64,000 nucleotides of DNA, from the NCBI GenBank assembly GCA_024639505.1, contig JAHEIE010000018.1:2777-66776 (forward strand). The letters run 5' to 3'. The DNA comes from Crocinitomicaceae bacterium. Lineage in GTDB: Bacteria; Bacteroidota; Bacteroidia; Flavobacteriales_D; CAJJDF01. The notes beneath the pieces were generated by a model, which was given only the letters and a program-made list of their open reading frames with translations, searched no databases and was not told the DNA's origin. Positions 1-64,000 of the stretch are shown piece after piece. A program made the position numbers and the translations under genes. Numbering within the stretch: position 1 is the stretch's first letter; every line of letters starts with the position of its first letter.

Positions 1-312
1 TGGCTTTTTATACATTTTGGTGTTTATCGGAAATAAGAAACCACCAATCTTATCCCAAAGCGAAAGCGTGGTGGCTTTCGTCTCCATTTGATTCAATAGA
101 GCCTGTTTTATCGCTAAATCTGCCACTATTCTATTCTCTTCCTGAGCTATTTTTTTTACTGAAATCAAAGTCATTCTTAACTCTTCATACTCTTTGGCTG
201 AACCAACCTCTTGATTCACAAGACTCAACTCTTCTGAAGTCAAACTATCGTAAGATTTTGAAAGTAATAACTGTTCAAAATCCAATGGGCTATGTGTATG
301 TTTGTTTTTCAT
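1..312 (-). CDS. Partial ORF (first 104 codons, continues past window edge); putative anti-sigma factor partner of the adjacent ECF sigma
   Basis: My own reverse-strand translation from ATG at 312-310 is open to position 1 (MKNKHTHSPLDFEQ...WDKIGGFLFP). It starts 2 nt after the sigma gene stop. The call is position-based; no diagnostic motif was seen. Confidence 0.4.
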   Translation of the reverse strand, partial: MKNKHTHSPLDFEQLLLSKSYDSLTSEELSLVNQEVGSAKEYEELRMTLISVKKIAQEENRIVADLAIKQALLNQMETKATTLSLWDKIGGFLFPINTKMYKKP

Positions 313-314
313 AA

Positions 315-923
315 TTATTGGGCTATCGAAAGTAAAATCAGTATCATTTTGGCTAATTGCGGAGCAAAGTCTTTGAGAGAAACAGTAAGTTTTTTCAGCG
401 TGTAAAACAGCCTCGATTTCACAGTTCCTTCAGAAATATTCAACGTTTCGGCTATCTCTTTAATGGATAACTCTTGGAAATATCTCATCACGAATGCTGA
501 TTTTTGTTTCTCATCAAGCTGATCCAACTCCAATTTCAGTTTTTCGCTAAACTGAGAATCTTGTAAACTATCCATGGCGTCCATTGCTGTGTCTTTTATT
601 TGTATTCCTTCCTCAATATCATAGCTTGTGTTGTGTCGTATTGATTGTTTTCTGTATTCGTTTTTACACATGTTATTTGCTACGGAAAATACCCAAGTTT
701 TAAAATTCCTTTTTAAATCAAACAAATGGGGTTTTTCAATAATCTTTGCAAATAAATCTTGCATGAAATCTTGTGCCTTCTCTTTGTCTTGCCATAACAT
801 TTTATAGAAATAGTTTACCAACAATCCATTGTACCTATCGTAAAGTTCAGAAAAAGCATGGGTATCCTTATCCAAGATCCCTTGCATCAAATCATTATCC
901 GTATACGAAGAATACTTTCCCAT
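315..923 (-). CDS. ECF-type sigma-70 family RNA polymerase sigma factor
   Basis: 202 aa. Region 2-like FKTWVFSVANNMCKNEYRK and region 4 HTH LSIKEIAETLNISEGTVKSRLFYTLKKL. Confidence 0.85.
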   Translation of the reverse strand: MGKYSSYTDNDLMQGILDKDTHAFSELYDRYNGLLVNYFYKMLWQDKEKAQDFMQDLFAKIIEKPHLFDLKRNFKTWVFSVANNMCKNEYRKQSIRHNTSYDIEEGIQIKDTAMDAMDSLQDSQFSEKLKLELDQLDEKQKSAFVMRYFQELSIKEIAETLNISEGTVKSRLFYTLKKLTVSLKDFAPQLAKMILILLSIAQ

Positions 924-932
924 TTAATCAAG

Positions 933-1922
933 CTATTTATTTAGCAAGGATTTTACCTGTTTGTATTTATTGGCACTCTTTCCCAACAGCAATATTGTAT
1001 TATTTACCCGTTCTTGCTGAAGTTTCATAGTATTGTCTTTGTAGTAATTTGAAAGTTGTAAAAGTGGCAGCACATAGTTTAGATTCATGTTTCTATCACT
1101 TTCCATATTTTCGGGAGGAATTAAATGATTTTTCTTAAATTTTGATTCCCAATTTGTTTTCAACACCAATAAATTATCGAAGCTTGTCTTGCTGTATTTT
1201 AAAGCTAAACCTGTAGGATACAGATTGTTTTTCAGCTCTTTCATCACCAAATGAGATACGGTAAGTGAATAATAAATAGGTTTTGAAGGGTTTTTTTCGG
1301 CCACTTCTAACAGTATATCAATGTTCTGAGAATAACGCTTGGAGAGCTTTATCCCAAGCTCATTTTGTATTCGGTTTCTATAAGATGAATTAACCAACAA
1401 ATCATAATTCAAAACTTTTACATCGGTCCTTAAGTTTTCAATTGTCTGTAAAATCCATATTGGATAAGTGTCCTTTTCTCCGTAAGTAACTAAAATTCCA
1501 TTTGTCTCAACTGACATTAAAGTATTGTAAGCATACTCTCGTAAGGCAGCTGTGAACTTTTCTGATTGTAATTTTTTACAAAACTCTCTTTTAGTCTTTT
1601 CATTTCCAATGGTCTCATTATATTTTGCCAATTCAAAAAACAACTCGCTGTTTGTACTATCCAACTGGTACGCCTGGAGTAGAGCTGGGTAGTTTTTATT
1701 GCCTAATTCACTTTTTAAAAAGACCGAATAATGAAAATTAAAAGCGCTTTTTTGTGCCATTTCATCTATCTCAGAATCAGTTGTAATTCTATTTTTTGTA
1801 TCTCGATTTACCTCCAAATTATACTTAGAGATTGCTGACTCTTTTCTTTGAGAAGGTTCAGCTTGAGCAATCAATGCAAAAGTCAAAAATTGGAAAAAGA
1901 AAAATGTAACTATTGATTTCAT
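933..1922 (-). CDS. Secreted hypothetical protein, first gene of the ECF sigma operon
   Basis: Track ORF is 933..1982. The internal ATG at 1922 gives the signal peptide MKSIVTFFFFQFLTFALIAQA. The gene ends 9 nt before the sigma gene. Confidence 0.5.
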   Translation of the reverse strand: MKSIVTFFFFQFLTFALIAQAEPSQRKESAISKYNLEVNRDTKNRITTDSEIDEMAQKSAFNFHYSVFLKSELGNKNYPALLQAYQLDSTNSELFFELAKYNETIGNEKTKREFCKKLQSEKFTAALREYAYNTLMSVETNGILVTYGEKDTYPIWILQTIENLRTDVKVLNYDLLVNSSYRNRIQNELGIKLSKRYSQNIDILLEVAEKNPSKPIYYSLTVSHLVMKELKNNLYPTGLALKYSKTSFDNLLVLKTNWESKFKKNHLIPPENMESDRNMNLNYVLPLLQLSNYYKDNTMKLQQERVNNTILLLGKSANKYKQVKSLLNK

Positions 1923-1997
1923 AAAAGTAAAAATAAGGTTTCTTCTTGATAATCGGTACACCATAGAATACAATGCGTTCATTTAGACACAAAAAAA

Positions 1998-2023
1998 ATC
2001 CTTCAAATCAAATTTTGAAGGAT
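1998..2023. terminator. Bidirectional hairpin terminator (serves the 2049..2606 gene)
   Basis: 10-bp stem ATCCTTCAAA/TTTGAAGGAT flanked by an A-run and a T-run. Confidence 0.8.
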
Positions 2024-2048
2024 TTTTATAACGTGTTTGTTGTTCGAA

Positions 2049-2606
2049 TTAGTCCTGAACTAAAATCCCCGAAGCAATAAAAATTGGCTCAAAAACTGGA
2101 GAAATTACGGCATCGTGTTTCTTCAGCAATTCTGCTTTTTTCTCTTCAGTTACTCCTTCTCCTTCCATCTCATCCATGATGTAGTGTTGTAAATCTTCTA
2201 TGGAAGTTGTATCCATTTTTGCTTCTCCTGTAAAAATTGCTGTTGTTCCAATTTCTGTGTCAGTTGGGATCGTAAAATGGTCTTTAAACATCACCCTCAT
2301 GTCTACTGAATCTGGCAAGTTTACAATTACAAAACATCCGGCTTTGGCACAAATACTTGCCAATTCCGTTTTGATTGTGTAGTTGTTTGTTGCCCCATCT
2401 GCAAATGCAGTTGCAAAACTATCCACTGAAATAGCTTTGTCCATTGGCACTTCTTCTACACCAAAATGGGTAAAACCTTCTACAGTTTGAATGGCTTCAA
2501 CTACTTCCTCGGTCTCGTCCGTTGTAACTTCTTCTGTCGATTGTTGTTCAGCTGCACAAGATGCCAAAAAGGCTCCTGCAAACATAATTGCGATAAATTT
2601 TTTCAT
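2049..2606 (-). CDS. Lipoprotein, DUF4920-like (family name from memory)
   Basis: Lipobox MKKFIAIMFAGAFLASC. CAKAGCF motif resembles the DUF4920 Cys pair. Followed by a strong terminator. Confidence 0.6.
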   Translation of the reverse strand: MKKFIAIMFAGAFLASCAAEQQSTEEVTTDETEEVVEAIQTVEGFTHFGVEEVPMDKAISVDSFATAFADGATNNYTIKTELASICAKAGCFVIVNLPDSVDMRVMFKDHFTIPTDTEIGTTAIFTGEAKMDTTSIEDLQHYIMDEMEGEGVTEEKKAELLKKHDAVISPVFEPIFIASGILVQD

Positions 2607-2656
2607 GTCTTTTTTGTTGTTTGTATTAAATCAAGTTCAAATATAGGAAGTTTCTC

Positions 2657-3511
2657 TTACAAACCTCCAAAAGTTATACCCACAGAAAACGGTACAATAT
2701 TAGTTTTTCCATTGGTGTGCATAATTTCTTTGTCGTTCATAGAAGTCAATGCATAGTTCGCATAAAGTCCAATCCCTTTGTAAGCTACTCTCAGTCCTAA
2801 TCCAAGTTTTACTGGAGCCACATTAAAATTTCCTTTTACAGTAGTCTCAACTTCGGCATCGGGAAGATCAAAGGCTGCCTTTACTTTGCTACCAATGTTG
2901 TAGCTAAATGTTCCTCCTACAGCAATCTTAAAACTTTCGTTGTTTGTCTGGAATTTCAGCATCAATGGGATATGTACATAATTTGTTTTGAATTTATATG
3001 AATTAAATACCGTTGTTGTATCAGCAACAAAATGTCCTTCTTTTGGAGATATTTGCATGTTTTCTTCGAATACAAATCTGTTGAACTCAAAACCAAATCC
3101 AGTTAGAAGCCCTATGTTTTTGGTGAAATCAATCAAAACATTTCCGTTTATTACATAATTACGAGACTGAACCAAATCAATATCCAAAGAGGCATTAGAA
3201 GTTGGTGCAAGAATTCCTATTCCCAAAACTTCTTGTGTAAGTCCAGAAACTCCAATTCCAAAAGTGGGTTCAAAATTTACTTTTGGATAATCCTTTTTGT
3301 CCTTGTACAACCATTCATCTTCATCCGAATTGTGAGTTGTGTCTTTCGTTACGGTGTGTTTCTTTTTGTCTTTCACTATCACCTTTACATTCCCAAAATC
3401 AATCTCTTTGATGTTGGATTTGATGGTGTCAATTTTAGTTTGAACAGTGTCTGCCTGAGAAATTGAGATAAAACTCAAACTGGCTAGTAAAATGGTTAGA
3501 TAGTATTTCAT
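2657..3511 (-). CDS. Outer-membrane beta-barrel protein (porin-like small OMP family)
   Basis: The track start at 3538 is a TTG. The ATG at 3511 gives the signal peptide MKYYLTILLASLSFISISQA. Alternating beta-strand pattern with C-terminal ...VGITFGGL. Confidence 0.65.
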   Translation of the reverse strand: MKYYLTILLASLSFISISQADTVQTKIDTIKSNIKEIDFGNVKVIVKDKKKHTVTKDTTHNSDEDEWLYKDKKDYPKVNFEPTFGIGVSGLTQEVLGIGILAPTSNASLDIDLVQSRNYVINGNVLIDFTKNIGLLTGFGFEFNRFVFEENMQISPKEGHFVADTTTVFNSYKFKTNYVHIPLMLKFQTNNESFKIAVGGTFSYNIGSKVKAAFDLPDAEVETTVKGNFNVAPVKLGLGLRVAYKGIGLYANYALTSMNDKEIMHTNGKTNIVPFSVGITFGGL

Positions 3512-3728
3512 AATTGAATTTTTTATTGTTTTACTCAAAGTTAATACAAATTGATAGGCTTGAGATAGTTGGAGGAGTTAATTTTTAATTAAAAAAACAG
3601 ATAACTATTAATCTCGAACAACTCCTATACTTCTCATTCGTATTCGTTTAAGAAAGGAAATATTTGTTAAATACATCGGTAAACAAAAAATTACTTCTAC
3701 ATTTAACATTAAATTAAATAACCGACCA

Positions 3729-4760
3729 ATGAAAAAATCAATTTTATTACTGAGTGTAATTCTATTCGTAGGAATAGGTTTTTCTCAAACTATCAACTCT
3801 TCTAATATTGTAAATATAGGAGACACTGTGTTTAATGCAGTAGATGTCTCACCATCTGTAAATATTGGTTCTACAGGTTCAGGAAACAATTGGAATTTCT
3901 CTTCCTTATTGCCAAATCAAGTAGATACTATCGTTTTTTCGAATCCTTCTACTATTGCTTGTGCAGCAACATCATTTAATGGTGCAAGCTACAAGTTTGC
4001 CCAAGACACCAACTTTGGTTTTTTAAAAAAATCTTCTACTTCCATGCAATTATTGGGGTTATCCAACGGAACAATTTGTGTTGCTTCTCAAAACCCAGAA
4101 ACTGTGATTGAATTCCCAAGTTCTTACGGAAGCACTTTTAATGATATTGCAGTAACTCAAACGGTAGTTTCAGGTGCAGCAGCTGGATATCCAGCAGTAG
4201 ATTCTATCCGTGTTAACAGCACAACTACCATTATTTCAAATTTTGATGCTTCGGGAACAGCAACAACTCCGATGGGAATATTTTCTTGCATTCGCCAAAA
4301 TCTTGAAAGAAGAACTACTTCATTGATTTATGCGAAAATTTCAGGTTTTTGGAATCCTTCGCCCTTATTAACACAAAACGATACTGCATACAGCCACCAA
4401 TACTGGTCGGATGCTGCAAATGCGAAATATCCTCTTGTTTCTTATGACATTGATGGAATTGGAAATTTAACTGGTCAGATTGTTTGGATGATGAGATACG
4501 CTGCAAACCCATTCGCTAGCATTGACGAAAAACAAGCGTTATCGGTAACTATCTACCCAAATCCTGCCAATGATTTTATTACAATTGAAACAGATGAAAC
4601 TATCGAGAATATTACTATTTTGGATGTTTCGGGTAAGATAGTTTTTTCTCAAAGAAAAAATCAAAACACAAGAATTGACATTCAAAATCTACCTTCTGGC
4701 GTCTATTTCCTGACTGTAAAATCAGCAAACTCTGTGGGTACAACTAAATTTATAAAGTAA
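3729..4760 (+). CDS. Secreted protein with T9SS type A C-terminal sorting domain
   Basis: Signal peptide plus C-terminal IYPNPANDFITIE...LPSGVYFLTVKS...KFIK, typical of Por/T9SS CTD. Confidence 0.75.
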   Translation: MKKSILLLSVILFVGIGFSQTINSSNIVNIGDTVFNAVDVSPSVNIGSTGSGNNWNFSSLLPNQVDTIVFSNPSTIACAATSFNGASYKFAQDTNFGFLKKSSTSMQLLGLSNGTICVASQNPETVIEFPSSYGSTFNDIAVTQTVVSGAAAGYPAVDSIRVNSTTTIISNFDASGTATTPMGIFSCIRQNLERRTTSLIYAKISGFWNPSPLLTQNDTAYSHQYWSDAANAKYPLVSYDIDGIGNLTGQIVWMMRYAANPFASIDEKQALSVTIYPNPANDFITIETDETIENITILDVSGKIVFSQRKNQNTRIDIQNLPSGVYFLTVKSANSVGTTKFIK

Positions 4761-4780
4761 ATAACTCCTATTTTGCAAAA

Positions 4781-4812
4781 AAGCCTTGTCTCGAATTAAC
4801 GTGACAAGGCTT
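4781..4812. terminator. Bidirectional terminator between convergent genes
   Basis: Stem AAGCCTTGTC/GACAAGGCTT, A-run before and T8 after. Confidence 0.85.
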
Positions 4813-4837
4813 TTTTTTGTCAAATTTCTCGCCCTTT

Positions 4838-6013
4838 TTACGAAATAACTCCAGACCCAAGAAGCTCTTCATTTAGATACCAAGCGGCAAATTGACCAGA
4901 GGTAATTCCTCGCTGTGGATTTTCGAACTGAATGTATAAATCTGTTTGTGTTTGAAACAGCGTAGCTTTTTCCAGATCTTGTCGGTATCTAATTCGAACC
5001 TCACACCTAAGTTCTTGCCCTTCAGTTAGTTTTAAATCTTCGCGAATCCAATGAATTTCGTCCTGAGCTACTCGCAATGCTTTTCTGTATAGTCCTGGAT
5101 GCGAATCTCCTTGCCCTACATACACCACATTTTCGTTTACATCGGTAGCAATCACAAACAATGGCAATGGAGTTCCACCTACGCCCAATCCTTTTCGCTG
5201 CCCCACAGTAAAATAGTGCGCTCCTTGATGCTCTCCCTTGTCCATTCCGTCTTTTTGTGTGTAAGAAAAAGCAGTAGCCATTTCGGCTATTTCAGTTTTC
5301 TCTTGGTAGAGAGAATATGCTGGAAAATCACTTGGAACCTCAACAATTCTTCCTTTTTTTGGTTGTAATTGTTGTTGCAGAAAGTCTGGCAACTTAATTT
5401 TTCCTACAAAACATAATCCCTGCGAATCTTTTTTGTTTGCTGTTATCAGGTTTTGCTCTCTTGCAATTTCTCGAACTTCGCTTTTTTGTAATTCCCCAAT
5501 TGGAAACAGTGCTTTTGACAATTGAAATTGATTGAGCTGACACAAGAAATAACTTTGATCTTTATTGTCGTCTTTCCCGGCCAAGAGTTTATGAACTTCT
5601 TCTCCTTTTATTTCTTCGCTTCCTTTTCTACAATAATGACCCGTTGCCACAAAATCTGCTCCTAACTTCAGTGCTGCCTCCAAAAACACATCAAACTTTA
5701 TTTCTCTGTTGCACAATACATCAGGGTTTGGAGTTCTTCCAGCCTGATACTCGGCAAACATATAATCTACTATTCTTTCTTTGTATTCGGCACTCAAATC
5801 CAATGTTTGAAACGGAATATTAAGTTGTTCTGCAATAGCCAAAGCATCATTACTATCGTCAATCCAAGGACATTCATTGTTGATTACAACAGTTTCATCG
5901 TGCCAGTTCTTCATAAAAAGTCCTATCACATTGTATCCTTGCTCTATTAATAAATGAGCTGCAACGCTAGAATCTACTCCTCCCGATAAACCTACTACTA
6001 CTGTTTTTGACAT
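4838..6013 (-). CDS. mnmA: tRNA 2-thiouridine(34) synthase
   Basis: PP-loop [15 protein letters not shown]; full-length 391 aa with MnmA-like sequence throughout. Confidence 0.95.
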
Positions 6014-6094
6014 TATTTTTGTTCTTTGAATTACAAAGTTAGGTGATTTTATTCAAGTTGCTTAATACTCTATATAAGTTTTTGGATTCTCGGT

Positions 6095-7891
6095 TTACTT
6101 CAAATTTTCGTTCAACTTAGCTATTCCATCATTCCCAAGAATGATTGGCAAATCTTCAACTCTACTGTCTGTTGGTCCGTTTTCTAATTTAAGAACTCCT
6201 CTTGGACAAACTGCACTACACACTCCACAACCCACACAAGATGATCGCACTATATTTTGTCCTTTTTGAGCATAAGCTCTTACATCAATTCCCATTTCGC
6301 AATACGTAGAGCAGTTTCCACAGGAAATACACTGCCCTCCGTTTGTTGTGATTCTAAAACGGGATTTAAATTTCTGAACCAATCCTAAATAAGCAGCCAA
6401 CGGACAGCCAAATCTACACCACGTTCTGTTTCCAAAAAGAGGATAAAATCCTGTTCCTACCACTCCCGAAAATACAGATCCGATGAGGAATCCATAAGTT
6501 TTACGAATGCTAAATGAATTGAGTCCAAACACTTCATTATTACCCGAAAAATAGGTGTAAAGAACTAATCCGGTCATAACCACAGCAAAAACCAGTACTC
6601 CGTGAATCAACCAACGCTCCACTTTCCATGCTTTCAGGGTTTTATTGGATAACTGACGATAGGGATCTCCTAAAGTTTCGGCCAAACCTCCGCAGCCACA
6701 CACCCATGAGCAGTACCATCTTTTTCCAAAAAAGTAAACAAATATTGGAACGCCAATTGCAAATAGGGCAATTCCCCAAACCAACATAAACAATCCCAAT
6801 CCACCGCTATTTCTTAATTTATTCAGATTCCATTCGAAGAAAAAATCATAATCCAGCGGCCACATATTGGCAAAATTAAATTCGGGCTGGTTGAGTTTTA
6901 CCAAGATTTCTGGTATTAAAAAAGCAAATCCCAATTGAAAAAACATAACCGAAATTGTTCTGAAAATCTGGTACTTATTGTTCCTGTATTTAATAAGCAT
7001 TCGAACACCCATTACGAGCATAGCTAAAGTGTACATCAATCCATACAAAAACCATTGAGAAGCTTCCCCTCCGCTCAATGCTCTTTTTAATGGTTCCACC
7101 ATCACAATCCAAGTGGTAATGTAATAAGGAAACCAATACAGTAAAATATAAAATCCGATTAAAAATGTACCCACCAAAACTCCTATCCAACCTCTGTTGG
7201 TAGCAGCATTTTTGTAAATTCCATCATTTTTTATTCCAGGATATTTCTTTAAATCTGGCAATACATGAACTATAACTCCTACAGAAGCAAAAATCAAAGT
7301 GAAAAGGAACATCCACCACGGAGAATTAACCGAAAGTCCTTGTGTGGAGTTTTTGGTAATTGGAAAAATGTATTCTCCCATTTTACTGCTCTCAAATCCT
7401 TTTTTTGATAAAATTGAGTTGTTAATGTCCGTTTTTTTATTGCTTAAAATAGACGAAAGCTCTTCGCTATCCGAAAGTTCGCGACCAAAGAGCCAACTCA
7501 GATTTTCTGTTATGAGCTTTTGTTTGGACGTATCCAAAGTGGTTTCATTTGAAAAGGCTTGTGAAATGGAGTTTTGGGTAAAATTAAGTTTGCCATCAAA
7601 ATTGGAGTGATACACCAAATTAGAAATATCTTGATCCGTTATTCCTTCTTTTGCCAAAATTGACTCATTCGACTGATTCAGCATCAATTTTATTTGTTCT
7701 ACAAACAAATATTGATTGGTAAATTCTTTTCCATCATTGTACCGAAAGGAATTAGACTGAAGAATTAGCTGGGCTTTGTTGGGTACACTTTTTTCAATTG
7801 TTTCTTTGGAAACAACATATTTCCCCATAGAAAGCAAGGCAATGAATAACAAAAATGCCAAAATGAATATGCCTAAACCAATTTTTTTCAT
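6095..7891 (-). CDS. Integral-membrane polyferredoxin (4Fe-4S binding protein, NapH/YccM-like) with a ~190-aa N-terminal extracytoplasmic region
   Basis: CSWVCGCGG and WCRFGCP membrane Cys motifs. Two ferredoxin motifs, CISCGNCSTYC and CVGCGVCSAVCP. Multiple TM segments. Confidence 0.7.
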   Translation of the reverse strand: MKKIGLGIFILAFLLFIALLSMGKYVVSKETIEKSVPNKAQLILQSNSFRYNDGKEFTNQYLFVEQIKLMLNQSNESILAKEGITDQDISNLVYHSNFDGKLNFTQNSISQAFSNETTLDTSKQKLITENLSWLFGRELSDSEELSSILSNKKTDINNSILSKKGFESSKMGEYIFPITKNSTQGLSVNSPWWMFLFTLIFASVGVIVHVLPDLKKYPGIKNDGIYKNAATNRGWIGVLVGTFLIGFYILLYWFPYYITTWIVMVEPLKRALSGGEASQWFLYGLMYTLAMLVMGVRMLIKYRNNKYQIFRTISVMFFQLGFAFLIPEILVKLNQPEFNFANMWPLDYDFFFEWNLNKLRNSGGLGLFMLVWGIALFAIGVPIFVYFFGKRWYCSWVCGCGGLAETLGDPYRQLSNKTLKAWKVERWLIHGVLVFAVVMTGLVLYTYFSGNNEVFGLNSFSIRKTYGFLIGSVFSGVVGTGFYPLFGNRTWCRFGCPLAAYLGLVQKFKSRFRITTNGGQCISCGNCSTYCEMGIDVRAYAQKGQNIVRSSCVGCGVCSAVCPRGVLKLENGPTDSRVEDLPIILGNDGIAKLNENLK

Positions 7892-8008
7892 GAGTACTTA
7901 TTTTAGTTGAATGTACCAAAAATGAAATAGATAACAGAATGTAAATCGGTTCAATTGGCAAAACCATACAAGGTTAAACCATAAAATTTACAAGAAATTT
8001 TCTTTCGT

Positions 8009-9064
8009 CTATTTGTTATCCAATCTATTTAGAGCATCAATCGCTGGCTCGTAATTGGTTTCTAGCTTCAATATTTCTTTGTATTCTGATTTTGCCAATT
8101 GCTTATTTCCTTTGGTTTCGTAACACAAAGCTCTGTTGTATTTAGCAGGAACATAATTCACATTGAGATTTAGTGCTTTGTCAAAGTAATTGATTGCTAA
8201 ATCCAGTAAAGAATCGTTTTTTTCTTTAGGATTGTCATCGTAACACAAGTTAATGAGTGTTCTTCCAATGTCAAAATAGGAAACTTCGAATGTAGAATCG
8301 AAATAAAGAATGGTATCAAAACAAACTATTGCTTCTTCGTATTGATTGTGGTCGTAATAGCTCATCCCTTTCAATCGCCAAGCTTCAATACTTTCTGGCC
8401 AAGTGGCAATTGCCGAATTAAAATACTGTATCGCCAATGAATCATCCATTTTGTTGTGAATAGAACCCAATGCCAAATATGCATTGTAGTAATTAGGATC
8501 TCTTTCTATTGCGGTTTGGTAAGATGAAATTGCCAATTTGTTTTGTGCTTGTTGTTCGTACCACATTCCCTTTAGGTAATATGGTTTGGCCATGTACATA
8601 TTTTGAGTAATTGCCTTGTTTATTAAATCCAAAGAAGGTTCGTAGTTCTTACCTGCCAAATAATAATAAGCCAACTCAAGCATTCCATCAGTGTGGGTGC
8701 TATCCAATTCTAAGGTTCTTTCCAAGAAAGGAAGACCTTGTTCAATTTTGTTAATCCCCAAATAGGCCATCGCTTTCACATAGTTGATATTCGCATCTTT
8801 CGGAGCAATTTTCATAGCTCTGTTTATTTGTTTGAGCGCTAGTTCAGGATTATTGTTATCCAAATGATATTGGGCCAATTGGTAATATCCAATTTCAGAA
8901 TTTGGGTTATCCAAAATAAGTTGGTTTATTTCGTCCAAACGAGTATCATTGGTTTCTACAATGGCTTCTACCCCATAATTTTCCTGAGGGTTGGCATCTC
9001 GCGCAACATCCTTGCACGAAAAAACAAACAACGAAACGATACTTACTATTACGATTTTTTTCAT
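8009..9064 (-). CDS. TPR-repeat lipoprotein
   Basis: The track start at 9070 is a TTG. The ATG at 9064 gives MKKIVIVSIVSLFVFSC. Repeated TPR-like A..Y...A..L.P.. units. Confidence 0.75.
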   Translation of the reverse strand: MKKIVIVSIVSLFVFSCKDVARDANPQENYGVEAIVETNDTRLDEINQLILDNPNSEIGYYQLAQYHLDNNNPELALKQINRAMKIAPKDANINYVKAMAYLGINKIEQGLPFLERTLELDSTHTDGMLELAYYYLAGKNYEPSLDLINKAITQNMYMAKPYYLKGMWYEQQAQNKLAISSYQTAIERDPNYYNAYLALGSIHNKMDDSLAIQYFNSAIATWPESIEAWRLKGMSYYDHNQYEEAIVCFDTILYFDSTFEVSYFDIGRTLINLCYDDNPKEKNDSLLDLAINYFDKALNLNVNYVPAKYNRALCYETKGNKQLAKSEYKEILKLETNYEPAIDALNRLDNK

Positions 9065-9100
9065 TTTCAATACTCCCTTTTTTCAATTACAACTTTGCAA

Positions 9101-9134
9101 AAAATGCTCTCACGAATCATCGGGAGAGCATTTT
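9101..9134 (-). terminator. recA terminator
   Basis: Stem AAAATGCTCTC/GAGAGCATTTT. T-run on the minus strand. Confidence 0.8.
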
Positions 9135-9155
9135 TAAACAATTTAAACTATCAAA

Positions 9156-10169
9156 TTATGCTGATTCTTCAGCCAGTAATTCATAGATTTTTCCTTCTAA
9201 TTCTTCCATTAGTTCAGGATTATCTCCTATCAATTCTTTCACAGCATCTCTACCTTGCCCTAGTTTTGTGTCTCCGTAGCTAAACCACGATCCACTTTTC
9301 TTCACAATGTTTTTATCTACTGCAATGTCCAATATTTCTCCAGTTTTGGAAATTCCCTGACCGTACATGATATCAAATTCTGCCTTACGGAATGGCGGAG
9401 CTACTTTGTTCTTCACTACCTTCACTCTAGTTCTGTTTCCAGTCACGTCCTCTCCTCCTTTTATTTGAGTAGATCTTCTTATATCCAAACGAATAGAAGA
9501 ATAAAACTTCAATGCGTTTCCTCCCGAAGTTGTTTCTGGGTTACCAAACATTACTCCAATTTTTTCTCTCAATTGGTTAATGAAAATACAACAAGTGTGA
9601 GCCTTGCTAATAGAAGCTGTCAACTTTCTCAATGCCTTAGACATTAATCTTGCTTGCAGTCCCATTTGAGAATCTCCCATTTCTCCTTCAATCTCTGCTT
9701 TAGGAGTCAAAGCCGCTACAGAATCGATGATTATTAAATCAATAGCACCTGAACGAATTAAGTTATCTGCAATTTCAAGAGCTTGTTCTCCATTATCTGG
9801 CTGAGAAATAATTAAATTATCTACATCAACTCCTAATGCCTTTGCGTAAATCGCATCAAAAGCGTGCTCAGCATCAATAAATGCACAAATCCCTCCTTGC
9901 TTCTGACATTCGGCAATTGCGTGAATAGTTAAAGTCGTTTTTCCCGAAGATTCAGGACCATAAATTTCAACAATTCTACCTTTTGGATATCCTTTTACTC
10001 CCAGAGCCATATCCAACGTAAGGGAACCAGATGGGATCACTTCCACATCGGCCACTGCTCTGTCGCCCAATTTCATTACTGCACCTTTCCCGTACTGCTT
10101 ATCCATTCTTTCCATGGTAGCTTGCAGTGCTTTTAGCTTTTCGCTATTTACTTCTTTTGCTTTTGCCAT
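9156..10169 (-). CDS. recA: Recombinase RecA
   Basis: [10 protein letters not shown] Walker A; canonical RecA sequence over 337 aa. Confidence 0.98.
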
Positions 10170-10305
10170 TTTTTTATTGAATTATAGAATTGAAAATAGT
10201 AGAATTATCGTTTTGTATAACTCTGGTGCTATTCTCGTTTTCTTAGTTTTTATTTTGTCCTTGTCATTTCTAATGACTTTTTCTTCTCGAAATCGTACCG
10301 AGAAA

Positions 10306-10758
10306 CTACCCCAATATTTGTGCAGAATGATCCTTAGTTTTTACCTTTTCGATAATTTCTTCAATCACGCCATTTTCGTCTATCACAAAAGTAGTTCTAT
10401 GAATTCCATCGTACACTTTTCCCATGAATTTTTTCTCTCCCCAAACTCCGTAATCTTGTATTATTTTTTTTTCTTCATCCATCAATAATGGAAAAGGAAG
10501 GCTGTATTTTTCTACAAATTTTTGATGTGATTTTGCCGAATCAGCACTCACTCCTAATACTTTGTATCCATTTTTGATTAATTGATCGTAATTATCAGTC
10601 AAGTTACAAGCCTGAGCAGTGCAACCAGGAGTATTGTCTTTAGGATAAAAATACAAAATCACTTTGCTTCCGCTAAAATCATTTAAGTTTATTGGGTTTC
10701 CGTTTTGGTCTTCTGTCTTAAAATCAGGAGCTTTATCTCCTATTTTCAAATGCTTCAT
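10306..10758 (-). CDS. bcp: Thioredoxin-dependent peroxiredoxin (Bcp type)
   Basis: The internal ATG at 10758 gives MKHLKIGDKAPDF. Active site FYPKDNTPGCT. The longer track ORF adds a non-homologous N-terminal extension. Confidence 0.85.
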   Translation of the reverse strand: MKHLKIGDKAPDFKTEDQNGNPINLNDFSGSKVILYFYPKDNTPGCTAQACNLTDNYDQLIKNGYKVLGVSADSAKSHQKFVEKYSLPFPLLMDEEKKIIQDYGVWGEKKFMGKVYDGIHRTTFVIDENGVIEEIIEKVKTKDHSAQILG

Positions 10759-10868
10759 AAGGTTCGTTGATTTTCCCAAAGTTAAACATTTATTTCTTTC
10801 AAATATTGATTCTAAGCTTTCTTTTTTGACAGAATTTTTGGTATTTTGGCAATTCAAATTTTAAACCT

Positions 10869-12716
10869 ATGAAACAAATATTCTCACTCCTTTTATTGCT
10901 TTCGGCATCTTTTAGTTACAGTCAATCTTATTGGCAACAAAAAGTAGACTATACCATGGATATTGATTTTGATGAAACGAGACATCAATTTGAAGGAAAA
11001 CAAAAATTAGTGTACACTAATAATTCACCAGACGAACTATCCAAAGTGTTTTATCACTTGTATTTCAATGCATTTCAGCCAGGAAGTATGATGGATGTAA
11101 GGTCATTAACAATAGTTGATCCGGACAGAAGAGTAGGCGATAGAATTTCAAAATTAACTCCCGAAGAAGAAGGGTTTCAGAAAGTGAATTCACTTAAGAT
11201 GAATGGAAAAAAAGTGAAATACAAAACTGTTGGAACCATTTTAGAAGTAGACTTGCCCCGTTCTATCAAGCCAGGAGAATCTGTAACATTTGATATGGAA
11301 TTTGAAGCTCAAGTGCCAATTCAAATAAGAAGAAGCGGAAGAAATAGTGCCGAAGGTATCGATTATTCTATGACCCAATGGTACCCAAAAATGACTGAGT
11401 ATGACTACGAAGGTTGGCATGCAAATCCTTATGTAGGAAGAGAGTTTCATGGAGTTTGGGGAGATTTTGATGTCACGATTCACCTCAATAAAAAATACAC
11501 AATTGGTGGAACCGGTGTATTACAAAACCCAACTGAAATTGGTAAAGGATACACAACAGAACCTGTAACCGAAAAAGTAAATAAGAAAGGACAATTGTCT
11601 TGGAATTTTGTTGCCAAAAACGTTCATGATTTTGCTTGGGCAGCAGATCCGGATTACAAACACGACATTAAAACGCTTGACAACGGAACTCGACTTCATT
11701 TCTTTTACCAAACCGATACATTGGTCGAAAACTGGGAAAACTGCCAAGATTATGCAGTGAGAGCATTTGAATATGTGAACAAAAAATACGGTGAATATCC
11801 GTATTCCGAATACTCTATCATACAAGGTGGAGATGGCGGAATGGAATACCCAATGGCTACTTTGATTACTGCTCATGGTTCTTTTGGAGGATTGGTGAGT
11901 GTAATAATTCACGAAGGACTTCATAGCTGGTACCAGGGAATGATGGCTACCAACGAATCTAAATATCCATGGATGGATGAAGGATTTACTTCTTATGCTC
12001 AGCACGATGCTATGGATTATGTTTACGGAAAAAATGCTCTGAATCCACACTTGGGTGCTCACAGAAATTACCATTTTTTGGTTATGAAAAATGAACAAGA
12101 GCCACTTACAACCCATGCCGATCATTACAAAATGAACAGAACTTACGGAATCTCTGTCTATTCGAAAGGTGAAGTATTCTTAGATCAATTGGAATACATT
12201 TTGGGTGAAAAAGATTTTGAAAAAACCATGATTAATTATTACAACCAATGGAAATTCAAACATCCAAATGCTAATGATTTTAAGAGAGTAGCAGAGCAAA
12301 CTTCAGGATTGGAATTAGATTGGTATTTGGAGCAATTTATTGGAACTACCAACTTTATAGACTACGGGGTAGACAGCATTTCTGTGTGTGACAAAAACAC
12401 AACCCGAATTCACTTGCAAAGAATTGGAGACATGCCAATGCCGCTAGATGTAGTTGTTACACTGATGAATGGAAAAACAAAAACCTACAACATTCCATTG
12501 GCAGTGATGCGTGGATCAAAAACAGTTTCTAAATACGACAATTACGAAGTAGTATCAGAAGATTGGCCGTGGACAAACCCAACTTTCAATTTGTGTATAG
12601 ACGAAAAAATAGAAAACATTGCACGAATCGAAATTGATCCTAGTTTGAGGCTTTCGGATGTAAACAGAAAGAACAATATTTTTCCGGAACCAGAAGAGAA
12701 AAAAGAAACGGAATAA
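10869..12716 (+). CDS. Secreted M1-family zinc metallopeptidase
   Basis: Signal peptide; HEGLH followed 18 residues later by E (HEXXH-X18-E gluzincin signature, counted by hand). Confidence 0.85.
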   Translation: MKQIFSLLLLLSASFSYSQSYWQQKVDYTMDIDFDETRHQFEGKQKLVYTNNSPDELSKVFYHLYFNAFQPGSMMDVRSLTIVDPDRRVGDRISKLTPEEEGFQKVNSLKMNGKKVKYKTVGTILEVDLPRSIKPGESVTFDMEFEAQVPIQIRRSGRNSAEGIDYSMTQWYPKMTEYDYEGWHANPYVGREFHGVWGDFDVTIHLNKKYTIGGTGVLQNPTEIGKGYTTEPVTEKVNKKGQLSWNFVAKNVHDFAWAADPDYKHDIKTLDNGTRLHFFYQTDTLVENWENCQDYAVRAFEYVNKKYGEYPYSEYSIIQGGDGGMEYPMATLITAHGSFGGLVSVIIHEGLHSWYQGMMATNESKYPWMDEGFTSYAQHDAMDYVYGKNALNPHLGAHRNYHFLVMKNEQEPLTTHADHYKMNRTYGISVYSKGEVFLDQLEYILGEKDFEKTMINYYNQWKFKHPNANDFKRVAEQTSGLELDWYLEQFIGTTNFIDYGVDSISVCDKNTTRIHLQRIGDMPMPLDVVVTLMNGKTKTYNIPLAVMRGSKTVSKYDNYEVVSEDWPWTNPTFNLCIDEKIENIARIEIDPSLRLSDVNRKNNIFPEPEEKKETE

Positions 12717-12720
12717 AAAA

Positions 12721-12746
12721 ATGGAGGCTGAAAATTCAGCCTCCAT
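12721..12746. terminator. Bidirectional terminator between the M1 peptidase and MscS genes
   Basis: Stem ATGGAGGCTG/CAGCCTCCAT with flanking A and T runs. Confidence 0.85.
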
Positions 12747-12770
12747 TTTTATTTTAAACTTATTTGTAGT

Positions 12771-13643
12771 TTATGCATTTTTCATCGTAACAACTCTCTG
12801 CTCGAATGGAGCTTCGAATCCTGCATCGCCAAGTTGTTTTACAATTTCTCCTCTAAGTCCCCAAAACACATCCCAATAATCAGCGACTGTTGTGTAAGGA
12901 AGTGCCATAAGTTCAATGTTGCTAGTGCTTAAATTTGTCACATAAACACTTGGTGCTGGATCTTCCAGAACGATAGGCGAATTCTTTAAAATATTAAGAA
13001 CAATCTCTTTCGCTTTATCTACATCGCTTCCGTATCGAATTGCGAATGGAATATCGGCCCTCACGTTTCCTTCTTTGCTGTAGTTTTTAATGTTTCCTCC
13101 TAATAATGGTCCGTTAGGAATAAAAACTGTTTTGTTTTGAAAAGTTTTGATTACTGTAACGAAAACAGAAAGTTCCTTTACAAATCCTAATTCACCTTGC
13201 ACCTCAATCAAATCTCCAACTTTGAAAGGTCGGAAAATCAATAACAAAACACCCGATGCAAAATTCCCAAGTGTTCCTTGAAGTCCCATTCCTATTGCCA
13301 AACCTAAAGCACCCAGCAAAGCGATGAATGATGTAGTTGCAATTCCTACTTGGCTCGCCACCGCAATGAACAACATTGCCTTGAGTAAAAAAGTAAGGAG
13401 TGTGATTAAAAATGGCTGCAAAGTAGTATCGATACTTCTCTTATCAAAAAGTCTTCCTACAGCTTTCATTGCCATACGAATTACCCACAAACCTATTACC
13501 AAAGTTAGGATTGCTCCTATTACTTTTGGTCCGTATTCGTAAGCGAAATCTGTAAGTTGAGATAAGAAATTTGCACTGGTCGTAGCCGCAGTTTCGGCCA
13601 TCTCTGAAACTGCTCCTGCAGTCTCTTGCGTGATTGATGTCAT
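12771..13643 (-). CDS. Mechanosensitive ion channel, MscS family
   Basis: Start moved to the ATG at 13643 (MTSITQE...). TM3 plus beta-domain pattern GDLIEVQGELGFVKELSVFVT. The longer ORF would overlap mutS. Confidence 0.85.
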   Translation of the reverse strand: MTSITQETAGAVSEMAETAATTSANFLSQLTDFAYEYGPKVIGAILTLVIGLWVIRMAMKAVGRLFDKRSIDTTLQPFLITLLTFLLKAMLFIAVASQVGIATTSFIALLGALGLAIGMGLQGTLGNFASGVLLLIFRPFKVGDLIEVQGELGFVKELSVFVTVIKTFQNKTVFIPNGPLLGGNIKNYSKEGNVRADIPFAIRYGSDVDKAKEIVLNILKNSPIVLEDPAPSVYVTNLSTSNIELMALPYTTVADYWDVFWGLRGEIVKQLGDAGFEAPFEQRVVTMKNA

Positions 13644-13767
13644 AGTTATTGATTTTAAGTTAGAATTTTTAAATATCAAAAAATCTTGATTGGTTCTGTC
13701 AGATTTAACAAAACCTTTAGAGAAATTATTGAAAAGAAGTTGACGGAATAGAATTGAGACCTGCTGA

Positions 13768-13775
13768 TAAATTTG
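13768..13775 (+). promoter_or_regulatory. Possible -7 promoter box (TAAATTTG) for mutS
   Basis: Matches TAnnTTTG 32 nt before the mutS ATG. No well-spaced -33 TTTG found. Confidence 0.3.
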
Positions 13776-13806
13776 TACATTTAAAACTTGTAAAAAAGAA
13801 GGAACA

Positions 13807-16422
13807 ATGGCAAAAGAAGCAGTGAAAGAAACTCCGTTGATGAAGCAATACAATGCGATAAAAGCAAAGCATCCAGATGCTGTTCTATTGTTTCGTGTTG
13901 GGGATTTTTACGAAACTTTCAAGGAAGACGCGAAAATTGCTGCTCAAGTTTTGGGAATTGTTCTTACCAAAAGAAAAAATGGAAAAGCTGCCCACATTGA
14001 ATTGGCAGGATTTCCTCACCATTCGCTGAACACTTATTTGCCAAAGCTAGTAAGAGCAGGTTACAGAGTAGCTATTTGCGATCAGTTGGAAGATCCTAAA
14101 ATGACCAAAACCATCGTAAAAAGAGGAGTGACAGAATTGGTTACGCCTGGAGTTACTTTCAATGACAATGTGCTGGAACAAAAGAAAAATAATTTCTTGG
14201 CTGCAGTTCATTTTACAAAACACGTAATTGGAGTTTCTTTCCTTGATATTTCCACAGGTGAGTTCCTTGTTGCCGAAGGTTCGGCCGAATACATAGACAA
14301 GCTGATTCAGAGTTTGAAACCAACTGAAGTTCTTTTCCAAAAAGGGAATCAAAAGAAGTTCAACGAACTGTTTGGAAACAAATTCTACTTTTTTCAATTG
14401 GAAGATTGGGTGTTTACAACCGATTTTGCAACCGATTTACTTACCAAGCAATTTAATACAAAAACTCTAAAAGGATTTGGTGTAGAAGATTTGAAAGTTG
14501 CGACAATTGCTGCGGGTGCTGCGTTGCACTATTTATCAGAAACTCACCACAAGGAGTCGAAACACATCTCTACACTTTCGAGAATAGAAGAAGATCATTA
14601 CGTTTGGTTGGATAGATTTACAATAAGAAATTTGGAGCTTATTTCATCCAATAATCAAGATGCTACAACGCTTATTGATGTATTGGACAAAACTGTTTCG
14701 CCAATGGGAGCAAGACTTCTGAAAAGATGGATGCTTCTTCCTCTCAAAAACACGAAAGCTATTGCCAAAAGGCATGATGTAGTGGAAGGCTTGGTGAATA
14801 ACAAGGAACTACTGGAGGAACTAACTTCCAACGTGAGTCAAATTAGTGATTTGGAGAGGTTGGTTTCTAAAGTTTCTATTGGAAAAATATCGCCTAGAGA
14901 AGTGAACCAACTCAAAAACTCATTGGATGCACTTGTTCCTGTAAAAGAGCTAAGCGAAACCTCTGAAGTCGCTGCTCTAAAATTAATTAGCGAACAGATA
15001 AATCCTTGTGATTCATTGAGACAAAAGATTGAAAAAGAACTCTGTGATGATGCGCCTGTGTTATTGAACAAAGGAAACGTGATAAAGGAAGGTGTGAACC
15101 AAGAATTGGATGAATTGAGGAAAATTGCCTTTTCTGGAAAGGATTACTTGCTCAATTTGCAACAAAGAGAAAGTGAAAGAACGGGAATTACTTCTCTAAA
15201 AATAGCCTTCAACAATGTGTTTGGGTATTACATTGAAGTTCGAAACACCCACAAAGACAAAGTACCCGAAGAATGGATAAGAAAGCAAACCTTGGTGAAT
15301 GCCGAACGATACATCACAGAGGAATTAAAAGAATATGAAACCAAAATATTGGGTGCAGAAGAAAAAATTCTTGCCCTGGAATCTTCTATTTTCGAAAACT
15401 TAGTACTCGAACTTTCTGATTTTACTGTTCCAATTCAGCACAATGCCAATTTGGTGGCTCAAATAGATTGTTTGTCTTCTTTTGCGATGCAGGCAATCCA
15501 CAACAATTACTGCAAACCAATTGTAGACGACAGCACCAAATTGACAATTAAAAATGGGCGTCACCCAGTGATTGAAACCTGTTTGGCTGTGGGCGAAGAA
15601 TACATACCAAACGATGTTTTTTTGGATGATGTTTCTCAACAAATAATCATGATTACCGGACCTAACATGTCGGGTAAATCTGCAATACTAAGACAAACTG
15701 CATTGATTGTTTTGATGGCTCAAATGGGAAGTTTTGTTCCTGCCGAGTCCGTAGAAATGGGCTTTGTAGACAAGATATTTACACGAGTTGGAGCATCGGA
15801 TAATATTTCATCTGGCGAATCTACTTTTATGGTAGAAATGAATGAAACGGCAAGTATTTTGAATAACATTTCGGAACGAAGCTTGATTCTCTTGGATGAA
15901 ATTGGAAGAGGAACTAGTACCTACGATGGAATTTCGATAGCTTGGAGTATCACGGAATACATTCATGAATATCCTCAGAAAAAAGCAAAAACATTATTTG
16001 CAACTCACTATCACGAGTTGAACGAAATGCACAAGCAATTCCAAAGAATAAAGAACTATAATGTTTCGGTGAAAGAGATTAACAAAAAAATTCTTTTTAT
16101 GAGAAAACTTGTGGAAGGAGGAAGTAATCACAGTTTTGGAATTCATGTAGCAAAAATGGCGGGAATGCCAGGTTTTGTGATAAGAAAAGCCGAAGAAATG
16201 CTTGAAAAGCTAGAAGCAAGAAGTGGCGACAGCAAACACGATACTTCCGATAAGCTTAAAGATATTGGCAAAAAAGACGAAGAAATGCAATTGAGTTTTT
16301 TCAATCTGGATGATCCAATTTTGGAAGACATCAGAGATGACATTGCCAATGTGGATATCAATACGCTTACACCCGTTGAGGCGCTCATGAAATTGAATGA
16401 GATTAAAAAGAAATTGGGGTAA
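13807..16422 (+). CDS. mutS: DNA mismatch repair protein MutS
   Basis: N-terminal TPLMKQY...GDFYE, Walker A GPNMSGKS, 871 aa. Confidence 0.97.
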
Positions 16423-16684
16423 TATGCTGCCCTATTTAAATCAAAAATAATTGATCATTCAAGCTTAGTTCATTTTTTTTCATTACCAAAAAAGGCTAGA
16501 ATTTTCAAAGGTTTTCTGAGAATCGGAACTTAACAGGCTTTTCCACCAAAGACTTGAGCCTGTCCTGAGCTGTTTTCAACATTCTACCGCACGGATGAAA
16601 ATCCACGTACCTTTTCAAAAATAATTTATCGAACATACTCCGACATTTTGACATTTACGTGAAGAAAAAATTAACCAAAAAAAA

Positions 16685-16711
16685 GGGTAACTAGAAAAAC
16701 TCTAGCTACCC
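16685..16711 (-). terminator. Terminator of the 16737..18047 lipoprotein gene
   Basis: Stem GGGTAACTAG/CTAGCTACCC (one mismatch). T8 on the minus strand. Confidence 0.75.
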
Positions 16712-16736
16712 TTTTCAGGTTTGATAAAAGTTGGTT

Positions 16737-18047
16737 TTACTTAGTCCAACCTGAAGTCCAGTCGTTGCTTGATTCCACAGCACCTACAAAAGTTCCAGCA
16801 GTAAACCAAGAACCTAATGTTGTTGGGTCTAAGGCATTAGTTGAAGAAGTTCCGATGAATCCGCTTAATGAAACAGTAGAAATTGAATTTGTAGCTTCGT
16901 TTGTTGGTTCAAAATCTGCACAATCTCTCCAGTTTGTTCCGTTTGTGAATACATTTGAGTTTTTCAAAACTAACTCTCCACCAGTCATATTTGTAGTGGT
17001 TTGAGCATCAGAAACTCGTACTCCCGAACTTGGAAACCCTGTTACAATTGCGTTGTAAATTTTTCCTTTTGTTCCTTCTCTCAATCTCATTCCTGTGTTT
17101 GAAGCATCTCCATCATCTACACCCACCAATGTAATATTAGCAATTGTAGGGTTTGAGTAAGGCATCAAAGTGTTATCAGAACCATTATTATCAGCTTCAA
17201 TTCCTCTGTCTCCACCTCCAGCTTCTTGGTTTACAACCCAAAACTGTCCGTTTCCTCTCCATCCGTAAGTCCAGTCGAAAGAATCATCTTCGTTTCCTGT
17301 AGATACAGCATATTTTACAGAAACTGTTCCTCCAAAAAACTCAATTCCATCATCAGCACCTCTGTACGCTTGGATGTACTCTACAGTCGTTCCACTTCCT
17401 ACTCCATTGAAAGAAAACCCGTTCAATTCATTGTCTGTTCCCAAAAGTTTTCCTGCGTATTCCACTCTCACATACTTAATTGTTCCTGAGTTATCGTTGT
17501 CCTGAGTTCCTCCATATTTCCCGGTTCCTCCTTCACCTTCTGCTTCAGATCCATTATTAATTTGGGCTTTTCCGTTTATGATAATTCCACCCCAATCTCC
17601 AGCAGATGGAGTTCCTGTAACAGTCTTAATTGTTGTCATCACGATTGGAGCCGAAGCTGTTCCTACAGCATTGATTTTTGCTCCTCTTTGGATAGCCAAG
17701 AATGGAGTTGTAGCGTCATCAGCAGCATAAATTTCTGTTCCTGCTTGAATTGTTAAGGTATTTCCAGATTTTACGAATATCCCTCCACTTAACAACCATT
17801 TCTTATCGCTGGAAAAAGTGTAGTTTTCATCAATAGTTCCTGTCACTCTTTGGTACGTTACGCCTGAAATTGTTGTAGAAGCTACTTTAAAAGCAGACAC
17901 TATACAAGTACCGTCATCTTTCACTGCATCAACATCATAGTTTTTTGCGTTTGGATCTGTGCACCCTTCAGGTTTTTTACAGCTAGTTGCAGTTACCATT
18001 CCTGCAGCCAAAATCATCATTCCGAAAGTTTTGAAATTTGTTTTCAT
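16737..18047 (-). CDS. Surface lipoprotein of unknown function, downstream of the TonB-dependent receptor
   Basis: Lipobox GMVTATSC. Short GCTDPNAKNYD..DDGTC module. Gly/Asn/Thr-rich beta-rich body. Own strong terminator. Confidence 0.6.
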   Translation of the reverse strand: MKTNFKTFGMMILAAGMVTATSCKKPEGCTDPNAKNYDVDAVKDDGTCIVSAFKVASTTISGVTYQRVTGTIDENYTFSSDKKWLLSGGIFVKSGNTLTIQAGTEIYAADDATTPFLAIQRGAKINAVGTASAPIVMTTIKTVTGTPSAGDWGGIIINGKAQINNGSEAEGEGGTGKYGGTQDNDNSGTIKYVRVEYAGKLLGTDNELNGFSFNGVGSGTTVEYIQAYRGADDGIEFFGGTVSVKYAVSTGNEDDSFDWTYGWRGNGQFWVVNQEAGGGDRGIEADNNGSDNTLMPYSNPTIANITLVGVDDGDASNTGMRLREGTKGKIYNAIVTGFPSSGVRVSDAQTTTNMTGGELVLKNSNVFTNGTNWRDCADFEPTNEATNSISTVSLSGFIGTSSTNALDPTTLGSWFTAGTFVGAVESSNDWTSGWTK

Positions 18048-18186
18048 TTGTTTTTTCTTGTTTTGTTTATATGATACAAATAACTTCTTTTAATCTTACC
18101 TGAATTTTTCTGTTGTGTTAAGTAATTTTTAAGAATCCTAAAAATTCTAATAATAATAACTTAACCTAAATACTTTTGTTGAAAAA

Positions 18187-18214
18187 AGCACCTTAACAAA
18201 AAGTTTAAGGTGCT
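18187..18214 (-). terminator. Terminator directly after the TonB-dependent receptor gene
   Basis: Stem AGCACCTTAA/TTAAGGTGCT. T6 on the minus strand. Confidence 0.75.
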
Positions 18215-18238
18215 TTCCAGTTTTAATACTGTTTATGC

Positions 18239-21001
18239 TTAAAATTTATACCCAACAGATAGAGAAGTAAATACACCTCTTCTTGTGGAGTTAATCAAGA
18301 TTGGATCGTTTGGAGTTTCTTGCTCAAATCGGATATCTTGGTTGAGTAAGTTCTTCACTTTTACTCCAAAACTAAAATGCTTTAGTTCAATTCCAGCAAC
18401 CAAATTTAATGAGTTCACTGGCAATTCATACACATCTCCAAGTCCATAAATTCCTACGTTGTAGATTCTTCTTCCGAATACATTGTAAGATAAACTAGCA
18501 TTTACTTTTAAGTCTTTTTTCAATGTTCTTGAATACGCTAAATCTACATTAATCAAATAAGGAGAAGCTCCCTGAAGTGCTCTTTCGCTGTTGGTTTGCG
18601 CCAAATTTGCTTCTGGATCAAATGTTACTTTCGAGTACAAATAAGTTGCGTTTACCCCTAAAGAAACAAACTTCAAAAATGATGTATCTGATTTTGCTAA
18701 GAAAGATAATGATTTGGTATACTCAAATTCTAATCCTGCCACAGTCGCATTGCCTGCATTACGGAAAGATTGAAGTTGGTTCGTTGCAACCTCCATCGTT
18801 TTTTCAATCGGATTTATTAATTGTTTGTAAAAAACACCTACAGCCATAAATTCCCCTAATCTAGGGTATCTTTCGTACCTCAAATCAAAATTATAGTTCT
18901 CACCGTTTACCAATTCAGGGTTACCAACCGTAGTAGCTCCTGCAAACAATTCTGTGTATTGAAATGGTGCAACTTCCTTGAAACCTGGTCTTGAAATTGT
19001 TTTACTCGCTGAGAATCTCACGATATTTGTATCATTTGGCTGGTACTTCAAAATCAAACTTGGCAACACATCTGCCGATACAATTCTATTTATTCTTTTA
19101 AAATCTGGTTGTGTTTGGTCTAGGTAAGATATTTTTTGATCACTTAATTCTAATCGAGCTCCTGCAATCAATTCAAATTTTGGTGTAATGTTGTAATCTA
19201 CAAATCCATAAACAGCATTTATGTTTTGAGTTGCCAAATAGGCACTCGCTGGGTTTAGTGCTTCTTGAATACTAAACTCACCTGATTCATGCGAAGTTGG
19301 GTTGATGTATCCATCAGGATTAAGCACATCTAACGAGTTGTTTGTTAAGTTTAAGTCATATACGTATTGAGTAAAATCAAAATCTCTATTCTTTCTTTTT
19401 ATCATTCCCCCAGCTGTTAGAGCTAATTTTGCTCCATCTTCTACATTCTTAGTGTTGTATTTAAAAATGTACTTCGTTTCTAGTTTAGCACTCAATTGTC
19501 TTTCATTCAAATAAGAGAAAAACCTGTGATTTTCAATTCTGTCTGTTGCATTTATCGTGTAATCGTCTGTATTTTCCTTATCGTCATAAAAATAAACCAA
19601 CTGTCTTCTGTCTGGCTCGGTGCTATTTGCGTTGTTCAGTGCAGCCGACCAATTTACTCTCAATTTATTGTCTTTCATCAAAAAGTGTGAACCACTCAAC
19701 TGATTGTTCATTAAGTTGTTTTGCTTAAACGTGAACCTTCGGGCGTATACATTTCTTGCGTAATCCCAGTGCGAACCGTACACCTCTTTTGTTTGATCTT
19801 CCGAAGTATTTACATAAAGGAAGTTGTAAGAAATCAAATGATTTTCATTGATATCGAAACCTACACTTGCCATTGCCGAAGAGGAAGTACTTGTTGTATA
19901 ATCCTCAAAATCGTAATCAATTTGAATGTCTTCTTGGGTATTTATAACTCGGTATTTACCAAAAGAGTATCTGTTGTCATTCGAGTGATTCAACGTCACT
20001 AAGAAACCTATCTTAGATTTTTCGTTCTTTAGCTGATATTGATTCCCTGCAAACAAACCAAAACTAGAATTGGGTAAAGTGGTTTTAAAAACCGGATTCA
20101 AGTTAGTAGCAAATAATTCAGCATCTCCTTCAGTAGATCTGTATGCTTCTTGATTTGCGATAGCCACAGGAATTGATCTTGTTCCATCATCAAAACCCAA
20201 ATAATCTAACCTTCCTCCGTTGTAAGTCATTCTTTGTCTGCCAATGGATTGAGAATTAAATCCAGTTCCTAAAGAGATTTTAAACACTTTTTCGGAAGGA
20301 TAATCTTTCGTAGAAATATCCATTGCTCCTCCTGCAAAATCGCCCTCTAAGTTTGGCATAAATGCTTTTTTAATCGACATCGATTTAATAACACTTGTAG
20401 GGAATAAATCCAATGGAATTACTTTTTTATCTGGATCTGGTGATGCAATTGGCAAACCATTCAAATAAGCCGAATTATATCTATCTCCCATTCCTCTTAC
20501 ATACACATTTCCTGAACCCACAACTGACAAACCAACTACTTTTTTTGCTGCATCATCTGCGCTTGAAGCCCCAGTTTTTTCCATTTTTTCTGATCCAATT
20601 ACACTTTCTACTCCAGCAGCTCCCTTCGTTTCATTAATATCCATTGCCATGGAGCCACCCACAGCTCTGTCTACTACAGTAAATGTCTTTATCGTGGTAG
20701 AAGAAGACGATAATTCTATGGCTACAGGAACATTCTGATCCGTTACGGTCACAACCACTTCTTTGTTATCCAAACCTACTGAGGAAACCACAAGTGTGTA
20801 TGTTCCTTTAGAAACAGACAAACTAAATTTACCATCAAAATCTGTTGAGGCACCTTTACTTGTTCCTTTAATTAATACATTTGCAAATGGAACTGGCTCT
20901 ACCAAGTCGTCAGTTTTTCCTGTCACAACTCCATCGATGGAAAATTGTGAGTAACTTACCGAGGCGAAAACCAAAAAGGTGATAAATAGTACTTTTTTCA
21001 T
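18239..21001 (-). CDS. TonB-dependent receptor with N-terminal carboxypeptidase-regulatory-like domain
   Basis: 920 aa. Signal peptide, CarbopepD-like GVVTGKT...PFANVLIKGT, plug region, C-terminal ...SLSVGYKF beta-signal. Confidence 0.85.
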   Translation of the reverse strand: MKKVLFITFLVFASVSYSQFSIDGVVTGKTDDLVEPVPFANVLIKGTSKGASTDFDGKFSLSVSKGTYTLVVSSVGLDNKEVVVTVTDQNVPVAIELSSSSTTIKTFTVVDRAVGGSMAMDINETKGAAGVESVIGSEKMEKTGASSADDAAKKVVGLSVVGSGNVYVRGMGDRYNSAYLNGLPIASPDPDKKVIPLDLFPTSVIKSMSIKKAFMPNLEGDFAGGAMDISTKDYPSEKVFKISLGTGFNSQSIGRQRMTYNGGRLDYLGFDDGTRSIPVAIANQEAYRSTEGDAELFATNLNPVFKTTLPNSSFGLFAGNQYQLKNEKSKIGFLVTLNHSNDNRYSFGKYRVINTQEDIQIDYDFEDYTTSTSSSAMASVGFDINENHLISYNFLYVNTSEDQTKEVYGSHWDYARNVYARRFTFKQNNLMNNQLSGSHFLMKDNKLRVNWSAALNNANSTEPDRRQLVYFYDDKENTDDYTINATDRIENHRFFSYLNERQLSAKLETKYIFKYNTKNVEDGAKLALTAGGMIKRKNRDFDFTQYVYDLNLTNNSLDVLNPDGYINPTSHESGEFSIQEALNPASAYLATQNINAVYGFVDYNITPKFELIAGARLELSDQKISYLDQTQPDFKRINRIVSADVLPSLILKYQPNDTNIVRFSASKTISRPGFKEVAPFQYTELFAGATTVGNPELVNGENYNFDLRYERYPRLGEFMAVGVFYKQLINPIEKTMEVATNQLQSFRNAGNATVAGLEFEYTKSLSFLAKSDTSFLKFVSLGVNATYLYSKVTFDPEANLAQTNSERALQGASPYLINVDLAYSRTLKKDLKVNASLSYNVFGRRIYNVGIYGLGDVYELPVNSLNLVAGIELKHFSFGVKVKNLLNQDIRFEQETPNDPILINSTRRGVFTSLSVGYKF

Positions 21002-21142
21002 GTCTTTATTTATTTACTGCAAAGGACTTTGTTTCATATTAACCCAATGTTAACTCACTATTATGTTTATGTAGTTTTTTTCGTAGCGCTTTCAGGACTA
21101 AGAAAAAAAACCTTTTATTTGTTAAACAATTTTTAAATAAAC

Positions 21143-21823
21143 ATGAAGTCAAGCAAGATTTTATTGGTAGATGATGATGAGGATATTCTAGATTTATTGG
21201 AGTACAACCTTACCAAGGAAGGGTATTTAGTTCAGACAGCACTCAATGGGAAAAAAGCCATTGAAGTAGCGAATGAATTTCTTCCGGATTTAATAATCAT
21301 GGATGTAATGATGCCAGAAATGGATGGTATCGAAACTTGTGGTGAAATAAGAAAGAATAAATTACTATCCAATACCATCATAACATTCCTTACAGCTAGA
21401 GGCGAAGATTACTCCCAAATTGCTGGTTATGAAGCTGGAGCAGATGACTACATCACAAAACCGATAAAGCCCAAAGTACTTTTTAGCAAAATAAAAGGGC
21501 TCTTAAGAAGAGGCAATATTGAAGCAGAACTTGTAGAAGAAACTGCCTCGATGAAAATTGACAGAGAAAAGTACATCGTACTTCAAAAGGGAGTAGAAAT
21601 ATCTCTTCCAAAAAAAGAGTTTGAATTGTTGGCACTACTTATGTCAAGGCCGAATAATGTATTTACACGAGAAAAAATATTTGCCTCGGTATGGGGAGAC
21701 GATATCGTTGTGGGAGACAGAACAATCGATGTTCACATCAGAAAACTTCGCGAAAAAATAGGAGACGACTACATCAAAACAGTGAAAGGAGTTGGGTATA
21801 AGTTTGTGGAAATAGAAAGTTAA
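21143..21823 (+). CDS. OmpR/PhoB-family DNA-binding response regulator (no adjacent kinase)
   Basis: Receiver ILLVDDDEDI...DLIIMDVMMP and winged-helix C-terminus ...IKTVKGVGYKF. Confidence 0.9.
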   Translation: MKSSKILLVDDDEDILDLLEYNLTKEGYLVQTALNGKKAIEVANEFLPDLIIMDVMMPEMDGIETCGEIRKNKLLSNTIITFLTARGEDYSQIAGYEAGADDYITKPIKPKVLFSKIKGLLRRGNIEAELVEETASMKIDREKYIVLQKGVEISLPKKEFELLALLMSRPNNVFTREKIFASVWGDDIVVGDRTIDVHIRKLREKIGDDYIKTVKGVGYKFVEIES

Positions 21824-23334
21824 ATTTGATTTTCTAAGTTTTTAACAATTTCTATTGTTGATCCATAGACATCTTCTCCTAACATCTTGGCTTTGAGCCA
21901 AGCGAAAAAACTCAATACAAATATATCTTCTTCGTACCTGGGTTTCTTCTCCAGTTTAGATTCTACAAATCGATGGAAGTGGGTGTTTTTTGCCTGAAAA
22001 GGATTTGAAACTACCTTTTGGATACAAATAAGAAAAAATAAAACCCTTTGATTCTCTGATAAAAATCGTTGATTATCAACTTCAAAACGAGTAATTAACC
22101 CTTCGCTGATCTCTATGTTTCCTAGCTCAAAATGAGTTAGAATTAAAATTAAGTTTTTTCTTAAGACCCATTCCAACCCATTTATTTCTATGAATTGTTT
22201 GTCAGTTTTTTTGAAATCGTGATAAAGTTTTAAAATGTATGAATATTTTTTTCCATGAAATAAAATCATTGACATCACTCCAAAACCATCCATCCAGTTT
22301 TTATTCGATTTAGGTAGTTTAGAAGTTTTGAGTAGTCCATTTAAGATCTCAAAAGCTTGCTTATTTTCGCCCAAATAATTAATATTTAATGATTTTAACA
22401 CGACTATCTTGAAGTGAAACTCATACGATAGAGCTACTCTTTTTGTTCTGGATAGTTTTAATATTCGATTCAAATAATCATTACTTTTTTTGAATTTTTT
22501 TGCCCTGTAATTAGCCGTTGATAATAAATAAAACAACTTGAACTTAAATGTCCATTGCCCAGAATTTTTTGGCTGTTTGGCATTCACAATTCGCTCTATT
22601 CTTTTCTCAAAATTATAAAGGTCCGCCACAAATGTTCTGGAAAAAGTAGATGCCGCAAAAGTAAGTTGAGCTAGCTGATACAATGCTCGGTAATTCAAAT
22701 CTCGATCAATTGAGATGTTTTGAGAAGAAAATAATTCTTCGATTTTATGCAGTACTTCGGCAGAGTTGCTTTTTTTAAAATAGGTATTCATTTCTTGTTT
22801 TACCTGAGCGTAGATTATCGCAATACTGTTCTGCTTTGATTCAATTTTTTTTAAAGATTTGTGCTTCAGCATTAACTTTTCAAGATCTAGGTCAGAATTA
22901 AGATGTGCGAATTGAATTAACTCAAAGATTATTTTTTCTGTTAAATCTGTAAAATCATTGTGCTCTGACTTGTTTAATGCCTTGTTGAGGCATTCAAAAC
23001 CCAGCTTATACTTTTTATTTAGCACTAGTTTTTTTCCAGCCTCAAAATGCAATTGAATGTCTTTTTGTTCTGCATCCAATTCTTTGTCCCTATGAGTTGC
23101 ATAATATTCTAAAACTAGATGGGTAAGCCTTTTTCTTAGGGCATAAAATGCCATGTTGGGATAAGTACCATATAGCTCTTCACAAATAACTTTTGAAGTA
23201 TAGCCATTGTAAATTAGGGTTAGAAAAGAATTAAGTTTTGTGTCTTTTTTACTCGTTGAATTTTTGACAAAAAGCTTAAAATGATGCTTTTCTTCTTTGT
23301 TAAATTCTTGAATTAATTGGAATGGACTGGTCAT
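21820..23334 (-). CDS. 504-aa all-helical cytoplasmic protein, possible HTH plus TPR-like regulator; last gene of the seven-gene operon
   Basis: No signal peptide. N-terminal segment YTSKVICEELYGTYPNMAFYALRKRLTHLV is HTH-like. The rest is a helical repeat. No family recognised. Confidence 0.55.
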   Translation of the reverse strand: MTSPFQLIQEFNKEEKHHFKLFVKNSTSKKDTKLNSFLTLIYNGYTSKVICEELYGTYPNMAFYALRKRLTHLVLEYYATHRDKELDAEQKDIQLHFEAGKKLVLNKKYKLGFECLNKALNKSEHNDFTDLTEKIIFELIQFAHLNSDLDLEKLMLKHKSLKKIESKQNSIAIIYAQVKQEMNTYFKKSNSAEVLHKIEELFSSQNISIDRDLNYRALYQLAQLTFAASTFSRTFVADLYNFEKRIERIVNAKQPKNSGQWTFKFKLFYLLSTANYRAKKFKKSNDYLNRILKLSRTKRVALSYEFHFKIVVLKSLNINYLGENKQAFEILNGLLKTSKLPKSNKNWMDGFGVMSMILFHGKKYSYILKLYHDFKKTDKQFIEINGLEWVLRKNLILILTHFELGNIEISEGLITRFEVDNQRFLSENQRVLFFLICIQKVVSNPFQAKNTHFHRFVESKLEKKPRYEEDIFVLSFFAWLKAKMLGEDVYGSTIEIVKNLENQI

Positions 23335-23358
23335 AAAATTGAATTACCCGTTACGTTA

Positions 23359-23853
23359 TTATAAATTCAGACTATATAAGTAACCTAATTTAAAACCAAT
23401 AGCCCTAGATTTTAAGATGTCTGTAGTGTTTGTATAGCTTTGAAAGCCATCGTTTAGGTAATGCTTATTGAATAATCCATGATAGTAATCAAATGAAAAG
23501 AACAAAGAATGTGTTGTATTTAGTTCATATCTAGCAGAAATTCCTGATAATAGCTCAATGTTAAATGTATTTGTATACTCAAAAGGACTTTTTTGGTCAA
23601 CAATTAATTGGGTGTTTTCTCTGTTTATGGTATAGGTAGAATCTTGGTGATTTAATTCTCCTTTTTCTGTTGCTTCAATATGATATACTTCATAACCATT
23701 AGCTATCAGGCTCAATGAAACACCTACTTTTGGAAGTAAGGTTAGTTTTTCTTTGAATGTGTAGAGTGAATATTGAACGGAAAGATTAGTTCTTATAAAA
23801 TCAACGTAATAGAATTCATTTAAAGTGGAGTTTAGGACTGTGTTTGTTTTCAT
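23359..23853 (-). CDS. 164-aa beta-strand-rich protein without signal peptide (barrel-like, possibly the C-terminal part of a split or frameshifted barrel)
   Basis: Its ATG overlaps the upstream stop (ATGA, 23850-23853). Alternating hydrophobic pattern, ends GFKLGYLYSLNL. Confidence 0.5.
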   Translation of the reverse strand: MKTNTVLNSTLNEFYYVDFIRTNLSVQYSLYTFKEKLTLLPKVGVSLSLIANGYEVYHIEATEKGELNHQDSTYTINRENTQLIVDQKSPFEYTNTFNIELLSGISARYELNTTHSLFFSFDYYHGLFNKHYLNDGFQSYTNTTDILKSRAIGFKLGYLYSLNL

Positions 23854-24572
23854 AATTTTAAATTATGAAAATTAAAAATTATTGATACATTCACTCCATA
23901 AAAGTTACTTCTGAAAGAATGAGGGTTCACCATAGAATATTCCTTCAGTGATTCAAAAGGTACTTCACTATTTGTATTTAGATTACCAAATCCTGTTAAA
24001 TAATTAAGGGTGAGCTGTATATCAAATTTTTTATTTAGCTTAACTCCACCACCAATAGCTCCTTCAGAAAAAAACTCTTCTAATCTCAATTTATTATTAT
24101 TTCTATCTATTGTGTTTTTTGAAACAAATGAATTATTAATGATGTCATATTCATTTAAGTCATAAGTTCCTTTAATAAATGTCCCCACACCTACTCCAAT
24201 TTTAATAAGCCCATAAAACCTATCTGGATTTCCAAGTTTTCTAGAAAATGAGGCGGAGAATCTGAGATAATTTAGTTTTGATTTAACTCTATAGTCTGAA
24301 CCATCACTCATTCTTTGTACCCAAAATAAATCGTTATTTGAAAGTATACTGGGTTTTAGGATTATACTATTTTTACTTGTCCAATGATGCTCAAATGGGA
24401 CTGAGAAATAAGCTGTATTTCCATTTATAGGAAAGAATTTTTCTGGACTACCAGAACCATAGAGCCTATTATTATTTTTGTAGAGACCAGCCTCAATACC
24501 AATACTATTATTACTCTGGGCAAAACCAAAAAAACCAAAAAAAAGGAATATTATGTTGATTGATATTTTCAT
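23850..24572 (-). CDS. 240-aa small outer-membrane beta-barrel-like protein
   Basis: Signal peptide MKISINIIFLFFGFFGFAQS. Beta-strand periodicity. C-terminal YGVNVSIIFNF... resembles an OMP beta-signal. Confidence 0.6.
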   Translation of the reverse strand: MKISINIIFLFFGFFGFAQSNNSIGIEAGLYKNNNRLYGSGSPEKFFPINGNTAYFSVPFEHHWTSKNSIILKPSILSNNDLFWVQRMSDGSDYRVKSKLNYLRFSASFSRKLGNPDRFYGLIKIGVGVGTFIKGTYDLNEYDIINNSFVSKNTIDRNNNKLRLEEFFSEGAIGGGVKLNKKFDIQLTLNYLTGFGNLNTNSEVPFESLKEYSMVNPHSFRSNFYGVNVSIIFNFHNLKL

Positions 24573-24574
24573 AT

Positions 24575-25816
24575 TTATTTTTCTTTAATGCATATAATAT
24601 TATTCCCAGCAGTACAATAAATATAACCATTAATAGGGTCGATATCCATATATTGATAAGAACCTCCCACGCCTTCAGCAAGTAATTCACGAGTGAGTAT
24701 TTGTTTTACAATCTCTCCATTCCCATCTAATTTATACAGCCCAGCTGTAGAGGTTAGGTAAATATGGTTGTTGTATTTTTTCATATTTGGAGACCAATTA
24801 TCAAACCCCATCGTGTTATTATAATTTTTATGTAAAGATCCATCACTTGTATTGATGATGTTGAGGTTGTAGTTATTACCTAGCGATTGCAATAACTTTC
24901 CATTAAGTATAAGCATTATTCCTTTTCCAGTTCTTTTAGAAGCAGAAACTTGAGTTCGCCAATTAATTGTTTTGTTTTGAAGGTTTAAAGATGACGAGCC
25001 AATAAAGCCTCCGTGTATAAAAACTATATTACTTTCAATTATTGGAGAGGACCCAATTGCACCATAGTTAAAATAACTTCCTAAATCCCAATACATGCTG
25101 TCGTTTGTGATGTCAATAGCAAAATATTCTCCTCTTTCAGTTGTAATACTAGGTTTATAGCCGATACTTTGCGTAAATATTATCTCATTTCCATTAGGAT
25201 GCTGATAGTACACCATTCCTTTTGGAGCTTGATTAAAACCATTTCTACCACTTCCATACAATGTGAATTTTTCAATAGAGCTACCGTTTACAGGATTTAT
25301 CGTGTATAATTTTGTGCTATCTCCCACTATTCCTCCTCCCAAATCGAAAAAAGCATATATTTTGTTATTTGCATAAATAAAATCGTTTAGTGTTTTGTTG
25401 CTGTTTCCATTTATAGACCATAAAATATTTCCACTAGTCACATCAATGCATCTCAAATCACCCTGTCCATCGAAATACAATTTATTGCCTATTAATAGTT
25501 GCTTTCTGTTACTCCCTTGATTATACTTAGCCCATAAAGTATCACCGGTAACTTTATCTAATGCTATAATAGTTTCGCTGTTTCCGAACCCTGCAGGATC
25601 AAGAAAGTAAATAACGTTAGAGGGAGTTACCACTGTAGAGTAACAAGTAAAACCCGTTGAACTTCTTTTATTCCATACTAGCTCAAAGTCTTCATTGAAG
25701 TCAGTTTTAGTAGAACCCGAAGTACAATCGGGTTCTAGTGTAGGCTCTTTTTTGCAACTCATCCCGAATTGCAAAAAGAGTAAAATAGCAAATACAATGT
25801 AAACCAATATTCTCAT
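24575..25816 (-). CDS. Beta-propeller (PQQ-like/BamB-like repeat) lipoprotein, paralogue 2
   Basis: Lipobox LLFLQFGMSC. Repeated xTGDxLW / TSGNILW motifs. Ends CIKEK. Paralogous to 25817..27052. Confidence 0.6.
   Translation of the reverse strand: MRILVYIVFAILLFLQFGMSCKKEPTLEPDCTSGSTKTDFNEDFELVWNKRSSTGFTCYSTVVTPSNVIYFLDPAGFGNSETIIALDKVTGDTLWAKYNQGSNRKQLLIGNKLYFDGQGDLRCIDVTSGNILWSINGNSNKTLNDFIYANNKIYAFFDLGGGIVGDSTKLYTINPVNGSSIEKFTLYGSGRNGFNQAPKGMVYYQHPNGNEIIFTQSIGYKPSITTERGEYFAIDITNDSMYWDLGSYFNYGAIGSSPIIESNIVFIHGGFIGSSSLNLQNKTINWRTQVSASKRTGKGIMLILNGKLLQSLGNNYNLNIINTSDGSLHKNYNNTMGFDNWSPNMKKYNNHIYLTSTAGLYKLDGNGEIVKQILTRELLAEGVGGSYQYMDIDPINGYIYCTAGNNIICIKEK
25742..25786. repeat. 45-nt segment shared with 26960..27004 (copy in paralogue 2)
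   Basis: Hand alignment gives 44/45 identical. It contains a 12-bp stem (25745-57 with 25769-80) around the lipobox codons. Confidence 0.85.
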
Positions 25817-27052
25817 TTATTTTTCTTTGATGCAAACAAAGCTGTAACCTCTTGTAGTGTATATATAGCCATTTGAAGGATCCACATCCATTCCACTTTG
25901 AGGACCTCCAGCAGTTTCACCAACATACTCAGAGAAATGTAAGTTTTGAATCATATTGCCGGTAGATGTTTCTACTATTCCCAATACATCAGTGGTAGTA
26001 AAATATACTTTATTATTGAAAAATCGTAATGGACTACCTCTGAAATTAGTCCCTATTCCTGAATAGGTTTTAAGTTGGTTGCCATTTAATAAATTCAACA
26101 CGTTAAAGTGGCCAAAGTTACCTACTTCTTTAAATAATTTACCATCTGCTATCACAGCATATTTTCCTCCAGTTTGGCTTGCTGTTGGTTCAGACACTTT
26201 CCAATTAGTTGACTTTGTTACTAGGTTAAGAGAAGCTACTCCTGCAAAACCACCACTAATATAAATGTTGTTTCCTTCCAATAAAGGAGTAAACCCTCTT
26301 GCAGAAGTATTAAAGTAGTTACCCAAGTCCCAGTACATACTATCTCCAGTAATATCAATTACAAAATAATCGCACCTTCCAACGCTTACATTCACACCAG
26401 TACTTTGGGCAAAAATAATTTCATTTCCATTTGGATGCTTCCAATAGGCTATTCCTCTGGGAGATTGACTGTATCCTGCTCTATCAGAGGTATAGACGGA
26501 ATAAAGGTGCATTGCAGAGCCACTAAGTGGATTTATCTTATACAAAGCAGTACTATCTGCTGAGTTGCCTTGATCAAAAAAAGCATAAATACTTCCATCG
26601 GCATACACATAATCAGATAAATATGCAGGGCTAAATCTCCAAACTTCATTTCCTGTTGAAGGATCGATGCACACTAATCTCTCATCAATATCTGAATAAA
26701 TATAATTACCTATTAATCTATGATTATTTGTGCCTCCAGTGGCATCTCTGTGCCATAAGGTATCTCCAGTAGATTTATTAAAAGCCACCATATAATCATT
26801 GTGTCCCGCTCCTTTCCATGTCCAGTAAATCACCTCATTGGGTGTTACAATTGTAGCTCTGCAACTGAAAACTTCATTCACCTTTACATCCCATATTAAG
26901 TCAAAGTTTTTATTCACTTTTACTGATGGATTTTCAGAGTTCTCGCAAGGCGCTATAGAAGGCTCTTTTTTGCAACTCATCCCGAGTTGCAAAAAGAGTA
27001 AAATGCTCATTAATATACTTGTCATTTGTATCATATTTTTATTTATTACCAT
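25817..27052 (-). CDS. Beta-propeller (PQQ-like/BamB-like repeat) lipoprotein, paralogue 1
   Basis: Lipobox LLFLQLGMSC. STGDTLW / STGNEVW repeats. Ends CIKEK. The ATG at 27052 overlaps the upstream gene by 7 nt; alternative ATGs lie at 27034 and 27025. Confidence 0.6.
   Translation of the reverse strand: MVINKNMIQMTSILMSILLFLQLGMSCKKEPSIAPCENSENPSVKVNKNFDLIWDVKVNEVFSCRATIVTPNEVIYWTWKGAGHNDYMVAFNKSTGDTLWHRDATGGTNNHRLIGNYIYSDIDERLVCIDPSTGNEVWRFSPAYLSDYVYADGSIYAFFDQGNSADSTALYKINPLSGSAMHLYSVYTSDRAGYSQSPRGIAYWKHPNGNEIIFAQSTGVNVSVGRCDYFVIDITGDSMYWDLGNYFNTSARGFTPLLEGNNIYISGGFAGVASLNLVTKSTNWKVSEPTASQTGGKYAVIADGKLFKEVGNFGHFNVLNLLNGNQLKTYSGIGTNFRGSPLRFFNNKVYFTTTDVLGIVETSTGNMIQNLHFSEYVGETAGGPQSGMDVDPSNGYIYTTRGYSFVCIKEK
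26960..27004. repeat. 45-nt segment shared with 25742..25786 (copy in paralogue 1)
   Basis: The single difference is A/G in the loop (Phe/Leu codon). The surrounding genes are far more diverged. Confidence 0.85.
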
Positions 27053-28788
27053 TTATGTAATCTAAAGAATTCAGGCATCGTAACATCATCGCCATTATAG
27101 ATTTTTCTGAGTGCATCGTCTGTTTCAATACAATTTCGCATTTGTAGATGATTTACTTTTCCTCGAGACATTCCACCCCCTGGCAATGGAACAGGTCCCA
27201 TGAAATTTTTATAATCATCAATACAACCTGGAAAAGCTTTTGCTGATGAAGCCAATACTGTTGCATCACTAGGGGTTTCTATTAGAGTTTTCTTAGTAGT
27301 AACTTCTAATTCATATGTAACATCATACTGTGTATAGATTGTTGATGTATAGGTTTGTGTCCAGCTTGTATCGTTGGGGCAATTCCCTGTTGAATTGAAT
27401 GTGCTTACTCTAGGTACGGTTGTAGTAAGATTACCATTATTATGAAAGGTAACGGTTTGTTTTTTTATGCAACGATAGCTTACAGTATCAATGAGGTATA
27501 AATTACTATCATTAACTGCTCCAATTATTGCTTTGTACTTTAGATTTACCTTATTTAGCTCCTGGTGTAATGCCATAAAGTCTCTTGAAATTAATTTTGT
27601 AACTCCATAGCGCGCCATATCACTATTCGATTTACCTATTCCCCTCCAAAAAGCGTAGAATCTTTTTGCTCTAGATAAATGCCAGTCTGCATGTCCTTTG
27701 TAAACATAGGACCATGCTTTTGCGTCTATTCGCATTTTTTCCATCGCATTTGCCAATTTGCTATCCTCATTTGCACCGAAAGTAGAAAAAGTATTAGGGC
27801 CGTTTACTAAGTAATAAGCCATTCTCCATAAAATAGGGTCTTCCTCCTGTCCCCAAAAAAGCGCTTTAGCAAGTTTTGGGTTAATGTATTGGTTTAACGT
27901 ATCGGTTAGATAAGTTGAGGTAGGGGTAAATTGTTTACCAATAGGATCTGTTTGGTCTTTAGTAAATTGGGTTAAAATTTTAGCTGCTAGAGAGTCGGCA
28001 AAATAATTGCCAATTTTACTTGGAGCTGTACTTAAAGCTCCTGTTCCAATAAAAGTTTGTGCTACCCATGGTAATCCTGTAATTAATTTATCTATTACAG
28101 TATCTAAACTTACTGCTAAAATTTTCCCTGCTAAATCTCCTCCTAAATGAGCTAATTCTTGCTGATTTCCAACGATTTCTGCACCTGCATGAGGGGACCC
28201 GAATGTAACGAGACCATAAAAATGTCTCTCTCCAGCTCTTATCAGAGGATCATAAAGATTACTAGAGTCATGTTTCATGTCCATATCTCTTGCTATTAAC
28301 CCACCCAAACTATGTGCTATTGCATAAGGTCTTGATACAGTATCAAAACCAGATGGGTAACCAAGTTTATATGAGCTAAGCTTAACTCCCATTTCTGTAT
28401 ATGCTTCGAAAGTAGCATTTGAAAAACTACTTTGATTTCCATAATAATCCAATTTGTAGGGTGCATATCTAAACTCTCGCACATGAGCATTATATGTTCT
28501 ATTCCAAGAAGTTTCATTACCACCTAATCCATGAATAAAATAAATTGGTCTAATAGAGTCTTTAAATCCTGCACGGTTTGTGCCTGAAGAAAAATACAAA
28601 GCTGTATCATCCCTCAATCCATTAGTCCAATCATGAACAACAGAGTCGAGTTTTGGTTTTATTATGGTTGATACTGATTGTGATTCAAATGGCTTATTAA
28701 GTTCTTTTACTTCGGGGTCTATTTGTGAAAGTCCCGAACTGGTTACTGCTATTAGCAGCGCAATTAATATGAGTTTTATAGTTTTCAT
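27046..28788 (-). CDS. Secreted alpha/beta-hydrolase with lipase-type nucleophile elbow and ~250-aa C-terminal region of unknown fold
   Basis: Signal peptide. IYFIHGLGGNETSW (oxyanion HG-like), AIAHSLGGLIA (A-H-S-L-G pentapeptide), FGSPHAGAE. Confidence 0.65.
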   Translation of the reverse strand: MKTIKLILIALLIAVTSSGLSQIDPEVKELNKPFESQSVSTIIKPKLDSVVHDWTNGLRDDTALYFSSGTNRAGFKDSIRPIYFIHGLGGNETSWNRTYNAHVREFRYAPYKLDYYGNQSSFSNATFEAYTEMGVKLSSYKLGYPSGFDTVSRPYAIAHSLGGLIARDMDMKHDSSNLYDPLIRAGERHFYGLVTFGSPHAGAEIVGNQQELAHLGGDLAGKILAVSLDTVIDKLITGLPWVAQTFIGTGALSTAPSKIGNYFADSLAAKILTQFTKDQTDPIGKQFTPTSTYLTDTLNQYINPKLAKALFWGQEEDPILWRMAYYLVNGPNTFSTFGANEDSKLANAMEKMRIDAKAWSYVYKGHADWHLSRAKRFYAFWRGIGKSNSDMARYGVTKLISRDFMALHQELNKVNLKYKAIIGAVNDSNLYLIDTVSYRCIKKQTVTFHNNGNLTTTVPRVSTFNSTGNCPNDTSWTQTYTSTIYTQYDVTYELEVTTKKTLIETPSDATVLASSAKAFPGCIDDYKNFMGPVPLPGGGMSRGKVNHLQMRNCIETDDALRKIYNGDDVTMPEFFRLHKW

Positions 28789-28830
28789 AATGTGTAGCTT
28801 AATATAATAAATAAAAAATTAATGTCGATT

Positions 28831-29865
28831 TTAAGGAATGTACATAAAAGTACAAGCAGGAACTGTTTGGTTTATTACTTCTATTATGTGAATCCCAAAT
28901 TGTAAATTCTCGGCAAAGAATAATGGATTGGCTTTCGAAACTTGAATGTTTTCCATTTTAATATTTCCTTGCATGTCTCTTACTCTTATTATAAAATCTG
29001 ATTCTGGACAGCTTTCTTCAAAAGTGAGTTGTATTTCTTGCGAACCACCCAATTGACTGGCAGATATACAGGAGTTAATTTCCTCTCCAGGATATTCAAC
29101 TTCTGGTTCTAAAGCTGGGTCAATAAAAGTTCGCACAATATTTTCATAATTAACGGAGTTCACGGTTTCCACGTAATCGTTGATACTAGAGTCGTAAGAT
29201 AAGCTCCTGTGCACTTCGTAATCCATCAATAAATGTCCTGATGCATCTCTTTGATAAGCAATAGTTGATTTTTCGATGTCTTGCAAACCGTCATTTACTG
29301 TCACTTCTTCTATCATGAGCTCTGCATTATAATAGTAGGTAGTTTCGTCAATCTTATATTCTAAGCTTAATTCCGTATTGGTTTTTATCTGTGCCCCTTC
29401 TCCTTCTAGGGCAAATACTTCTTCGTCAGAGATAGGCAGTTTCCAAAGCGGAGTAGCTAAATAATAAGAAGCAGCTTCTTCAGCAGGGACTAACTCTTGA
29501 GGTTGCAAAGCAAACCTAGAATAAATAACATCTCCCACATAGACAAAAGCACTGTCCTTTGTGATTTCAGTTTTAGTGGGTTTAACCAACCATTCTTCTG
29601 GTAACCCAATAGGAAATGAATGAAGAATTGTCTTTTCGACTGAACCGTCCGAGTAAATAATCTCAGAAAATTCGTCTTCGGTAACGGTAGGCATGTACTT
29701 TATTTTGTTGTACAAGCTCAAGTTTTCTTTGATGGATTCGTTAATATTATAACTAGCGGTGTTGACAGTAGTGTAAGACACTTGCATGGCTTCGTGGTCG
29801 TTTTGAGCGAAACAAAACATACCACCAATTAAAAACAAACTGGTAAGTATTATTTTCTTTTTCAT
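28831..29865 (-). CDS. Secreted hypothetical protein, first gene of the operon, with diverged T9SS-CTD-like tail
   Basis: Signal peptide MKKKIILTSLFLIGGMFCFAQ. Acidic body. The C-terminal IRVRDMQGNIKMEN...LQFGIHIIEVINQ resembles a sorting domain but lacks the YPNP motif. Confidence 0.55.
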   Translation of the reverse strand: MKKKIILTSLFLIGGMFCFAQNDHEAMQVSYTTVNTASYNINESIKENLSLYNKIKYMPTVTEDEFSEIIYSDGSVEKTILHSFPIGLPEEWLVKPTKTEITKDSAFVYVGDVIYSRFALQPQELVPAEEAASYYLATPLWKLPISDEEVFALEGEGAQIKTNTELSLEYKIDETTYYYNAELMIEEVTVNDGLQDIEKSTIAYQRDASGHLLMDYEVHRSLSYDSSINDYVETVNSVNYENIVRTFIDPALEPEVEYPGEEINSCISASQLGGSQEIQLTFEESCPESDFIIRVRDMQGNIKMENIQVSKANPLFFAENLQFGIHIIEVINQTVPACTFMYIP

Positions 29866-29974
29866 GATGTTTTGATTTTTAGGTTAAAAAAGGTTTCAAT
29901 ATTGAACAGTTAGATAGTGTTAACAGTGTCGAAACTAGCCAACATCATTCACATAAAAAAACAACCTTAAAAAA

Positions 29975-30015
29975 AATTGATTTATATATTTTTTTTTAAA
30001 AATTGTAAATCAATT
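29975..30015. promoter_or_regulatory. 10-bp perfect inverted repeat AATTGATTTA-N21-TAAATCAATT in the operon/rfbA divergent region
   Basis: Arms at 29975-84 and 30006-15, read directly. A second 7-bp repeat TGTTACT/AGTAACA lies at 30076-82 and 30095-101. Confidence 0.5.
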
Positions 30016-30186
30016 ATATAATAGTTATAAATTAGATATGAAAATAAATGAAATAAATTTTTGAGAATGTATTTATGTTACTGATTGAAATAATAGTAAC
30101 ATCATGAACACACGGCATTTACTGAATTAGTTTGTACATCCTTGAAAGAAAGCTTATTTTAGCATTTCAAAAACGACCCATTCACC

Positions 30187-31062
30187 ATGAAAGGAATAAT
30201 ATTAGCAGGAGGTTCGGGAACTAGGCTTCACCCGCTCACATTAGCAGTAAGCAAGCAATTAATGCCAGTTTACAACAAGCCTATGATTTATTATCCATTG
30301 GCAACTCTTATGAGTTCTGGGATAAGAGAAATATTAATCATTTCTACCCCACAAGACCTACCAAATTTTGAGAAATTGCTTGGAGATGGAAGTCAAATTG
30401 GTTGTTCCTTTTCTTATAAAGTTCAAGAAGTACCAAATGGATTGGCTCAAGCTTTTGTACTAGGTGAAGAATTTATTGGAGACGATAGTGTTGCGCTTAT
30501 TTTGGGAGACAATATTTTTTACGGTGGAGATTTATCTAAAAATCTTCAAGAGCAAGTAAACCCAGATGGCGGAGTTGTTTTTGCTTATCATGTTTCGGAT
30601 CCAGAAAGATACGGAGTAGTAGAATTTGACTCGGATATGAATGCGATTTCTATTGAAGAAAAACCAACAAAGCCCAAATCAAATTATGCCGTTCCGGGAT
30701 TATATTTTTATGACAATTCGGTAGTAGAAATTGCCAAGAATATAAAACCAAGTGCTAGAGGAGAATACGAAATTACAGATGTAAACAACGAATACCTTAA
30801 ACAAGGAAAACTAAGTGTTTCCATTCTCGATAGAGGAACAGCTTGGCTAGATACAGGAACTTTTCACTCCTTGATTCAGGCGAGTCAATTTGTGCAGGTA
30901 GTTGAGGAAAGACAAGGATTAAAAATTGGTTGTATTGAAGCTGTTGCTTATGCAAGAGGTTTTATTGATAAAGAGCAACTAAGAACAATCGCCACTCCGT
31001 TGCTAAAAAGCGGATATGGAGATTTTTTGATGGCATTAATAAAAGAAGAAGAGGAAAACTAG
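30187..31062 (+). CDS. rfbA: Glucose-1-phosphate thymidylyltransferase
   Basis: [18 protein letters not shown] and full-length RmlA-like sequence. Confidence 0.95.
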
Positions 31063-32010
31063 ATGGAAGGAAAAGCACTCATTGAAAAAGAATTAAACAA
31101 CTATTTAAAGCAGTTTGAACACCACGGATTGTACGAACCAATTTCTTATTTACTGAATATTGGAGGAAAAAGAATAAGGCCAATTATTTTGTTGGATGCT
31201 GTTGAACTTTTTGGAGGAGACAAAAAAGCAGCCTTGCCCTTGGCGCTTGCCGTTGAGGTTTTTCACAACTTTACCTTAATGCACGATGACATCATGGACA
31301 ACTCTTCGCTGCGAAGAGGAAAACCAACGGTTCATGAAAAATGGAATGTAAATAACGCTATTCTTTCGGGTGATACCATGATGATTCAGGCATACCAACT
31401 CCTAGAAAAAGTTCCTGTTGAATTTCAACCAGCTATTTACAAAGCATTTAATAAAATGGCGCTTTGGCTGTGCGAAGGCCAGCAAGATGATATGGACTTT
31501 GAAGAAAGATCTGAAGTTTCTATTCCAGAATATCTTCAAATGATAAAGAACAAAACTTCGGTTCTTATTGGATTTTGTTTTGAAGCCGGTGCAATTTTAG
31601 GAAAAGCTGATGCGGCTGTTCAAGAAAAAATATACGATTTTGGTATCAATCTTGGCTTGGCTTTTCAACTTCAGGACGATTATTTGGATTTGTATCCAAA
31701 AAGTACAAAAATGGGGAAAACCATAGGAGGTGATTTGCTAAACAAAAAGAAAGCTATCCCCTATTTGATTGCTCTAAACTCAGCAAACTCCGACCAAAAG
31801 GAAGCCATTGAAACACTGATCAATTCTCAGGACGAAAATAGAGTAGAAAAATTAACCGCATTATTTGCAAAGCTAGCTGTGAAAGAGCAAACAGAAAAAA
31901 TGATTGAAGAGTACTTTCAAATCTCAAACGAAAGTTTGGAAAGTATTGAAGGATTCAACTTGACTCCAATACAATTATTTGCCAAAAACCTGATGGCAAG
32001 AGAGCAATAA
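31063..32010 (+). CDS. Polyprenyl diphosphate synthase (trans-IPPS family)
   Basis: First and second Asp-rich motifs LMHDDIMD and LQDDYLD. ATG immediately follows the rfbA stop. Confidence 0.9.
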   Translation: MEGKALIEKELNNYLKQFEHHGLYEPISYLLNIGGKRIRPIILLDAVELFGGDKKAALPLALAVEVFHNFTLMHDDIMDNSSLRRGKPTVHEKWNVNNAILSGDTMMIQAYQLLEKVPVEFQPAIYKAFNKMALWLCEGQQDDMDFEERSEVSIPEYLQMIKNKTSVLIGFCFEAGAILGKADAAVQEKIYDFGINLGLAFQLQDDYLDLYPKSTKMGKTIGGDLLNKKKAIPYLIALNSANSDQKEAIETLINSQDENRVEKLTALFAKLAVKEQTEKMIEEYFQISNESLESIEGFNLTPIQLFAKNLMAREQ

Positions 32011-32101
32011 AACACATCGCAAAAAAGCGCAAAATCTGGGGAATTGAGATTAGTAATTCACGCTGAAAAAGCCTATATTTGTCTTCCTTAAAACCCCTCA
32101 G

Positions 32102-33457
32102 ATGGACTTGCAATTCAAAATAACCAAAGAATTTATTGAGAAGATTCAGGAGCTTGTAGCAATTGATAACAAAGATGCTATTGTTCAGGCGTTGACAGAA
32201 TTGCACGAAGCTGATATTGCAGAGATTCTTGATGTAATCCCAATGGATGAAGCAAAATATATTTTCCGTTTATTGGAAGATGAGGTAGCTTCAGATGTAT
32301 TGGTTGAATTGGATGAAGATGTTCGGTTAGAATTTCTGGAGGCCTTGTCTGCCAAGGAAATCGCTGAGCAAATGGACAACATGGATTCTGATGATGCTGC
32401 CGATATTATGGCAGAAATGTCGGAAGAAATGCAGGAAGCCGTTATTCAGCAAATAGAGGATCCACAACAAGCTATTGACATCACATCTTTGATGCAATAC
32501 GAAGAAGATACAGCTGGTGCCATAATGGGAACCGAACTTATTTGTGTAAACGAAAATTGGACAACCGACCAATGCATCGAAGAAATGAGAATTCAGGCAG
32601 AAGATGTTCAATACATTTACACGGTTTATGTGGTGGATAATGAAAAAAAACTCACAGGAATGCTCTCCTTGAAAAGCCTACTCTTTGCAAAAAAAGGAAC
32701 TTTAGTAAAAGACATTTACATAGAAAATGTGCGTTACGTAAATTCGGATGAAAGCACAGAGGAAGTAGCTTCCTTGATGAAAAAATATGATTTTGTTGCC
32801 TTACCTGTTTTAAATCCAGACAGGATTTTGATTGGAAGAATTACGATTGATGATGTGGTAGATTTTATTCAAGAAGAGGCGGACAAAGATTACCAAATGG
32901 CAAGTGGTATTTCCGAAAATGTAGAGTCCAGCGATAGCGTTTTGGCGCTTACCAGAGCCCGTTTGCCATGGTTAATAGTTGGGTTAGTAGGAGGTATTTT
33001 AGGTGCTGAAGTTATTGGTTTGTTTGAGAAACAACTAGGCGATTTCCCGCAAATGGCCATGTTTATCCCTCTTATTGCAGCAATGGCAGGAAATGTAGGG
33101 GTTCAGTCCTCGGCAATTGTGGTTCAAGGAATCGCTAGTAACAATATAGATTTAAGTGGAATGGCAGGGAAGTTATTCAAAGAATTTAGAGTAGCTCTAC
33201 TCAATGGTATTGTTTGTTCTCTCCTCATTCTTGGGTTTGTATTCGCAGTAAAAAAAGATCTAACTCTAGGGCTAACAGTAAGTATATCACTTATGGCCGT
33301 GATTATTTTCGCAGGTATTTTTGGAACTTTAATTCCACTTTTACTACACAAAAGAAAAATTGACCCTGCTTTGGCAACTGGACCATTTATTACCACCACT
33401 AATGATGTGATAGGTCTATTTCTTTACTTGTATATTGGCTATTTATTCTATTTTTAA
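32102..33457 (+). CDS. mgtE: Magnesium transporter MgtE
   Basis: N-domain, tandem CBS region, C-terminal TM domain with ...ATGPFITTTNDVIGL. Confidence 0.95.
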   Translation: MDLQFKITKEFIEKIQELVAIDNKDAIVQALTELHEADIAEILDVIPMDEAKYIFRLLEDEVASDVLVELDEDVRLEFLEALSAKEIAEQMDNMDSDDAADIMAEMSEEMQEAVIQQIEDPQQAIDITSLMQYEEDTAGAIMGTELICVNENWTTDQCIEEMRIQAEDVQYIYTVYVVDNEKKLTGMLSLKSLLFAKKGTLVKDIYIENVRYVNSDESTEEVASLMKKYDFVALPVLNPDRILIGRITIDDVVDFIQEEADKDYQMASGISENVESSDSVLALTRARLPWLIVGLVGGILGAEVIGLFEKQLGDFPQMAMFIPLIAAMAGNVGVQSSAIVVQGIASNNIDLSGMAGKLFKEFRVALLNGIVCSLLILGFVFAVKKDLTLGLTVSISLMAVIIFAGIFGTLIPLLLHKRKIDPALATGPFITTTNDVIGLFLYLYIGYLFYF

Positions 33458-33490
33458 AATTCTAATGCACGTAAATTTTTACAACAAAAA

Positions 33491-33516
33491 AGCCGCTTTG
33501 ATTTCTCAATGCGGCT
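33491..33516. terminator. Bidirectional terminator between mgtE and pepD
   Basis: Stem AGCCGC/GCGGCT with a 14-nt loop, A-run before and T-run after. Confidence 0.65.
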
Positions 33517-33537
33517 TTTTTAATTTCCTGCTATTGG

Positions 33538-34983
33538 TTATGCTTTCAAAGGAATATCTTTCAAAACCTCAAGAGTAAATTTCCAATACTTTTGAGCAGA
33601 TTTTATACTCGCTCTTTCATCTGGTGAGTGAGCTCCCTTGATAGTTGGACCAAACGAAATCATATCCATTTCTGGGTAATTCGTTCCCAATATACCACAT
33701 TCTAATCCTGCATGACAAGCCATTACTTTTGGCTTCTCGTTGAATAATAATTCATACTTTTTCTCCAATACCGTTAAAATTTCTGAATCTCTGTTTGGTT
33801 TCCACCCTGGGTATGAACCTCCAGTAGAAACAGTGAATCCAGCCAATTCGAAGGTTGCAGTTAGGTTATTCGCCATATTCCACTTACCCGATTCTACTGA
33901 CGAACGAGTTAAGCAAAGCACCTCAATTTCCCCCTCTTTTACTTCCACTCTTGCCACGTTGTTCGATGTTTCCACCAAATCTTCAATGTCTGGGCTCATT
34001 CTAAAAACACCGTTGTGTGCCGAGTAAATCGCTCTAATAAAAGCAATTTGGTCTTCTTTTCCCATCACATCACTTACATCTTCTGACTGACTCACAGATA
34101 TCACGATGTCTTTCTCTATCGTTTTGAATTCTTCTACAATTTCATTTTTGATAACCTCAAACGCTTTGTTAAACTGCTCAATGTCTTCTGTTACCACAAT
34201 CGAATTACTCTCCCTTGGAATAGCATTTCTCAAACCACCTCCCATTACAGAAGAAATTCTCATGTAATCATTCGTTGCCAGAAAAATTCTATTCATTAAT
34301 TTATTCGCATTCCCCAATCCTTCGTGAATTTGCATCCCAGAGTGACCTCCCTGCAATCCCTTTACAGAAATTTTTAATGCCGTTCCGTTTGCTTCTTCCT
34401 TTGTATAAGATCTAGTTGCAGTTAAATCAACTCCACCTGCGCATCCAATACTAAACTCATCGTCATCCTCGGTATCAAGATTCAACAGTATTTCTCCCGT
34501 TAAATAACCTGCTTGTAATCCCAAAGCTCCTGTCATACCAGTTTCTTCATCAATCGTAAACAATGCTTCAATAGCTGGGTGAGGAATATCTGTAGACTCC
34601 AAAATTGCCATAATTGTTGCAACTCCCAATCCGTTGTCGGCACCAAGTGTTGTTCCTTCCGCTTTTACCCAATCTCCTTCTATTTTCATTTTGATTCCTT
34701 CTTTATCAAAATCAAAAATTGTATCGTTGTTTTTTTGGTGAACCATGTCCAAGTGCGATTGCATCACAATTGTTTTTCTGTTTTCCATTCCAGCAGTTGC
34801 AGGCTTTTTTATGATTACATTCTGAACAGGGTCAATCACCACTTCCAAACCTAAATTCTTACCAAAATCTACCATAAACTGGATCACTCTCTCTTCTTTT
34901 TTGGAAGGACGTGGCACAGCATTCAAATCTGCAAACTTATTCCACAGTTGTTTTGGTTCTAAATTTCTTACTTCTTGGCTCAT
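33538..34983 (-). CDS. pepD: Aminoacyl-histidine (Xaa-His) dipeptidase, M20C family
   Basis: 481 aa. LEPKQLWNKFADLNAVPRPSKKE start, HLDMV, GADNG, DEETGMTGA motifs. Confidence 0.85.
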   Translation of the reverse strand: MSQEVRNLEPKQLWNKFADLNAVPRPSKKEERVIQFMVDFGKNLGLEVVIDPVQNVIIKKPATAGMENRKTIVMQSHLDMVHQKNNDTIFDFDKEGIKMKIEGDWVKAEGTTLGADNGLGVATIMAILESTDIPHPAIEALFTIDEETGMTGALGLQAGYLTGEILLNLDTEDDDEFSIGCAGGVDLTATRSYTKEEANGTALKISVKGLQGGHSGMQIHEGLGNANKLMNRIFLATNDYMRISSVMGGGLRNAIPRESNSIVVTEDIEQFNKAFEVIKNEIVEEFKTIEKDIVISVSQSEDVSDVMGKEDQIAFIRAIYSAHNGVFRMSPDIEDLVETSNNVARVEVKEGEIEVLCLTRSSVESGKWNMANNLTATFELAGFTVSTGGSYPGWKPNRDSEILTVLEKKYELLFNEKPKVMACHAGLECGILGTNYPEMDMISFGPTIKGAHSPDERASIKSAQKYWKFTLEVLKDIPLKA

Positions 34984-35089
34984 ATTTTTGGGTTTAATTT
35001 TGTTGTACGAAGTTACAAATAATTGAGATTAAAAGAGGTGTTTCAAGTTTTGAAAAATCATTCTAAAAACCCATAAACCTAAAAAAATA

Positions 35090-35170
35090 GTCATTCCTTA
35101 ATCGATACTCAATCCATTTATCGGCATTATTGCACTCAATTGACGAACCCAGAATCAAGTTCAAGGTGAC
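35090..35170. repeat. Degenerate inverted pair of GTCATTC-box hairpin repeats
   Basis: GTCATTCC at 35090. The reverse complement of 35148-70 is GTCACCTTGAACTTGATTCTGGG, which shares GAACTTGATTC with the 49725 copy. Confidence 0.4.
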
Positions 35171-35263
35171 TGAGTGTTTTTAGGTGAGCTCTTTTATAAT
35201 AGTAACAAGTGTTTAATGACTGCATTATTTTGTGAGTAGCGAATAGATTTATAATTCACTTAA

Positions 35264-36199
35264 ATGAATTACCTTTACACCATGAAAAAGAGAACAACAA
35301 ACAATCCCAAAGGAAGAAACAAAAATGTTTCGGAAGACAGATCGAAGAGGAGCGGATTTAAAACTTCTGGAAGTTACTACAAAAGTTCAGGAAAACCTGG
35401 TGCAAAAAGAGGAGAAAGCAAACCGTTTTCATCAGAAAAATCAAAGACGAGAAGCGGAAATACAGCAGCCAAAAGATCCATGGATGGAAAAATAAGGTTA
35501 AATCGATTTTTGGCTCAAGCAGGAATTTGTTCGAGAAGAGAAGCCGATACTTTGATCGAAACTGGAGTAATTGAAGTAAACAATAAGATTGTAACACAAT
35601 TGGGTATTCGTATTGATCCTCAACAAGACGTTGTGCATTATGGCGGAGAAAAAATAAGAGTTGAAAAATACCAATATGTGCTTTTGAACAAACCCAAAGA
35701 TTTCATCACCACATCCAAAGATCCACAAAACCGTAAAACGGTTCTGGAATTGGTGAGCAATGCTTGTATTGAAAGAATTTATCCTGTAGGAAGATTGGAT
35801 AGAAATACACTCGGATTACTTTTGTTTACAAACGATGGAATGTTGGCAGAAAAGCTTACTCACCCTCGTAACGAAATTGGAAAAACTTACCAGATAGAAG
35901 TAGATCAAACTATACAAAGTGGTCATATGAAAATGATGCTTGAAGGAGTAGAATTGGAAGATGGATTTGCAAAAGTAGACGATATTGAATACGCTGATAA
36001 CGGAACCAACAAAAGTGGAGCGGTTATTACCTTGCATTCTGGACGAAACAGAATTGTGAGGAGGATTTTTGAACACTTTGATTACAAAGTAAAAAAACTA
36101 GATAGAATTCGATTTGCAACCCTTGATAAAAAAGGATTGCCAAGAGGACAATGGAGACACTTAACAACCGAAGAAGTAGGTTTTTTGAAGACACTTTAA
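35264..36199 (+). CDS. Pseudouridine synthase (RsuA/RluB family) with ~70-aa basic low-complexity N-terminal extension
   Basis: S4 domain RLNRFLAQAGICSRREAD. Catalytic VGRLDRNTLGLLLFTNDG. Alternative ATG at 35282. Confidence 0.85.
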   Translation: MNYLYTMKKRTTNNPKGRNKNVSEDRSKRSGFKTSGSYYKSSGKPGAKRGESKPFSSEKSKTRSGNTAAKRSMDGKIRLNRFLAQAGICSRREADTLIETGVIEVNNKIVTQLGIRIDPQQDVVHYGGEKIRVEKYQYVLLNKPKDFITTSKDPQNRKTVLELVSNACIERIYPVGRLDRNTLGLLLFTNDGMLAEKLTHPRNEIGKTYQIEVDQTIQSGHMKMMLEGVELEDGFAKVDDIEYADNGTNKSGAVITLHSGRNRIVRRIFEHFDYKVKKLDRIRFATLDKKGLPRGQWRHLTTEEVGFLKTL

Positions 36200-36211
36200 C
36201 CCCTTTTTATT

Positions 36212-36238
36212 TGTCATTCCGGCCTCCGAGCCGGAATC
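36212..36238. repeat. GTCATTC-box hairpin repeat (TGTCATTCCGGCCTCCGAGCCGGAATC)
   Basis: Stem ATTCCGGC/GCCGGAAT, 13 nt after the pseudouridine synthase stop. Confidence 0.6.
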
Positions 36239-36291
36239 TCACAGAGAATATTTCAAATTTTACTTTCAACAGAATAAACTCATCCAATTAA

Positions 36292-36801
36292 ATGGAAAAA
36301 GAAATCATAAATAAAGTAGCCAATAGTGGGTTAGTCAATTTAGATTTAGCCGATTATTATCCAAAAGGCGAACGAGTAGTTTATGACATCAAACAAAACT
36401 TGTGGCAAGAATTTGTGCTGAAAGAAAAAGACTTCAGACAATTTGTAAAAGAAAATGATTGGTCGATTTATCAAGACAAATATGTGGCTCTTGTAAACTC
36501 AGCAGATGCAATAATTCCGCCTTGGGCGTTTATGGTTTTGACCAATGCACTTGCTCCTTTTGCCAAAGAAGTTGTAAGCGGAGATTTAGAGACATTGGAA
36601 ACAGTGATTTTTACAAATTCATTAGAAAAAAACTTAAACCCAGCCGATTTTGCTGATCAACGAGTAATTATAAAAGGATGTGGAGAAATTCCAATCTCCC
36701 AATCTGCCTACACCAAAGCCGTAAATTTACTTAAACCAGTTGTGAAGAGTTTGATGTATGGTGAGGCTTGTTCGGCAGTTCCTGTTTATAAAAGAAAGTA
36801 A
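36292..36801 (+). CDS. DUF2480-like conserved hypothetical protein (family name from memory)
   Basis: 169-aa ORF with good coding appearance; no catalytic motif seen. Confidence 0.55.
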   Translation: MEKEIINKVANSGLVNLDLADYYPKGERVVYDIKQNLWQEFVLKEKDFRQFVKENDWSIYQDKYVALVNSADAIIPPWAFMVLTNALAPFAKEVVSGDLETLETVIFTNSLEKNLNPADFADQRVIIKGCGEIPISQSAYTKAVNLLKPVVKSLMYGEACSAVPVYKRK

Positions 36802-36819
36802 TGAATTATTAGTGTTGAG
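36801..36819. repeat. Left imperfect inverted repeat flanking the four-helix-bundle gene
   Basis: ATGAATTATTAGTGTTGAG. It matches the reverse complement of 37186-37204 at 16/19. Confidence 0.6.
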
Positions 36820-36821
36820 TT

Positions 36822-37184
36822 ATGAGAAAAGGAGCTATCAAAACACAGAGTTACGCATTTGCAGTTAGAGTAATTAATCTTTATAAATTTTTAGTTGAGG
36901 AAAAAAAGGAATTTGTGATGAGTAAGCAACTTCTTAGAAGCGGAACTGCCGTTGGAGCTTTAGTTCGTGAAGGGCAAAATGCTGAAAGCAAAAAAGACTT
37001 TATTCATAAATTAGCAATTGCCCAAAAGGAATGTGATGAATCAATTTATTGGATTGAATTATTAATTGAAACAGATTATTTAACACAAGAAATGACTGAA
37101 TCCTTATTGGATGATGCTAATTCTATTTTGAAAATGATAAAAAGTGCAATCATCACAACTAAGAATAGCTTGAAGAAAAAATAG
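36822..37184 (+). CDS. Four-helix-bundle protein (23S rRNA intervening-sequence protein family)
   Basis: 120 aa. SYAFAVRVINLYK...QLLRSGTAVGALVREGQNAESKKDFIHKLAIAQKECDESIYWIELL is typical of this family. Confidence 0.85.
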   Translation: MRKGAIKTQSYAFAVRVINLYKFLVEEKKEFVMSKQLLRSGTAVGALVREGQNAESKKDFIHKLAIAQKECDESIYWIELLIETDYLTQEMTESLLDDANSILKMIKSAIITTKNSLKKK

Positions 37185-37185
37185 A

Positions 37186-37204
37186 CTCATCACTCCTAAT
37201 TCAT
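37186..37204. repeat. Right imperfect inverted repeat flanking the four-helix-bundle gene
   Basis: The reverse complement is ATGAATTAGGAGTGATGAG. It overlaps a direct 11-bp repeat TCATCACTCCT at 37187-97 and 37201-11. Confidence 0.6.
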
Positions 37205-37226
37205 CACTCCTCACTATATTTGAAAC

Positions 37227-38666
37227 ATGCTAAAAATCCAAAACTACATAAACGGAGAATTGATTGCTCCACTTGAAGGAAATTACATTGACAATTACAA
37301 TCCATCCAAAGGAGAAGTGTATAGTCAAATACCTAATTCACAGACGAATGATGTAGAATTAGCCGTGAAAGCCGGACAAGAAGCTTTTCCTGCTTGGAGT
37401 AAAATGCCAAAAAACGAACGTTCCAAAATAATGGTTCGATTGGCGGATTTGATTGACGAAAATCTAGAAGAACTTGCTCGAGCCGAAGCAATGGATAACG
37501 GAAAACCACTTTCGCTAGCGATGCGAGTAGATATACCAAGAGCAAGTGCAAACATTCGATTTTTTGCTACGGCAATTTTGCATAATGCTTCGCAATCTCA
37601 TCACATGGAAGAAGGATTTACAAATTATACTCTCAATCATCCGCTGGGTGTCGTTGGTTGTATTTCGCCATGGAATTTACCTTTGTACCTCTTTACCTGG
37701 AAAATTGCTCCGGCAATGGCCTCAGGGAATTGTGTGGTTGCTAAACCCTCGGAAGTAACTCCAATGACAGCCTATTTATTTTCAAAATTGTGCATAGAAG
37801 CAGGAGTACCAAAAGGTGTGATGAATATCGTACATGGATTGGGAGCTCACGCTGGCGATGCAATAGTTTCCCACCCAAAAGTAAAGGCAATTTCATTTAC
37901 AGGAGGAACTGCAACTGGGAAAATTATTGGACGAAAGGCAGCAGAAACATTTAAAAAAACATCCTTAGAATTGGGTGGTAAAAACCCCAACATCATATTT
38001 GCTGATTGCGATTTTGAAGCAATGTTGAACACAACTTTGCATTCCTCTTTTGCTAATCAAGGGCAAATTTGTTTGTGTGGATCTCGAATTTTTATCGAAA
38101 AGCCGATTTATGAAAAATTCAAAACTGCATTTATCGAAAAACTTAAAACTCACAAAGTAGGTGATCCCTTCGATAAATCCTCTAAAATGGGAGCGATGGT
38201 TTCTAAAGAACACCTAGAAAAAGTACTGGGCTATGTACAACTTGCAAAAGAAGAAGGTGGAAAAATACTATTTGGCGGAAACAAACTGACAATAGAAGGT
38301 AGCGAAAATGGATACTACATGGAGCCAACCGTGATTGAAGGTTTAGATTTTAATTGCAGAACAAATCAAGAAGAGATTTTTGGACCTGTAGTCACCTTAA
38401 CTCCATTTGAAACAGACGAAGAAGTATTGGAATATGCGAACTCTACACAATACGGCTTAGCTGCCACAGTTTGGACAGAAAACCTGACTCGAGCTCAACG
38501 AATTTCACAAGAATTAGAATCTGGTATTGTATGGGTAAATTGCTGGCTTGTTCGTGATTTAAGAACACCTTTTGGAGGTGTAAAAAGTTCTGGACTTGGC
38601 CGCGAAGGAGGATTTAGAGCTTTGGAATTCTTTACCGAGCCTAAGAATGTTTGTATAAAGTATTGA
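37227..38666 (+). CDS. NAD(P)-dependent aldehyde dehydrogenase
   Basis: ELGGKNP and catalytic Cys context FANQGQICLCGSR; 479 aa. Confidence 0.9.
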   Translation: MLKIQNYINGELIAPLEGNYIDNYNPSKGEVYSQIPNSQTNDVELAVKAGQEAFPAWSKMPKNERSKIMVRLADLIDENLEELARAEAMDNGKPLSLAMRVDIPRASANIRFFATAILHNASQSHHMEEGFTNYTLNHPLGVVGCISPWNLPLYLFTWKIAPAMASGNCVVAKPSEVTPMTAYLFSKLCIEAGVPKGVMNIVHGLGAHAGDAIVSHPKVKAISFTGGTATGKIIGRKAAETFKKTSLELGGKNPNIIFADCDFEAMLNTTLHSSFANQGQICLCGSRIFIEKPIYEKFKTAFIEKLKTHKVGDPFDKSSKMGAMVSKEHLEKVLGYVQLAKEEGGKILFGGNKLTIEGSENGYYMEPTVIEGLDFNCRTNQEEIFGPVVTLTPFETDEEVLEYANSTQYGLAATVWTENLTRAQRISQELESGIVWVNCWLVRDLRTPFGGVKSSGLGREGGFRALEFFTEPKNVCIKY

Positions 38667-38676
38667 TAGTATAAAA

Positions 38677-38700
38677 AAGGAGAAGCAAATGCTTCTCCTT
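38677..38700. terminator. Bidirectional terminator after the aldehyde dehydrogenase gene
   Basis: Stem AAGGAGAAGC/GCTTCTCCTT, loop AAAT, flanking A and T runs. Confidence 0.85.
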
Positions 38701-38720
38701 TTTTAGTTAATCCAATCTAT

Positions 38721-39179
38721 TTAAACCCCAAACTGTGTTAAATGATGATCCAGGTGCTTGTAGAACATATTGTTCCACTCCACCTTTGTGAGCACCCCAA
38801 AAGAATGAGATTCTTTTCCTTCAAATGAATCTGCGCCCTCTGCCTGTGTTTGTTTGATGTAACCAATCAACTTTGATTTTTCTTTCTCAAAGTCTTTCTC
38901 ATCAGTTATCAAAAATTGGGGAGCCGTTCTTCCATTTTTTGGATAAGGTTTCTCTCCACAAACTCCTTTTTTTATTAATGTTTTAAGAAGAAATTTTTTC
39001 AGCCCCTTTGCTTTCGTGGCCTGATGCTGAGGGTCGTAAATATAATCATAGGTTACGCTACAATGAGCCAACATCTGACCTACATTCATCTTTCCCCAAT
39101 TAGGCTGAGTGTCTGTAGTCAAGTTTTCGATGCGCTGAATTACCTCATCTGTAACTGCTTTTTCAAAAATATTTTTCAT
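38721..39179 (-). CDS. DinB-like / DUF1569 family protein
   Basis: 152 aa. The MLAHC...HLDHHLTQFG pattern resembles DinB-fold His ligands. Family name from memory. Confidence 0.6.
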   Translation of the reverse strand: MKNIFEKAVTDEVIQRIENLTTDTQPNWGKMNVGQMLAHCSVTYDYIYDPQHQATKAKGLKKFLLKTLIKKGVCGEKPYPKNGRTAPQFLITDEKDFEKEKSKLIGYIKQTQAEGADSFEGKESHSFGVLTKVEWNNMFYKHLDHHLTQFGV

Positions 39180-39188
39180 GACGATAGT

Positions 39189-39677
39189 TTAGAGTTCAAT
39201 TTTATTCAACAATTCACTTAAATTAAGCGTTTTTGATTCATTAATATCCATTTTCTTTCCTAAAACACCAAAAACCTTACATTTTGCTTTTCCCTTTACA
39301 GTGAGTTTTATGTTCTTCTTGAACAATGCTTTTGCCAAAAGAGGCATCGCTGCATTCCGCAAATCTTTGTCGTTCAGCAGTAAATTTAATGTGTAATCTC
39401 CTTCTGTTTTTTTAAGAATCACAACTTCATCTGCCATTACAGCATCTCCCAATTTTTTATCATCCAAAAACACCTCAAATGAAGATTTTTTTAGTTTGAT
39501 AGAATAAAAATTAGGGTTGTTTATTTTGAACACAATCGAAGCCTGAGATTGATTGTCCTCCATTTTTTGAAAACTATATCCTTCTACTCCAAGCATTTCC
39601 ACTTCTTCATAAATGGAGCACGAAGAAATAGATAGAATCAGGATTAAAATGGGTAAATAATAAAGATTCTTTATCAT
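39189..39677 (-). CDS. Lipoprotein, LEA_2/NDR1-HIN1-like fold suspected
   Basis: Lipobox ILILSISSC. Beta-rich 162 aa. Starts 1 nt after the pheS stop. Confidence 0.5.
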   Translation of the reverse strand: MIKNLYYLPILILILSISSCSIYEEVEMLGVEGYSFQKMEDNQSQASIVFKINNPNFYSIKLKKSSFEVFLDDKKLGDAVMADEVVILKKTEGDYTLNLLLNDKDLRNAAMPLLAKALFKKNIKLTVKGKAKCKVFGVLGKKMDINESKTLNLSELLNKIEL

Positions 39678-39678
39678 G

Positions 39679-40695
39679 TTAAATGGTAGATTTGAATTGG
39701 TCTAAAAATCGCACATCGTTCTCAAAAAACATTCGTAAATCATTGATTTGATACTTGAGCATTGCAATTCGCTCTACACCCATTCCAAACGCAAAACCTG
39801 AATATACTTTGGAATCTATTCCGCAATTCTCCAATACATTTGGATCTACCATTCCGCATCCTAGTATTTCTAAAAACCCAGTATGTTTGCACACGTTACA
39901 CCCTTTTCCCGAACAAATATTACAACTTACATCTACCTCAGCACTTGGCTCGGTAAATGGAAAATAAGAAGGTCTTAGCCTTATTTCTGTTTTCTCACCA
40001 AACATCTCTTTGGCAAAATAAAGTAGCGTTTGTTTCAAATCTGCAAACGATACATTTTTATCAATGTACAAGCCCTCAACCTGGTGAAATATACAGTGAG
40101 CACGAGCTGAAATTGCTTCGTTCCTGAACACTCTTCCTGGCGAAATTGTGCGGATTGGGGGTGTTGAGTTTTCCATCACACGCACTTGCACACTTGAGGT
40201 ATGAGTTCGCAAAGCATTTTCTTTATCAATAAAAAAGGTATCTTGCATGTCTCTTGCTGGGTGTTCTTTTGGGAAATTAAGCGCAGAAAAATTATGCCAA
40301 TCGTCTTCAATTTCTGGTCCCTCCGAAATGGAATATCCTACTCTCGAAAATATATCGATTATTTCATTTTTGACAATAGAAAGCGGATGACGTGACCCTA
40401 AATTATCCTCAGAAATTGGCAAGGACAAATCCAAAAAGTTATCGCTCGTATCTTCCTTTTGAGCAAAACTTGAGGATAACTCCACAATTTTATCTTGGGT
40501 CTTTACCTTCAATTGATTCAGCAATTGACCTACTTCTTTTTTTTGCTCGTTTGCTACTTCTTTAAACGAAGCAAACAAATCATTCAGCTCTCCTTTTTTA
40601 CCCAGAATTTTAATTCTCAGTTGCTCTACTTCCTCTAGTTTTTCTGCCTTAAATATTTCTACCTCGGCTAACAATTGTTCTATTCTATCTTTCAT
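39679..40695 (-). CDS. pheS: Phenylalanine-tRNA ligase alpha subunit
   Basis: Class II motifs ...FRNEAISARAH...GFAFGMGVERIAML; 338 aa. Confidence 0.95.
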   Translation of the reverse strand: MKDRIEQLLAEVEIFKAEKLEEVEQLRIKILGKKGELNDLFASFKEVANEQKKEVGQLLNQLKVKTQDKIVELSSSFAQKEDTSDNFLDLSLPISEDNLGSRHPLSIVKNEIIDIFSRVGYSISEGPEIEDDWHNFSALNFPKEHPARDMQDTFFIDKENALRTHTSSVQVRVMENSTPPIRTISPGRVFRNEAISARAHCIFHQVEGLYIDKNVSFADLKQTLLYFAKEMFGEKTEIRLRPSYFPFTEPSAEVDVSCNICSGKGCNVCKHTGFLEILGCGMVDPNVLENCGIDSKVYSGFAFGMGVERIAMLKYQINDLRMFFENDVRFLDQFKSTI

Positions 40696-41463
40696 CTATT
40701 TTTCCTCTTTATTCAGTAACGTTGCTTTATCTTCTTTGCTCAAGTAAATCATCTCAATCTTCATTCTTACATCATCCTCAGGTCTGTTTCCATTGGCTTT
40801 ATTTACTTTCACCGCTGCAATTTTATCTATCACTTCTATTCCTTTTACCACTTGCCCAAATACGGTGTAACCAGCATCCAAAAATGGTACTCCGCCAACC
40901 GTTGTATAGGCTTCTATTTGTTCCTCTGTAAACTTGAAATCAGGGATTTCTTCCATGTTCATGGATGGAGTAGTTTTTCTTTTGCTCTCTTCTATTCTTT
41001 TTAGTTGTTCTATCGTGTACACTCTTCCTTGCGCCAAATAAAACTGCGAACCAGACGATTCTTTTTTAGGGTTCTGCGCATCTCCTAATCTGGCTGTTGC
41101 CAAAGCTCCTTTCTTGTGGAACAAAGTAGAATCAAACTCAGCAGGAATTCTATATCCCGGGCCTCCATTTCCTAATTGAGCGCCACTCTTGGCAAATTTA
41201 GAATCTGGATCACCTCCCTGAATCATAAAATTATTGATGACTCTGTGAAAGAGTAAACTATCATAAAATCCAGCATTCACCAATTTTATAAAATTAGCCT
41301 TGTGCAAAGGAGTTTTATCCGACAATTCAACGAACATTTCGCCCATTGGGGTGGTTATTTTTACTAGAGGTTCAAGAGCAATTTTTGGTGTTTTTCGTAA
41401 CCCAGCACACTGGATCAACGTAACAACAACACAAAACAAAGCGATTTTTCGAAGAAATCTCAT
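40696..41463 (-). CDS. Cyclophilin-type peptidyl-prolyl cis-trans isomerase, exported
   Basis: FHRVINNFMIQGGDP. Start moved to the ATG at 41463 (MRFLRKIALFCVV signal). The stop abuts the pheS ATG. Confidence 0.9.
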   Translation of the reverse strand: MRFLRKIALFCVVVTLIQCAGLRKTPKIALEPLVKITTPMGEMFVELSDKTPLHKANFIKLVNAGFYDSLLFHRVINNFMIQGGDPDSKFAKSGAQLGNGGPGYRIPAEFDSTLFHKKGALATARLGDAQNPKKESSGSQFYLAQGRVYTIEQLKRIEESKRKTTPSMNMEEIPDFKFTEEQIEAYTTVGGVPFLDAGYTVFGQVVKGIEVIDKIAAVKVNKANGNRPEDDVRMKIEMIYLSKEDKATLLNKEEK

Positions 41464-41541
41464 ATTTATTCTTATTTTTGAAAGTATAAAACTACTAAAA
41501 TTAGAGTTACATTCTTTCAATAGCAGTAAAAAACACCAAAC

Positions 41542-41931
41542 ATGAAACAAATATTATCTATCCTTTTGGTTACTCTTGTAGCGATTTCTTTTTACAGTTG
41601 TAGAAAGGAATTGGACACTACCGCAACAGTTATAGTTGTAAACTCGGCTCAAGAGCCAGTGGCTGGAATTTCGGTAAGAGTATATTGCCCAACCTCAACT
41701 TGCGCAAACGGTTCTCTTAATGAAGACATGGATCGTGTTGATGTAACAAACAGCAGCGGAAAAGTAAAATTCAACTACACAGAAGATTACAAATTGGGTC
41801 AAGCTGGTTTTGCTGTGTTGGATGTAGAGGTTACTCAATCTGGTTCTACTTCACCTGATGCAACGGGTGTAATAAAGATTGAAGAAGAAAAAGAGAACGA
41901 ACAAACGATAGTTTGTCAAACTTGTCCTTAA
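41542..41931 (+). CDS. Small lipoprotein, Ig/carboxypeptidase-regulatory-like beta sandwich suspected
   Basis: Lipobox LVAISFYSC. 129 aa. Followed by a strong terminator. Confidence 0.55.
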   Translation: MKQILSILLVTLVAISFYSCRKELDTTATVIVVNSAQEPVAGISVRVYCPTSTCANGSLNEDMDRVDVTNSSGKVKFNYTEDYKLGQAGFAVLDVEVTQSGSTSPDATGVIKIEEEKENEQTIVCQTCP

Positions 41932-41956
41932 TTCACCGATAAAATATTTAAAGAGA

Positions 41957-41983
41957 ATCCTTTCTGAAACTTCAGGAAGGATT
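41957..41983. terminator. Bidirectional terminator between convergent genes
   Basis: Stem ATCCTTTCTGAA/TTCAGGAAGGAT (one mismatch), followed by T10. Confidence 0.8.
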
Positions 41984-41995
41984 TTTTTTTTGAAC

Positions 41996-42331
41996 TTATT
42001 TTTCTTCTTGAAAATACTCGATAATTGCTTTTTTCATGAAAGTTTCTTGTTCATCTGGTTTTAATACCGGCAATTCTTTCACCAACTTGAAGTGAGGCCA
42101 TCCATCATCATCATGACCTGTGTACTCATAAAAACCGTATGGTTCCATCAAGGTGCAAATTGCAATGTGCATCACATCCAATTTTTGGTCTTTGGACAGT
42201 TTCACAAATCCTTGATTTAATTCTTGAACTCCAATCATAAAAATAAGAGATTGCATATCCAGAGGCTCATCCATCTTTTTGGATACATCCTGAAGTAAAT
42301 CACGCCACTTTTTTTCAAATTCAAAATCCAT
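41996..42331 (-). CDS. Hypothetical cytoplasmic protein (111 aa)
   Basis: ATG at 42331 (MDFEFEKKW...) is preferred over the track start at 42367. No motif recognised. Confidence 0.5.
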   Translation of the reverse strand: MDFEFEKKWRDLLQDVSKKMDEPLDMQSLIFMIGVQELNQGFVKLSKDQKLDVMHIAICTLMEPYGFYEYTGHDDDGWPHFKLVKELPVLKPDEQETFMKKAIIEYFQEEK

Positions 42332-42379
42332 GAGGCAAAAGTAGGTTTTTCTTTGATTATAAATCAAAAAAATACAAGC

Positions 42380-42757
42380 CTAATTATGAATCTCACAAGA
42401 CTCTCTGTTTTTAAAAAATCTATGGCGATTGTTTGCGATAATATCGTACATCCAATCTCTTGTTGGTTTGGGTATTATCCAAAAAACAAGAGTTAAATTC
42501 CAAAAACCACCTAAATTTCGAGCTATTTTGAAAGCTGCACTTGATTTGTCAAATGCTTTTTGATTTGCAATCACAATTATAGAATCTGTTGATTCACTTA
42601 CCTCGTATTTCTTTTTAAATTCCTTTCCTTGAGGAGATTGCAATGAAAAATATCGAAATTTATGTTGGGCCTTTTGTCGTTGAATGAGAGCAATCCAAAA
42701 ATTGCAGAACTTACATTCTCCATCAAATAGAACAATGGGTTTTTGGATTTCTATCAT
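42380..42757 (-). CDS. Thiol-disulfide oxidoreductase DCC family (DUF393)
   Basis: N-terminal LFDGECKFCNFW matches the DCC CxxC motif. Confidence 0.8.
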   Translation of the reverse strand: MIEIQKPIVLFDGECKFCNFWIALIQRQKAQHKFRYFSLQSPQGKEFKKKYEVSESTDSIIVIANQKAFDKSSAAFKIARNLGGFWNLTLVFWIIPKPTRDWMYDIIANNRHRFFKNRESCEIHN

Positions 42758-42768
42758 CTCGTTGGAGA

Positions 42769-43272
42769 TTATTTAATCAGTTTACTCAATACTTTAAGAA
42801 ACCAGTTTTGATCCGATTTTGCAGCAATGTCTATAAATCCGTCAAACTTACTGATGATTGCATCTATGTCTTTGGTCACTTTTTTAAATTCTTTTCCTTC
42901 TGCCGTATTGCCCAATTCTGCCTCAGATACTTCTGCCAGCACATCTCTAATTGGAACAATTTCTCGTTTTCTTCTTTCTTTGGCAATTTGCTTCATCACA
43001 TTCCACAAATCTTTTTCGGCATAAAAATATTCCTTTCGTTCGCCAGGCTTGTATTCCTTAAAAACCAACCCCCAATCAATCAGCGCTCGCATATTCATGT
43101 TAGCGTTTCCTCTCGAGATTTTCAATTCTTCCATCACCTCATCAGTGGTTTTACTCTCGGGAGCAAGCATTAACAATGCGTGAATCTGCGCCATTGCCCG
43201 GTTGATTCCCCACGAACTTCCGAGAACTCCCCATTCTTGAATAAATTTATATTTTGCTTCTTGTAAATCCAC
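42769..43272 (-). CDS. GbsR/MarR-type winged-helix transcriptional regulator
   Basis: GVLGSSWGINRAMAQIHALL...ELKISRGNANMNMRALIDWGLV. GTG start at 43272. Confidence 0.7.
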   Translation of the reverse strand: MDLQEAKYKFIQEWGVLGSSWGINRAMAQIHALLMLAPESKTTDEVMEELKISRGNANMNMRALIDWGLVFKEYKPGERKEYFYAEKDLWNVMKQIAKERRKREIVPIRDVLAEVSEAELGNTAEGKEFKKVTKDIDAIISKFDGFIDIAAKSDQNWFLKVLSKLIK

Positions 43273-43417
43273 CTTAACTTGTTTTACACTAAGGTAATTT
43301 AATTTTTTATAGTTTCAAAACTTTTTGAAAGTAAAATAAGTGGTCCTTAGAAATCTATCCTTTCAATCTTGATTATTGAACAAAAAATTGTATTTTTACT
43401 CTGTAATCTAACTACCG

Positions 43418-43852
43418 ATGAAAAACATACTAATTATACTAACAGCAAGCCTACTTTTATTCGCTTGTAGTTCTGAAAATACAGAGCAAGAAATATTGGC
43501 TAATGCCCAATCTTCTTTTGTGATAGAAGGAATGACTTGTGAAGAAATGTGTGCCAAGAGAATTGAAGATAAAATAGCACGAACTGCGGGTGTTAAAGAA
43601 TGTACAGTTGATTTTGAAAACAATACCGCAACATTTAGCTACGACAACAAAACCACCGAGATAAATGACATTGTTTCGATGGTAGAAAAAATGGCAGACA
43701 GTAAGTACTCGGTTAAGGAATTAAAAACTGAAAAAATAAGTGTTGCGAACGGAGATATTAGCTCAGCAGAAAACAACGAAACAAGTCAAATTCTTTCTGG
43801 GTCTAGTTTTGAAATGCCCAATGTATTAGAATACTTTAGAAACATTATATAG
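43418..43852 (+). CDS. Heavy-metal-associated (HMA) domain lipoprotein
   Basis: Lipobox LLLFACS. GMTCEEMCAKRIEDKI is an HMA-like motif with CxxxC spacing. Confidence 0.7.
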   Translation: MKNILIILTASLLLFACSSENTEQEILANAQSSFVIEGMTCEEMCAKRIEDKIARTAGVKECTVDFENNTATFSYDNKTTEINDIVSMVEKMADSKYSVKELKTEKISVANGDISSAENNETSQILSGSSFEMPNVLEYFRNII

Positions 43853-43872
43853 TCTCTCTTTAAAGGAGACAA

Positions 43873-43990
43873 ACTTATAAAGAAAGGTGGAGGGAAAAGG
43901 CCCTGCGAAACCTTAGCAACCGTTCCGATATTTCGGAAAAAGGTGCTAAATCCTTCTCGTTTTGATTTCATTCAAATGGGAAATATAAGT
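43873..43990 (+). promoter_or_regulatory. SAM-I (S-box) riboswitch aptamer
   Basis: P1 ACTTATA (43873-79) pairs with TATAAGT (43984-90). Conserved core GGTGGAGGGA..GGCCC..GAAACC..GCAACC...GGTGCTAAATCC read directly from the sequence. Confidence 0.85.
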
Positions 43991-44011
43991 TGCACAAAAG
44001 GAAATTAAAAA

Positions 44012-44042
44012 ACCTCTTTGCAACTTGCAGAGAGGTTTTTTT
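44012..44042 (+). terminator. Riboswitch expression-platform terminator
   Basis: 11-bp stem ACCTCTTTGCA/TGCAGAGAGGT followed by 7 T, 44 nt before the metH-N GTG start. Confidence 0.75.
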
Positions 44043-44085
44043 ATGGGAAAAACTTCTGAAAAATTGAGATATAAAAAGAAGAAAA

Positions 44086-45084
44086 GTGAGTAATATAAAA
44101 GAAGAATTAAAAAAGAGAATCCTAGTCTTAGATGGAGCCATGGGAACTATGATTCAGCAATACAAGCTAGGCGAAGACGATTTCAGAAAAGGATGGTTTG
44201 AGAACAGTACATTTCCATTGAAAGGAAACAACGATTTGCTGTCACTCACTCGTCCAGATATTATAAAAGCCATTCATGGCAAGTATTTTGAAGCAGGAGC
44301 AGACATTATAGAAACCAACACCTTTAGCGGAACAACAATCGCCCAAGAAGATTACGGAACTCAGGACAAAGTATACGAAATCAACTTTCATTCGGCAAAA
44401 ATTGCCCGTGAGGTTGCAGATGAATATACTGCCCAAGAACCCAGCAAACCAAGATTTGTTGCTGGTTCAATTGGTCCAACAAACAAAACTGCTTCCATTT
44501 CGCCAGTAATAAACGACCCTGGGTTTAGGGCAATTTCTTTTGATGAATTGGTAGAGGCTTTTAAACTTCAAGCCACAGCTTTAATTGAAGGTGGAGTGGA
44601 TATGCTTTTGGTAGAAACAATCATTGACACGCTCAACGCAAAAGCTGCCTTATTTGCCATAGAGCAAGTATTTGAAGAAAAAGGAATTGAACTCCCAATC
44701 ATGGTTTCGGGAACAATTACCGACCAAAGTGGACGAACACTTTCGGGACAAACTACGGAGGCTTTTCTTATCTCAACCGAACACGCACCCATCACAAGTA
44801 TTGGATTAAATTGTGCTTTGGGAGCCAAAGATCTACGTCCATATTTGCAAGTTATGGCAAAAAAATCGCCTTTTCTTGTTAGTGCACATCCCAATGCTGG
44901 ATTGCCCAACGAATTTGGCGAATATGACGAAACCCCAGAAATGATGGCCGAGCAAATAAAAGTATTCCTTGAAGAAGGTTTACTCAATATTGTAGGCGGA
45001 TGCTGCGGAACTTCACCAGCACATATAAAAGCAATTGCCGATTTGGCAAAAGATTACGAACCTAGGTCCTTAAAGGACGACTAA
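44086..45084 (+). CDS. Homocysteine S-methyltransferase domain protein (N-terminal module of a split methionine synthase)
   Basis: [10 protein letters not shown], zinc-ligand region GLNCALG and [14 protein letters not shown] start; no in-frame ATG nearby. Confidence 0.9.
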
Positions 45085-45204
45085 TTTTTTTGAGAAACAA
45101 CAACACAGTTAAATAAAAGAGTGGCAAACCAAAAGCATGTTCTCCACTTGAAGCAAAAAAATAAATAACAATATTACAAACAAGAAACACTAAACTAACA
45201 AGAT

Positions 45205-45282
45205 TGTCATTCCTGCGAAGGCAGGAATCTTATTCATCAGGCTGATTCTTTCCTTTAGATTCCTGCCTTCGCAGGAATGACA
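45205..45282. repeat. Perfect 26-nt inverted pair of GTCATTC-box hairpins (MITE-like unit) between metH-N and queF
   Basis: TGTCATTCCTGCGAAGGCAGGAATCT (45205-30) and its exact reverse complement (45257-82). Each arm is itself a hairpin. Confidence 0.8.
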
Positions 45283-45297
45283 AAAAAAACAAAAAAA

Positions 45298-45738
45298 ATG
45301 GGAGCACCAAAACTATACAAAGAGATAGACAAAACAATTCTGGAAGCGATTCCAAATCCTTCGAAAGAGGCTTACGAGATTAAAATAAAGATACCTGAAT
45401 TTACCTTTTTGGGAGTGAAAGAACAGCCCGATTTTGCTACGGTTTTTTTAACGATGTATCCAAAGAACAAAATCATTGAGCTAAAATCATTGAAACAATA
45501 TGCGTTTCATTTGCGTGATATAGTTGTTTCTTACGAGCGATTAATCAATATTTTTTACGATCACTTGATGGAAGTGTACGAACCAGACAGAATGAGAATA
45601 GAAATGATTTGTAACCCAAGAGGTGGAATTTCCGCAAAACTCGCTATCGACTCGGATTGGAGCGCAAGAGGAGGAGACGAAAAATACAAAGACTGGATGA
45701 ATACTCCTGGGACGGATAATTGGAGTGTGGTGATGTAA
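45298..45738 (+). CDS. queF: NADPH-dependent 7-cyano-7-deazaguanine (preQ0) reductase, unimodular type
   Basis: QueF motif IELKSLKQY plus catalytic Cys context. The first ATG (45277) lies inside the inverted repeat, so I prefer the ATG at 45298. Confidence 0.8.
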   Translation: MGAPKLYKEIDKTILEAIPNPSKEAYEIKIKIPEFTFLGVKEQPDFATVFLTMYPKNKIIELKSLKQYAFHLRDIVVSYERLINIFYDHLMEVYEPDRMRIEMICNPRGGISAKLAIDSDWSARGGDEKYKDWMNTPGTDNWSVVM

Positions 45739-45869
45739 TTTAGATTTTCAGATGTCAGATAATAGATATTAGACTTTTGAATGCTCTTTTTATAGAGAAA
45801 AGAAAATAGAACAGAGAGAATAGATTTTAAAAGATACTTCAAAAACTAAGGACTAATTATAAAGGACTT

Positions 45870-48557
45870 ATGACTAAGAAAAAAATGAAAAACTATACCT
45901 TAAAACTAAGCGGACTTGAACCGTTAATCGTTACACCAGAAACAAACTTTGTAAACATTGGGGAAAGAACCAACGTAACGGGTTCGCGTAAATTTTTGCG
46001 ATTGATAAAGGAAGAGCGATTTGATGAAGCATTGGATGTTGCTCGTGACCAAGTGGAAGGTGGAGCGCAAATTCTGGATGTGAATATGGACGAAGGAATG
46101 TTGGATGGAAAAGAAGCTATGGTTAAATTCTTGAATTTAATTGCTTCTGAACCAGACATTGCTCGTATACCTGTGATGATTGATTCTAGTAAATGGGACA
46201 TCATTGAGGCTGGATTAAAATGCATACAGGGGAAAGGTGTTGTGAACTCGATTAGTTTGAAAGAAGGGGAGGCAAAATTCATTGAACAAGCCAAAAAAGT
46301 AAAAATGTACGGAGCTGCCACTATAGTGATGGCTTTTGATGAAGATGGGCAAGCAGACACTTACGAACGTAGGATAGAAATTTGTAAACGATCTTACGAT
46401 ATTTTAGTAGATGTGGTAAAGTTTCCGCCTCAAGACATCATTTTTGACCCCAATATTTTTCCTGTTGCTACCGGAATTCCCGAGCATAATAATTATGCGG
46501 TTGATTTTTTTAATGCCACCAAATGGATTAAAGAAAACTTACCTGGAGCCAGAGTGAGTGGTGGTGTGAGTAATGTTTCGTTTTCTTTTCGAGGGAATAA
46601 TGCTGTGCGTGAAGCCATGCACTCGGCATTTTTGTATCATGCGATCAAGAATGGAATGGATATGGGAATTGTAAACCCAACTATGTTGGAGATTTATGAT
46701 GAAATTCCGAAAGAATTATTGGATAAAGTGGAAGATGTATTGCTCAACAGAAACGACAATGCAACTGAAGTTTTATTGGAATATGCCGACAATGTAAAAG
46801 GTGACGGAAAGAAAAAAGAACGGGATTTATATTGGCGAGAGCAAGACGTAAAAGGGAGAATTACGCATTCTCTAGTAAAGGGGTTAACCGAGTTTATTGA
46901 AGAAGATACCGAAGAATGTCGTTTGTTGTATCCAGAACCTATTCAGGTAATTGAAGGGCCATTGATGGATGGAATGAATGTGGTGGGAGATTTATTTGGG
47001 TCGGGAAAAATGTTTTTGCCGCAGGTAGTAAAATCTGCCCGAGTGATGAAACAAGCCGTAGCTTATTTGAATCCATTTATCGAAGCAGCAAAAAATGGAG
47101 ATGTTCAAGCAAATGGAAAAGTGTTGATGGCTACCGTAAAAGGAGATGTTCACGACATTGGGAAAAATATTGTGGGAGTGGTGCTGGGTTGTAATAATTA
47201 CGATATTGTGGATATGGGTGTAATGGTTCCTACCCAAGATATTATCAAAAAAGCCATAGAAGAAAACGTAGATGTAATTGGATTGAGTGGGTTGATTACA
47301 CCTTCTTTGGACGAAATGGTCGATGTGGCAACCGAAATGGAAAAAGCAGGATTAAACATTCCTCTTTTGATTGGTGGAGCAACAACTTCGCGAGTTCACA
47401 CGGCTGTGAAAATTGAAGAAAACTACAAAAGCGGACAAACTATTCACGTATTGGATGCTTCGCGTTCGGTAACTGTTGTGGAGAAATTATTGGGAAAAAC
47501 TTCAGAAGAATTTGTAACCGAAATTAAATCAGAATACGAAAGAGTAAGAGAAAATCACGCTAAGAAAAAAACAGAAAAGCGTTTGGTTGCTTATGACATG
47601 GCTCTTGAAAACAAACTAAAAATTGACTGGAAAGCTAAAGACATTTACAAACCCAATTTTATAGGAAACAAGACTTTTGACAACTTTCCATTGTCGGAAT
47701 TGATTCCATTTATCGATTGGACTCCTTTTTTCCAAACTTGGCAATTGGCAGGGCGATTTCCAAGAATTTTGGAAGACGAAGTAGTTGGAGAGCAAGCAAC
47801 TAGCTTATTTGCAGATGCGCAAGAAATGCTTGCCAAAATAGAGAAAGAAAAGTGGCTGACTGCCAAAGCTGTAATTGGAATTTGGCCAGCAAACTCCAAT
47901 GGAAAAGATAATGTGTTTGCTTACAAAGATGATTCTAGAAATGAAGTGGCAGATACTTTTTATTCACTGAGACAACAAACTCAAAAAGCCAAAGATTTAC
48001 CTAATCTCTCTCTAGCAGATTTTATTGCGCCTGCAGAAACAGGATTGCAAGACTACCTGGGAGGGTTTGTCGTAACTGCAGGGCTTGGAATTGAAAAATA
48101 CGTGCAAGAATACAAAGACAATTTAGATGATTACAATTCCATTTTGCTCAAAGCCTTGGCAGATAGATTGGCAGAGGCCTTTGCCGAATTGATGCACAAA
48201 AAAGTGCGTGAAGAATTCTGGGGATATGCACCAAACGAAAGGTTGGATAACGAAGAATTAATCAAAGAAAAATATCAAGGAATAAGACCAGCTCCAGGTT
48301 ACCCAGCTTGCCCAGATCATACTGAGAAAATTACTTTATTTAAGAAACTAAACGCTACCGAAGAAATTGGCGTAGAATTAACGGAATCTATGGCAATGTT
48401 TCCAGCTGCATCGGTTAGTGGATTTTATTACGCTCACCCACAATCCAAGTATTTTGGACTAGGGAAAATAGAAATGGACCAAGTAAAAAGTATTGCTGAA
48501 AGAAAAGGAATGGAGGTTGATAGAATGAAAAGATGGTTGAATCCTGTGGTTAATTAG
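45870..48557 (+). CDS. metH: Cobalamin-dependent methionine synthase (pterin-binding, B12-binding and AdoMet-activation modules)
   Basis: B12 motif [11 protein letters not shown]...SGLITPS, pterin-binding N-terminus, C-terminal activation domain; 895 aa. Confidence 0.93.
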
Positions 48558-48587
48558 TTGCTGAACTCGAAAAAAACCACCAAAACC

Positions 48588-48617
48588 TTTGCAATTAATA
48601 AAAAACACCTATTTTTG
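48588..48617 (+). promoter_or_regulatory. Bacteroidetes-type promoter for rpsP (TTTG -33, TATTTTTG -7)
   Basis: TTTG at 48588-91 and TAnnTTTG match at 48610-17, with 18-nt spacing. A GGGT-TTCG-ACCC hairpin follows in the leader. Confidence 0.5.
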
Positions 48618-48666
48618 CAGTCCAATTAATAATCAGGGGTTTCGACCCTCTAAAATTTAACAAACA

Positions 48667-49176
48667 ATGCCAGTAAAAATTAGACTTAGAAGACTAGGAA
48701 GAAAAGGAAGACCTTTTTACCACATCGTAGCTGCTGACAGCAGAGCGCCAAGAGATGGAAAATTTCTTGAAAAAATCGGAACTTACAACCCAATTACTAA
48801 CCCTGCAACAATCGACCTTGATGTAGATGCTGCATTGAAATGGTTAGCAAACGGAGCACAACCAACTGATACTGCTAAGAACATTCTTTCTTACAAAGGT
48901 GTAATGTACAAAAAACACTTGATGAGGGGTGTTGCTAAAGGAGCAATGACTGAAGAGCAAGCAAACGAAAAATTCAATGCTTGGTTGGAAGAAAAAAATG
49001 CTAAGATTTCTGCTAAAGCAGAAGGAGTTTCTGCTAAAGCTGCCAAAGAAGCTGCTGACAGATTGAAAGCTGAAGTTGCTGTGAAAGAAGCACAAGCTGC
49101 TGCAATTGCTGCTGCTAATACACCAGTAGAAGAAGCGCCAGCTGAAGAAGCTGCTGCGTCAGACGAAGAAGAATAA
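48667..49176 (+). CDS. rpsP: 30S ribosomal protein S16 with Ala/Glu/Lys-rich C-terminal extension
   Basis: [31 protein letters not shown]. Total 169 aa. Confidence 0.95.
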
Positions 49177-49185
49177 ATTTCTGTT

Positions 49186-49698
49186 ATGAAATTTGATGAA
49201 TATTTTAACCTTGGAGTGATCTCCAAGGTTTTTTCATTTAAGGGTGAAATTGTAGCTCGATTTGATGTAGAAGTTCCCAATTTATTTGATAACCTCAATG
49301 CTCTTTTCATTGAAGAAAAAGGAAACCTGGTCCCTTACTTTGTAGATAAAGTAGAACCACAACTCAATAGCTTTGTTCGAATAAAATTTCGTGGTATTGA
49401 TACACAAGACCAAGCCAAGAAACTTTTGAAGTGTGAACTATTCCTTCCTGATAACCTTTTACCTAAACTGAGTGAAGACGAATTCTACTTTCATGAAATA
49501 GTTGGTTTCACAGCTTTTGATGAAGAAGACAAAGAAGTAGGGGAAATTGTTGAAGTATATGATTTGCCGAACAATCCAGTAGCTGAGATTTTGATAGATG
49601 GAAAAGAAGTTCTTGTACCTCTCAACTTAATGATAGAATTGGATAAAAAGAATCAAAAAATCTATATTGAGATTCCTGAGGGGTTGGTAGATTTGTAG
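49186..49698 (+). CDS. rimM: 16S rRNA processing protein RimM
   Basis: Position after rpsP, RimM N-domain and PRC barrel (EIVEVYDLPNNPVAEI). Confidence 0.9.
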   Translation: MKFDEYFNLGVISKVFSFKGEIVARFDVEVPNLFDNLNALFIEEKGNLVPYFVDKVEPQLNSFVRIKFRGIDTQDQAKKLLKCELFLPDNLLPKLSEDEFYFHEIVGFTAFDEEDKEVGEIVEVYDLPNNPVAEILIDGKEVLVPLNLMIELDKKNQKIYIEIPEGLVDL

Positions 49699-49724
49699 GA
49701 ATTATTTTACACTTTTTTTAACGT

Positions 49725-49827
49725 GTCTTCCTGAACTTGATTCAGGATCTCTCAAAGAATATTTCACGATTAATTCAATTGGCAATATTTCAATGAATAA
49801 AGATTCTGAATCCAGTTCAGAATGACA
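49725..49827. repeat. Inverted pair of GTCATTC-box hairpins with different stems
   Basis: GTCTTCCTGAACTTGATTCAGGATC (49725-49). The reverse complement of 49801-27 is TGTCATTCTGAACTGGATTCAGAATCT. Confidence 0.7.
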
Positions 49828-49847
49828 AATGAAAAACACTAGTAACA

Positions 49848-50552
49848 ATGTCCACATTCCATTTCAAACAATTCTCTGTACAGAACGAGAAAAGTGCTAT
49901 GAAAGTAAATACCGATTCGGTGTTACTTGGAGCTTGGGCAGAAATTTCTGAAGACACAAAAACTGGATTGGACATTGGTTCTGGAACCGGAATATTGGCC
50001 TTAATGATTGCTCAAAGAAACCCAAATATTGAGTTGATTGGAATTGAAATAGAGAAAAATGCTTTCGAAGAGTCTAAATTCAATTTTGAAAACTCTCCTT
50101 ATTATCACAGACTTAAAGCCGTAAATTTACCTTTGCAAAAGTTTGCTCCAGACAATAAATTGGACTTAATTATTTCCAATCCACCCTATTTTGAGAATGA
50201 CTTGAAAAATGAGGAGAAAAACAAAAAAACAGCTCGTCATACAGATTCTCTTTCATTTAAAGAATTAATAAATTTTGTAGAAAACAACCTTTCACAAAAA
50301 GGAAAATTCAGTTTAATCCTTCCCTTTACCGAGAGTGATATTTTTAAAAGATTCACAAAAAACTCATCTTTATTTTTGAATAAAATAGCATTAATAAAAC
50401 CGAATGAAAACAAAAAAGTGAATCGAGTAATGATGTGTTTTGGTAAAGAAAAATCGATATTAAAAGAAGAAGAATTCTGTGTTTACCAGTCGCAAGGAAT
50501 TTATTCGAAAGAGCACCACGAACTCACCAAAGAATTTTATTTAGATAAATAA
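49848..50552 (+). CDS. tRNA1(Val) (adenine37-N6)-methyltransferase-like SAM-dependent methyltransferase
   Basis: FKQFSV...DIGSGTGILALMIAQR...ISNPPYF (NPPY motif). Confidence 0.8.
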   Translation: MSTFHFKQFSVQNEKSAMKVNTDSVLLGAWAEISEDTKTGLDIGSGTGILALMIAQRNPNIELIGIEIEKNAFEESKFNFENSPYYHRLKAVNLPLQKFAPDNKLDLIISNPPYFENDLKNEEKNKKTARHTDSLSFKELINFVENNLSQKGKFSLILPFTESDIFKRFTKNSSLFLNKIALIKPNENKKVNRVMMCFGKEKSILKEEEFCVYQSQGIYSKEHHELTKEFYLDK

Positions 50553-50597
50553 CAATTGTATTCGATTGGTAGATTATTTCCCTACATTTACTTCATA

Positions 50598-50669
50598 ATT
50601 CTGTGACAGAATGACACTACAACAGAAATTTTTTCAGAAAGAAAATGTAGATTTTTGTCATTCGAGCGG
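50598..50669. repeat. Two further GTCATTC-box copies (one hairpin, one truncated) upstream of groES
   Basis: The reverse complement of 50598-616 is TGTCATTCTGTCACAGAAT. TGTCATTCGAGCGG at 50656-69 has no matching right arm. Confidence 0.45.
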
Positions 50670-50670
50670 T

Positions 50671-50686
50671 TGGCACAAAAAGTGCT
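50671..50686 (+). promoter_or_regulatory. Sigma-54-like -24/-12 element upstream of groES (tentative)
   Basis: TGGCAC-AAAAA-GTGCT versus consensus TGGCAC-N5-TTGCW. GG and GC have the correct spacing. It lies ~50 nt before the groES ATG. Confidence 0.3.
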
Positions 50687-50737
50687 TATCGGTTATCAGT
50701 ATTTTTAATTAAGTATTAACCTAAAAAATTTAAAATT

Positions 50738-51016
50738 ATGTCAGTAAACATCAAACCTCTATCGGATAGAGTTGTGATAGAACCAGTTCCGGTAGAAGAA
50801 AAAACAGCTTCTGGAATTATTATACCAGATGCATCAAAAGAAAAACCATTGAAAGGAAAAGTTGTAGCGGCTGGACCAGGAAAAGTGGACGAGCCAATGA
50901 CTGTAAAGTCAGGAGATACTGTTTTGTACGGTCAATATTCAGGCACTGAAGTAAAATTAGACGGAACAACTTACCTCATCATGAGAGAAGCCGATATCTT
51001 TGGAATTTTAAACTAA
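50738..51016 (+). CDS. groES: Co-chaperonin GroES
   Basis: 92 aa, [12 protein letters not shown]... Confidence 0.97.
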
Positions 51017-51035
51017 TCATTAAAAAAAATTATAA

Positions 51036-52676
<1,641 letters not shown>

Positions 52677-52757
52677 ATTTCGATACAATTTTTTCTTGAA
52701 AAAAGAAAAAACCACTTAATCAGACAGATTAGATTCTGTTCATTGATAAACAAATTA

Positions 52758-52789
52758 AAACCCGAATTTCAGAAATGAGATTCGGGTTT
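52758..52789 (+). terminator. groEL terminator
   Basis: Stem AAACCCGAAT/ATTCGGGTTT followed by a T-run. Confidence 0.85.
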
Positions 52790-52864
52790 TTTATTAAAAA
52801 TAAAATGAATCTTCAACTATTTTTGTGCTAATTTATTATATTTATGCTTAATTAGTATAGTTTT

Positions 52865-53278
52865 ATGAATTCTTGTCCAAATTGCTCCTCAGAATCTTAC
52901 ATCAAAAGCGGAATAGTAAATAATCGTCAGCGCTTTAAATGCAAAGAATGTAGCTATTATTTTAGCGTAAACAAACTAGGGAAGCAAATTGACGACTATT
53001 ATGTCAACAAAGCTCTTCAACTCTACCTTGAAGGCTTAACATACCGAGAAATTGAACGAATTTTAGGGATTTCACACGTCACAGTTCTCAATTGGGTAAA
53101 AAAATACAACATTAAGCGCCCATCCAATACAAATTACCATCCAACCTACAAAATTCTAAACGCTAATGAACTAGCTATTTATTTTCAAAAAAAAGAAAAT
53201 TTATCGGGGGCAGGAGTTGTTGTTACTGAACTTGGAGATAAATTTATGCTCATTAAATGGGAACGATTTAGAGAATAA
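52865..53278 (+). CDS. Orphan IS1-InsA-like zinc-ribbon plus HTH protein (no transposase partner)
   Basis: CPNCSS...CKECSYYF zinc ribbon, then HTH LTYREIERILGISHVTVLNWVKKY. No catalytic ORF or terminal repeats seen nearby. Confidence 0.6.
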   Translation: MNSCPNCSSESYIKSGIVNNRQRFKCKECSYYFSVNKLGKQIDDYYVNKALQLYLEGLTYREIERILGISHVTVLNWVKKYNIKRPSNTNYHPTYKILNANELAIYFQKKENLSGAGVVVTELGDKFMLIKWERFRE

Positions 53279-53318
53279 ATATAGTTAATTAACAAAAAAC
53301 TATAGTTGTTTTTATTTC

Positions 53319-53389
53319 AAGACATTTTGTTAATAGTTTAGTTCTGCACACAAGACCTAATTTATTAACCATAAAAACAAAAATGTCTT
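53319..53389. promoter_or_regulatory. 10-bp perfect inverted repeat AAGACATTTT-N51-AAAATGTCTT abutting the porin start codon
   Basis: Arms at 53319-28 and 53380-89. The right arm ends 1 nt before ATG 53390. Confidence 0.45.
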
Positions 53390-54613
53390 ATGAAAAAACT
53401 ATTACTTCTAATGAGTTGCGGAGTGTTTCTCTCTTCTCATTTTTCTTATTCACAAGGATCTCCAGACTATGAAGGAGGTTACAAAATTAAATTTGATGAA
53501 TCGGGTAAAAAATACCTTCGATTCATTTCATGGGCACAAGTTCAAGCAAATTACGATGAATTTGTTGCTCCCAATCAAAGTCAGCTAAGCTTCAATCTTA
53601 GGAGAGCGCGTGTACTTATGTACTCACAAATTACTGATAAATTCTTGATTTTATCCCATTTTGGACTGAACAGTCTGAATGCAAACAACATGAGTCCAAT
53701 AGGAACTGGCGATAGATCTCAGCTTTTCTTCCACGATTTTTGGGGACAATATAACATTGCAAAAAACCACACCGTTGGAGCTGGATTACATTATTTCAAT
53801 GGAATATCAAGATTAAATAACCAAAGTACATTGAATATGTTGACGCTAGACAATAATCGTCAATCTTGGAGTACAATTGGTTTGTCTGATCAATTTGCTC
53901 GTCATTTAGGAATTTTCGGAAAAGGAAAATTTGGTAAATTACAATACCGTGTTGCTATCAATGATGCAATGACTAATTCATTAGACACCAGAACTCCGGA
54001 CACTTCTGGAACCGCTGTTTATGGCGGAAAAAGACTGCTTGGTTCAGCTACAGCAGGATTTGCCTATGCTGGATACTTCGAGTACAATTTCTTGGATCAA
54101 GAATCAAACTTTTTGCCTTACAAAGTAGGAAGCTACCTTGGAGCTAAACGAATTTTTAATGTTGGAGCAGGTTTTCATCTTCACCCAAATGGTTCTGCAG
54201 CATCAGATTCTGCAGGAAATGTAAGTGGAGAAAATGTCGCACTATTTGCTGTGGATGCTTTTTATGAAGCTCCAGTTGGGAACAAAAATGCAGCCATCAC
54301 AGCCTACGGAACTGTCCAATTTAATGATTACGGGACAGATTATTTGTTCAGCGCTTACGGAACCGGAACTATGATTTACGGTCATGTTGGGTATCTATTA
54401 CCGGGAGACAAATCGAAAACAAGATTTCAGCCCTACGTATCTTACGGAAATCATTCGTATGATGCGTCTTCTGAGAACAGAACAACAATGGGATTTGGAA
54501 TAAATGCTTACTTGAGCGGTCACAATTCTAAACTTACATTGGAATATCAAAAACAAGAATTTGGAGCATCTCAATCGGGAACAGTAAGGCTTCAGGCAAT
54601 GATTTATTTATAA
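53390..54613 (+). CDS. Outer-membrane porin of the short-chain fatty acid uptake locus
   Basis: Signal peptide, 407-aa beta-rich sequence ending ...VRLQAMIYL. Confidence 0.65.
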   Translation: MKKLLLLMSCGVFLSSHFSYSQGSPDYEGGYKIKFDESGKKYLRFISWAQVQANYDEFVAPNQSQLSFNLRRARVLMYSQITDKFLILSHFGLNSLNANNMSPIGTGDRSQLFFHDFWGQYNIAKNHTVGAGLHYFNGISRLNNQSTLNMLTLDNNRQSWSTIGLSDQFARHLGIFGKGKFGKLQYRVAINDAMTNSLDTRTPDTSGTAVYGGKRLLGSATAGFAYAGYFEYNFLDQESNFLPYKVGSYLGAKRIFNVGAGFHLHPNGSAASDSAGNVSGENVALFAVDAFYEAPVGNKNAAITAYGTVQFNDYGTDYLFSAYGTGTMIYGHVGYLLPGDKSKTRFQPYVSYGNHSYDASSENRTTMGFGINAYLSGHNSKLTLEYQKQEFGASQSGTVRLQAMIYL

Positions 54614-54625
54614 AAACAAACCAAA

Positions 54626-54889
54626 ATGGACGATAAAAAACAACAACACGCCAAAGCCTATTGGAAAGAAAACTTAAGGTATCTTATCATTCTTTTAGCA
54701 GTATGGTTTTCTGTTTCCTTCTTGGCAGGGATAATTTTTAAAGATGCCCTTGATAGCATCAGATTGGGAGGATTCAAACTAGGTTTCTGGTTCGCACAGC
54801 AAGGTTCAATTTACGTATTTGTAATCCTAATATTTGTTTATGTAAGGCTTATGAATGGACTGGACAAGAAATACGGATTTGACGACTAA
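54626..54889 (+). CDS. DUF4212 small membrane subunit associated with VC_2705-type solute symporters
   Basis: 87 aa, two TM, YWKENLRYLIILLAVWFSVSF...GFKLGFWFAQQGS pattern. Immediately upstream of the symporter. Confidence 0.8.
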   Translation: MDDKKQQHAKAYWKENLRYLIILLAVWFSVSFLAGIIFKDALDSIRLGGFKLGFWFAQQGSIYVFVILIFVYVRLMNGLDKKYGFDD

Positions 54890-54924
54890 AAAACTATTAA
54901 TTAACTATTTAAAACTATAATATT

Positions 54925-56721
54925 ATGAGCGTAGAAGTATGGACGTGGATAATGGTAGGAGCAACATTTGCCCTTTATTTCGGAATCTCGATTTGGGCAA
55001 GAGCAGGATCTACCAAAGAATTTTATATCGCAGGTGGTGGAGTTTCACCACTTGCAAATGGAATGGCAACAGCAGCCGATTGGATGAGTGCCGCCTCGTT
55101 TATCTCAATGGCAGGATTAATTTCCTTTATGGGATATGACGGATCTGTTTTCCTAATGGGATGGACTGGTGGATATGTGCTTTTGGCCTTACTACTTGCC
55201 CCCTATCTTAGGAAATTTGGGAAATTTACAGTTCCCGATTTTATTGGAGACAGATATTATTCCAACACAGCAAGAACCGTAGCAGTAATTTGTGCACTTA
55301 TTGTTTCATTTACTTATGTAGCAGGACAAATGAGAGGAGTAGGTATTGTATTCTCTCAATTCTTGCAAGTAGATGTATCCATTGGAGTAATCATTGGAAT
55401 GTCAGTAGTTTTGGTGTTCGCCTTTTTGGGAGGAATGAAAGGAATTACCTACACTCAAGTGGCTCAATATTGCGTATTGATTTTCGCATTTATGGTGCCT
55501 GCAATCTTTATTTCTTGGCAAATGACTGGGAATCCAATCCCTCAATTAGGAATGGGAGGAGAAGTTTCTGACGGGACTTATTTACTAGATAAATTAGATA
55601 CTCTGCACACGGAATTAGGGTTTAAAGAATACACTTCGGGTAGCAAATCTACTTGGGATGTATTTGCTATCACTATGGCTTTGATGGCCGGAACTGCTGG
55701 TTTGCCTCACGTAATTGTAAGATTCTTTACAGTTGAAAAGGTAAAAGATGCTCGTAAATCTGCTGGATTGGCATTGTTGTTAATTGCAATTCTGTACACT
55801 GCTGCACCTGCAGTTTCTGTATTTGCAAGAACAAACTTAATCGAAACTGTAAGCGAAACAAGCTACGAAGAAATTCCACCTTGGTTCAAAAACTGGGAGA
55901 ACACTGGACTAATTGCTTGGAGTGATAAAAATGGTGATGGAAAAATACAGTATGTTGCTGGAAATTCATTAGATGGAAAAAAACCAATTTTTGAATATGA
56001 GGCGAATGGAGAGTCCAAAAGAGGTGTTTTTCAAGAAAGAATTATCTCAAATCCGAATCCTGAAGAAGTAAACGAATTGTACGTGGATAGAGACATTATG
56101 GTATTGGCAAATCCAGAAATCGCCAACTTGCCAAACTGGGTAATTGCTCTAGTTGCAGCAGGTGGATTGGCAGCAGCCCTTTCAACCGCAGCAGGATTGT
56201 TACTGGTAATTTCTACGTCTATTTCTCATGATTTAATCAAGAAACAAATCAAACCAGACATCTCTGACAAAGGAGAATTACTGGCAGCAAGAGTTGCGAT
56301 TGTATTTGCAATAATTGTAGCAGGTCTCTTTGGGATTTATCCTCCAGGATTTGTGGCCGCAGTAGTTGCGCTCGCCTTTGGACTAGGAGCCGCCTCGTTT
56401 TTCCCAGCTATTGTGCTCGGAATATTCGACAAGCGAATGAACAAAGAAGGTGCAATTGCCGGAATGGTAGTCGGGATTTCAATTATGTTGTTCTACATGA
56501 TTCGTTACAAAACGGGACTTGTGGGAGTCATGGAACCATTGCCACAATCTGATTGGTGGTTTGGAACTTCCCCAGAAGGATTTGGAACTATCGCAATGAT
56601 TATAAATATTGTAGTATCTGTAGTGGTGTCAAGATTAACTCCTGCCCCACCTCAAGATGTACAAGAAATTGTAGAAAGCATAAGAATTCCTAGTGGAGCT
56701 GGAGAAGCACAAAGCCACTAA
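54925..56721 (+). CDS. Sodium:solute symporter, VC_2705 subfamily (acetate/monocarboxylate permease-like)
   Basis: 598-aa SSS-family sequence, paired with DUF4212, with an insertion between TM helices as in this subfamily. Confidence 0.9.
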   Translation: MSVEVWTWIMVGATFALYFGISIWARAGSTKEFYIAGGGVSPLANGMATAADWMSAASFISMAGLISFMGYDGSVFLMGWTGGYVLLALLLAPYLRKFGKFTVPDFIGDRYYSNTARTVAVICALIVSFTYVAGQMRGVGIVFSQFLQVDVSIGVIIGMSVVLVFAFLGGMKGITYTQVAQYCVLIFAFMVPAIFISWQMTGNPIPQLGMGGEVSDGTYLLDKLDTLHTELGFKEYTSGSKSTWDVFAITMALMAGTAGLPHVIVRFFTVEKVKDARKSAGLALLLIAILYTAAPAVSVFARTNLIETVSETSYEEIPPWFKNWENTGLIAWSDKNGDGKIQYVAGNSLDGKKPIFEYEANGESKRGVFQERIISNPNPEEVNELYVDRDIMVLANPEIANLPNWVIALVAAGGLAAALSTAAGLLLVISTSISHDLIKKQIKPDISDKGELLAARVAIVFAIIVAGLFGIYPPGFVAAVVALAFGLGAASFFPAIVLGIFDKRMNKEGAIAGMVVGISIMLFYMIRYKTGLVGVMEPLPQSDWWFGTSPEGFGTIAMIINIVVSVVVSRLTPAPPQDVQEIVESIRIPSGAGEAQSH

Positions 56722-56742
56722 ACAGAACCTAAAGTAAAAAGT

Positions 56743-56772
56743 AACAGCATTGAGAAAATTCTCAATGCTGTT
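56743..56772 (+). terminator. Terminator (or attenuator) after the symporter gene
   Basis: Stem AACAGCATTGAG/CTCAATGCTGTT followed by T6. Confidence 0.8.
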
Positions 56773-56803
56773 TTTTGGTTTAAAACACCTATATTTATTC
56801 CTT

Positions 56804-56998
56804 ATGAAAAAAAGACACGAACAAAAATTAATAGTTTTAGCAATTGTACTAGTTGCAACTTTTAATATTCCTTTGATTCTGCTTTTTGATTCCCAACAAT
56901 CTATCTGGGGCTTTCCGGCAGTCTATTTTTATGTGTTTTCTATATGGCTATCCTCTATACTTATTTCATATTTTATTTTAAAAAGACATTATGAGTAG
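56804..56998 (+). CDS. 64-aa two-TM micro-protein overlapping the kinase start
   Basis: ATG at 56804 lies after the terminator at 56743-56776. Its stop TAG (56996-98) overlaps the kinase ATG (56991) in ATGAGTAG. Confidence 0.5.
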   Translation: MKKRHEQKLIVLAIVLVATFNIPLILLFDSQQSIWGFPAVYFYVFSIWLSSILISYFILKRHYE

Positions 56999-59681
56999 TC
57001 TTTCGTTATTTGTTATCATTATTCTTTATCTGGGAATTCTATTTTTTTTAGCTTTCATTGCCGAAAAAAGAGCTACCAGTAAATGGGTAAACAACCCTTA
57101 TATTTATACCCTTTCGTTAGCTGTATATTGTTCTGCCTGGACTTATTACGGTAGTGTGGGTGTAGCTGCTACCACTGGTATAAGCTTTTTAGCTATCTAC
57201 CTAGGCCCTGTAATTGCAGCTCCTTTTTGGATTCTTATTCTCCGAAAAATAATTCGTATTTCCAAACAGCACAAAATATCTTCAATTGCTGATTTTATCT
57301 CCTTGAGGTACGGAAACAATAGATTACTTGGTGCCCTCATAACAATTGTTTGCGTACTGGGAACTGTACCCTACATCGCACTGCAACTCAAAGCGATTTC
57401 TGAAACTTTTGAAATAATGACACTCAGCGTTTCTATTGAAAAAACGAAGGTTTTCAGTGATTACACCATTTATATAGCTTTATTGATTGCGGTTTTTGCT
57501 ACGTTTTTTGGTACTCAAAAAACTGATGCTTCGGAAAAGCACAAAGGAATTGTTGCCTCCGTTGCCTTCGAATCTATCATAAAACTCTTATTCTTTTTAA
57601 TTGTTGGTATTTATGTCACCTTCTTTTTGTTTGGAGGCACCGAAGATATCTACAACCAAATTTCTAGTTCAGCCAATTTCACGGAAATTACAACCATGAA
57701 TGGATTTGAAAACGGATTCAACTGGTTTTTTACTATTTTACTTTCCTTTTTTGCAATTTTCCTACTCCCAAGGCAATTTCAGGTTTCGGTAGTAGAAAAC
57801 AACAGAGAAAAACATCTCAAAAAAGCCATTTGGTTGTTTCCTCTCTACCTACTTCTGTTCAATCTATTTGTTGTTTTCATTGCATGGGGAGGTTTGATTA
57901 CCTTCGGAAACTCGAATAATTCGGAGTATTTCACTTTATTACTACCACTTCAACATGGCAATTACTTTTTAGCAAGTTTGGTTTTTATTGGTGGTTTTTC
58001 TGCCGTAATTTCTATGGTGGTTGTTTCTACTCTCGCCCTGTCTACAATGGTCAGTAACAACCTAATTATTCCTTACGGGTTTTTGGACAAATTCAGTAGA
58101 AATCAGAACGATAAAAACGCACGTTATATCAAGGGAATTAGGCGTGTATCAATTTTTGTAATCATCATTGCTTCGTATTATTTCTATTTCTACTTTTCAG
58201 TTCCGCTATCACTTTATTCTATTGGATTGGTTTCCTTCGTTATAATTAGCCAGCTCGCACCCTCATTTTTCTTAGGTTTATTTTGGAATAGAGGATCATC
58301 AAAAGGAGCAATTTTTGGACTTATTGTCGGTTTTCTAGTGACCTTGTACACCCTAGTAATTCCAGTGAGCATTTCTGCTTTCACCAATTCAGATTACTTT
58401 GTAAACCAAGGACTTTTTGGTATTAATTTTCTTAAACCTTACTCGCTTTTTGGGTTAGATTTTTTATCCCCACACGCTCACGCTACTTTTTGGAGTTTGT
58501 TTTTTAATGGAATCACACTTGCTGTCATTTCTTTATCAGGAAAGGGAAATTACAGGGAAAGAAACTATGCCGAAATGTTTATTGACACCCGAAATTACTC
58601 CAAGTTGGGAGATAGCGCCCTAGTTTGGAAAGGAGAAGCTTATGTTGCCGATATAAAAAATGTTTTGACAAAATTCTTAGGATTAGCAAGAACAGAAAGA
58701 GCTCTTAGCTTATTTTTTAGAAAATATGATTTGCCGCCAGATACACAAATGGCCGATGCCAGATTAATCAATTTTTCGGAAAAACTGCTGACAGGTAGCA
58801 TCGGAAGCGCCTCTTCCAAAATATTGATTGCCAATGTGGTAAAGGAAGAAGAAATAAGCTTAGTTGAAGTACTACAAATCCTTGATGAATCCAAGGAAGC
58901 GCTGGCAAGTAACAAAGCTCTGAATGAAAAAACAAACGAATTGACTCAACTCACATCCGAGCTGCAATCTGCCAATCAGGAGTTGATTTTTCAATACAAA
59001 CAAAAAGATGAGTTTCTTGACACAGTAGCGCACGAACTAAAAACTCCACTAACAAGCATAAAGGCTTCTGCAGAAATTCTTCAGGATGATTTTGATGAAA
59101 TGCCAGCCGAACTTAGAAATAAATTTATGGGAAATATCGAACAAGAAGTTGATCGATTATCTCGTTTGGTAAATCATATCCTGGATATCGAAAAACTAGA
59201 ACACAACAGAGCCAAATTAATTTTGAAGCCAACCAATATGCTAGACACCATAGAAAAAGTGACTAGAAACTTGAGTCAATTAGCCAAAGAAAAAAATATA
59301 CTATTTGAAATAGAAGATGTTAGCAGTGTTATTGCGTTGTATGACGAGGACAGAATTATTCAGGTATTAACTAATTTGGTTTCAAATTCAATTAAGTTTT
59401 CCGACAAACCAAAAGGTAAAATATCGTTTAGCTTTTCGCAAAAAGAAGACTTTTTAGAGGTTTATATTGAAGACAATAGCAAAGGAATTCCTGAAAATGA
59501 CAAAAATCATGTTTTTGATAAATTTTATCAAAGTGAAAACCAAAACACACTAAAACCTAGTGGAAGTGGACTGGGACTGGCTATCTCTAAACAAATAGTG
59601 CAAAAGCATGGTGGAGAAATCTGGTTGGAAAAAACAAACAATGAAGGTTCTATTTTTGTATTTTCGTTGCCTTTTAACTAA
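56991..59681 (+). CDS. Sensor histidine kinase with N-terminal sodium:solute-symporter-like domain (CrbS/CbrA architecture)
   Basis: ~520-aa multi-TM SSS-like N-terminus, coiled coil, H-box VAHELKTPLTSI, HATPase N/G boxes (NLVSNSIKF, GSGLGLAISK). Confidence 0.9.
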   Translation: MSSLSLFVIIILYLGILFFLAFIAEKRATSKWVNNPYIYTLSLAVYCSAWTYYGSVGVAATTGISFLAIYLGPVIAAPFWILILRKIIRISKQHKISSIADFISLRYGNNRLLGALITIVCVLGTVPYIALQLKAISETFEIMTLSVSIEKTKVFSDYTIYIALLIAVFATFFGTQKTDASEKHKGIVASVAFESIIKLLFFLIVGIYVTFFLFGGTEDIYNQISSSANFTEITTMNGFENGFNWFFTILLSFFAIFLLPRQFQVSVVENNREKHLKKAIWLFPLYLLLFNLFVVFIAWGGLITFGNSNNSEYFTLLLPLQHGNYFLASLVFIGGFSAVISMVVVSTLALSTMVSNNLIIPYGFLDKFSRNQNDKNARYIKGIRRVSIFVIIIASYYFYFYFSVPLSLYSIGLVSFVIISQLAPSFFLGLFWNRGSSKGAIFGLIVGFLVTLYTLVIPVSISAFTNSDYFVNQGLFGINFLKPYSLFGLDFLSPHAHATFWSLFFNGITLAVISLSGKGNYRERNYAEMFIDTRNYSKLGDSALVWKGEAYVADIKNVLTKFLGLARTERALSLFFRKYDLPPDTQMADARLINFSEKLLTGSIGSASSKILIANVVKEEEISLVEVLQILDESKEALASNKALNEKTNELTQLTSELQSANQELIFQYKQKDEFLDTVAHELKTPLTSIKASAEILQDDFDEMPAELRNKFMGNIEQEVDRLSRLVNHILDIEKLEHNRAKLILKPTNMLDTIEKVTRNLSQLAKEKNILFEIEDVSSVIALYDEDRIIQVLTNLVSNSIKFSDKPKGKISFSFSQKEDFLEVYIEDNSKGIPENDKNHVFDKFYQSENQNTLKPSGSGLGLAISKQIVQKHGGEIWLEKTNNEGSIFVFSLPFN

Positions 59682-59699
59682 CTTGTGAAGGATAAAGTG

Positions 59700-60062
59700 A
59701 TGAAGAAAATTTTAATTGTAGATGACGAGCCAAATATAGTAATGTCACTTGAGTACACCTTTAAGAAAAAAGGGTTTCAAGTATTCATTGCAAGAGACGG
59801 AAGCGAAGCTCTGGAACTCTTAGAAAACAACATTCCTGACATAATTGTCCTGGATGTAATGATGCCCAAAGTAGATGGTTATCAGACAATTAAAAAAATA
59901 AAAGAGAATGAAAAACTGAAAGAAACAAAAGTTATTTTTCTTTCTGCAAAAAACAAAACTTCTGATGTAGAGAAAGGGCTGCAATTAGGAGCTGATAAAT
60001 ATTTATTAAAACCCTTTTCTGTAAAAAAACTAGTTTCAGAAGTAGATGAACTATTAGGTTAA
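59700..60062 (+). CDS. Single-domain (receiver-only, CheY-like) response regulator
   Basis: MKKILIVDDEPNI...DIIVLDVMMP...KPF. No output domain. The track start at 59685 is a GTG; I prefer the ATG at 59700. Confidence 0.9.
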   Translation: MKKILIVDDEPNIVMSLEYTFKKKGFQVFIARDGSEALELLENNIPDIIVLDVMMPKVDGYQTIKKIKENEKLKETKVIFLSAKNKTSDVEKGLQLGADKYLLKPFSVKKLVSEVDELLG

Positions 60063-60109
60063 GAATTAGGACTTGTGTGCAAACAAACCTTATTTTAATT
60101 TAATAAACC

Positions 60110-60340
60110 ATGAAAACGAAATTATCCTTCAGTCCGCTTGCATCTGATATTATTATCAGTGTTTATATTCTTATTACCCTTATTTATCGGTTCCAATTAG
60201 AGAACACCGCTAACATCAGTACATTAAACTCTGTCTTTTTGGGACTCAGTTTTATCATGATAATTTGGGTGTTAATTAAGCTAAAAGTGCTTAATCCAAA
60301 TTGGTTTGGCTTGATTCAATCTAAAAATATTTCGAAATGA
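60110..60340 (+). CDS. 76-aa two-TM micro-protein overlapping the acyl-CoA synthetase start
   Basis: ATGA overlap with the next gene (60337-60340). Two hydrophobic helices. Confidence 0.45.
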   Translation: MKTKLSFSPLASDIIISVYILITLIYRFQLENTANISTLNSVFLGLSFIMIIWVLIKLKVLNPNWFGLIQSKNISK

Positions 60341-62229
60341 AATATCTAGATTTTTACAAAGAATGCATCGCCAATCCTTTGCAATTTTGGCAAAAGCAAT
60401 CTCAGGAATTAGATTGGTTTGTAAAGCCTACAAGGGTGTTGGATAAAGATATCCATAATTACGATCAATGGTTTTCTGACGGAAAAGTGAACATGAGTTA
60501 TTTGTGCATCGACAAGCATATTGCAGATGGATTTGGAGATGAAACTGCGGTAATTTATGATTCGCCAGTTACACAAACGAAAGAATTTATTTCGTTCCAT
60601 AAATTGCATGAGGAAGTATCCAAACTTGCAGGTGGATTGAAAGAATTGGGAGTTGGTATAGGTGATACCGTAATCATTTATATGCCAATGATTCCGCAGG
60701 CTATGTTTGCCATGCTTGCTTGTGCAAGAATTGGAGCAATTCACTCTGTAGTTTTTGGCGGTTTTGCACCTCATGAATTGGCGGTAAGAATTGACGATTG
60801 TAAGCCCAAAGTTATAATCACTGCAACGAACGGAATAGAGATAGAAAAGATTATTCCCTACAAACCTTTTGTAGATAAAGCGATTGAAGAATGTATTCAC
60901 AAGCCAGAAAAAGTAATTTTATTCGACAGAAAGCAAAATGTATCTTTTGAAACAAAAGAACGAGACATTGATTATGAAACGCTAGTAAACAATGCGCAGA
61001 GCATTGAGCCTATTTCGCTTTCGTCAACTCACCCTTTGTACATTTTATATACTTCGGGAACTACCGGAAAACCAAAAGGAATACAAAGAGATACAGGAGG
61101 ATATGCTACCGCTCTTAAATTTTCTATGAAATACGTTTACGGGATGAATCCTGGCGAAGTATATTGGGCGGCCAGCGATGTGGGATGGGTTGTGGGACAT
61201 AGCTATATAGTTTATGGTCCGTTACTGAATAGGAACACAACCATTATTTTCGAAGGAAAACCTATTCGTACTCCAGATGCTTCTACATTTTGGAGAGTTA
61301 TAAGTGAGCACAGAGTATCGGCAATGTTTACAGCTCCCACAGCAATAAGAGCAATTAAAAAAGAAGATCCGAACGGAAATTTCATCAAAAAATATGACTT
61401 GTCTTGCCTAAAATATCAGTTTTTGGCAGGCGAAAGATGTGATGCTGCCACTTTGCAATGGACCCAAGAAAAACTGGGAATACCAGTTATAGATCACTGG
61501 TGGCAAACCGAGTCGGGATGGGCAATGGTAGCGAACATGGTAGGTGTAAATTTACTACCTGTAAAACCTGGTTCGGCTACTCTCCCAGTATCAGGATATG
61601 ACATTCAGATTCTGAATGAGCAAGGTGATATTTTAGAGCAAGATTCGGAAGGTTATGTAGCTGTAAAACTTCCTCTACCTCCAGGAACTTTGATGAACCT
61701 TTGGGGAAATCCAGAGCGATTCAAAAGTGCTTACTTGGATAAGTTTCCAGGTTACTATTTTTCTGGTGATGGTGGTTACAAAGATGAGGACGGTTATGTG
61801 TTTATTACCGGAAGAGTGGATGATGTGATTAATGTAGCGGGACATAGGTTGTCTACGGCAGATATGGAAGAAATAGTTTTTTCCCACAAATCGGTTGCAG
61901 AATGTGCTGTGTTTGGAATCAATTGTTCGCTCAAAGGTCAAAAACCGATGGCTTTGATTGTTTTAAAGTCCGATTTGGCGAAAACCGAAAAAGAAATTCA
62001 AAGTGAAATAATTGCAGAAGTAAGAACAGTGATTGGAGCTGTAGCTTCGTTTAGGGATGTTTTGGTGGTTCAAAGATTACCAAAAACACGCTCGGGAAAA
62101 ATCCTGCGTAAACTGCTGCGAAACATTGCCGATGAAATTCAATACAACATTCCATCTACAATTGATGACGTTACTATTATCGAAGAAATAAAAGAAATAT
62201 ATAAATTTAACAAAGTAGGAATACACTAA
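60337..62229 (+). CDS. prpE: Propionate-CoA ligase-like acyl-CoA synthetase
   Basis: Closely parallels the E. coli PrpE sequence as I recall it: LACARIGAIHSVVFGGFA, ILYTSGTTGKPKGIQRDTGGYA, ASDVGWVVGHSYIVYGPLL. 630 aa. Confidence 0.8.
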   Translation: MKYLDFYKECIANPLQFWQKQSQELDWFVKPTRVLDKDIHNYDQWFSDGKVNMSYLCIDKHIADGFGDETAVIYDSPVTQTKEFISFHKLHEEVSKLAGGLKELGVGIGDTVIIYMPMIPQAMFAMLACARIGAIHSVVFGGFAPHELAVRIDDCKPKVIITATNGIEIEKIIPYKPFVDKAIEECIHKPEKVILFDRKQNVSFETKERDIDYETLVNNAQSIEPISLSSTHPLYILYTSGTTGKPKGIQRDTGGYATALKFSMKYVYGMNPGEVYWAASDVGWVVGHSYIVYGPLLNRNTTIIFEGKPIRTPDASTFWRVISEHRVSAMFTAPTAIRAIKKEDPNGNFIKKYDLSCLKYQFLAGERCDAATLQWTQEKLGIPVIDHWWQTESGWAMVANMVGVNLLPVKPGSATLPVSGYDIQILNEQGDILEQDSEGYVAVKLPLPPGTLMNLWGNPERFKSAYLDKFPGYYFSGDGGYKDEDGYVFITGRVDDVINVAGHRLSTADMEEIVFSHKSVAECAVFGINCSLKGQKPMALIVLKSDLAKTEKEIQSEIIAEVRTVIGAVASFRDVLVVQRLPKTRSGKILRKLLRNIADEIQYNIPSTIDDVTIIEEIKEIYKFNKVGIH

Positions 62230-62239
62230 AATAAAAACA

Positions 62240-64000
62240 ATGAGTAATTACCACATAAAACACCTAGAAGAATATTACAAAGTATACAGAAAATCGGTTC
62301 GTGAGCCAGAATTGTTTTGGGAAGAAATTGCCGAGGAGCATTTTAGTTGGAGAAAAAGATGGGACAAAGTGCTGGATTGGGATTTTTCTAAACCAGAAAT
62401 CAAATGGTTTGAAGGAGCCAAATTGAACATAACAGAAAACTGTATTGACAGGCATTTGAGAACAAAAGGAGACCAAACTGCCATTTTATTTGAGCCAAAT
62501 AACCCCGCAGACGGACCCGAACATATTACTTACCGTGACTTACATGAAAGAGTAAACAAACTAGCCAATGTGCTAAAATCTCAAGGGATTAAAAAAGGAG
62601 ATCGAGTTTGTATTTACTTACCAATGATTCCTGAATTAGCTGTTTCTCTATTGGCTTGTGCTCGTATTGGTGCCATTCACTCTGTTGTTTTTGCCGGATT
62701 TTCATCTTCTGCTTTGGCTTCAAGGATAAACGATAGCGAATGTAAACTTGTTATTACTTCGGATGGATCTTACCGTGGAGCAAAAACTATCGACCTGAAA
62801 GGGATAGTTGATGAAGCCTTGGAAACCTGCGTTTGCACCACTCATGTGCTTGTGGTAAAAAGAATAAATTCGGAAATAAACATGAAAACAGGAAGAGACC
62901 AATGGCTCGCTCCTTTGCTAGAAAATGCACCTACAGAATGTGAACCTGAAGTAATGGATGCGGAAGATCCTTTGTTTATTTTATATACATCTGGATCAAC
63001 GGGATCGCCAAAAGGAATGGTTCATACAACTGCCGGTTATATGGTTTACACGGCTTATACTTTCAAAAATGTATTTCAATACAGACCAGGAGATGTGTAT
63101 TGGTGTACAGCGGATATTGGCTGGATTACAGGACACAGTTACATTGTGTACGGACCTTTAGCAAACGGTGCAACCACAATCATGTTTGAGGGTGTGCCAA
63201 GTTACCCTGATTTCGGAAGGTTTTGGGAGATTGTTGAAAAACATAAAGTAACTCAATTTTACACCGCTCCTACCGCAATTAGAGCTTTGGCCAAAGAAAA
63301 CCTGGACTATGTAAACAAGTATGATTTATCTTCTTTGAAGGTTCTTGGGTCTGTGGGTGAACCAATTAACGAAGAAGCTTGGCACTGGTACAACGACAAC
63401 ATTGGAAAACAAAAAAGTCCTATTGTAGATTCTTGGTGGCAAACCGAAACCGGAGGAATCATGATATCTCCCTTGCCTTACGTTACTCCCACAATCCCAA
63501 CCTATGCTACTTTGCCTTTCCCGGGAATACAGCCCGCCTTAATGGACGAAAACGGGAAAGAGCTAACAGAAAACCAAGTAGAAGGAAGGCTGTGTATTAA
63601 GTTTCCTTGGCCTAGTATTGCCCGAACAATTTGGGGAAATCACGAACGGTACAAAGACACTTATTTTTCTGCATACAATGATAAATATTTCACAGGAGAT
63701 GGAGCTTTGAGGGATGCCGTGGGCTATTACCGAATTACGGGAAGAGTAGATGATGTGATCATAGTTTCTGGACACAACCTAGGAACTGCGCCAATTGAAG
63801 ATGCTATAAATGAGCATCCGGCTGTAGCAGAATCCGCAATTGTGGGATATCCTCATGATGTAAAAGGAAATGCGCTTTACGGTTACATTACCTTAAAAGA
63901 AACCGGAGAAGGCAGAGACCACGATAATTTAAGAAAAGAAATAAATCAATTGATTACAGATAGAATTGGACCTATTGCAAAACTGAATAAAATACAGTTT
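62240..64000 (+). CDS. acs: Acetyl-CoA synthetase (partial, 587 codons, runs off window end)
   Basis: Not in the ORF track because there is no stop. My translation from ATG 62240 gives MSNYHIKHLEEYYKVYRKSVREPELFWEEIA...TGSTGSPKGMVHTTAGY...WWQTETGG. Confidence 0.93.
   Translation, partial: MSNYHIKHLEEYYKVYRKSVREPELFWEEIAEEHFSWRKRWDKVLDWDFSKPEIKWFEGAKLNITENCIDRHLRTKGDQTAILFEPNNPADGPEHITYRDLHERVNKLANVLKSQGIKKGDRVCIYLPMIPELAVSLLACARIGAIHSVVFAGFSSSALASRINDSECKLVITSDGSYRGAKTIDLKGIVDEALETCVCTTHVLVVKRINSEINMKTGRDQWLAPLLENAPTECEPEVMDAEDPLFILYTSGSTGSPKGMVHTTAGYMVYTAYTFKNVFQYRPGDVYWCTADIGWITGHSYIVYGPLANGATTIMFEGVPSYPDFGRFWEIVEKHKVTQFYTAPTAIRALAKENLDYVNKYDLSSLKVLGSVGEPINEEAWHWYNDNIGKQKSPIVDSWWQTETGGIMISPLPYVTPTIPTYATLPFPGIQPALMDENGKELTENQVEGRLCIKFPWPSIARTIWGNHERYKDTYFSAYNDKYFTGDGALRDAVGYYRITGRVDDVIIVSGHNLGTAPIEDAINEHPAVAESAIVGYPHDVKGNALYGYITLKETGEGRDHDNLRKEINQLITDRIGPIAKLNKIQF

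Follow-up and report, generated by a model that had tools for sequence, protein, structure and literature searches.

Four adjacent minus-strand genes, P1 to P4 (24575-29865), probably constitute a polymorphic effector-immunity cassette with an orphan immunity gene, of a type found mainly in Bacteroidota; judging from sequence, we put the probability of this reading at about 0.6. They lie in the window, that is, the whole 64,000-nucleotide stretch of a Crocinitomicaceae contig analysed here. It is the combination of allele replacement, joint variation of hydrolase and adjacent propeller, and retention of orphan propellers that points to such a cassette. Moreover, the module is conserved, its hydrolase is exported, its propellers are mostly lipoproteins and a T9SS cargo is encoded in the window; the hydrolase varies in its surface insertions and not in its catalytic core, and the cassette is both mobile and dispensable. 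The cassette swaps alleles between near-identical strains as toxin-immunity pairs do, and represents a testable candidate for T9SS-linked bacterial warfare. We found no description of it in the searchable literature, and the gene combination, which an earlier note on this DNA could not assign to any named system, has no name in Pfam, NCBIfam, PADLOC or the literature searched.

Gene content of the cluster and its conserved unit

The gene content, the catalytic residues, the signal peptides and lipoprotein signals, and a gene order that is conserved across Bacteroidota are directly supported. The seven minus-strand open reading frames that the earlier note took for one operon are all present in the ORF list at exactly the coordinates claimed, and we obtained the same junctions between them (42, -7, 0, 2, -4 and 24 nt). 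An AT-rich intergenic region (29866-30186; GC about 0.32) separates P1 from a divergently oriented glucose-1-phosphate thymidylyltransferase-type gene (NTP_transferase; 30187-31062) and is the presumed promoter region; no sigma-70-type promoter stands out within it, promoter-like matches being no commoner than in shuffled sequence, and neither strand carries an exact copy of the Bacteroidetes TAnnTTTG promoter motif. PADLOC returned no defence-system match in the cluster, in agreement with the earlier opinion that this is not a defence island. Nor is it a PUL, as had also been said: the conserved module has no SusC/SusD pair, and no transporter or catabolic gene was found in it.

In a comparison set of about 100 related loci (referred to below by L numbers), the conserved unit has three parts, a P1-type partner of roughly 350 aa, an exported lipase-like hydrolase and one to four full-length propeller lipoproteins. 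A propeller gene lies directly downstream of the hydrolase, on the same strand, in 42 of the 44 Bacteroidota loci whose downstream DNA extends for 1.3 kb or more (the median gap is about 2 nt, and many genes overlap by 4 nt), and a same-strand partner ORF lies just upstream of it in 49 of 56 loci, at distances ranging from a 44-nt overlap to 105 nt and mostly of 2-40 nt. Given this recurrence, the arrangement exceeds chance for part of the cluster. The earlier reading depended on homologues co-occurring elsewhere, and those of the first three gene types do so across Bacteroidota; the seven genes are not one system, however, because the P5 and P7 profiles match nothing among 63 species-representative loci. 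A single propeller is found in 24 of 29 species-representative genomes, and propeller fragments occur within the arrays of L012, L054 and L042. The cassette adjoins an integrase or transposase gene in L009 and L012 and occupies another chromosomal site in L108; L093 has lost the entire cluster by deletion, only the last 89 codons of P7 surviving, and an inversion disrupts the hydrolase alone in L081.

P2 (27046-28788, minus strand; 580 aa), the proposed effector, is a lipase-like alpha/beta hydrolase with the predicted triad Ser160/Asp508/His547. The lipase-type elbow noticed earlier is A-H-S-L-G-G at residues 158-163, and Ser160 is invariant in the alignment of 25 sequences from which the invariant residues were read; the oxyanion motif is H-G-L-G-G (residues 86-90), Asp508 lies within S-D-x-x-V and His547 within N-H-x-Q-M-R-N. 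The hydrolase signal peptide has an invariant Gln at the cleavage site in the alignment. Two large helical insertions (about 204-300 and 343-425) and one of beta structure (about 426-505) interrupt the protein, and it is in these that variation is concentrated (31-33% identity, versus 51-58% in the core). P2 passes the Pfam profile DUF676 (26.8 bits; cut-off 20.3) and belongs to a family of about 500 clusters at 50% identity (E <= 1e-30; 1.84 billion representatives searched). A PDB sequence search revealed a weak resemblance to family I lipases (1tah, 1cvl/2es4 and 1qge being best; 2es4 is a lipase-foldase complex), and its AlphaFold2 model (pLDDT 78) retrieved only generic alpha/beta hydrolases with Foldseek (best E = 4e-3). 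Neither search produced a match to a solved Tle effector.

P1 (28831-29865, minus strand; 344 aa), the exported partner protein, starts with a signal peptide that ends in A-Q, followed by a new N-terminal domain; where a T9SS type A sorting domain would stand, it has a diverged 7-strand beta-sandwich. The whole protein has no match among Pfam and NCBIfam profiles, and its tail fails both TIGR04183 and PF18962 and aligns weakly with canonical CTDs (E = 0.005, probability 7%). The T9SS-CTD-like tail proposed in the earlier note is supported only indirectly, by the TIGR04183 matches of partners elsewhere and by modelled strands. The N-domain of P1 is homologous to that of the upstream partners at other loci (hhalign probability 99.1%, E = 8e-19), of which 40 of 48 match TIGR04183, the T9SS type A sorting domain, and match solved CTD structures in the PDB; residues 265-344 of the AlphaFold2 model form seven strands with a pLDDT of about 80, the remainder of the model being poor. 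A canonical T9SS type A cargo is encoded elsewhere in the window (3729-4760; 63 bits), and the organism therefore very probably has a T9SS.

The two propeller lipoproteins are P3 (25817-27052, minus strand; 411 aa), which adjoins the hydrolase and is the proposed cognate immunity protein (lineage A), and P4 (24575-25816, minus strand; 413 aa), the product of the proposed orphan immunity gene (lineage B). Both pass the PQQ_2 profile PF13360 (51.3 and 31.0 bits, respectively; cut-off 27.6), and the earlier description of them as diverged lipoproteins holds, since they are 43% identical and each has a signal peptide followed by Cys (Cys-K-K-E-P in P3). The start of P3 is ambiguous, gene callers having given 405 or 397 aa on identical contigs, and with either of these starts the 7-nt overlap with P2 becomes a small gap. 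A signal peptide plus Cys is present in 59 of 64 full-length propellers, and in 15 of these 59 the lipidated Cys precedes an acidic pair similar to the signal for surface export in Bacteroidetes (PMC5080379), so that the location of the propellers is not uniformly periplasmic; P3 and P4 lack this two-acidic-residue signal. The propellers resemble no known immunity family. Like BamB, P3 and P4 are outer-membrane-type lipoproteins that pass PF13360, but they reach only 18-29 bits against the BamB equivalog models (cut-offs 285-423 bits), which rules them out as BamB orthologues; the PQQ_2 fold that they share with BamB says nothing about function.

Allele replacement and co-variation within the genus

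Comparisons within the genus, where the flanking genes are 84-100% identical and the hydrolases 37-68%, directly support allele replacement that sets in sharply at the start of the hydrolase. Between the window and L006, for example, proteins encoded in the flanks share 84-98% identity, whereas the hydrolases share 37% and the P3 proteins 43%. L005 and L006 share 96.5% DNA identity over 10,012 bp, through nucleotide 12 of the hydrolase ORF, after which identity falls below 70%. L016, a contig of the same species, matches the window in megablast over the first 21 nt of the hydrolase and again from the start of P4 onwards, the hydrolase-to-P3 segment being the sole part of the region missing from the alignment. 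L005, L006 and L106 each have a different hydrolase allele, with no more than 39-47% identity between them; P1 is 96-97% identical among the same three loci, and P5 and P7 are 98-99% identical between L006 and L106. Among sister strains P1 is 74-85% identical, while their hydrolases are only 39-68% identical; P1 is, on these figures, the part of the cassette that stays constant.

That the hydrolase co-varies with its adjacent propeller is likewise directly supported: across the 7 genus-level loci available, two of them with partial propellers, the identities of the two proteins track each other (r = 0.83, Mantel p about 0.001), whereas hydrolase and P1 identities do not (r = 0.16, not significant). 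P3 is 67-78% identical to the first propeller of L005 and L105, which carry the related hydrolase group, but only 39-45% identical to the first propellers beside other hydrolase alleles. With the lone propeller of L016, which adjoins the hydrolase, P4 shares 86% identity; with the first propellers of L106 and L108, found alongside hydrolase group B, it shares 70-83%. Lineage B thus adjoins hydrolase group B in L016, L106 and L108, and both the window (as P4) and L006 have it as an additional, distal copy; lineage C supplies the adjacent, cognate copy of L006 and a distal copy of L106. Its dN/dS being 0.12 in the comparison with L016 and 0.09 in that with the third propeller of L006, P4 is, as far as these sequences go, directly seen to be under purifying selection.

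Proposed mechanism, related systems and alternative explanations

We propose that P2, as a lipase- or esterase-type serine hydrolase, would be exported to the periplasm by Sec, with cleavage by signal peptidase I, and would then leave the cell with, or by means of, the co-encoded P1, whose relatives are T9SS type A cargo. Once outside, P2 may damage the envelope lipids of competing relatives, and P3 would bind and neutralise the producer's own hydrolase allele, chiefly at the periplasmic face of the outer membrane, protecting producer and kin. P4 may have been retained as an orphan immunity gene because sister strains in the same populations carry its target allele. New hydrolase and propeller pairs would recombine in just downstream of the constant P1, displacing the old hydrolase and leaving the old immunity gene in place. 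Toxicity, substrate, target organism, binding of propeller to hydrolase, T9SS dependence and the role of P1 are what we infer in this scheme. The failure of the P1 tail in sorting-domain profiles speaks against it, as does the hydrolase, which has no sorting domain itself and no evident domain for crossing the outer membrane of a target cell; to our knowledge, there is no established precedent for co-transport of a partner through the T9SS.

Several known systems share features with the cassette. The T7SS lipase TslA of Staphylococcus aureus, a secreted antibacterial lipase encoded with tandem DUF576 genes, resembles it in having an array of paralogous lipoprotein immunity genes, but differs in its Gram-positive host, T7SS secretion and unrelated protein families. 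T6SS Tle/Tli systems likewise combine a serine hydrolase bearing a GxSxG-type elbow with a proposed attack on membrane lipids, and have tandem and orphan immunity copies too. In contrast to T6SS effectors, which lack a Sec signal peptide, the hydrolase here has one; T6SS genes are absent nearby, and the hydrolase matches no solved Tle in sequence or fold. As in Tle/Tli, an immunity lipoprotein that must reach the periplasm is encoded directly downstream, although Tli of E. cloacae is an ankyrin-repeat protein and the candidate here a PQQ_2 beta-propeller (10.1101/2023.03.28.534661). Zhang et al. (2012; PMC3482391) remarked on the lack of known beta-propeller immunity proteins; PefD-PefE of Proteus mirabilis has since been cited as a precedent for a predicted one (10.1101/2023.03.28.534661), in which PefD is a T6SS PAAR effector and not a lipase. 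TANFOR-class polymorphic toxins are also restricted to, or found mainly in, Bacteroidetes and, like the hydrolase here, have an N-terminal signal peptide, lack a sorting domain of their own and are encoded beside CTD-bearing T9SS substrates; their export by the T9SS is only hypothesised, as it is here (Jana et al., 2020; PMC7073777). However, profile searches found no TANFOR domain in the cassette, the hydrolase fold is always the same whereas in TANFOR proteins the C-terminal toxin domains can be exchanged, the neighbour with a CTD comes from one specific family of homologous partners and is encoded immediately upstream, and the immunity candidates are exported lipoproteins.

We regard it as unlikely that P2 is an ordinary secreted lipase or esterase for which the propeller serves as a periplasmic steric chaperone, secretion factor or anchoring factor, in a Lif-like arrangement. 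The Lif foldase gene adjoins family I.1/I.2 lipase genes, LipA-type lipases have H-S-x-G-G and S/N-D-G-x-V type motifs as P2 does, and the best, though weak, PDB sequence matches of P2 are family I lipases, including 2es4; here too, a dedicated envelope-anchored partner is encoded immediately downstream. As most species have a single propeller, an obligate two-protein partnership fits equally well, one hydrolase being translationally coupled to one propeller in the 24 of 29 single-copy loci, and a specific chaperone would likewise co-vary with its client. Lif is helical, however, and the propellers are unrelated to it; the partner here is a beta-propeller lipoprotein, often in several diverged copies, P2 has about 300 extra residues in helical and beta insertions of its AlphaFold2 model, and lipase-foldase operons do not display the allele replacement and orphan-copy pattern. 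A chaperone would leave unexplained the distal propellers that match the cognates of other strains and are under purifying selection, the arrays of three or four intact paralogues plus fragments, and a hydrolase of 37-68% identity at a fixed locus amid flanks of 84-100%.

Rather improbable as well is the view of the earlier note, a surface complex for ester or lipid harvesting or outer-membrane remodelling, serving nutrition or envelope maintenance and made up of a T9SS-displayed binding protein, the hydrolase, surface propeller lipoproteins and a small outer-membrane protein, with variability that reflects substrate range or the pressure of phages or grazers on surface proteins. Every component is indeed an envelope protein, the small outer-membrane-protein-like gene recurs in several loci, 15 of 59 propellers have the acidic pair resembling an export signal, and in the nutrient systems of Bacteroidota duplication and variability of surface lipoproteins are common. 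Yet the propellers of the window lack that signal, the catalytic core is conserved while surface insertions vary, nothing in the conserved module is a transporter, SusC/SusD pair or catabolic gene, and the cluster is dispensable, some sister strains having lost it or carrying it in disrupted form. Lipid processing or outer-membrane remodelling leaves the allele replacement, the co-variation and the retained orphan propellers unexplained, and allele-specific pairing, with orphans matched to the alleles of other strains, is not expected of a nutrient system. Still less probable is a hydrolase directed against a eukaryote (algal host, grazer or animal) or a phage, with propellers guarding the membranes of the producer only during export: export of the hydrolase and its link with a T9SS cargo partner would suit this, and such cis-protection is documented for other secreted effectors, whose immunity proteins protect the producer from its own toxin in transit (PMC10933484), but in-transit protection needs the cognate propeller only, and intact propellers matching sister-strain alleles imply exposure to the hydrolases of other cells. 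That the seven genes are closely packed neighbours of unrelated function, forming no system, is very improbable indeed; P5, P6 and P7 are not conserved with the others outside the genus, but partner, hydrolase and propeller stay together in tens of Bacteroidota genomes that are only distantly related, a conserved linkage that already contradicts this explanation for P1-P4.

Genes downstream of the propellers

The earlier protein descriptions were mostly right, in that the signal-peptide protein, the secreted hydrolase, the two propeller lipoproteins and an outer-membrane-protein-like protein are all borne out; the HTH-like N-terminus of P7 is not. P5 (23850-24572, minus strand; 240 aa) is beta-rich, with a signal peptide and no significant profile match. 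Genes of similar size and features come after the propellers in at least 7 distant loci, to which P5 has a marginal hhalign link (E = 1e-3). The gene in its position is called PF13568 OMP_b-brl_2 in L105 and matches PF13505 at 2.7e-4 in L011, and L082 has two P5 paralogues; the P5 profile itself matched nothing outside the genus. P5 is an accessory that recurs with the cassette without being universal, and it resembles a small outer-membrane protein. P6 (23359-23853, minus strand; 164 aa) is a doubtful ORF that cannot be extended upstream and lacks a signal peptide; its sole profile match is a weak one to the C-terminal part of OMP_b-brl_2 (E = 0.041, 14.4 bits; cut-off 27), and it does not resemble P5. 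L016, L081 and L082 have this ORF and L006 lacks it; it has the highest dN/dS of the region (0.45), and may be a remnant or a lineage-specific gene. Both P6 and P7 probably lie outside the mechanism proposed above.

P7 (21820-23334, minus strand; 504 aa), a helical protein whose gene adjoins the conserved cassette without belonging to it, has TPR matches that are all sub-threshold, and no profile supports an HTH. The notion that it is the cluster's own regulator is unsupported, because its homologues in other flavobacteria (498 aa, 28-30% identity) adjoin YiaAB and the histidine-biosynthesis genes hisIE/hisF, with no hydrolase or propeller nearby; on such comparisons, P7 is a member of a wider flavobacterial family and not a dedicated regulator. 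In other lineages, BetR-like regulators, to which P7 is unrelated, are encoded divergently upstream of the cassette. P7 may nevertheless have some association with the cassette, given that in L105 a 32%-identical copy sits upstream of P1 instead.

Gene layout and the conserved part of the cluster

The seven minus-strand ORFs of the cluster, here called P1 (28831-29865), P2 (27046-28788), P3 (25817-27052), P4 (24575-25816), P5 (23850-24572), P6 (23359-23853) and P7 (21820-23334), are reproduced by the ORF list, as are the junctions of 42, -7, 0, 2, -4 and 24 nt described in the earlier note; judged from this spacing, single-operon transcription is plausible. Scans of the region upstream of the cluster for sigma-70 promoter and terminator consensus sequences and for the Bacteroidetes TAnnTTTG element gave nothing above background. 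The GC content across the cluster (0.28-0.39) is unremarkable for the window. The start of P3, a 411-aa ORF, is ambiguous, and gene callers give 405 or 397 aa on identical contigs. At the other end of the cluster, P7 (-) and the response-regulator gene (21143-21823, +) converge, and their stop regions share 4 nt (21820-21823), as they also do in the related loci L006 and L106 and in L016, a contig of the same species.

With Pfam and NCBIfam profiles, P1 matches no family; P2 passes the threshold of DUF676 (PF05057, putative serine esterase; 26.8 bits, cut-off 20.3) over residues 84-205 only, with Abhydrolase_6 below threshold; P3 and P4 both pass that of PQQ_2 (PF13360; 51.3 and 31.0 bits, cut-off 27.6); P5 has no match; P6 has a weak partial match to OMP_b-brl_2 (14.4 bits, cut-off 27) and P7 sub-threshold TPR matches only. 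The contexts of the hydrolase were mapped, with HMMs built for this analysis, in metagenome loci and in 63 loci from species-representative genomes. The hosts among the latter are mostly Bacteroidota (Flavobacteriales, Saprospiraceae, Lewinellaceae, Chitinophagales, Owenweeksia, Cryomorphaceae and the cultured Dyadobacter tibetensis and Phaeocystidibacter luteus), the weakest partial matches coming from other phyla. A propeller gene lies on the same strand directly 3' of the hydrolase gene, often with a 4-nt overlap, in 42 of the 44 loci where 1.3 kb or more of downstream DNA is present. Where at least 6 kb follow, the propeller is single in 24 of 29 loci, with a maximum of four copies. Just 5' of the hydrolase, mostly after a gap of 2-40 nt, 49 of 56 loci carry a same-strand ORF, typically of 340-380 aa, and a divergent BetR-like HTH gene stands upstream of the module in 12 of 43. 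Several distant loci also have a small gene for an outer-membrane-protein (OMP)-like product with a signal peptide (~235-240 aa) 3' of the propellers. The conserved unit is thus composed of three gene types, partner, hydrolase and propeller, and the profiles of P5 and P7 match nothing outside the genus. The earlier note had read all seven genes as one system, and this part of its interpretation does not hold. Its view that the cluster is neither a polysaccharide utilization locus (PUL) nor a defence system does hold, since none of the syntenic loci has a gene called as SusD-type and none of the seven proteins matches any PADLOC model at E ≤ 1. The TonB-dependent receptor gene (18239-21001) is preceded by the response regulator and followed by a gene for a beta-helix protein.

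The genes downstream of the propellers are more variable. Neither P5 nor P6 reaches the threshold of OMP_b-brl or OMP_b-brl_2; the positional equivalent in locus L105 is called as OMP_b-brl_2 (PF13568) with no mark of a weak or faint match, and a 317-aa equivalent in L011 matches PF13505 at 2.7e-4. We considered P6 as a duplicated half of P5 and rejected this, as the two share no similarity. Two tandem P5 paralogues of 242 and 240 aa, with identities of 29% and 78% to P5 of the window, are found at 637-2090 of L082, so that the OMP-like gene also varies in copy number. Small glycine-rich membrane proteins (166-190 aa) are encoded 3' of the propeller arrays in two distant loci, L011 (15121-15621) and L012 (16411-16983), and are 37-39% identical to each other; L012 also has two weakly propeller-like 419-aa paralogues (74% identical) and propeller fragments within its array. 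P7-like proteins, 28-30% identical, adjoin YiaAB and his genes in other marine flavobacteria, where the module is absent. This occurrence beside his genes, together with hhalign comparisons, led us to reject P7 as the counterpart of the upstream BetR-like regulators. A 32%-identical P7-like gene upstream of P1 in L105 makes a loose association of P7 with the module possible.

The hydrolase, its partner and the type IX secretion system

The lipase-type elbow that the earlier note saw in P2 is borne out by an alignment of 25 hydrolase homologues, in which the triad Ser160, Asp508 and His547 is invariant, as are the H-G-x-G-G oxyanion motif and the A-H-S-x-G-G motif containing Ser160. P2 has a cleavable signal peptide, and the Gln directly after it, also invariant in the alignment, agrees with the 'Q-rule' described for signal peptidase I substrates of Bacteroidetes. 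An AlphaFold2 model (pLDDT 78) has an alpha/beta core into which helices and beta-hairpins totalling about 300 residues are inserted, and a disordered N-terminal segment (residues 19-71); Foldseek against the PDB returned generic alpha/beta hydrolases only (best E = 4e-3), and a PDB profile search gave nothing at E ≤ 1 beyond generic hydrolases and weak matches to family I lipases. Because its match is weak and partial, P2 belongs to a distinct subfamily with large insertions, and by its profile score is only a marginal member of DUF676. An exhaustive HMM search of 1.84 billion representatives at E ≤ 1e-30 found about 500 clusters at 50% identity, nearly all matching end to end; on this measure the family is small and distinct.

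The mean identity among hydrolase alleles is 31-33% in the insertions (residues 204-300 and 343-505), 51-58% in the core and 56% in the disordered N-terminal segment. Residues 23-75, next to the signal peptide, have a pLDDT of 30-45, a prediction of disorder, and among divergent alleles their conservation equals that of the catalytic core; they contain the near-invariant motif L-D-S-x-x-H-D-W-T-N-G-L-R-D-D-T-A-L-Y and may be a docking, translocation or import element. Some long hydrolase homologues were considered as natural fusions of partner and hydrolase, but they give no Rosetta-stone support: P0131 is an apparent deletion chimera in which the partner protein, through the start of its T9SS C-terminal sorting domain (CTD), is joined to the middle of a hydrolase and the N-terminal hydrolase core is missing, while P0121 and P0134 carry an N-terminal extension of 260-300 aa, unrelated to the partner, with two Cys-rich repeats (D-S-Y-G-D-G-I-C-C motif).

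The T9SS is the main two-step secretion route of Bacteroidota. Of 48 positional homologues of P1, 40 match TIGR04183, the T9SS type A sorting domain (E ≤ 0.01), and the profile of the partner family matches solved CTD structures, including the separate 75-residue chains 8glj and 8glk, which we take to be CTD complexes with the T9SS translocon. P1 of the window, as a whole protein or as its last 89 residues, matched neither TIGR04183 nor PF18962 at E ≤ 1. Its N-domain is homologous to that of the CTD-bearing partners (hhalign probability 99.1%, E = 8e-19), a relationship that emerged once the alignment was deepened and N-domain and tail were treated apart; an initial profile-profile comparison between the P1 family and two distant partners was not significant. 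The AlphaFold2 model of P1, built from 8 close homologues, has a pLDDT of 51 and only its C-terminal 80 residues are usable, Foldseek on the whole low-confidence model being uninformative. In that part, residues 267-342 form seven beta strands (pLDDT ~80), and the tail aligns in register with canonical CTDs, albeit weakly (E = 0.005, probability 7%). A gene elsewhere in the window (3729-4760, +) encodes a canonical T9SS type A cargo of 343 aa (63 bits for TIGR04183, cut-off 23), which is indirect evidence that the organism would use a T9SS.

P3 and P4 are not members of the BamB family: they score 17.6-29 bits against the BamB equivalogs TIGR03300 and NF008351, whose cut-offs are 285-423. A signal peptide followed by Cys is present in 59 of 64 propellers. 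The Bacteroidetes surface-export signal C-X-K-(D/E)2 requires an acidic pair (PMC5080379), and among these 59 propellers 15 have it, a mixed picture. Both propellers of the window read C-K-K-E-P, without the required pair, which suggests that P3 and P4 face the periplasm. P4 is under purifying selection (dN/dS 0.12 and 0.09).

Replacement of hydrolase alleles and orphan propellers

In several closely related genomes the locus lies between an NTP_transferase (RfbA-type) gene and the response-regulator/TonB-receptor pair. The comparison of the window with L006 gives identities of 84-98% for the flanking proteins, ~75% for P1, 37% for the hydrolase, 43% for P3, 73% for P4 (whose counterpart in L006 is the third propeller), 58% for P5 and 67% for P7. 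The boundary of the divergent part is abrupt. L005 and L006 share 96.5% DNA identity over 10,012 bp that end at nucleotide 12 of the hydrolase ORF, beyond which they are barely alignable. Likewise, L016 (95% DNA identity) matches the window until 21 nt into the hydrolase gene and resumes at the start of P4, with 90% identity; it carries a different hydrolase allele, and its single propeller is orthologous to P4. L005, L006 and L106 each have a hydrolase allele of their own, with no more than 39-47% identity among them, despite a P1 that is 96-97% identical across the three, and P5 and P7 are 98-99% identical between L006 and L106.

The adjacent propeller co-varies with the hydrolase. Among seven genus-level loci, the identity of the hydrolase correlates with that of the adjacent propeller (r = 0.83, Mantel p ~0.001); no correlation is seen with the identity of P1 (r = 0.16). 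One propeller lineage (A: P3 of the window, the propeller of L005 and the first of L105) goes with one group of hydrolases, group A. A second lineage (B) adjoins hydrolase group B in L016, L106 and L108, and is found as a distal extra copy in the window, where it is P4, and in L006. A third (C) takes the position next to the hydrolase in L006 and a distal one in L106.

In some genomes the module is found at other sites or is lost. In L108 a cassette of P1, hydrolase and propeller genes (5578-9324) stands at a different chromosomal site, directly 3' of the rpoA/L17/carA/enolase genes, with a P1 65% identical to that of the window, which implies that the module can relocate; in L009 and L012 it lies beside integrase or transposase genes. 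In the related strain L093 the whole P1-P7 cluster has been deleted from between the RfbA-type gene and the response regulator (1328-1820), leaving only the last 89 codons of P7 (90% identical), within which the deletion ended; the cluster is thus a dispensable island. Synonymous divergence between the window (18239-33457) and L016 is a mosaic, with dS of 0.017 for MgtE, 0.07 for P5, 0.33 for P7, 0.45 for the TonB receptor, 0.66 for the RfbA-type gene and 0.82 for a polyprenyl synthase, and saturation for the response regulator, and indicates frequent recombination across the whole neighbourhood, beyond the cassette.

A sister-strain lineage found in three different samples (L081, also L014, L015 and L017) carries a clean 14.5-kb inversion. 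Its junctions, at 5730/5731 and 20209/20210 of L081, correspond to ~12925/12926 of the window and, within the hydrolase ORF of L016, to a point ~210 nt from the start. The hydrolase is interrupted after about 70 codons and an MscS-type channel gene is truncated; in the inverted strains the propeller, P5, P6 and P7 are intact and the body of the hydrolase is 99.99% identical to that of the uninverted L016. A programmed switch was considered and rejected, as there are no inverted repeats at the junctions.

A putative effector-immunity cassette

A candidate immunity gene immediately downstream of the hydrolase, co-varying with it independently of the P1 background, is what is expected of an effector and its immunity protein, as are allelic replacement at a conserved locus and orphan propellers that match the alleles of other strains. 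The combination of a constant upstream gene, an abrupt boundary, a co-varying lipoprotein and matched extra copies is a recognised effector-immunity signature. There is a parallel with the Tle/Tli pairs of the T6SS, which also join a lipase-type serine hydrolase to an exported lipoprotein partner, and whose immunity lipoprotein must be periplasmic (10.1101/2023.03.28.534661). However, the hydrolase of the cassette is Sec-exported, its upstream family is T9SS cargo, and T6SS genes (vgrG, hcp, PAAR linkage) were not seen near it in the window or the related loci, where its neighbours are housekeeping genes, the response regulator and the TonB receptor. P2 does not group with Tle1-Tle5 in the PDB profile search (E ≤ 1) or in Foldseek, both of which returned no Tle match; the PDB should include the solved structures of Tle1 and Tle4. 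Judged by these and the profile, gene-context and PADLOC searches above, the cassette falls outside the Tle families, BamB, PULs and PADLOC defence systems. Nor is it a classical polymorphic toxin, in which a conserved N-terminal trafficking region is fused to interchangeable toxin domains of different folds (Zhang et al., 2012): all alleles have one hydrolase fold end to end, and what stays constant is encoded by a gene of its own, P1. Among published ideas, the closest is that of the TANFOR toxins of Bacteroidetes, a class with a signal peptide and no CTD, encoded beside CTD genes and hypothesised to use the T9SS (PMC7073777). Zhang et al. (2012) noted that no beta-propellers were known as immunity proteins (PMC3482391); since then a report, cited in a later study (10.1101/2023.03.28.534661), has described PefE of Proteus as a predicted propeller immunity protein. 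Literature searches for T9SS-linked lipase-immunity systems and for propeller immunity to lipases found no matching description.

On the strength of the four-feature signature, the parallel with Tle/Tli and an upstream family of T9SS cargo, we propose, with a probability of about 0.6, that the cassette encodes a secreted lipase effector linked to the T9SS, to which the propeller lipoproteins confer immunity. The propeller could instead be a helper that assists the hydrolase, in the manner of Lif, and the single propeller found in most species fits a chaperone or anchor role equally; such a role leaves the presence of orphan propellers unexplained. The same pattern is left unexplained if the proteins form a surface lipid-harvesting complex, as the earlier note proposed, if the hydrolase acts on a non-bacterial target, or if there is no system at all and the seven genes are mere neighbours, and it is the main observation for which these alternatives do not account. 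The comparative evidence for a putative effector-immunity cassette is, in our view, unusually coherent. Possibly, though we think it rather unlikely in this specific form, the CTD-bearing P1 family acts as a carrier that takes an antibacterial lipase, itself lacking a CTD, out of the cell, with the propellers as allele-specific immunity proteins whose orphans accumulate in populations. A mechanism for import of the hydrolase into target cells is not evident, and we know of no precedent for carrier-mediated T9SS export.

Effector-immunity cassettes are familiar as a general kind; what we propose as new is that this one is made of three families not described before and is tied to a secretion system for which the delivery of antibacterial toxins would be new. 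A use of the T9SS in bacterial warfare has so far been put forward only as a hypothesis, for the TANFOR toxins (PMC7073777), and the cassette, with three to four genes, is a compact and widespread test case. The natural allele series and its matched orphan propellers predict which propeller neutralises which hydrolase, and the proposal is in this respect falsifiable. If the effector-immunity explanation is true, a partner or carrier domain, an insertion-rich lipase subfamily and a propeller-type immunity lipoprotein are three new families, and the strain-level diversity of the locus in marine Flavobacteriales populations is accounted for. If the carrier reading is also true, the T9SS is directly involved in interbacterial competition, and 'piggyback' export and beta-propeller lipase inhibitors join the known repertoire. 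Were the effector-immunity explanation wrong, the data would still define a conserved and unnamed envelope module of the Bacteroidota.

Elsewhere in the window, the methionine synthase MetH is apparently split: its N-terminal homocysteine-binding part (332 aa) is encoded at 44086-45084 (+) and the remainder (895 aa) by a separate ORF at 45870-48557 (+), with a 153-aa ORF (45277-45738, +) between the two.

Follow-up and report, generated by a model that had tools for sequence, protein, structure and literature searches.

A coding palindrome over the lipobox of tandem beta-propeller lipoprotein genes in a marine Flavobacteriales family

Two neighbouring beta-propeller lipoprotein genes of a Crocinitomicaceae bacterium, located in a window of 64,000 nucleotides (the whole stretch of DNA that was analysed), share over their lipobox a 45-nt segment that is almost identical at the DNA level and folds into a stable hairpin. 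We propose that the gene family contains an old coding palindrome, tied to one type of signal-peptide module, and that the 45-mer is its copy at this locus. With about even confidence, we think that this palindrome is maintained by constraint on both of its arms combined with template-switch correction and inter-paralogue conversion, and that it doubles as a crossover joint. The features of the locus are as follows.

27046-28788, minus strand: upstream operon gene, 580-aa DUF676 / alpha-beta hydrolase (ORF list, domain search)
25817-27052, minus strand: gene A, 411-aa PQQ_2-type beta-propeller lipoprotein (ORF list; Pfam PQQ_2, E = 1.6e-13)
26960-27004, minus strand: 45-mer, gene A copy, encoding ILLFLQLGMSCKKEP (alignment, fold)
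26998-26963, minus strand: gene A hairpin with 5' arm 26998-26984 (CTCTTTTTGCAACTC), loop 26983-26979 (GGGAT) and 3' arm 26978-26963 (GAGTTGCAAAAAAGAG, one bulged A)
25815-25834, minus strand: gene A 3' end (CIKEK-stop) into the gene B start codon, TGCATCAAAGAAAAATAAAT(G)
24575-25816, minus strand: gene B, 413-aa paralogue of A (ORF list, alignment, Pfam PQQ_2)
25742-25786, minus strand: 45-mer, gene B copy, encoding ILLFLQFGMSCKKEP (alignment, fold)
25780-25745, minus strand: gene B hairpin with 5' arm 25780-25766 (CTCTTTTTGCAATTC, its T forming the U-G wobble), loop 25765-25761 and 3' arm 25760-25745
24573-24592, minus strand: gene B 3' end (CIKEK-stop) up to the start of the 240-aa gene, TGCATTAAAGAAAAATAAAT(ATG)
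23359-24572, minus strand: downstream operon genes of 240 aa and 164 aa, no family match (ORF list, domain search, synteny)

The start of gene B directly abuts the stop codon of gene A. For gene A, the true start is likely the ATG at 27025 (MTSIL...) or at 27034, since homologues begin with MK(P/T)MTSIL. The lipobox Cys codons are located at 26974-26972 in gene A and at 25756-25754 in gene B. In relatives, the DUF676 / alpha-beta hydrolase gene is syntenic with the first propeller gene, and the genes of 240 aa and 164 aa likewise come after the propeller gene(s); orthologues of gene B were found at 73-86% identity. All copies are full-length genes of one orientation, each with a start codon of its own. 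The sole domain scoring above its cut-off in A and B is the general Pfam PQQ_2; BamB identity was rejected for the two proteins, with 19.8 and 29 bits versus NCBIfam equivalog cut-offs of 285 and 423.

The first-pass annotation had described A and B as paralogous yet diverged, with an identity of about 40%; the values are 43% at the protein and 53% at the nucleotide level. Positions 25742-25786 and 26960-27004 indeed agree in 44 of 45 nucleotides, with no match expected from shuffled sequences, and the next best 45-nt window in the codon alignment of the two genes reaches only 35/45. This island of identity is sharp-edged: similarity falls off at once in the flanks, and outside the island A and B are saturated at synonymous sites. 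Degenerate codons that specify the same amino acid in both genes use the same codon in 13 of 13 cases within the segment versus 73 of 151 (48%) elsewhere (P ~8e-5). Even with 8 mismatches allowed, the genome of 2.16 Mb was found to contain two copies of the 45-mer only. No palindrome of this kind was seen outside the lipoprotein gene family in 15 genomes of the taxonomic family; with two copies in the genome and a pattern confined to this gene family, a dispersed repeat or operator was discarded as a candidate.

For the hairpin, the bulged A of the original description was recovered, whereas the stem is longer than the 12 bp given there, comprising 15 bp with a 5-nt loop (CTCTTTTTGCAA[C/T]TC paired with GAGTTGCAAAAA(A)GAG, loop GGGAU). 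The sole substitution between the copies, which had been assigned to the loop, is in fact located in the stem, where a C-G pair in gene A corresponds to a U-G wobble in gene B. Folded on its own, the 45-mer RNA reaches -18.5 kcal/mol in A and -16.2 kcal/mol in B (z = -5.1 and -4.1 relative to dinucleotide shuffles); the corresponding DNA folds are -13.7 and -10.2 kcal/mol, the value of -13.7 being obtained for either strand. Upon synonymous-codon resampling of the 122 lipoprotein candidates of this genome, A and B turned out to be the two most extreme; across the genome, lipobox windows are slightly enriched in structure (z < -2 in 11.5% vs 2.5%). The 5' arm encodes the end of the hydrophobic core (L-F-L-Q-L), the 5-nt spacer lipobox positions -3 and -2, and the 3' arm the lipobox Ser-Cys plus the subsequent Lys-Lys-Glu. 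Several of the stem codons are rare in the genome (CTC 5%, GGG 10%, AGT 18%, GAG 23%, TGC 31%), while Lys and Phe are encoded by the preferred AAA and TTT.

A second stretch of DNA-level similarity had been noted at the 3' ends of the two genes (TGCAT[C/T]AAAGAAAAATAAAT). The match as such is present, but it does not qualify as a special signal: the same codon is used at 4 of 5 degenerate positions (P ~0.16 at the 48% background), and the conservation can be attributed to the family-wide CIKEK-stop peptide together with the preferred codons of the genome.

The palindrome has a wider distribution in a small marine Flavobacteriales family, for which we designate the pair A and B as G000 and the loci of relatives, on metagenome contigs, as G011 and by L-numbers. 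With the general form CTCTTTTTGCAACTC-N5-GAGTTGCAAAAAAGAG, it is found in 17 of 30 distinct family N-termini, occurring in other metagenomes and among A-like as well as B-like genes. Relative to synonymous resampling, z < -2 was obtained for 17 of the 29 N-termini tested, with values of -3.3 to -5.6 in most hairpin-bearing members. L024, L026, L027, L029, L038 and G011 have identical or almost identical core arms, with flanking DNA that is 66-86% identical. Because other organisms, and both subfamilies, retain a core of 36 nt, the A/B identity mostly represents a retained old element and not a fresh conversion tract. The peptide LFLQL...SCKKE is conserved within the family; the fraction of identical codons is 0.79 in the stem versus 0.50 in the flanks of hairpin-bearing modules, compared with 0.63 versus 0.61 in hairpin-less ones. 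The two tandem genes of L026 have identical arms, but 3 of the 5 loop positions differ between them. At this site, L040 has another inverted repeat, GCTCACCCTC/GGGGGTGAGC. The hairpin is missing from 12 of the 30 distinct N-termini, including those of the nearest orthologues of gene B (L020, L042, L028 and L016).

Compensatory changes concern third codon positions of the stem that pair with third positions and covary, for example TTG/TGC to TTA/TGT and CAA/AGT to CAG/AGC. Altogether, covariation was seen at 5 pairs with 13 cells changed on both sides, a score reached in none of 500 shuffles and lower in slid registers, although these statistics are inflated because the sequences are related and recombining. 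Mismatched cells in the stem comprise 8 G-U and 6 A-C combinations (16 sequences). The spacers, in turn, occur in both orientations. In L027, GGAGT in gene 1 is the exact reverse complement of ACTCC in genes 2 and 3; GGGAT in G000 and ACCCC in its G011 orthologue, as well as the spacers GGTAT and CTACC, are reverse complements with one mismatch. Such a flip exchanges two lipobox residues, GM or GV versus TP. The loop inversions point to template switching at the DNA level, and homogenisation of arms as well as inversion of spacers by template switching has been documented in coding inverted repeats (PMC8604942, PMC8794818). The synonymous conservation of the stem, the covariation and the independent hairpin of L040 would be equally expected under selection on RNA structure.

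Gene conversion is, judging from the sequences compared, clearly active in this family. In L027 and L028, the tandem copies match perfectly (100% identity) over blocks that range from hundreds to about 1100 nt, for which metagenome assembly errors are possible. G011 contains a B/A chimeric gene, with its contigs breaking at a repeat of 100 nt or more. Gene B of G000 aligns with L020 over 3.7 kb at 91% identity, with high identity beginning at about the Cys codon, and the segment common to genes 2 and 3 of L027 extends only from the start codon to the hairpin. A and B of G000 both have ATT-TTA where other hairpin-bearing members have ACT-TTG; this amounts to two sites only, and each state occurs singly elsewhere. 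Copy number varies from 1 to 4 among relatives, and duplicate contigs from different samples (L024/L025, L030/L031, L016/L017 and L032/L033) are identical. Taken together, signal-peptide modules and protein bodies appear to recombine at the lipobox in this family, and the reshuffling would be rapid. The earlier suggestions, gene conversion and selection on an RNA structure, each find some support, but neither is sufficient by itself for the 45-mer, whose 36-nt core is shared with other organisms.

According to our proposal, three processes would act together on the palindrome. Both arms are constrained by the protein, and through pairing, synonymous sites of either arm would be bound to constrained sites of the opposite arm, which would account for the persistence of the rare codons CTC, AGT, TGC and GAG. 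Template switching during replication within the palindrome would copy one arm from the other and thereby repair or double single changes, sometimes flipping the spacer. Finally, conversion and crossing-over between tandem copies would exploit the palindrome island as the sole stretch of homology; this would account for the extra identity of A and B, the swapping of signal-peptide modules and the changes in copy number. That template switching and conversion, and not selection on an mRNA hairpin, maintain the element is something we infer from sequence footprints.

As a tentative alternative, the hairpin may be a selected mRNA element that governs how each paralogue is translated, or how stable its message is, in a long, translationally coupled operon devoid of Shine-Dalgarno sequences; it could block decay, mark a processing site or position ribosomes 27-36 nt past the start codon. 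Such a role would fit a stability far beyond that of synonymous recodings, the covarying synonymous third positions, and a synonymous conservation that is limited to stem codons and not seen in hairpin-less modules; kept arms next to variable loops, the different hairpin at the same position in L040 and the toleration of G-U pairs in the stem are also compatible with it. Its absence from 12 of the 30 N-termini, the nearest orthologues of B among them, nevertheless marks the hairpin as dispensable, and G-U pairs (8) are not evidently preferred over A-C (6). Moreover, template switching is able to mimic all of the covariation signals seen here (PMC8794818). An Rfam search with the hairpin gave no match at E <= 1, there is no terminator-like tail, and the accessibility of the start site resembles that of synonymous variants. 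For the roles put forward earlier, in translational control, in lipoprotein targeting or as a processing site, no supporting evidence emerged; the in-silico test of start-site accessibility was negative. As to selection on RNA structure, a structural constraint is borne out by the covariation, the conservation restricted to the stem and the hairpin of L040, whereas the data do not show that this constraint acts on RNA.

Three further roles for the hairpin were considered and rejected. It was not reported as an intrinsic terminator by a terminator scan, and no T run follows the stem on either strand. As to a promoter, sigma-70-like matches were at chance level and inspection by eye disclosed no Bacteroidota TAnnTTTG in the 45-mer. 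Insulation of the start site, with the 3' arm keeping the U-rich core off the A-rich start, found no support: wild-type accessibilities of 0.69, 0.49 and 0.52 for positions -20 to +13 are within the spread of 150 synonymous variants.

It is doubtful, in our view, that the palindrome is a selected cis-element in a broader sense, either an expression-tuning mRNA hairpin or a recombinase-free flip switch toggling lipobox positions -3 and -2. In the latter version, the spacer would alternate between Gly-Met/Val and Thr-Pro, which could alter processing or sorting of the lipoprotein.

A plain, recent and short conversion tract between A and B, with a hairpin arising incidentally where T-rich hydrophobic codons meet A-rich Lys/Glu codons, appears improbable. 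Conversion is common in the family, ATT-TTA is common to A and B and found together nowhere else, and lipobox windows show the mild genome-wide excess of structure mentioned above. Yet the core of 36 nt is equally conserved in other organisms with flanking DNA of only 66-73% identity, A and B are extreme outliers even under a null model that keeps the amino acids, and the stem is made of rare codons ending in G or C. The identical arms and differing loop of the L026 pair are unlike the product of one conversion tract as well, and the flanks, in genes of 53% identity, offer no homology from which a conversion creating the island de novo could start.

We consider it very improbable that a site-specific recombinase acts on the palindrome and mediates programmed cassette switching or spacer flipping, as in the variable lipoprotein loci of Mycoplasma. 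Two inverted arms of 15 bp around a short asymmetric spacer do resemble a recombinase core site, the spacers occur in both orientations, and module junctions are located at the lipobox. However, no tyrosine or serine recombinase gene (PF00589, PF00239) is present on the contig of the window, and the genome encodes three tyrosine recombinases, all elsewhere, but no resolvase or invertase. The sites are directly oriented on full-length genes with their own start codons, which is not a silent-cassette layout, and only two copies exist in the genome. Spacers of tyrosine recombinases typically measure 6-8 nt, more than the 5 nt seen here, and duplicate contigs from different samples are identical. 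Chance plus ordinary constraint, that is, a conserved signal peptide written in preferred codons, is likewise very improbable: LFLQL...SCKKE is conserved and AAA and TTT are preferred, but 13 of 13 identical codons against a background of 48%, the rare stem codons CTC, GGG, AGT, GAG and TGC, and z values of -4 to -5 versus synonymous resampling argue against it.

If maintained as we propose, the palindrome would be a clean natural example of a palindrome that persists over a long time within a bacterial coding sequence, with all the expected footprints of template switching being present: paired synonymous changes, two-residue flips of the spacer and a new inverted repeat. It also calls for caution in the discovery of RNA structures, as coding DNA can acquire covariation and a synonymous conservation specific to stems even where no RNA function is demonstrated. 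Should the hairpin be functional in the mRNA, it would represent a rare control element in a coding region, in a phylum without Shine-Dalgarno-led initiation. In either case, it marks a small and fast-reshuffled family of surface beta-propeller lipoproteins in marine Flavobacteriales.

Concerted evolution through gene conversion among tandem surface-protein paralogues is a general bacterial phenomenon. The present family resembles it in its arrays of 1-4 copies, mosaic blocks of 100% identity, islands serving as crossover points and varying copy number, but in A and B the island is no longer than 45 nt and falls on a palindrome that other organisms have conserved as well; conversion alone does not account for it. 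In the variable lipoprotein loci of Mycoplasma (Vpma of M. agalactiae, vsa of M. pulmonis), the genes contain conserved 5' recombination sites. A short conserved 5' sequence in each clustered lipoprotein gene, at the point where N-terminal module and body recombine, is common to both systems; here, however, an adjacent recombinase, silent cassettes and inverted genes are lacking, and the genes encode beta-propeller lipoproteins of marine Flavobacteriales. The small inversions known from hairpins in non-coding plastid DNA are similar in that relatives carry a loop of few bases, flanked by a perfect stem, in either orientation; unlike in plastids, the flipped loop of our family is coding and alters two lipobox residues. 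A further parallel is quasipalindrome mutagenesis by template switching (Abraham & Hazkani-Covo 2021, PMC8604942; Monttinen & Loytynoja 2022, PMC8794818), which likewise involves an intragenic, near-perfect inverted repeat with a short spacer and relatives that differ by paired arm changes and reverse-complemented spacers. The events proposed here are deduced from metagenome sequences, not a resolved phylogeny of strains, and the repeat differs from those cases in being located on a bacterial lipobox and kept across a paralogous family, with both arms in frame and constrained by the protein.

The two paralogous lipoprotein genes follow one another directly, both in minus-strand orientation:

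Gene A, 27052..25817, minus strand, lipoprotein of 411 aa with a Pfam PQQ_2 beta-propeller domain
Gene B, 25816..24575, minus strand, lipoprotein of 413 aa with a Pfam PQQ_2 beta-propeller domain

The pair shares 43% identity at the protein and 53% at the gene level, and neither protein comes near the BamB equivalog cut-offs. Their operon, in a 2.16-Mb Flavobacteriales MAG of 35% G+C, is tightly packed: upstream lie a gene of 344 aa and one for a DUF676 hydrolase, downstream genes of 240, 164 and 504 aa; for the 240-, 164-, 344- and 504-aa proteins no Pfam or NCBIfam family was found. Gene order (window 21820-29865: 344 aa, DUF676 hydrolase, propeller lipoprotein(s), 240 aa, 164 aa, 504 aa, followed by a convergent regulator of the OmpR type and a TonB-dependent receptor) is retained in relatives on several metagenome contigs. 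The start of gene A is ambiguous, with ATG candidates at 27052, 27034 and 27025; the longest ORF, overlapping the hydrolase stop, provides the sole n-region Lys (27025-27052). Homologues begin with MK(P/T)MTSIL, for which the corresponding reading here is MIQMTSIL.

As the first-pass annotation had noticed, 26960-27004 in A and 25742-25786 in B, both over the lipobox, differ by one base only. This 45-mer is real and well above chance: shuffles predict no matches, the second-best 45-nt window of the codon alignment reaches 35/45, and degenerate codons for the same amino acid are identical in 13/13 cases inside the segment vs 73/151 elsewhere (P ~8e-5). The shared codons include ones that are rare in the genome (CTC 5%, GGG 10%, AGT 18%, GAG 23%, TGC 31%). 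No further copy was found in the 2.16-Mb genome, even at 8 mismatches. Folding predictions bear out the proposed hairpin, but its stem had been drawn too short: it has 15 bp, a single bulged A and a loop of 5 nt; the sole C/T substitution, formerly placed in the loop, is in the stem, where pairing is kept (C-G to U-G). Predicted fold energies are -18.5 and -16.2 kcal/mol for A and B as RNA (z = -5.1 and -4.1) and -13.7 and -10.2 kcal/mol as DNA. Against a null in which the peptide is fixed and codons are drawn according to genome usage, A takes first and B second place among the 122 lipoprotein candidates of the genome. The reported match of the 3' ends is likewise real, yet not significant, and encodes, with preferred codons, the CIKEK-stop peptide shared across the family.

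Around the Cys codon (-33..+21), the lipobox windows of the 122 candidates fold slightly better than their synonymous recodings: mean z is -0.43 vs -0.16 in control windows 300 nt downstream, and z < -2 occurs in 11.5% vs 2.5%, outliers still making up about 10% of lipobox windows without A and B. This may reflect a general effect of the T-rich core and A-rich Lys-Glu stretch, codon bias at 5' ends, or a palindrome tendency of lipoboxes more widely.

The family is small: a set of 5.8 billion proteins yielded about 30 clusters, every one from Flavobacteriales MAGs or marine metagenomes. Its genes occur singly or in tandem arrays of two to four. We compared 30 distinct N-terminal DNA segments, all relatives being metagenome contigs. 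The palindrome CTCTTTTTGCAACTC-N5-GAGTTGCAAAAAAGAG, or a close variant, is present in 17 of them, and is more widespread than could initially be seen. Bearers include A-like genes in the sister MAG (G011) and the four copies at locus L027, and B-like genes at L015, L018, L024, L026, L029, L030, L038 and L039; the flanking DNA of some is only 66-73% identical to the window. A further member, L040, has lost the Lys-Lys-Glu arm and carries in the same place a different inverted repeat, G+C-rich and 10 bp long, GCTCACCCTC/GGGGGTGAGC (z = -4.0). This repeat (about 200-260) is perfect, with CAACT between its arms, stops just before the Cys codon and holds the usual loop-plus-arm sequence in both orientations; C-R-K-D follows the lipobox. 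No significant hairpin was found in 12 of the 30 N-termini, including the nearest orthologues of B: L020 (86%), L042 (82%), L028/L019 (77%) and L016 (75%).

The arms are almost invariant and the loop is variable, as in the tandem pair of L026 (same arms, loops GGTAT and GGAAC). Owing to the bulged A, third codon positions of the inner stem pair with third positions, and it is precisely these that show covariation: TTG/TGC (G-C) changes to TTA/TGT (A-U), with TTG/TGT (G-U) and TTA/TGC (A-C) as intermediates, and CAA/AGT becomes CAG/AGC. Across all 24 sequences first collected, both-side changes affect 5 pairs and 13 cells; the covariation score was matched by 0/500 shuffles and every slid register scored lower, statistics that overstate independence in related, recombining sequences. 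Modules with the hairpin have a same-codon fraction of 0.79 for stem vs 0.50 for flanking codons, and hairpin-less ones 0.63 vs 0.61. When whole genes are viewed in windows of 12 codons, synonymous conservation peaks at the hairpin region (0.80 vs a mean of 0.53), another window reaching 0.76.

Selection on an mRNA hairpin, the main rival explanation, would equally lead one to expect the covariation and the conservation specific to the stem, and the independent hairpin of L040 fits it. However, the element is lost in close orthologues, and an open start region, the sole mechanism modelled, was unsupported. Furthermore, stem mismatches in the 16 hairpin-bearing sequences are equally often G-U (8) and A-C (6); therefore no sense-strand signal points to RNA. 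We regard this explanation as possible but doubtful.

Two classes of loop occur, each the reverse complement of the other: GGAGT (L027 gene 1) vs ACTCC (L027 genes 2 and 3) exactly, and, with one mismatch each, GGGAT (this genome) vs ACCCC (G011 orthologue of A) and GGTAT (L026) vs CTACC (L029). At lipobox positions -3/-2 the flip replaces Gly-Met/Val by Thr/Ala/Leu-Pro.

Exchange between copies is apparent at several loci. The two tandem genes of L028 are 100% identical past the first ~130 nt; L027 genes 1 and 2 are identical across the 3' 60%, and genes 2 and 3 have in common only the first 60-90 nt, from start codon to hairpin. The long 100%-identical blocks of these tandem genes (L028 482-2947, with a block of about 1.1 kb; L027 1592-6450), which in metagenome contigs may include assembly error, go with differing N-termini, the opposite of the A/B pattern. 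In G011 the locus is split on two contigs (L010, C235, 1-1021; L011, C213, 3001-3742) with at least 100 identical bases in common; one contig ends in this repeat, which recurs in the chimeric C235 gene. This gene is B-like in front and A-like at the back, through either genuine recombination or a break of the assembly at a conversion tract. At the single-gene locus L024 (178-1416) the gene has a signal peptide of A type (MTSILYS...) and a first third that is divergent; the back two-thirds match gene B and the genes downstream of it at 86% DNA identity. It is another mosaic. Gene B and L020 are 91% identical over 3.7 kb, with high identity from about the Cys codon on and signal peptides of different types upstream of it. 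At the 5' edge of the 45-mer, A and B both read ATT-TTA where other hairpin-bearing modules have ACT-TTG, modest evidence suggesting local conversion on top of family-wide conservation. Plain recent conversion with an incidental hairpin seems improbable.

The A/B identity, initially ascribed to gene conversion or selection on RNA structure, is mostly the retention of an old palindromic signal-peptide module. We favour, at about even confidence, a combination of protein constraint on both arms, template-switch correction, and conversion or crossing-over between paralogues. Each arm codes for constrained residues; through template-switch correction, pairing would tie synonymous sites on one side of the stem to constrained sites on the opposite side. 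The island would be the sole homology used in exchange between paralogues, and such exchange could thereby cause module swapping and copy-number change. That the palindrome is a selected cis-element we consider rather unlikely. A recombinase target is very improbable, as the contig has no recombinase and the sites form direct repeats within genes that are complete; chance is hardly credible.

In documented cases of replicative template switching within coding inverted repeats, the footprints are reversed spacers, paired changes in the arms, and inverted repeats that arise de novo (PMC8604942, PMC8794818). The lipoprotein family resembles these cases in its inverted spacers, paired arm changes and new inverted repeat, and the feature is best filed as a fresh example of known processes, inverted-repeat template switching and gene conversion, in a tandem surface-lipoprotein family.
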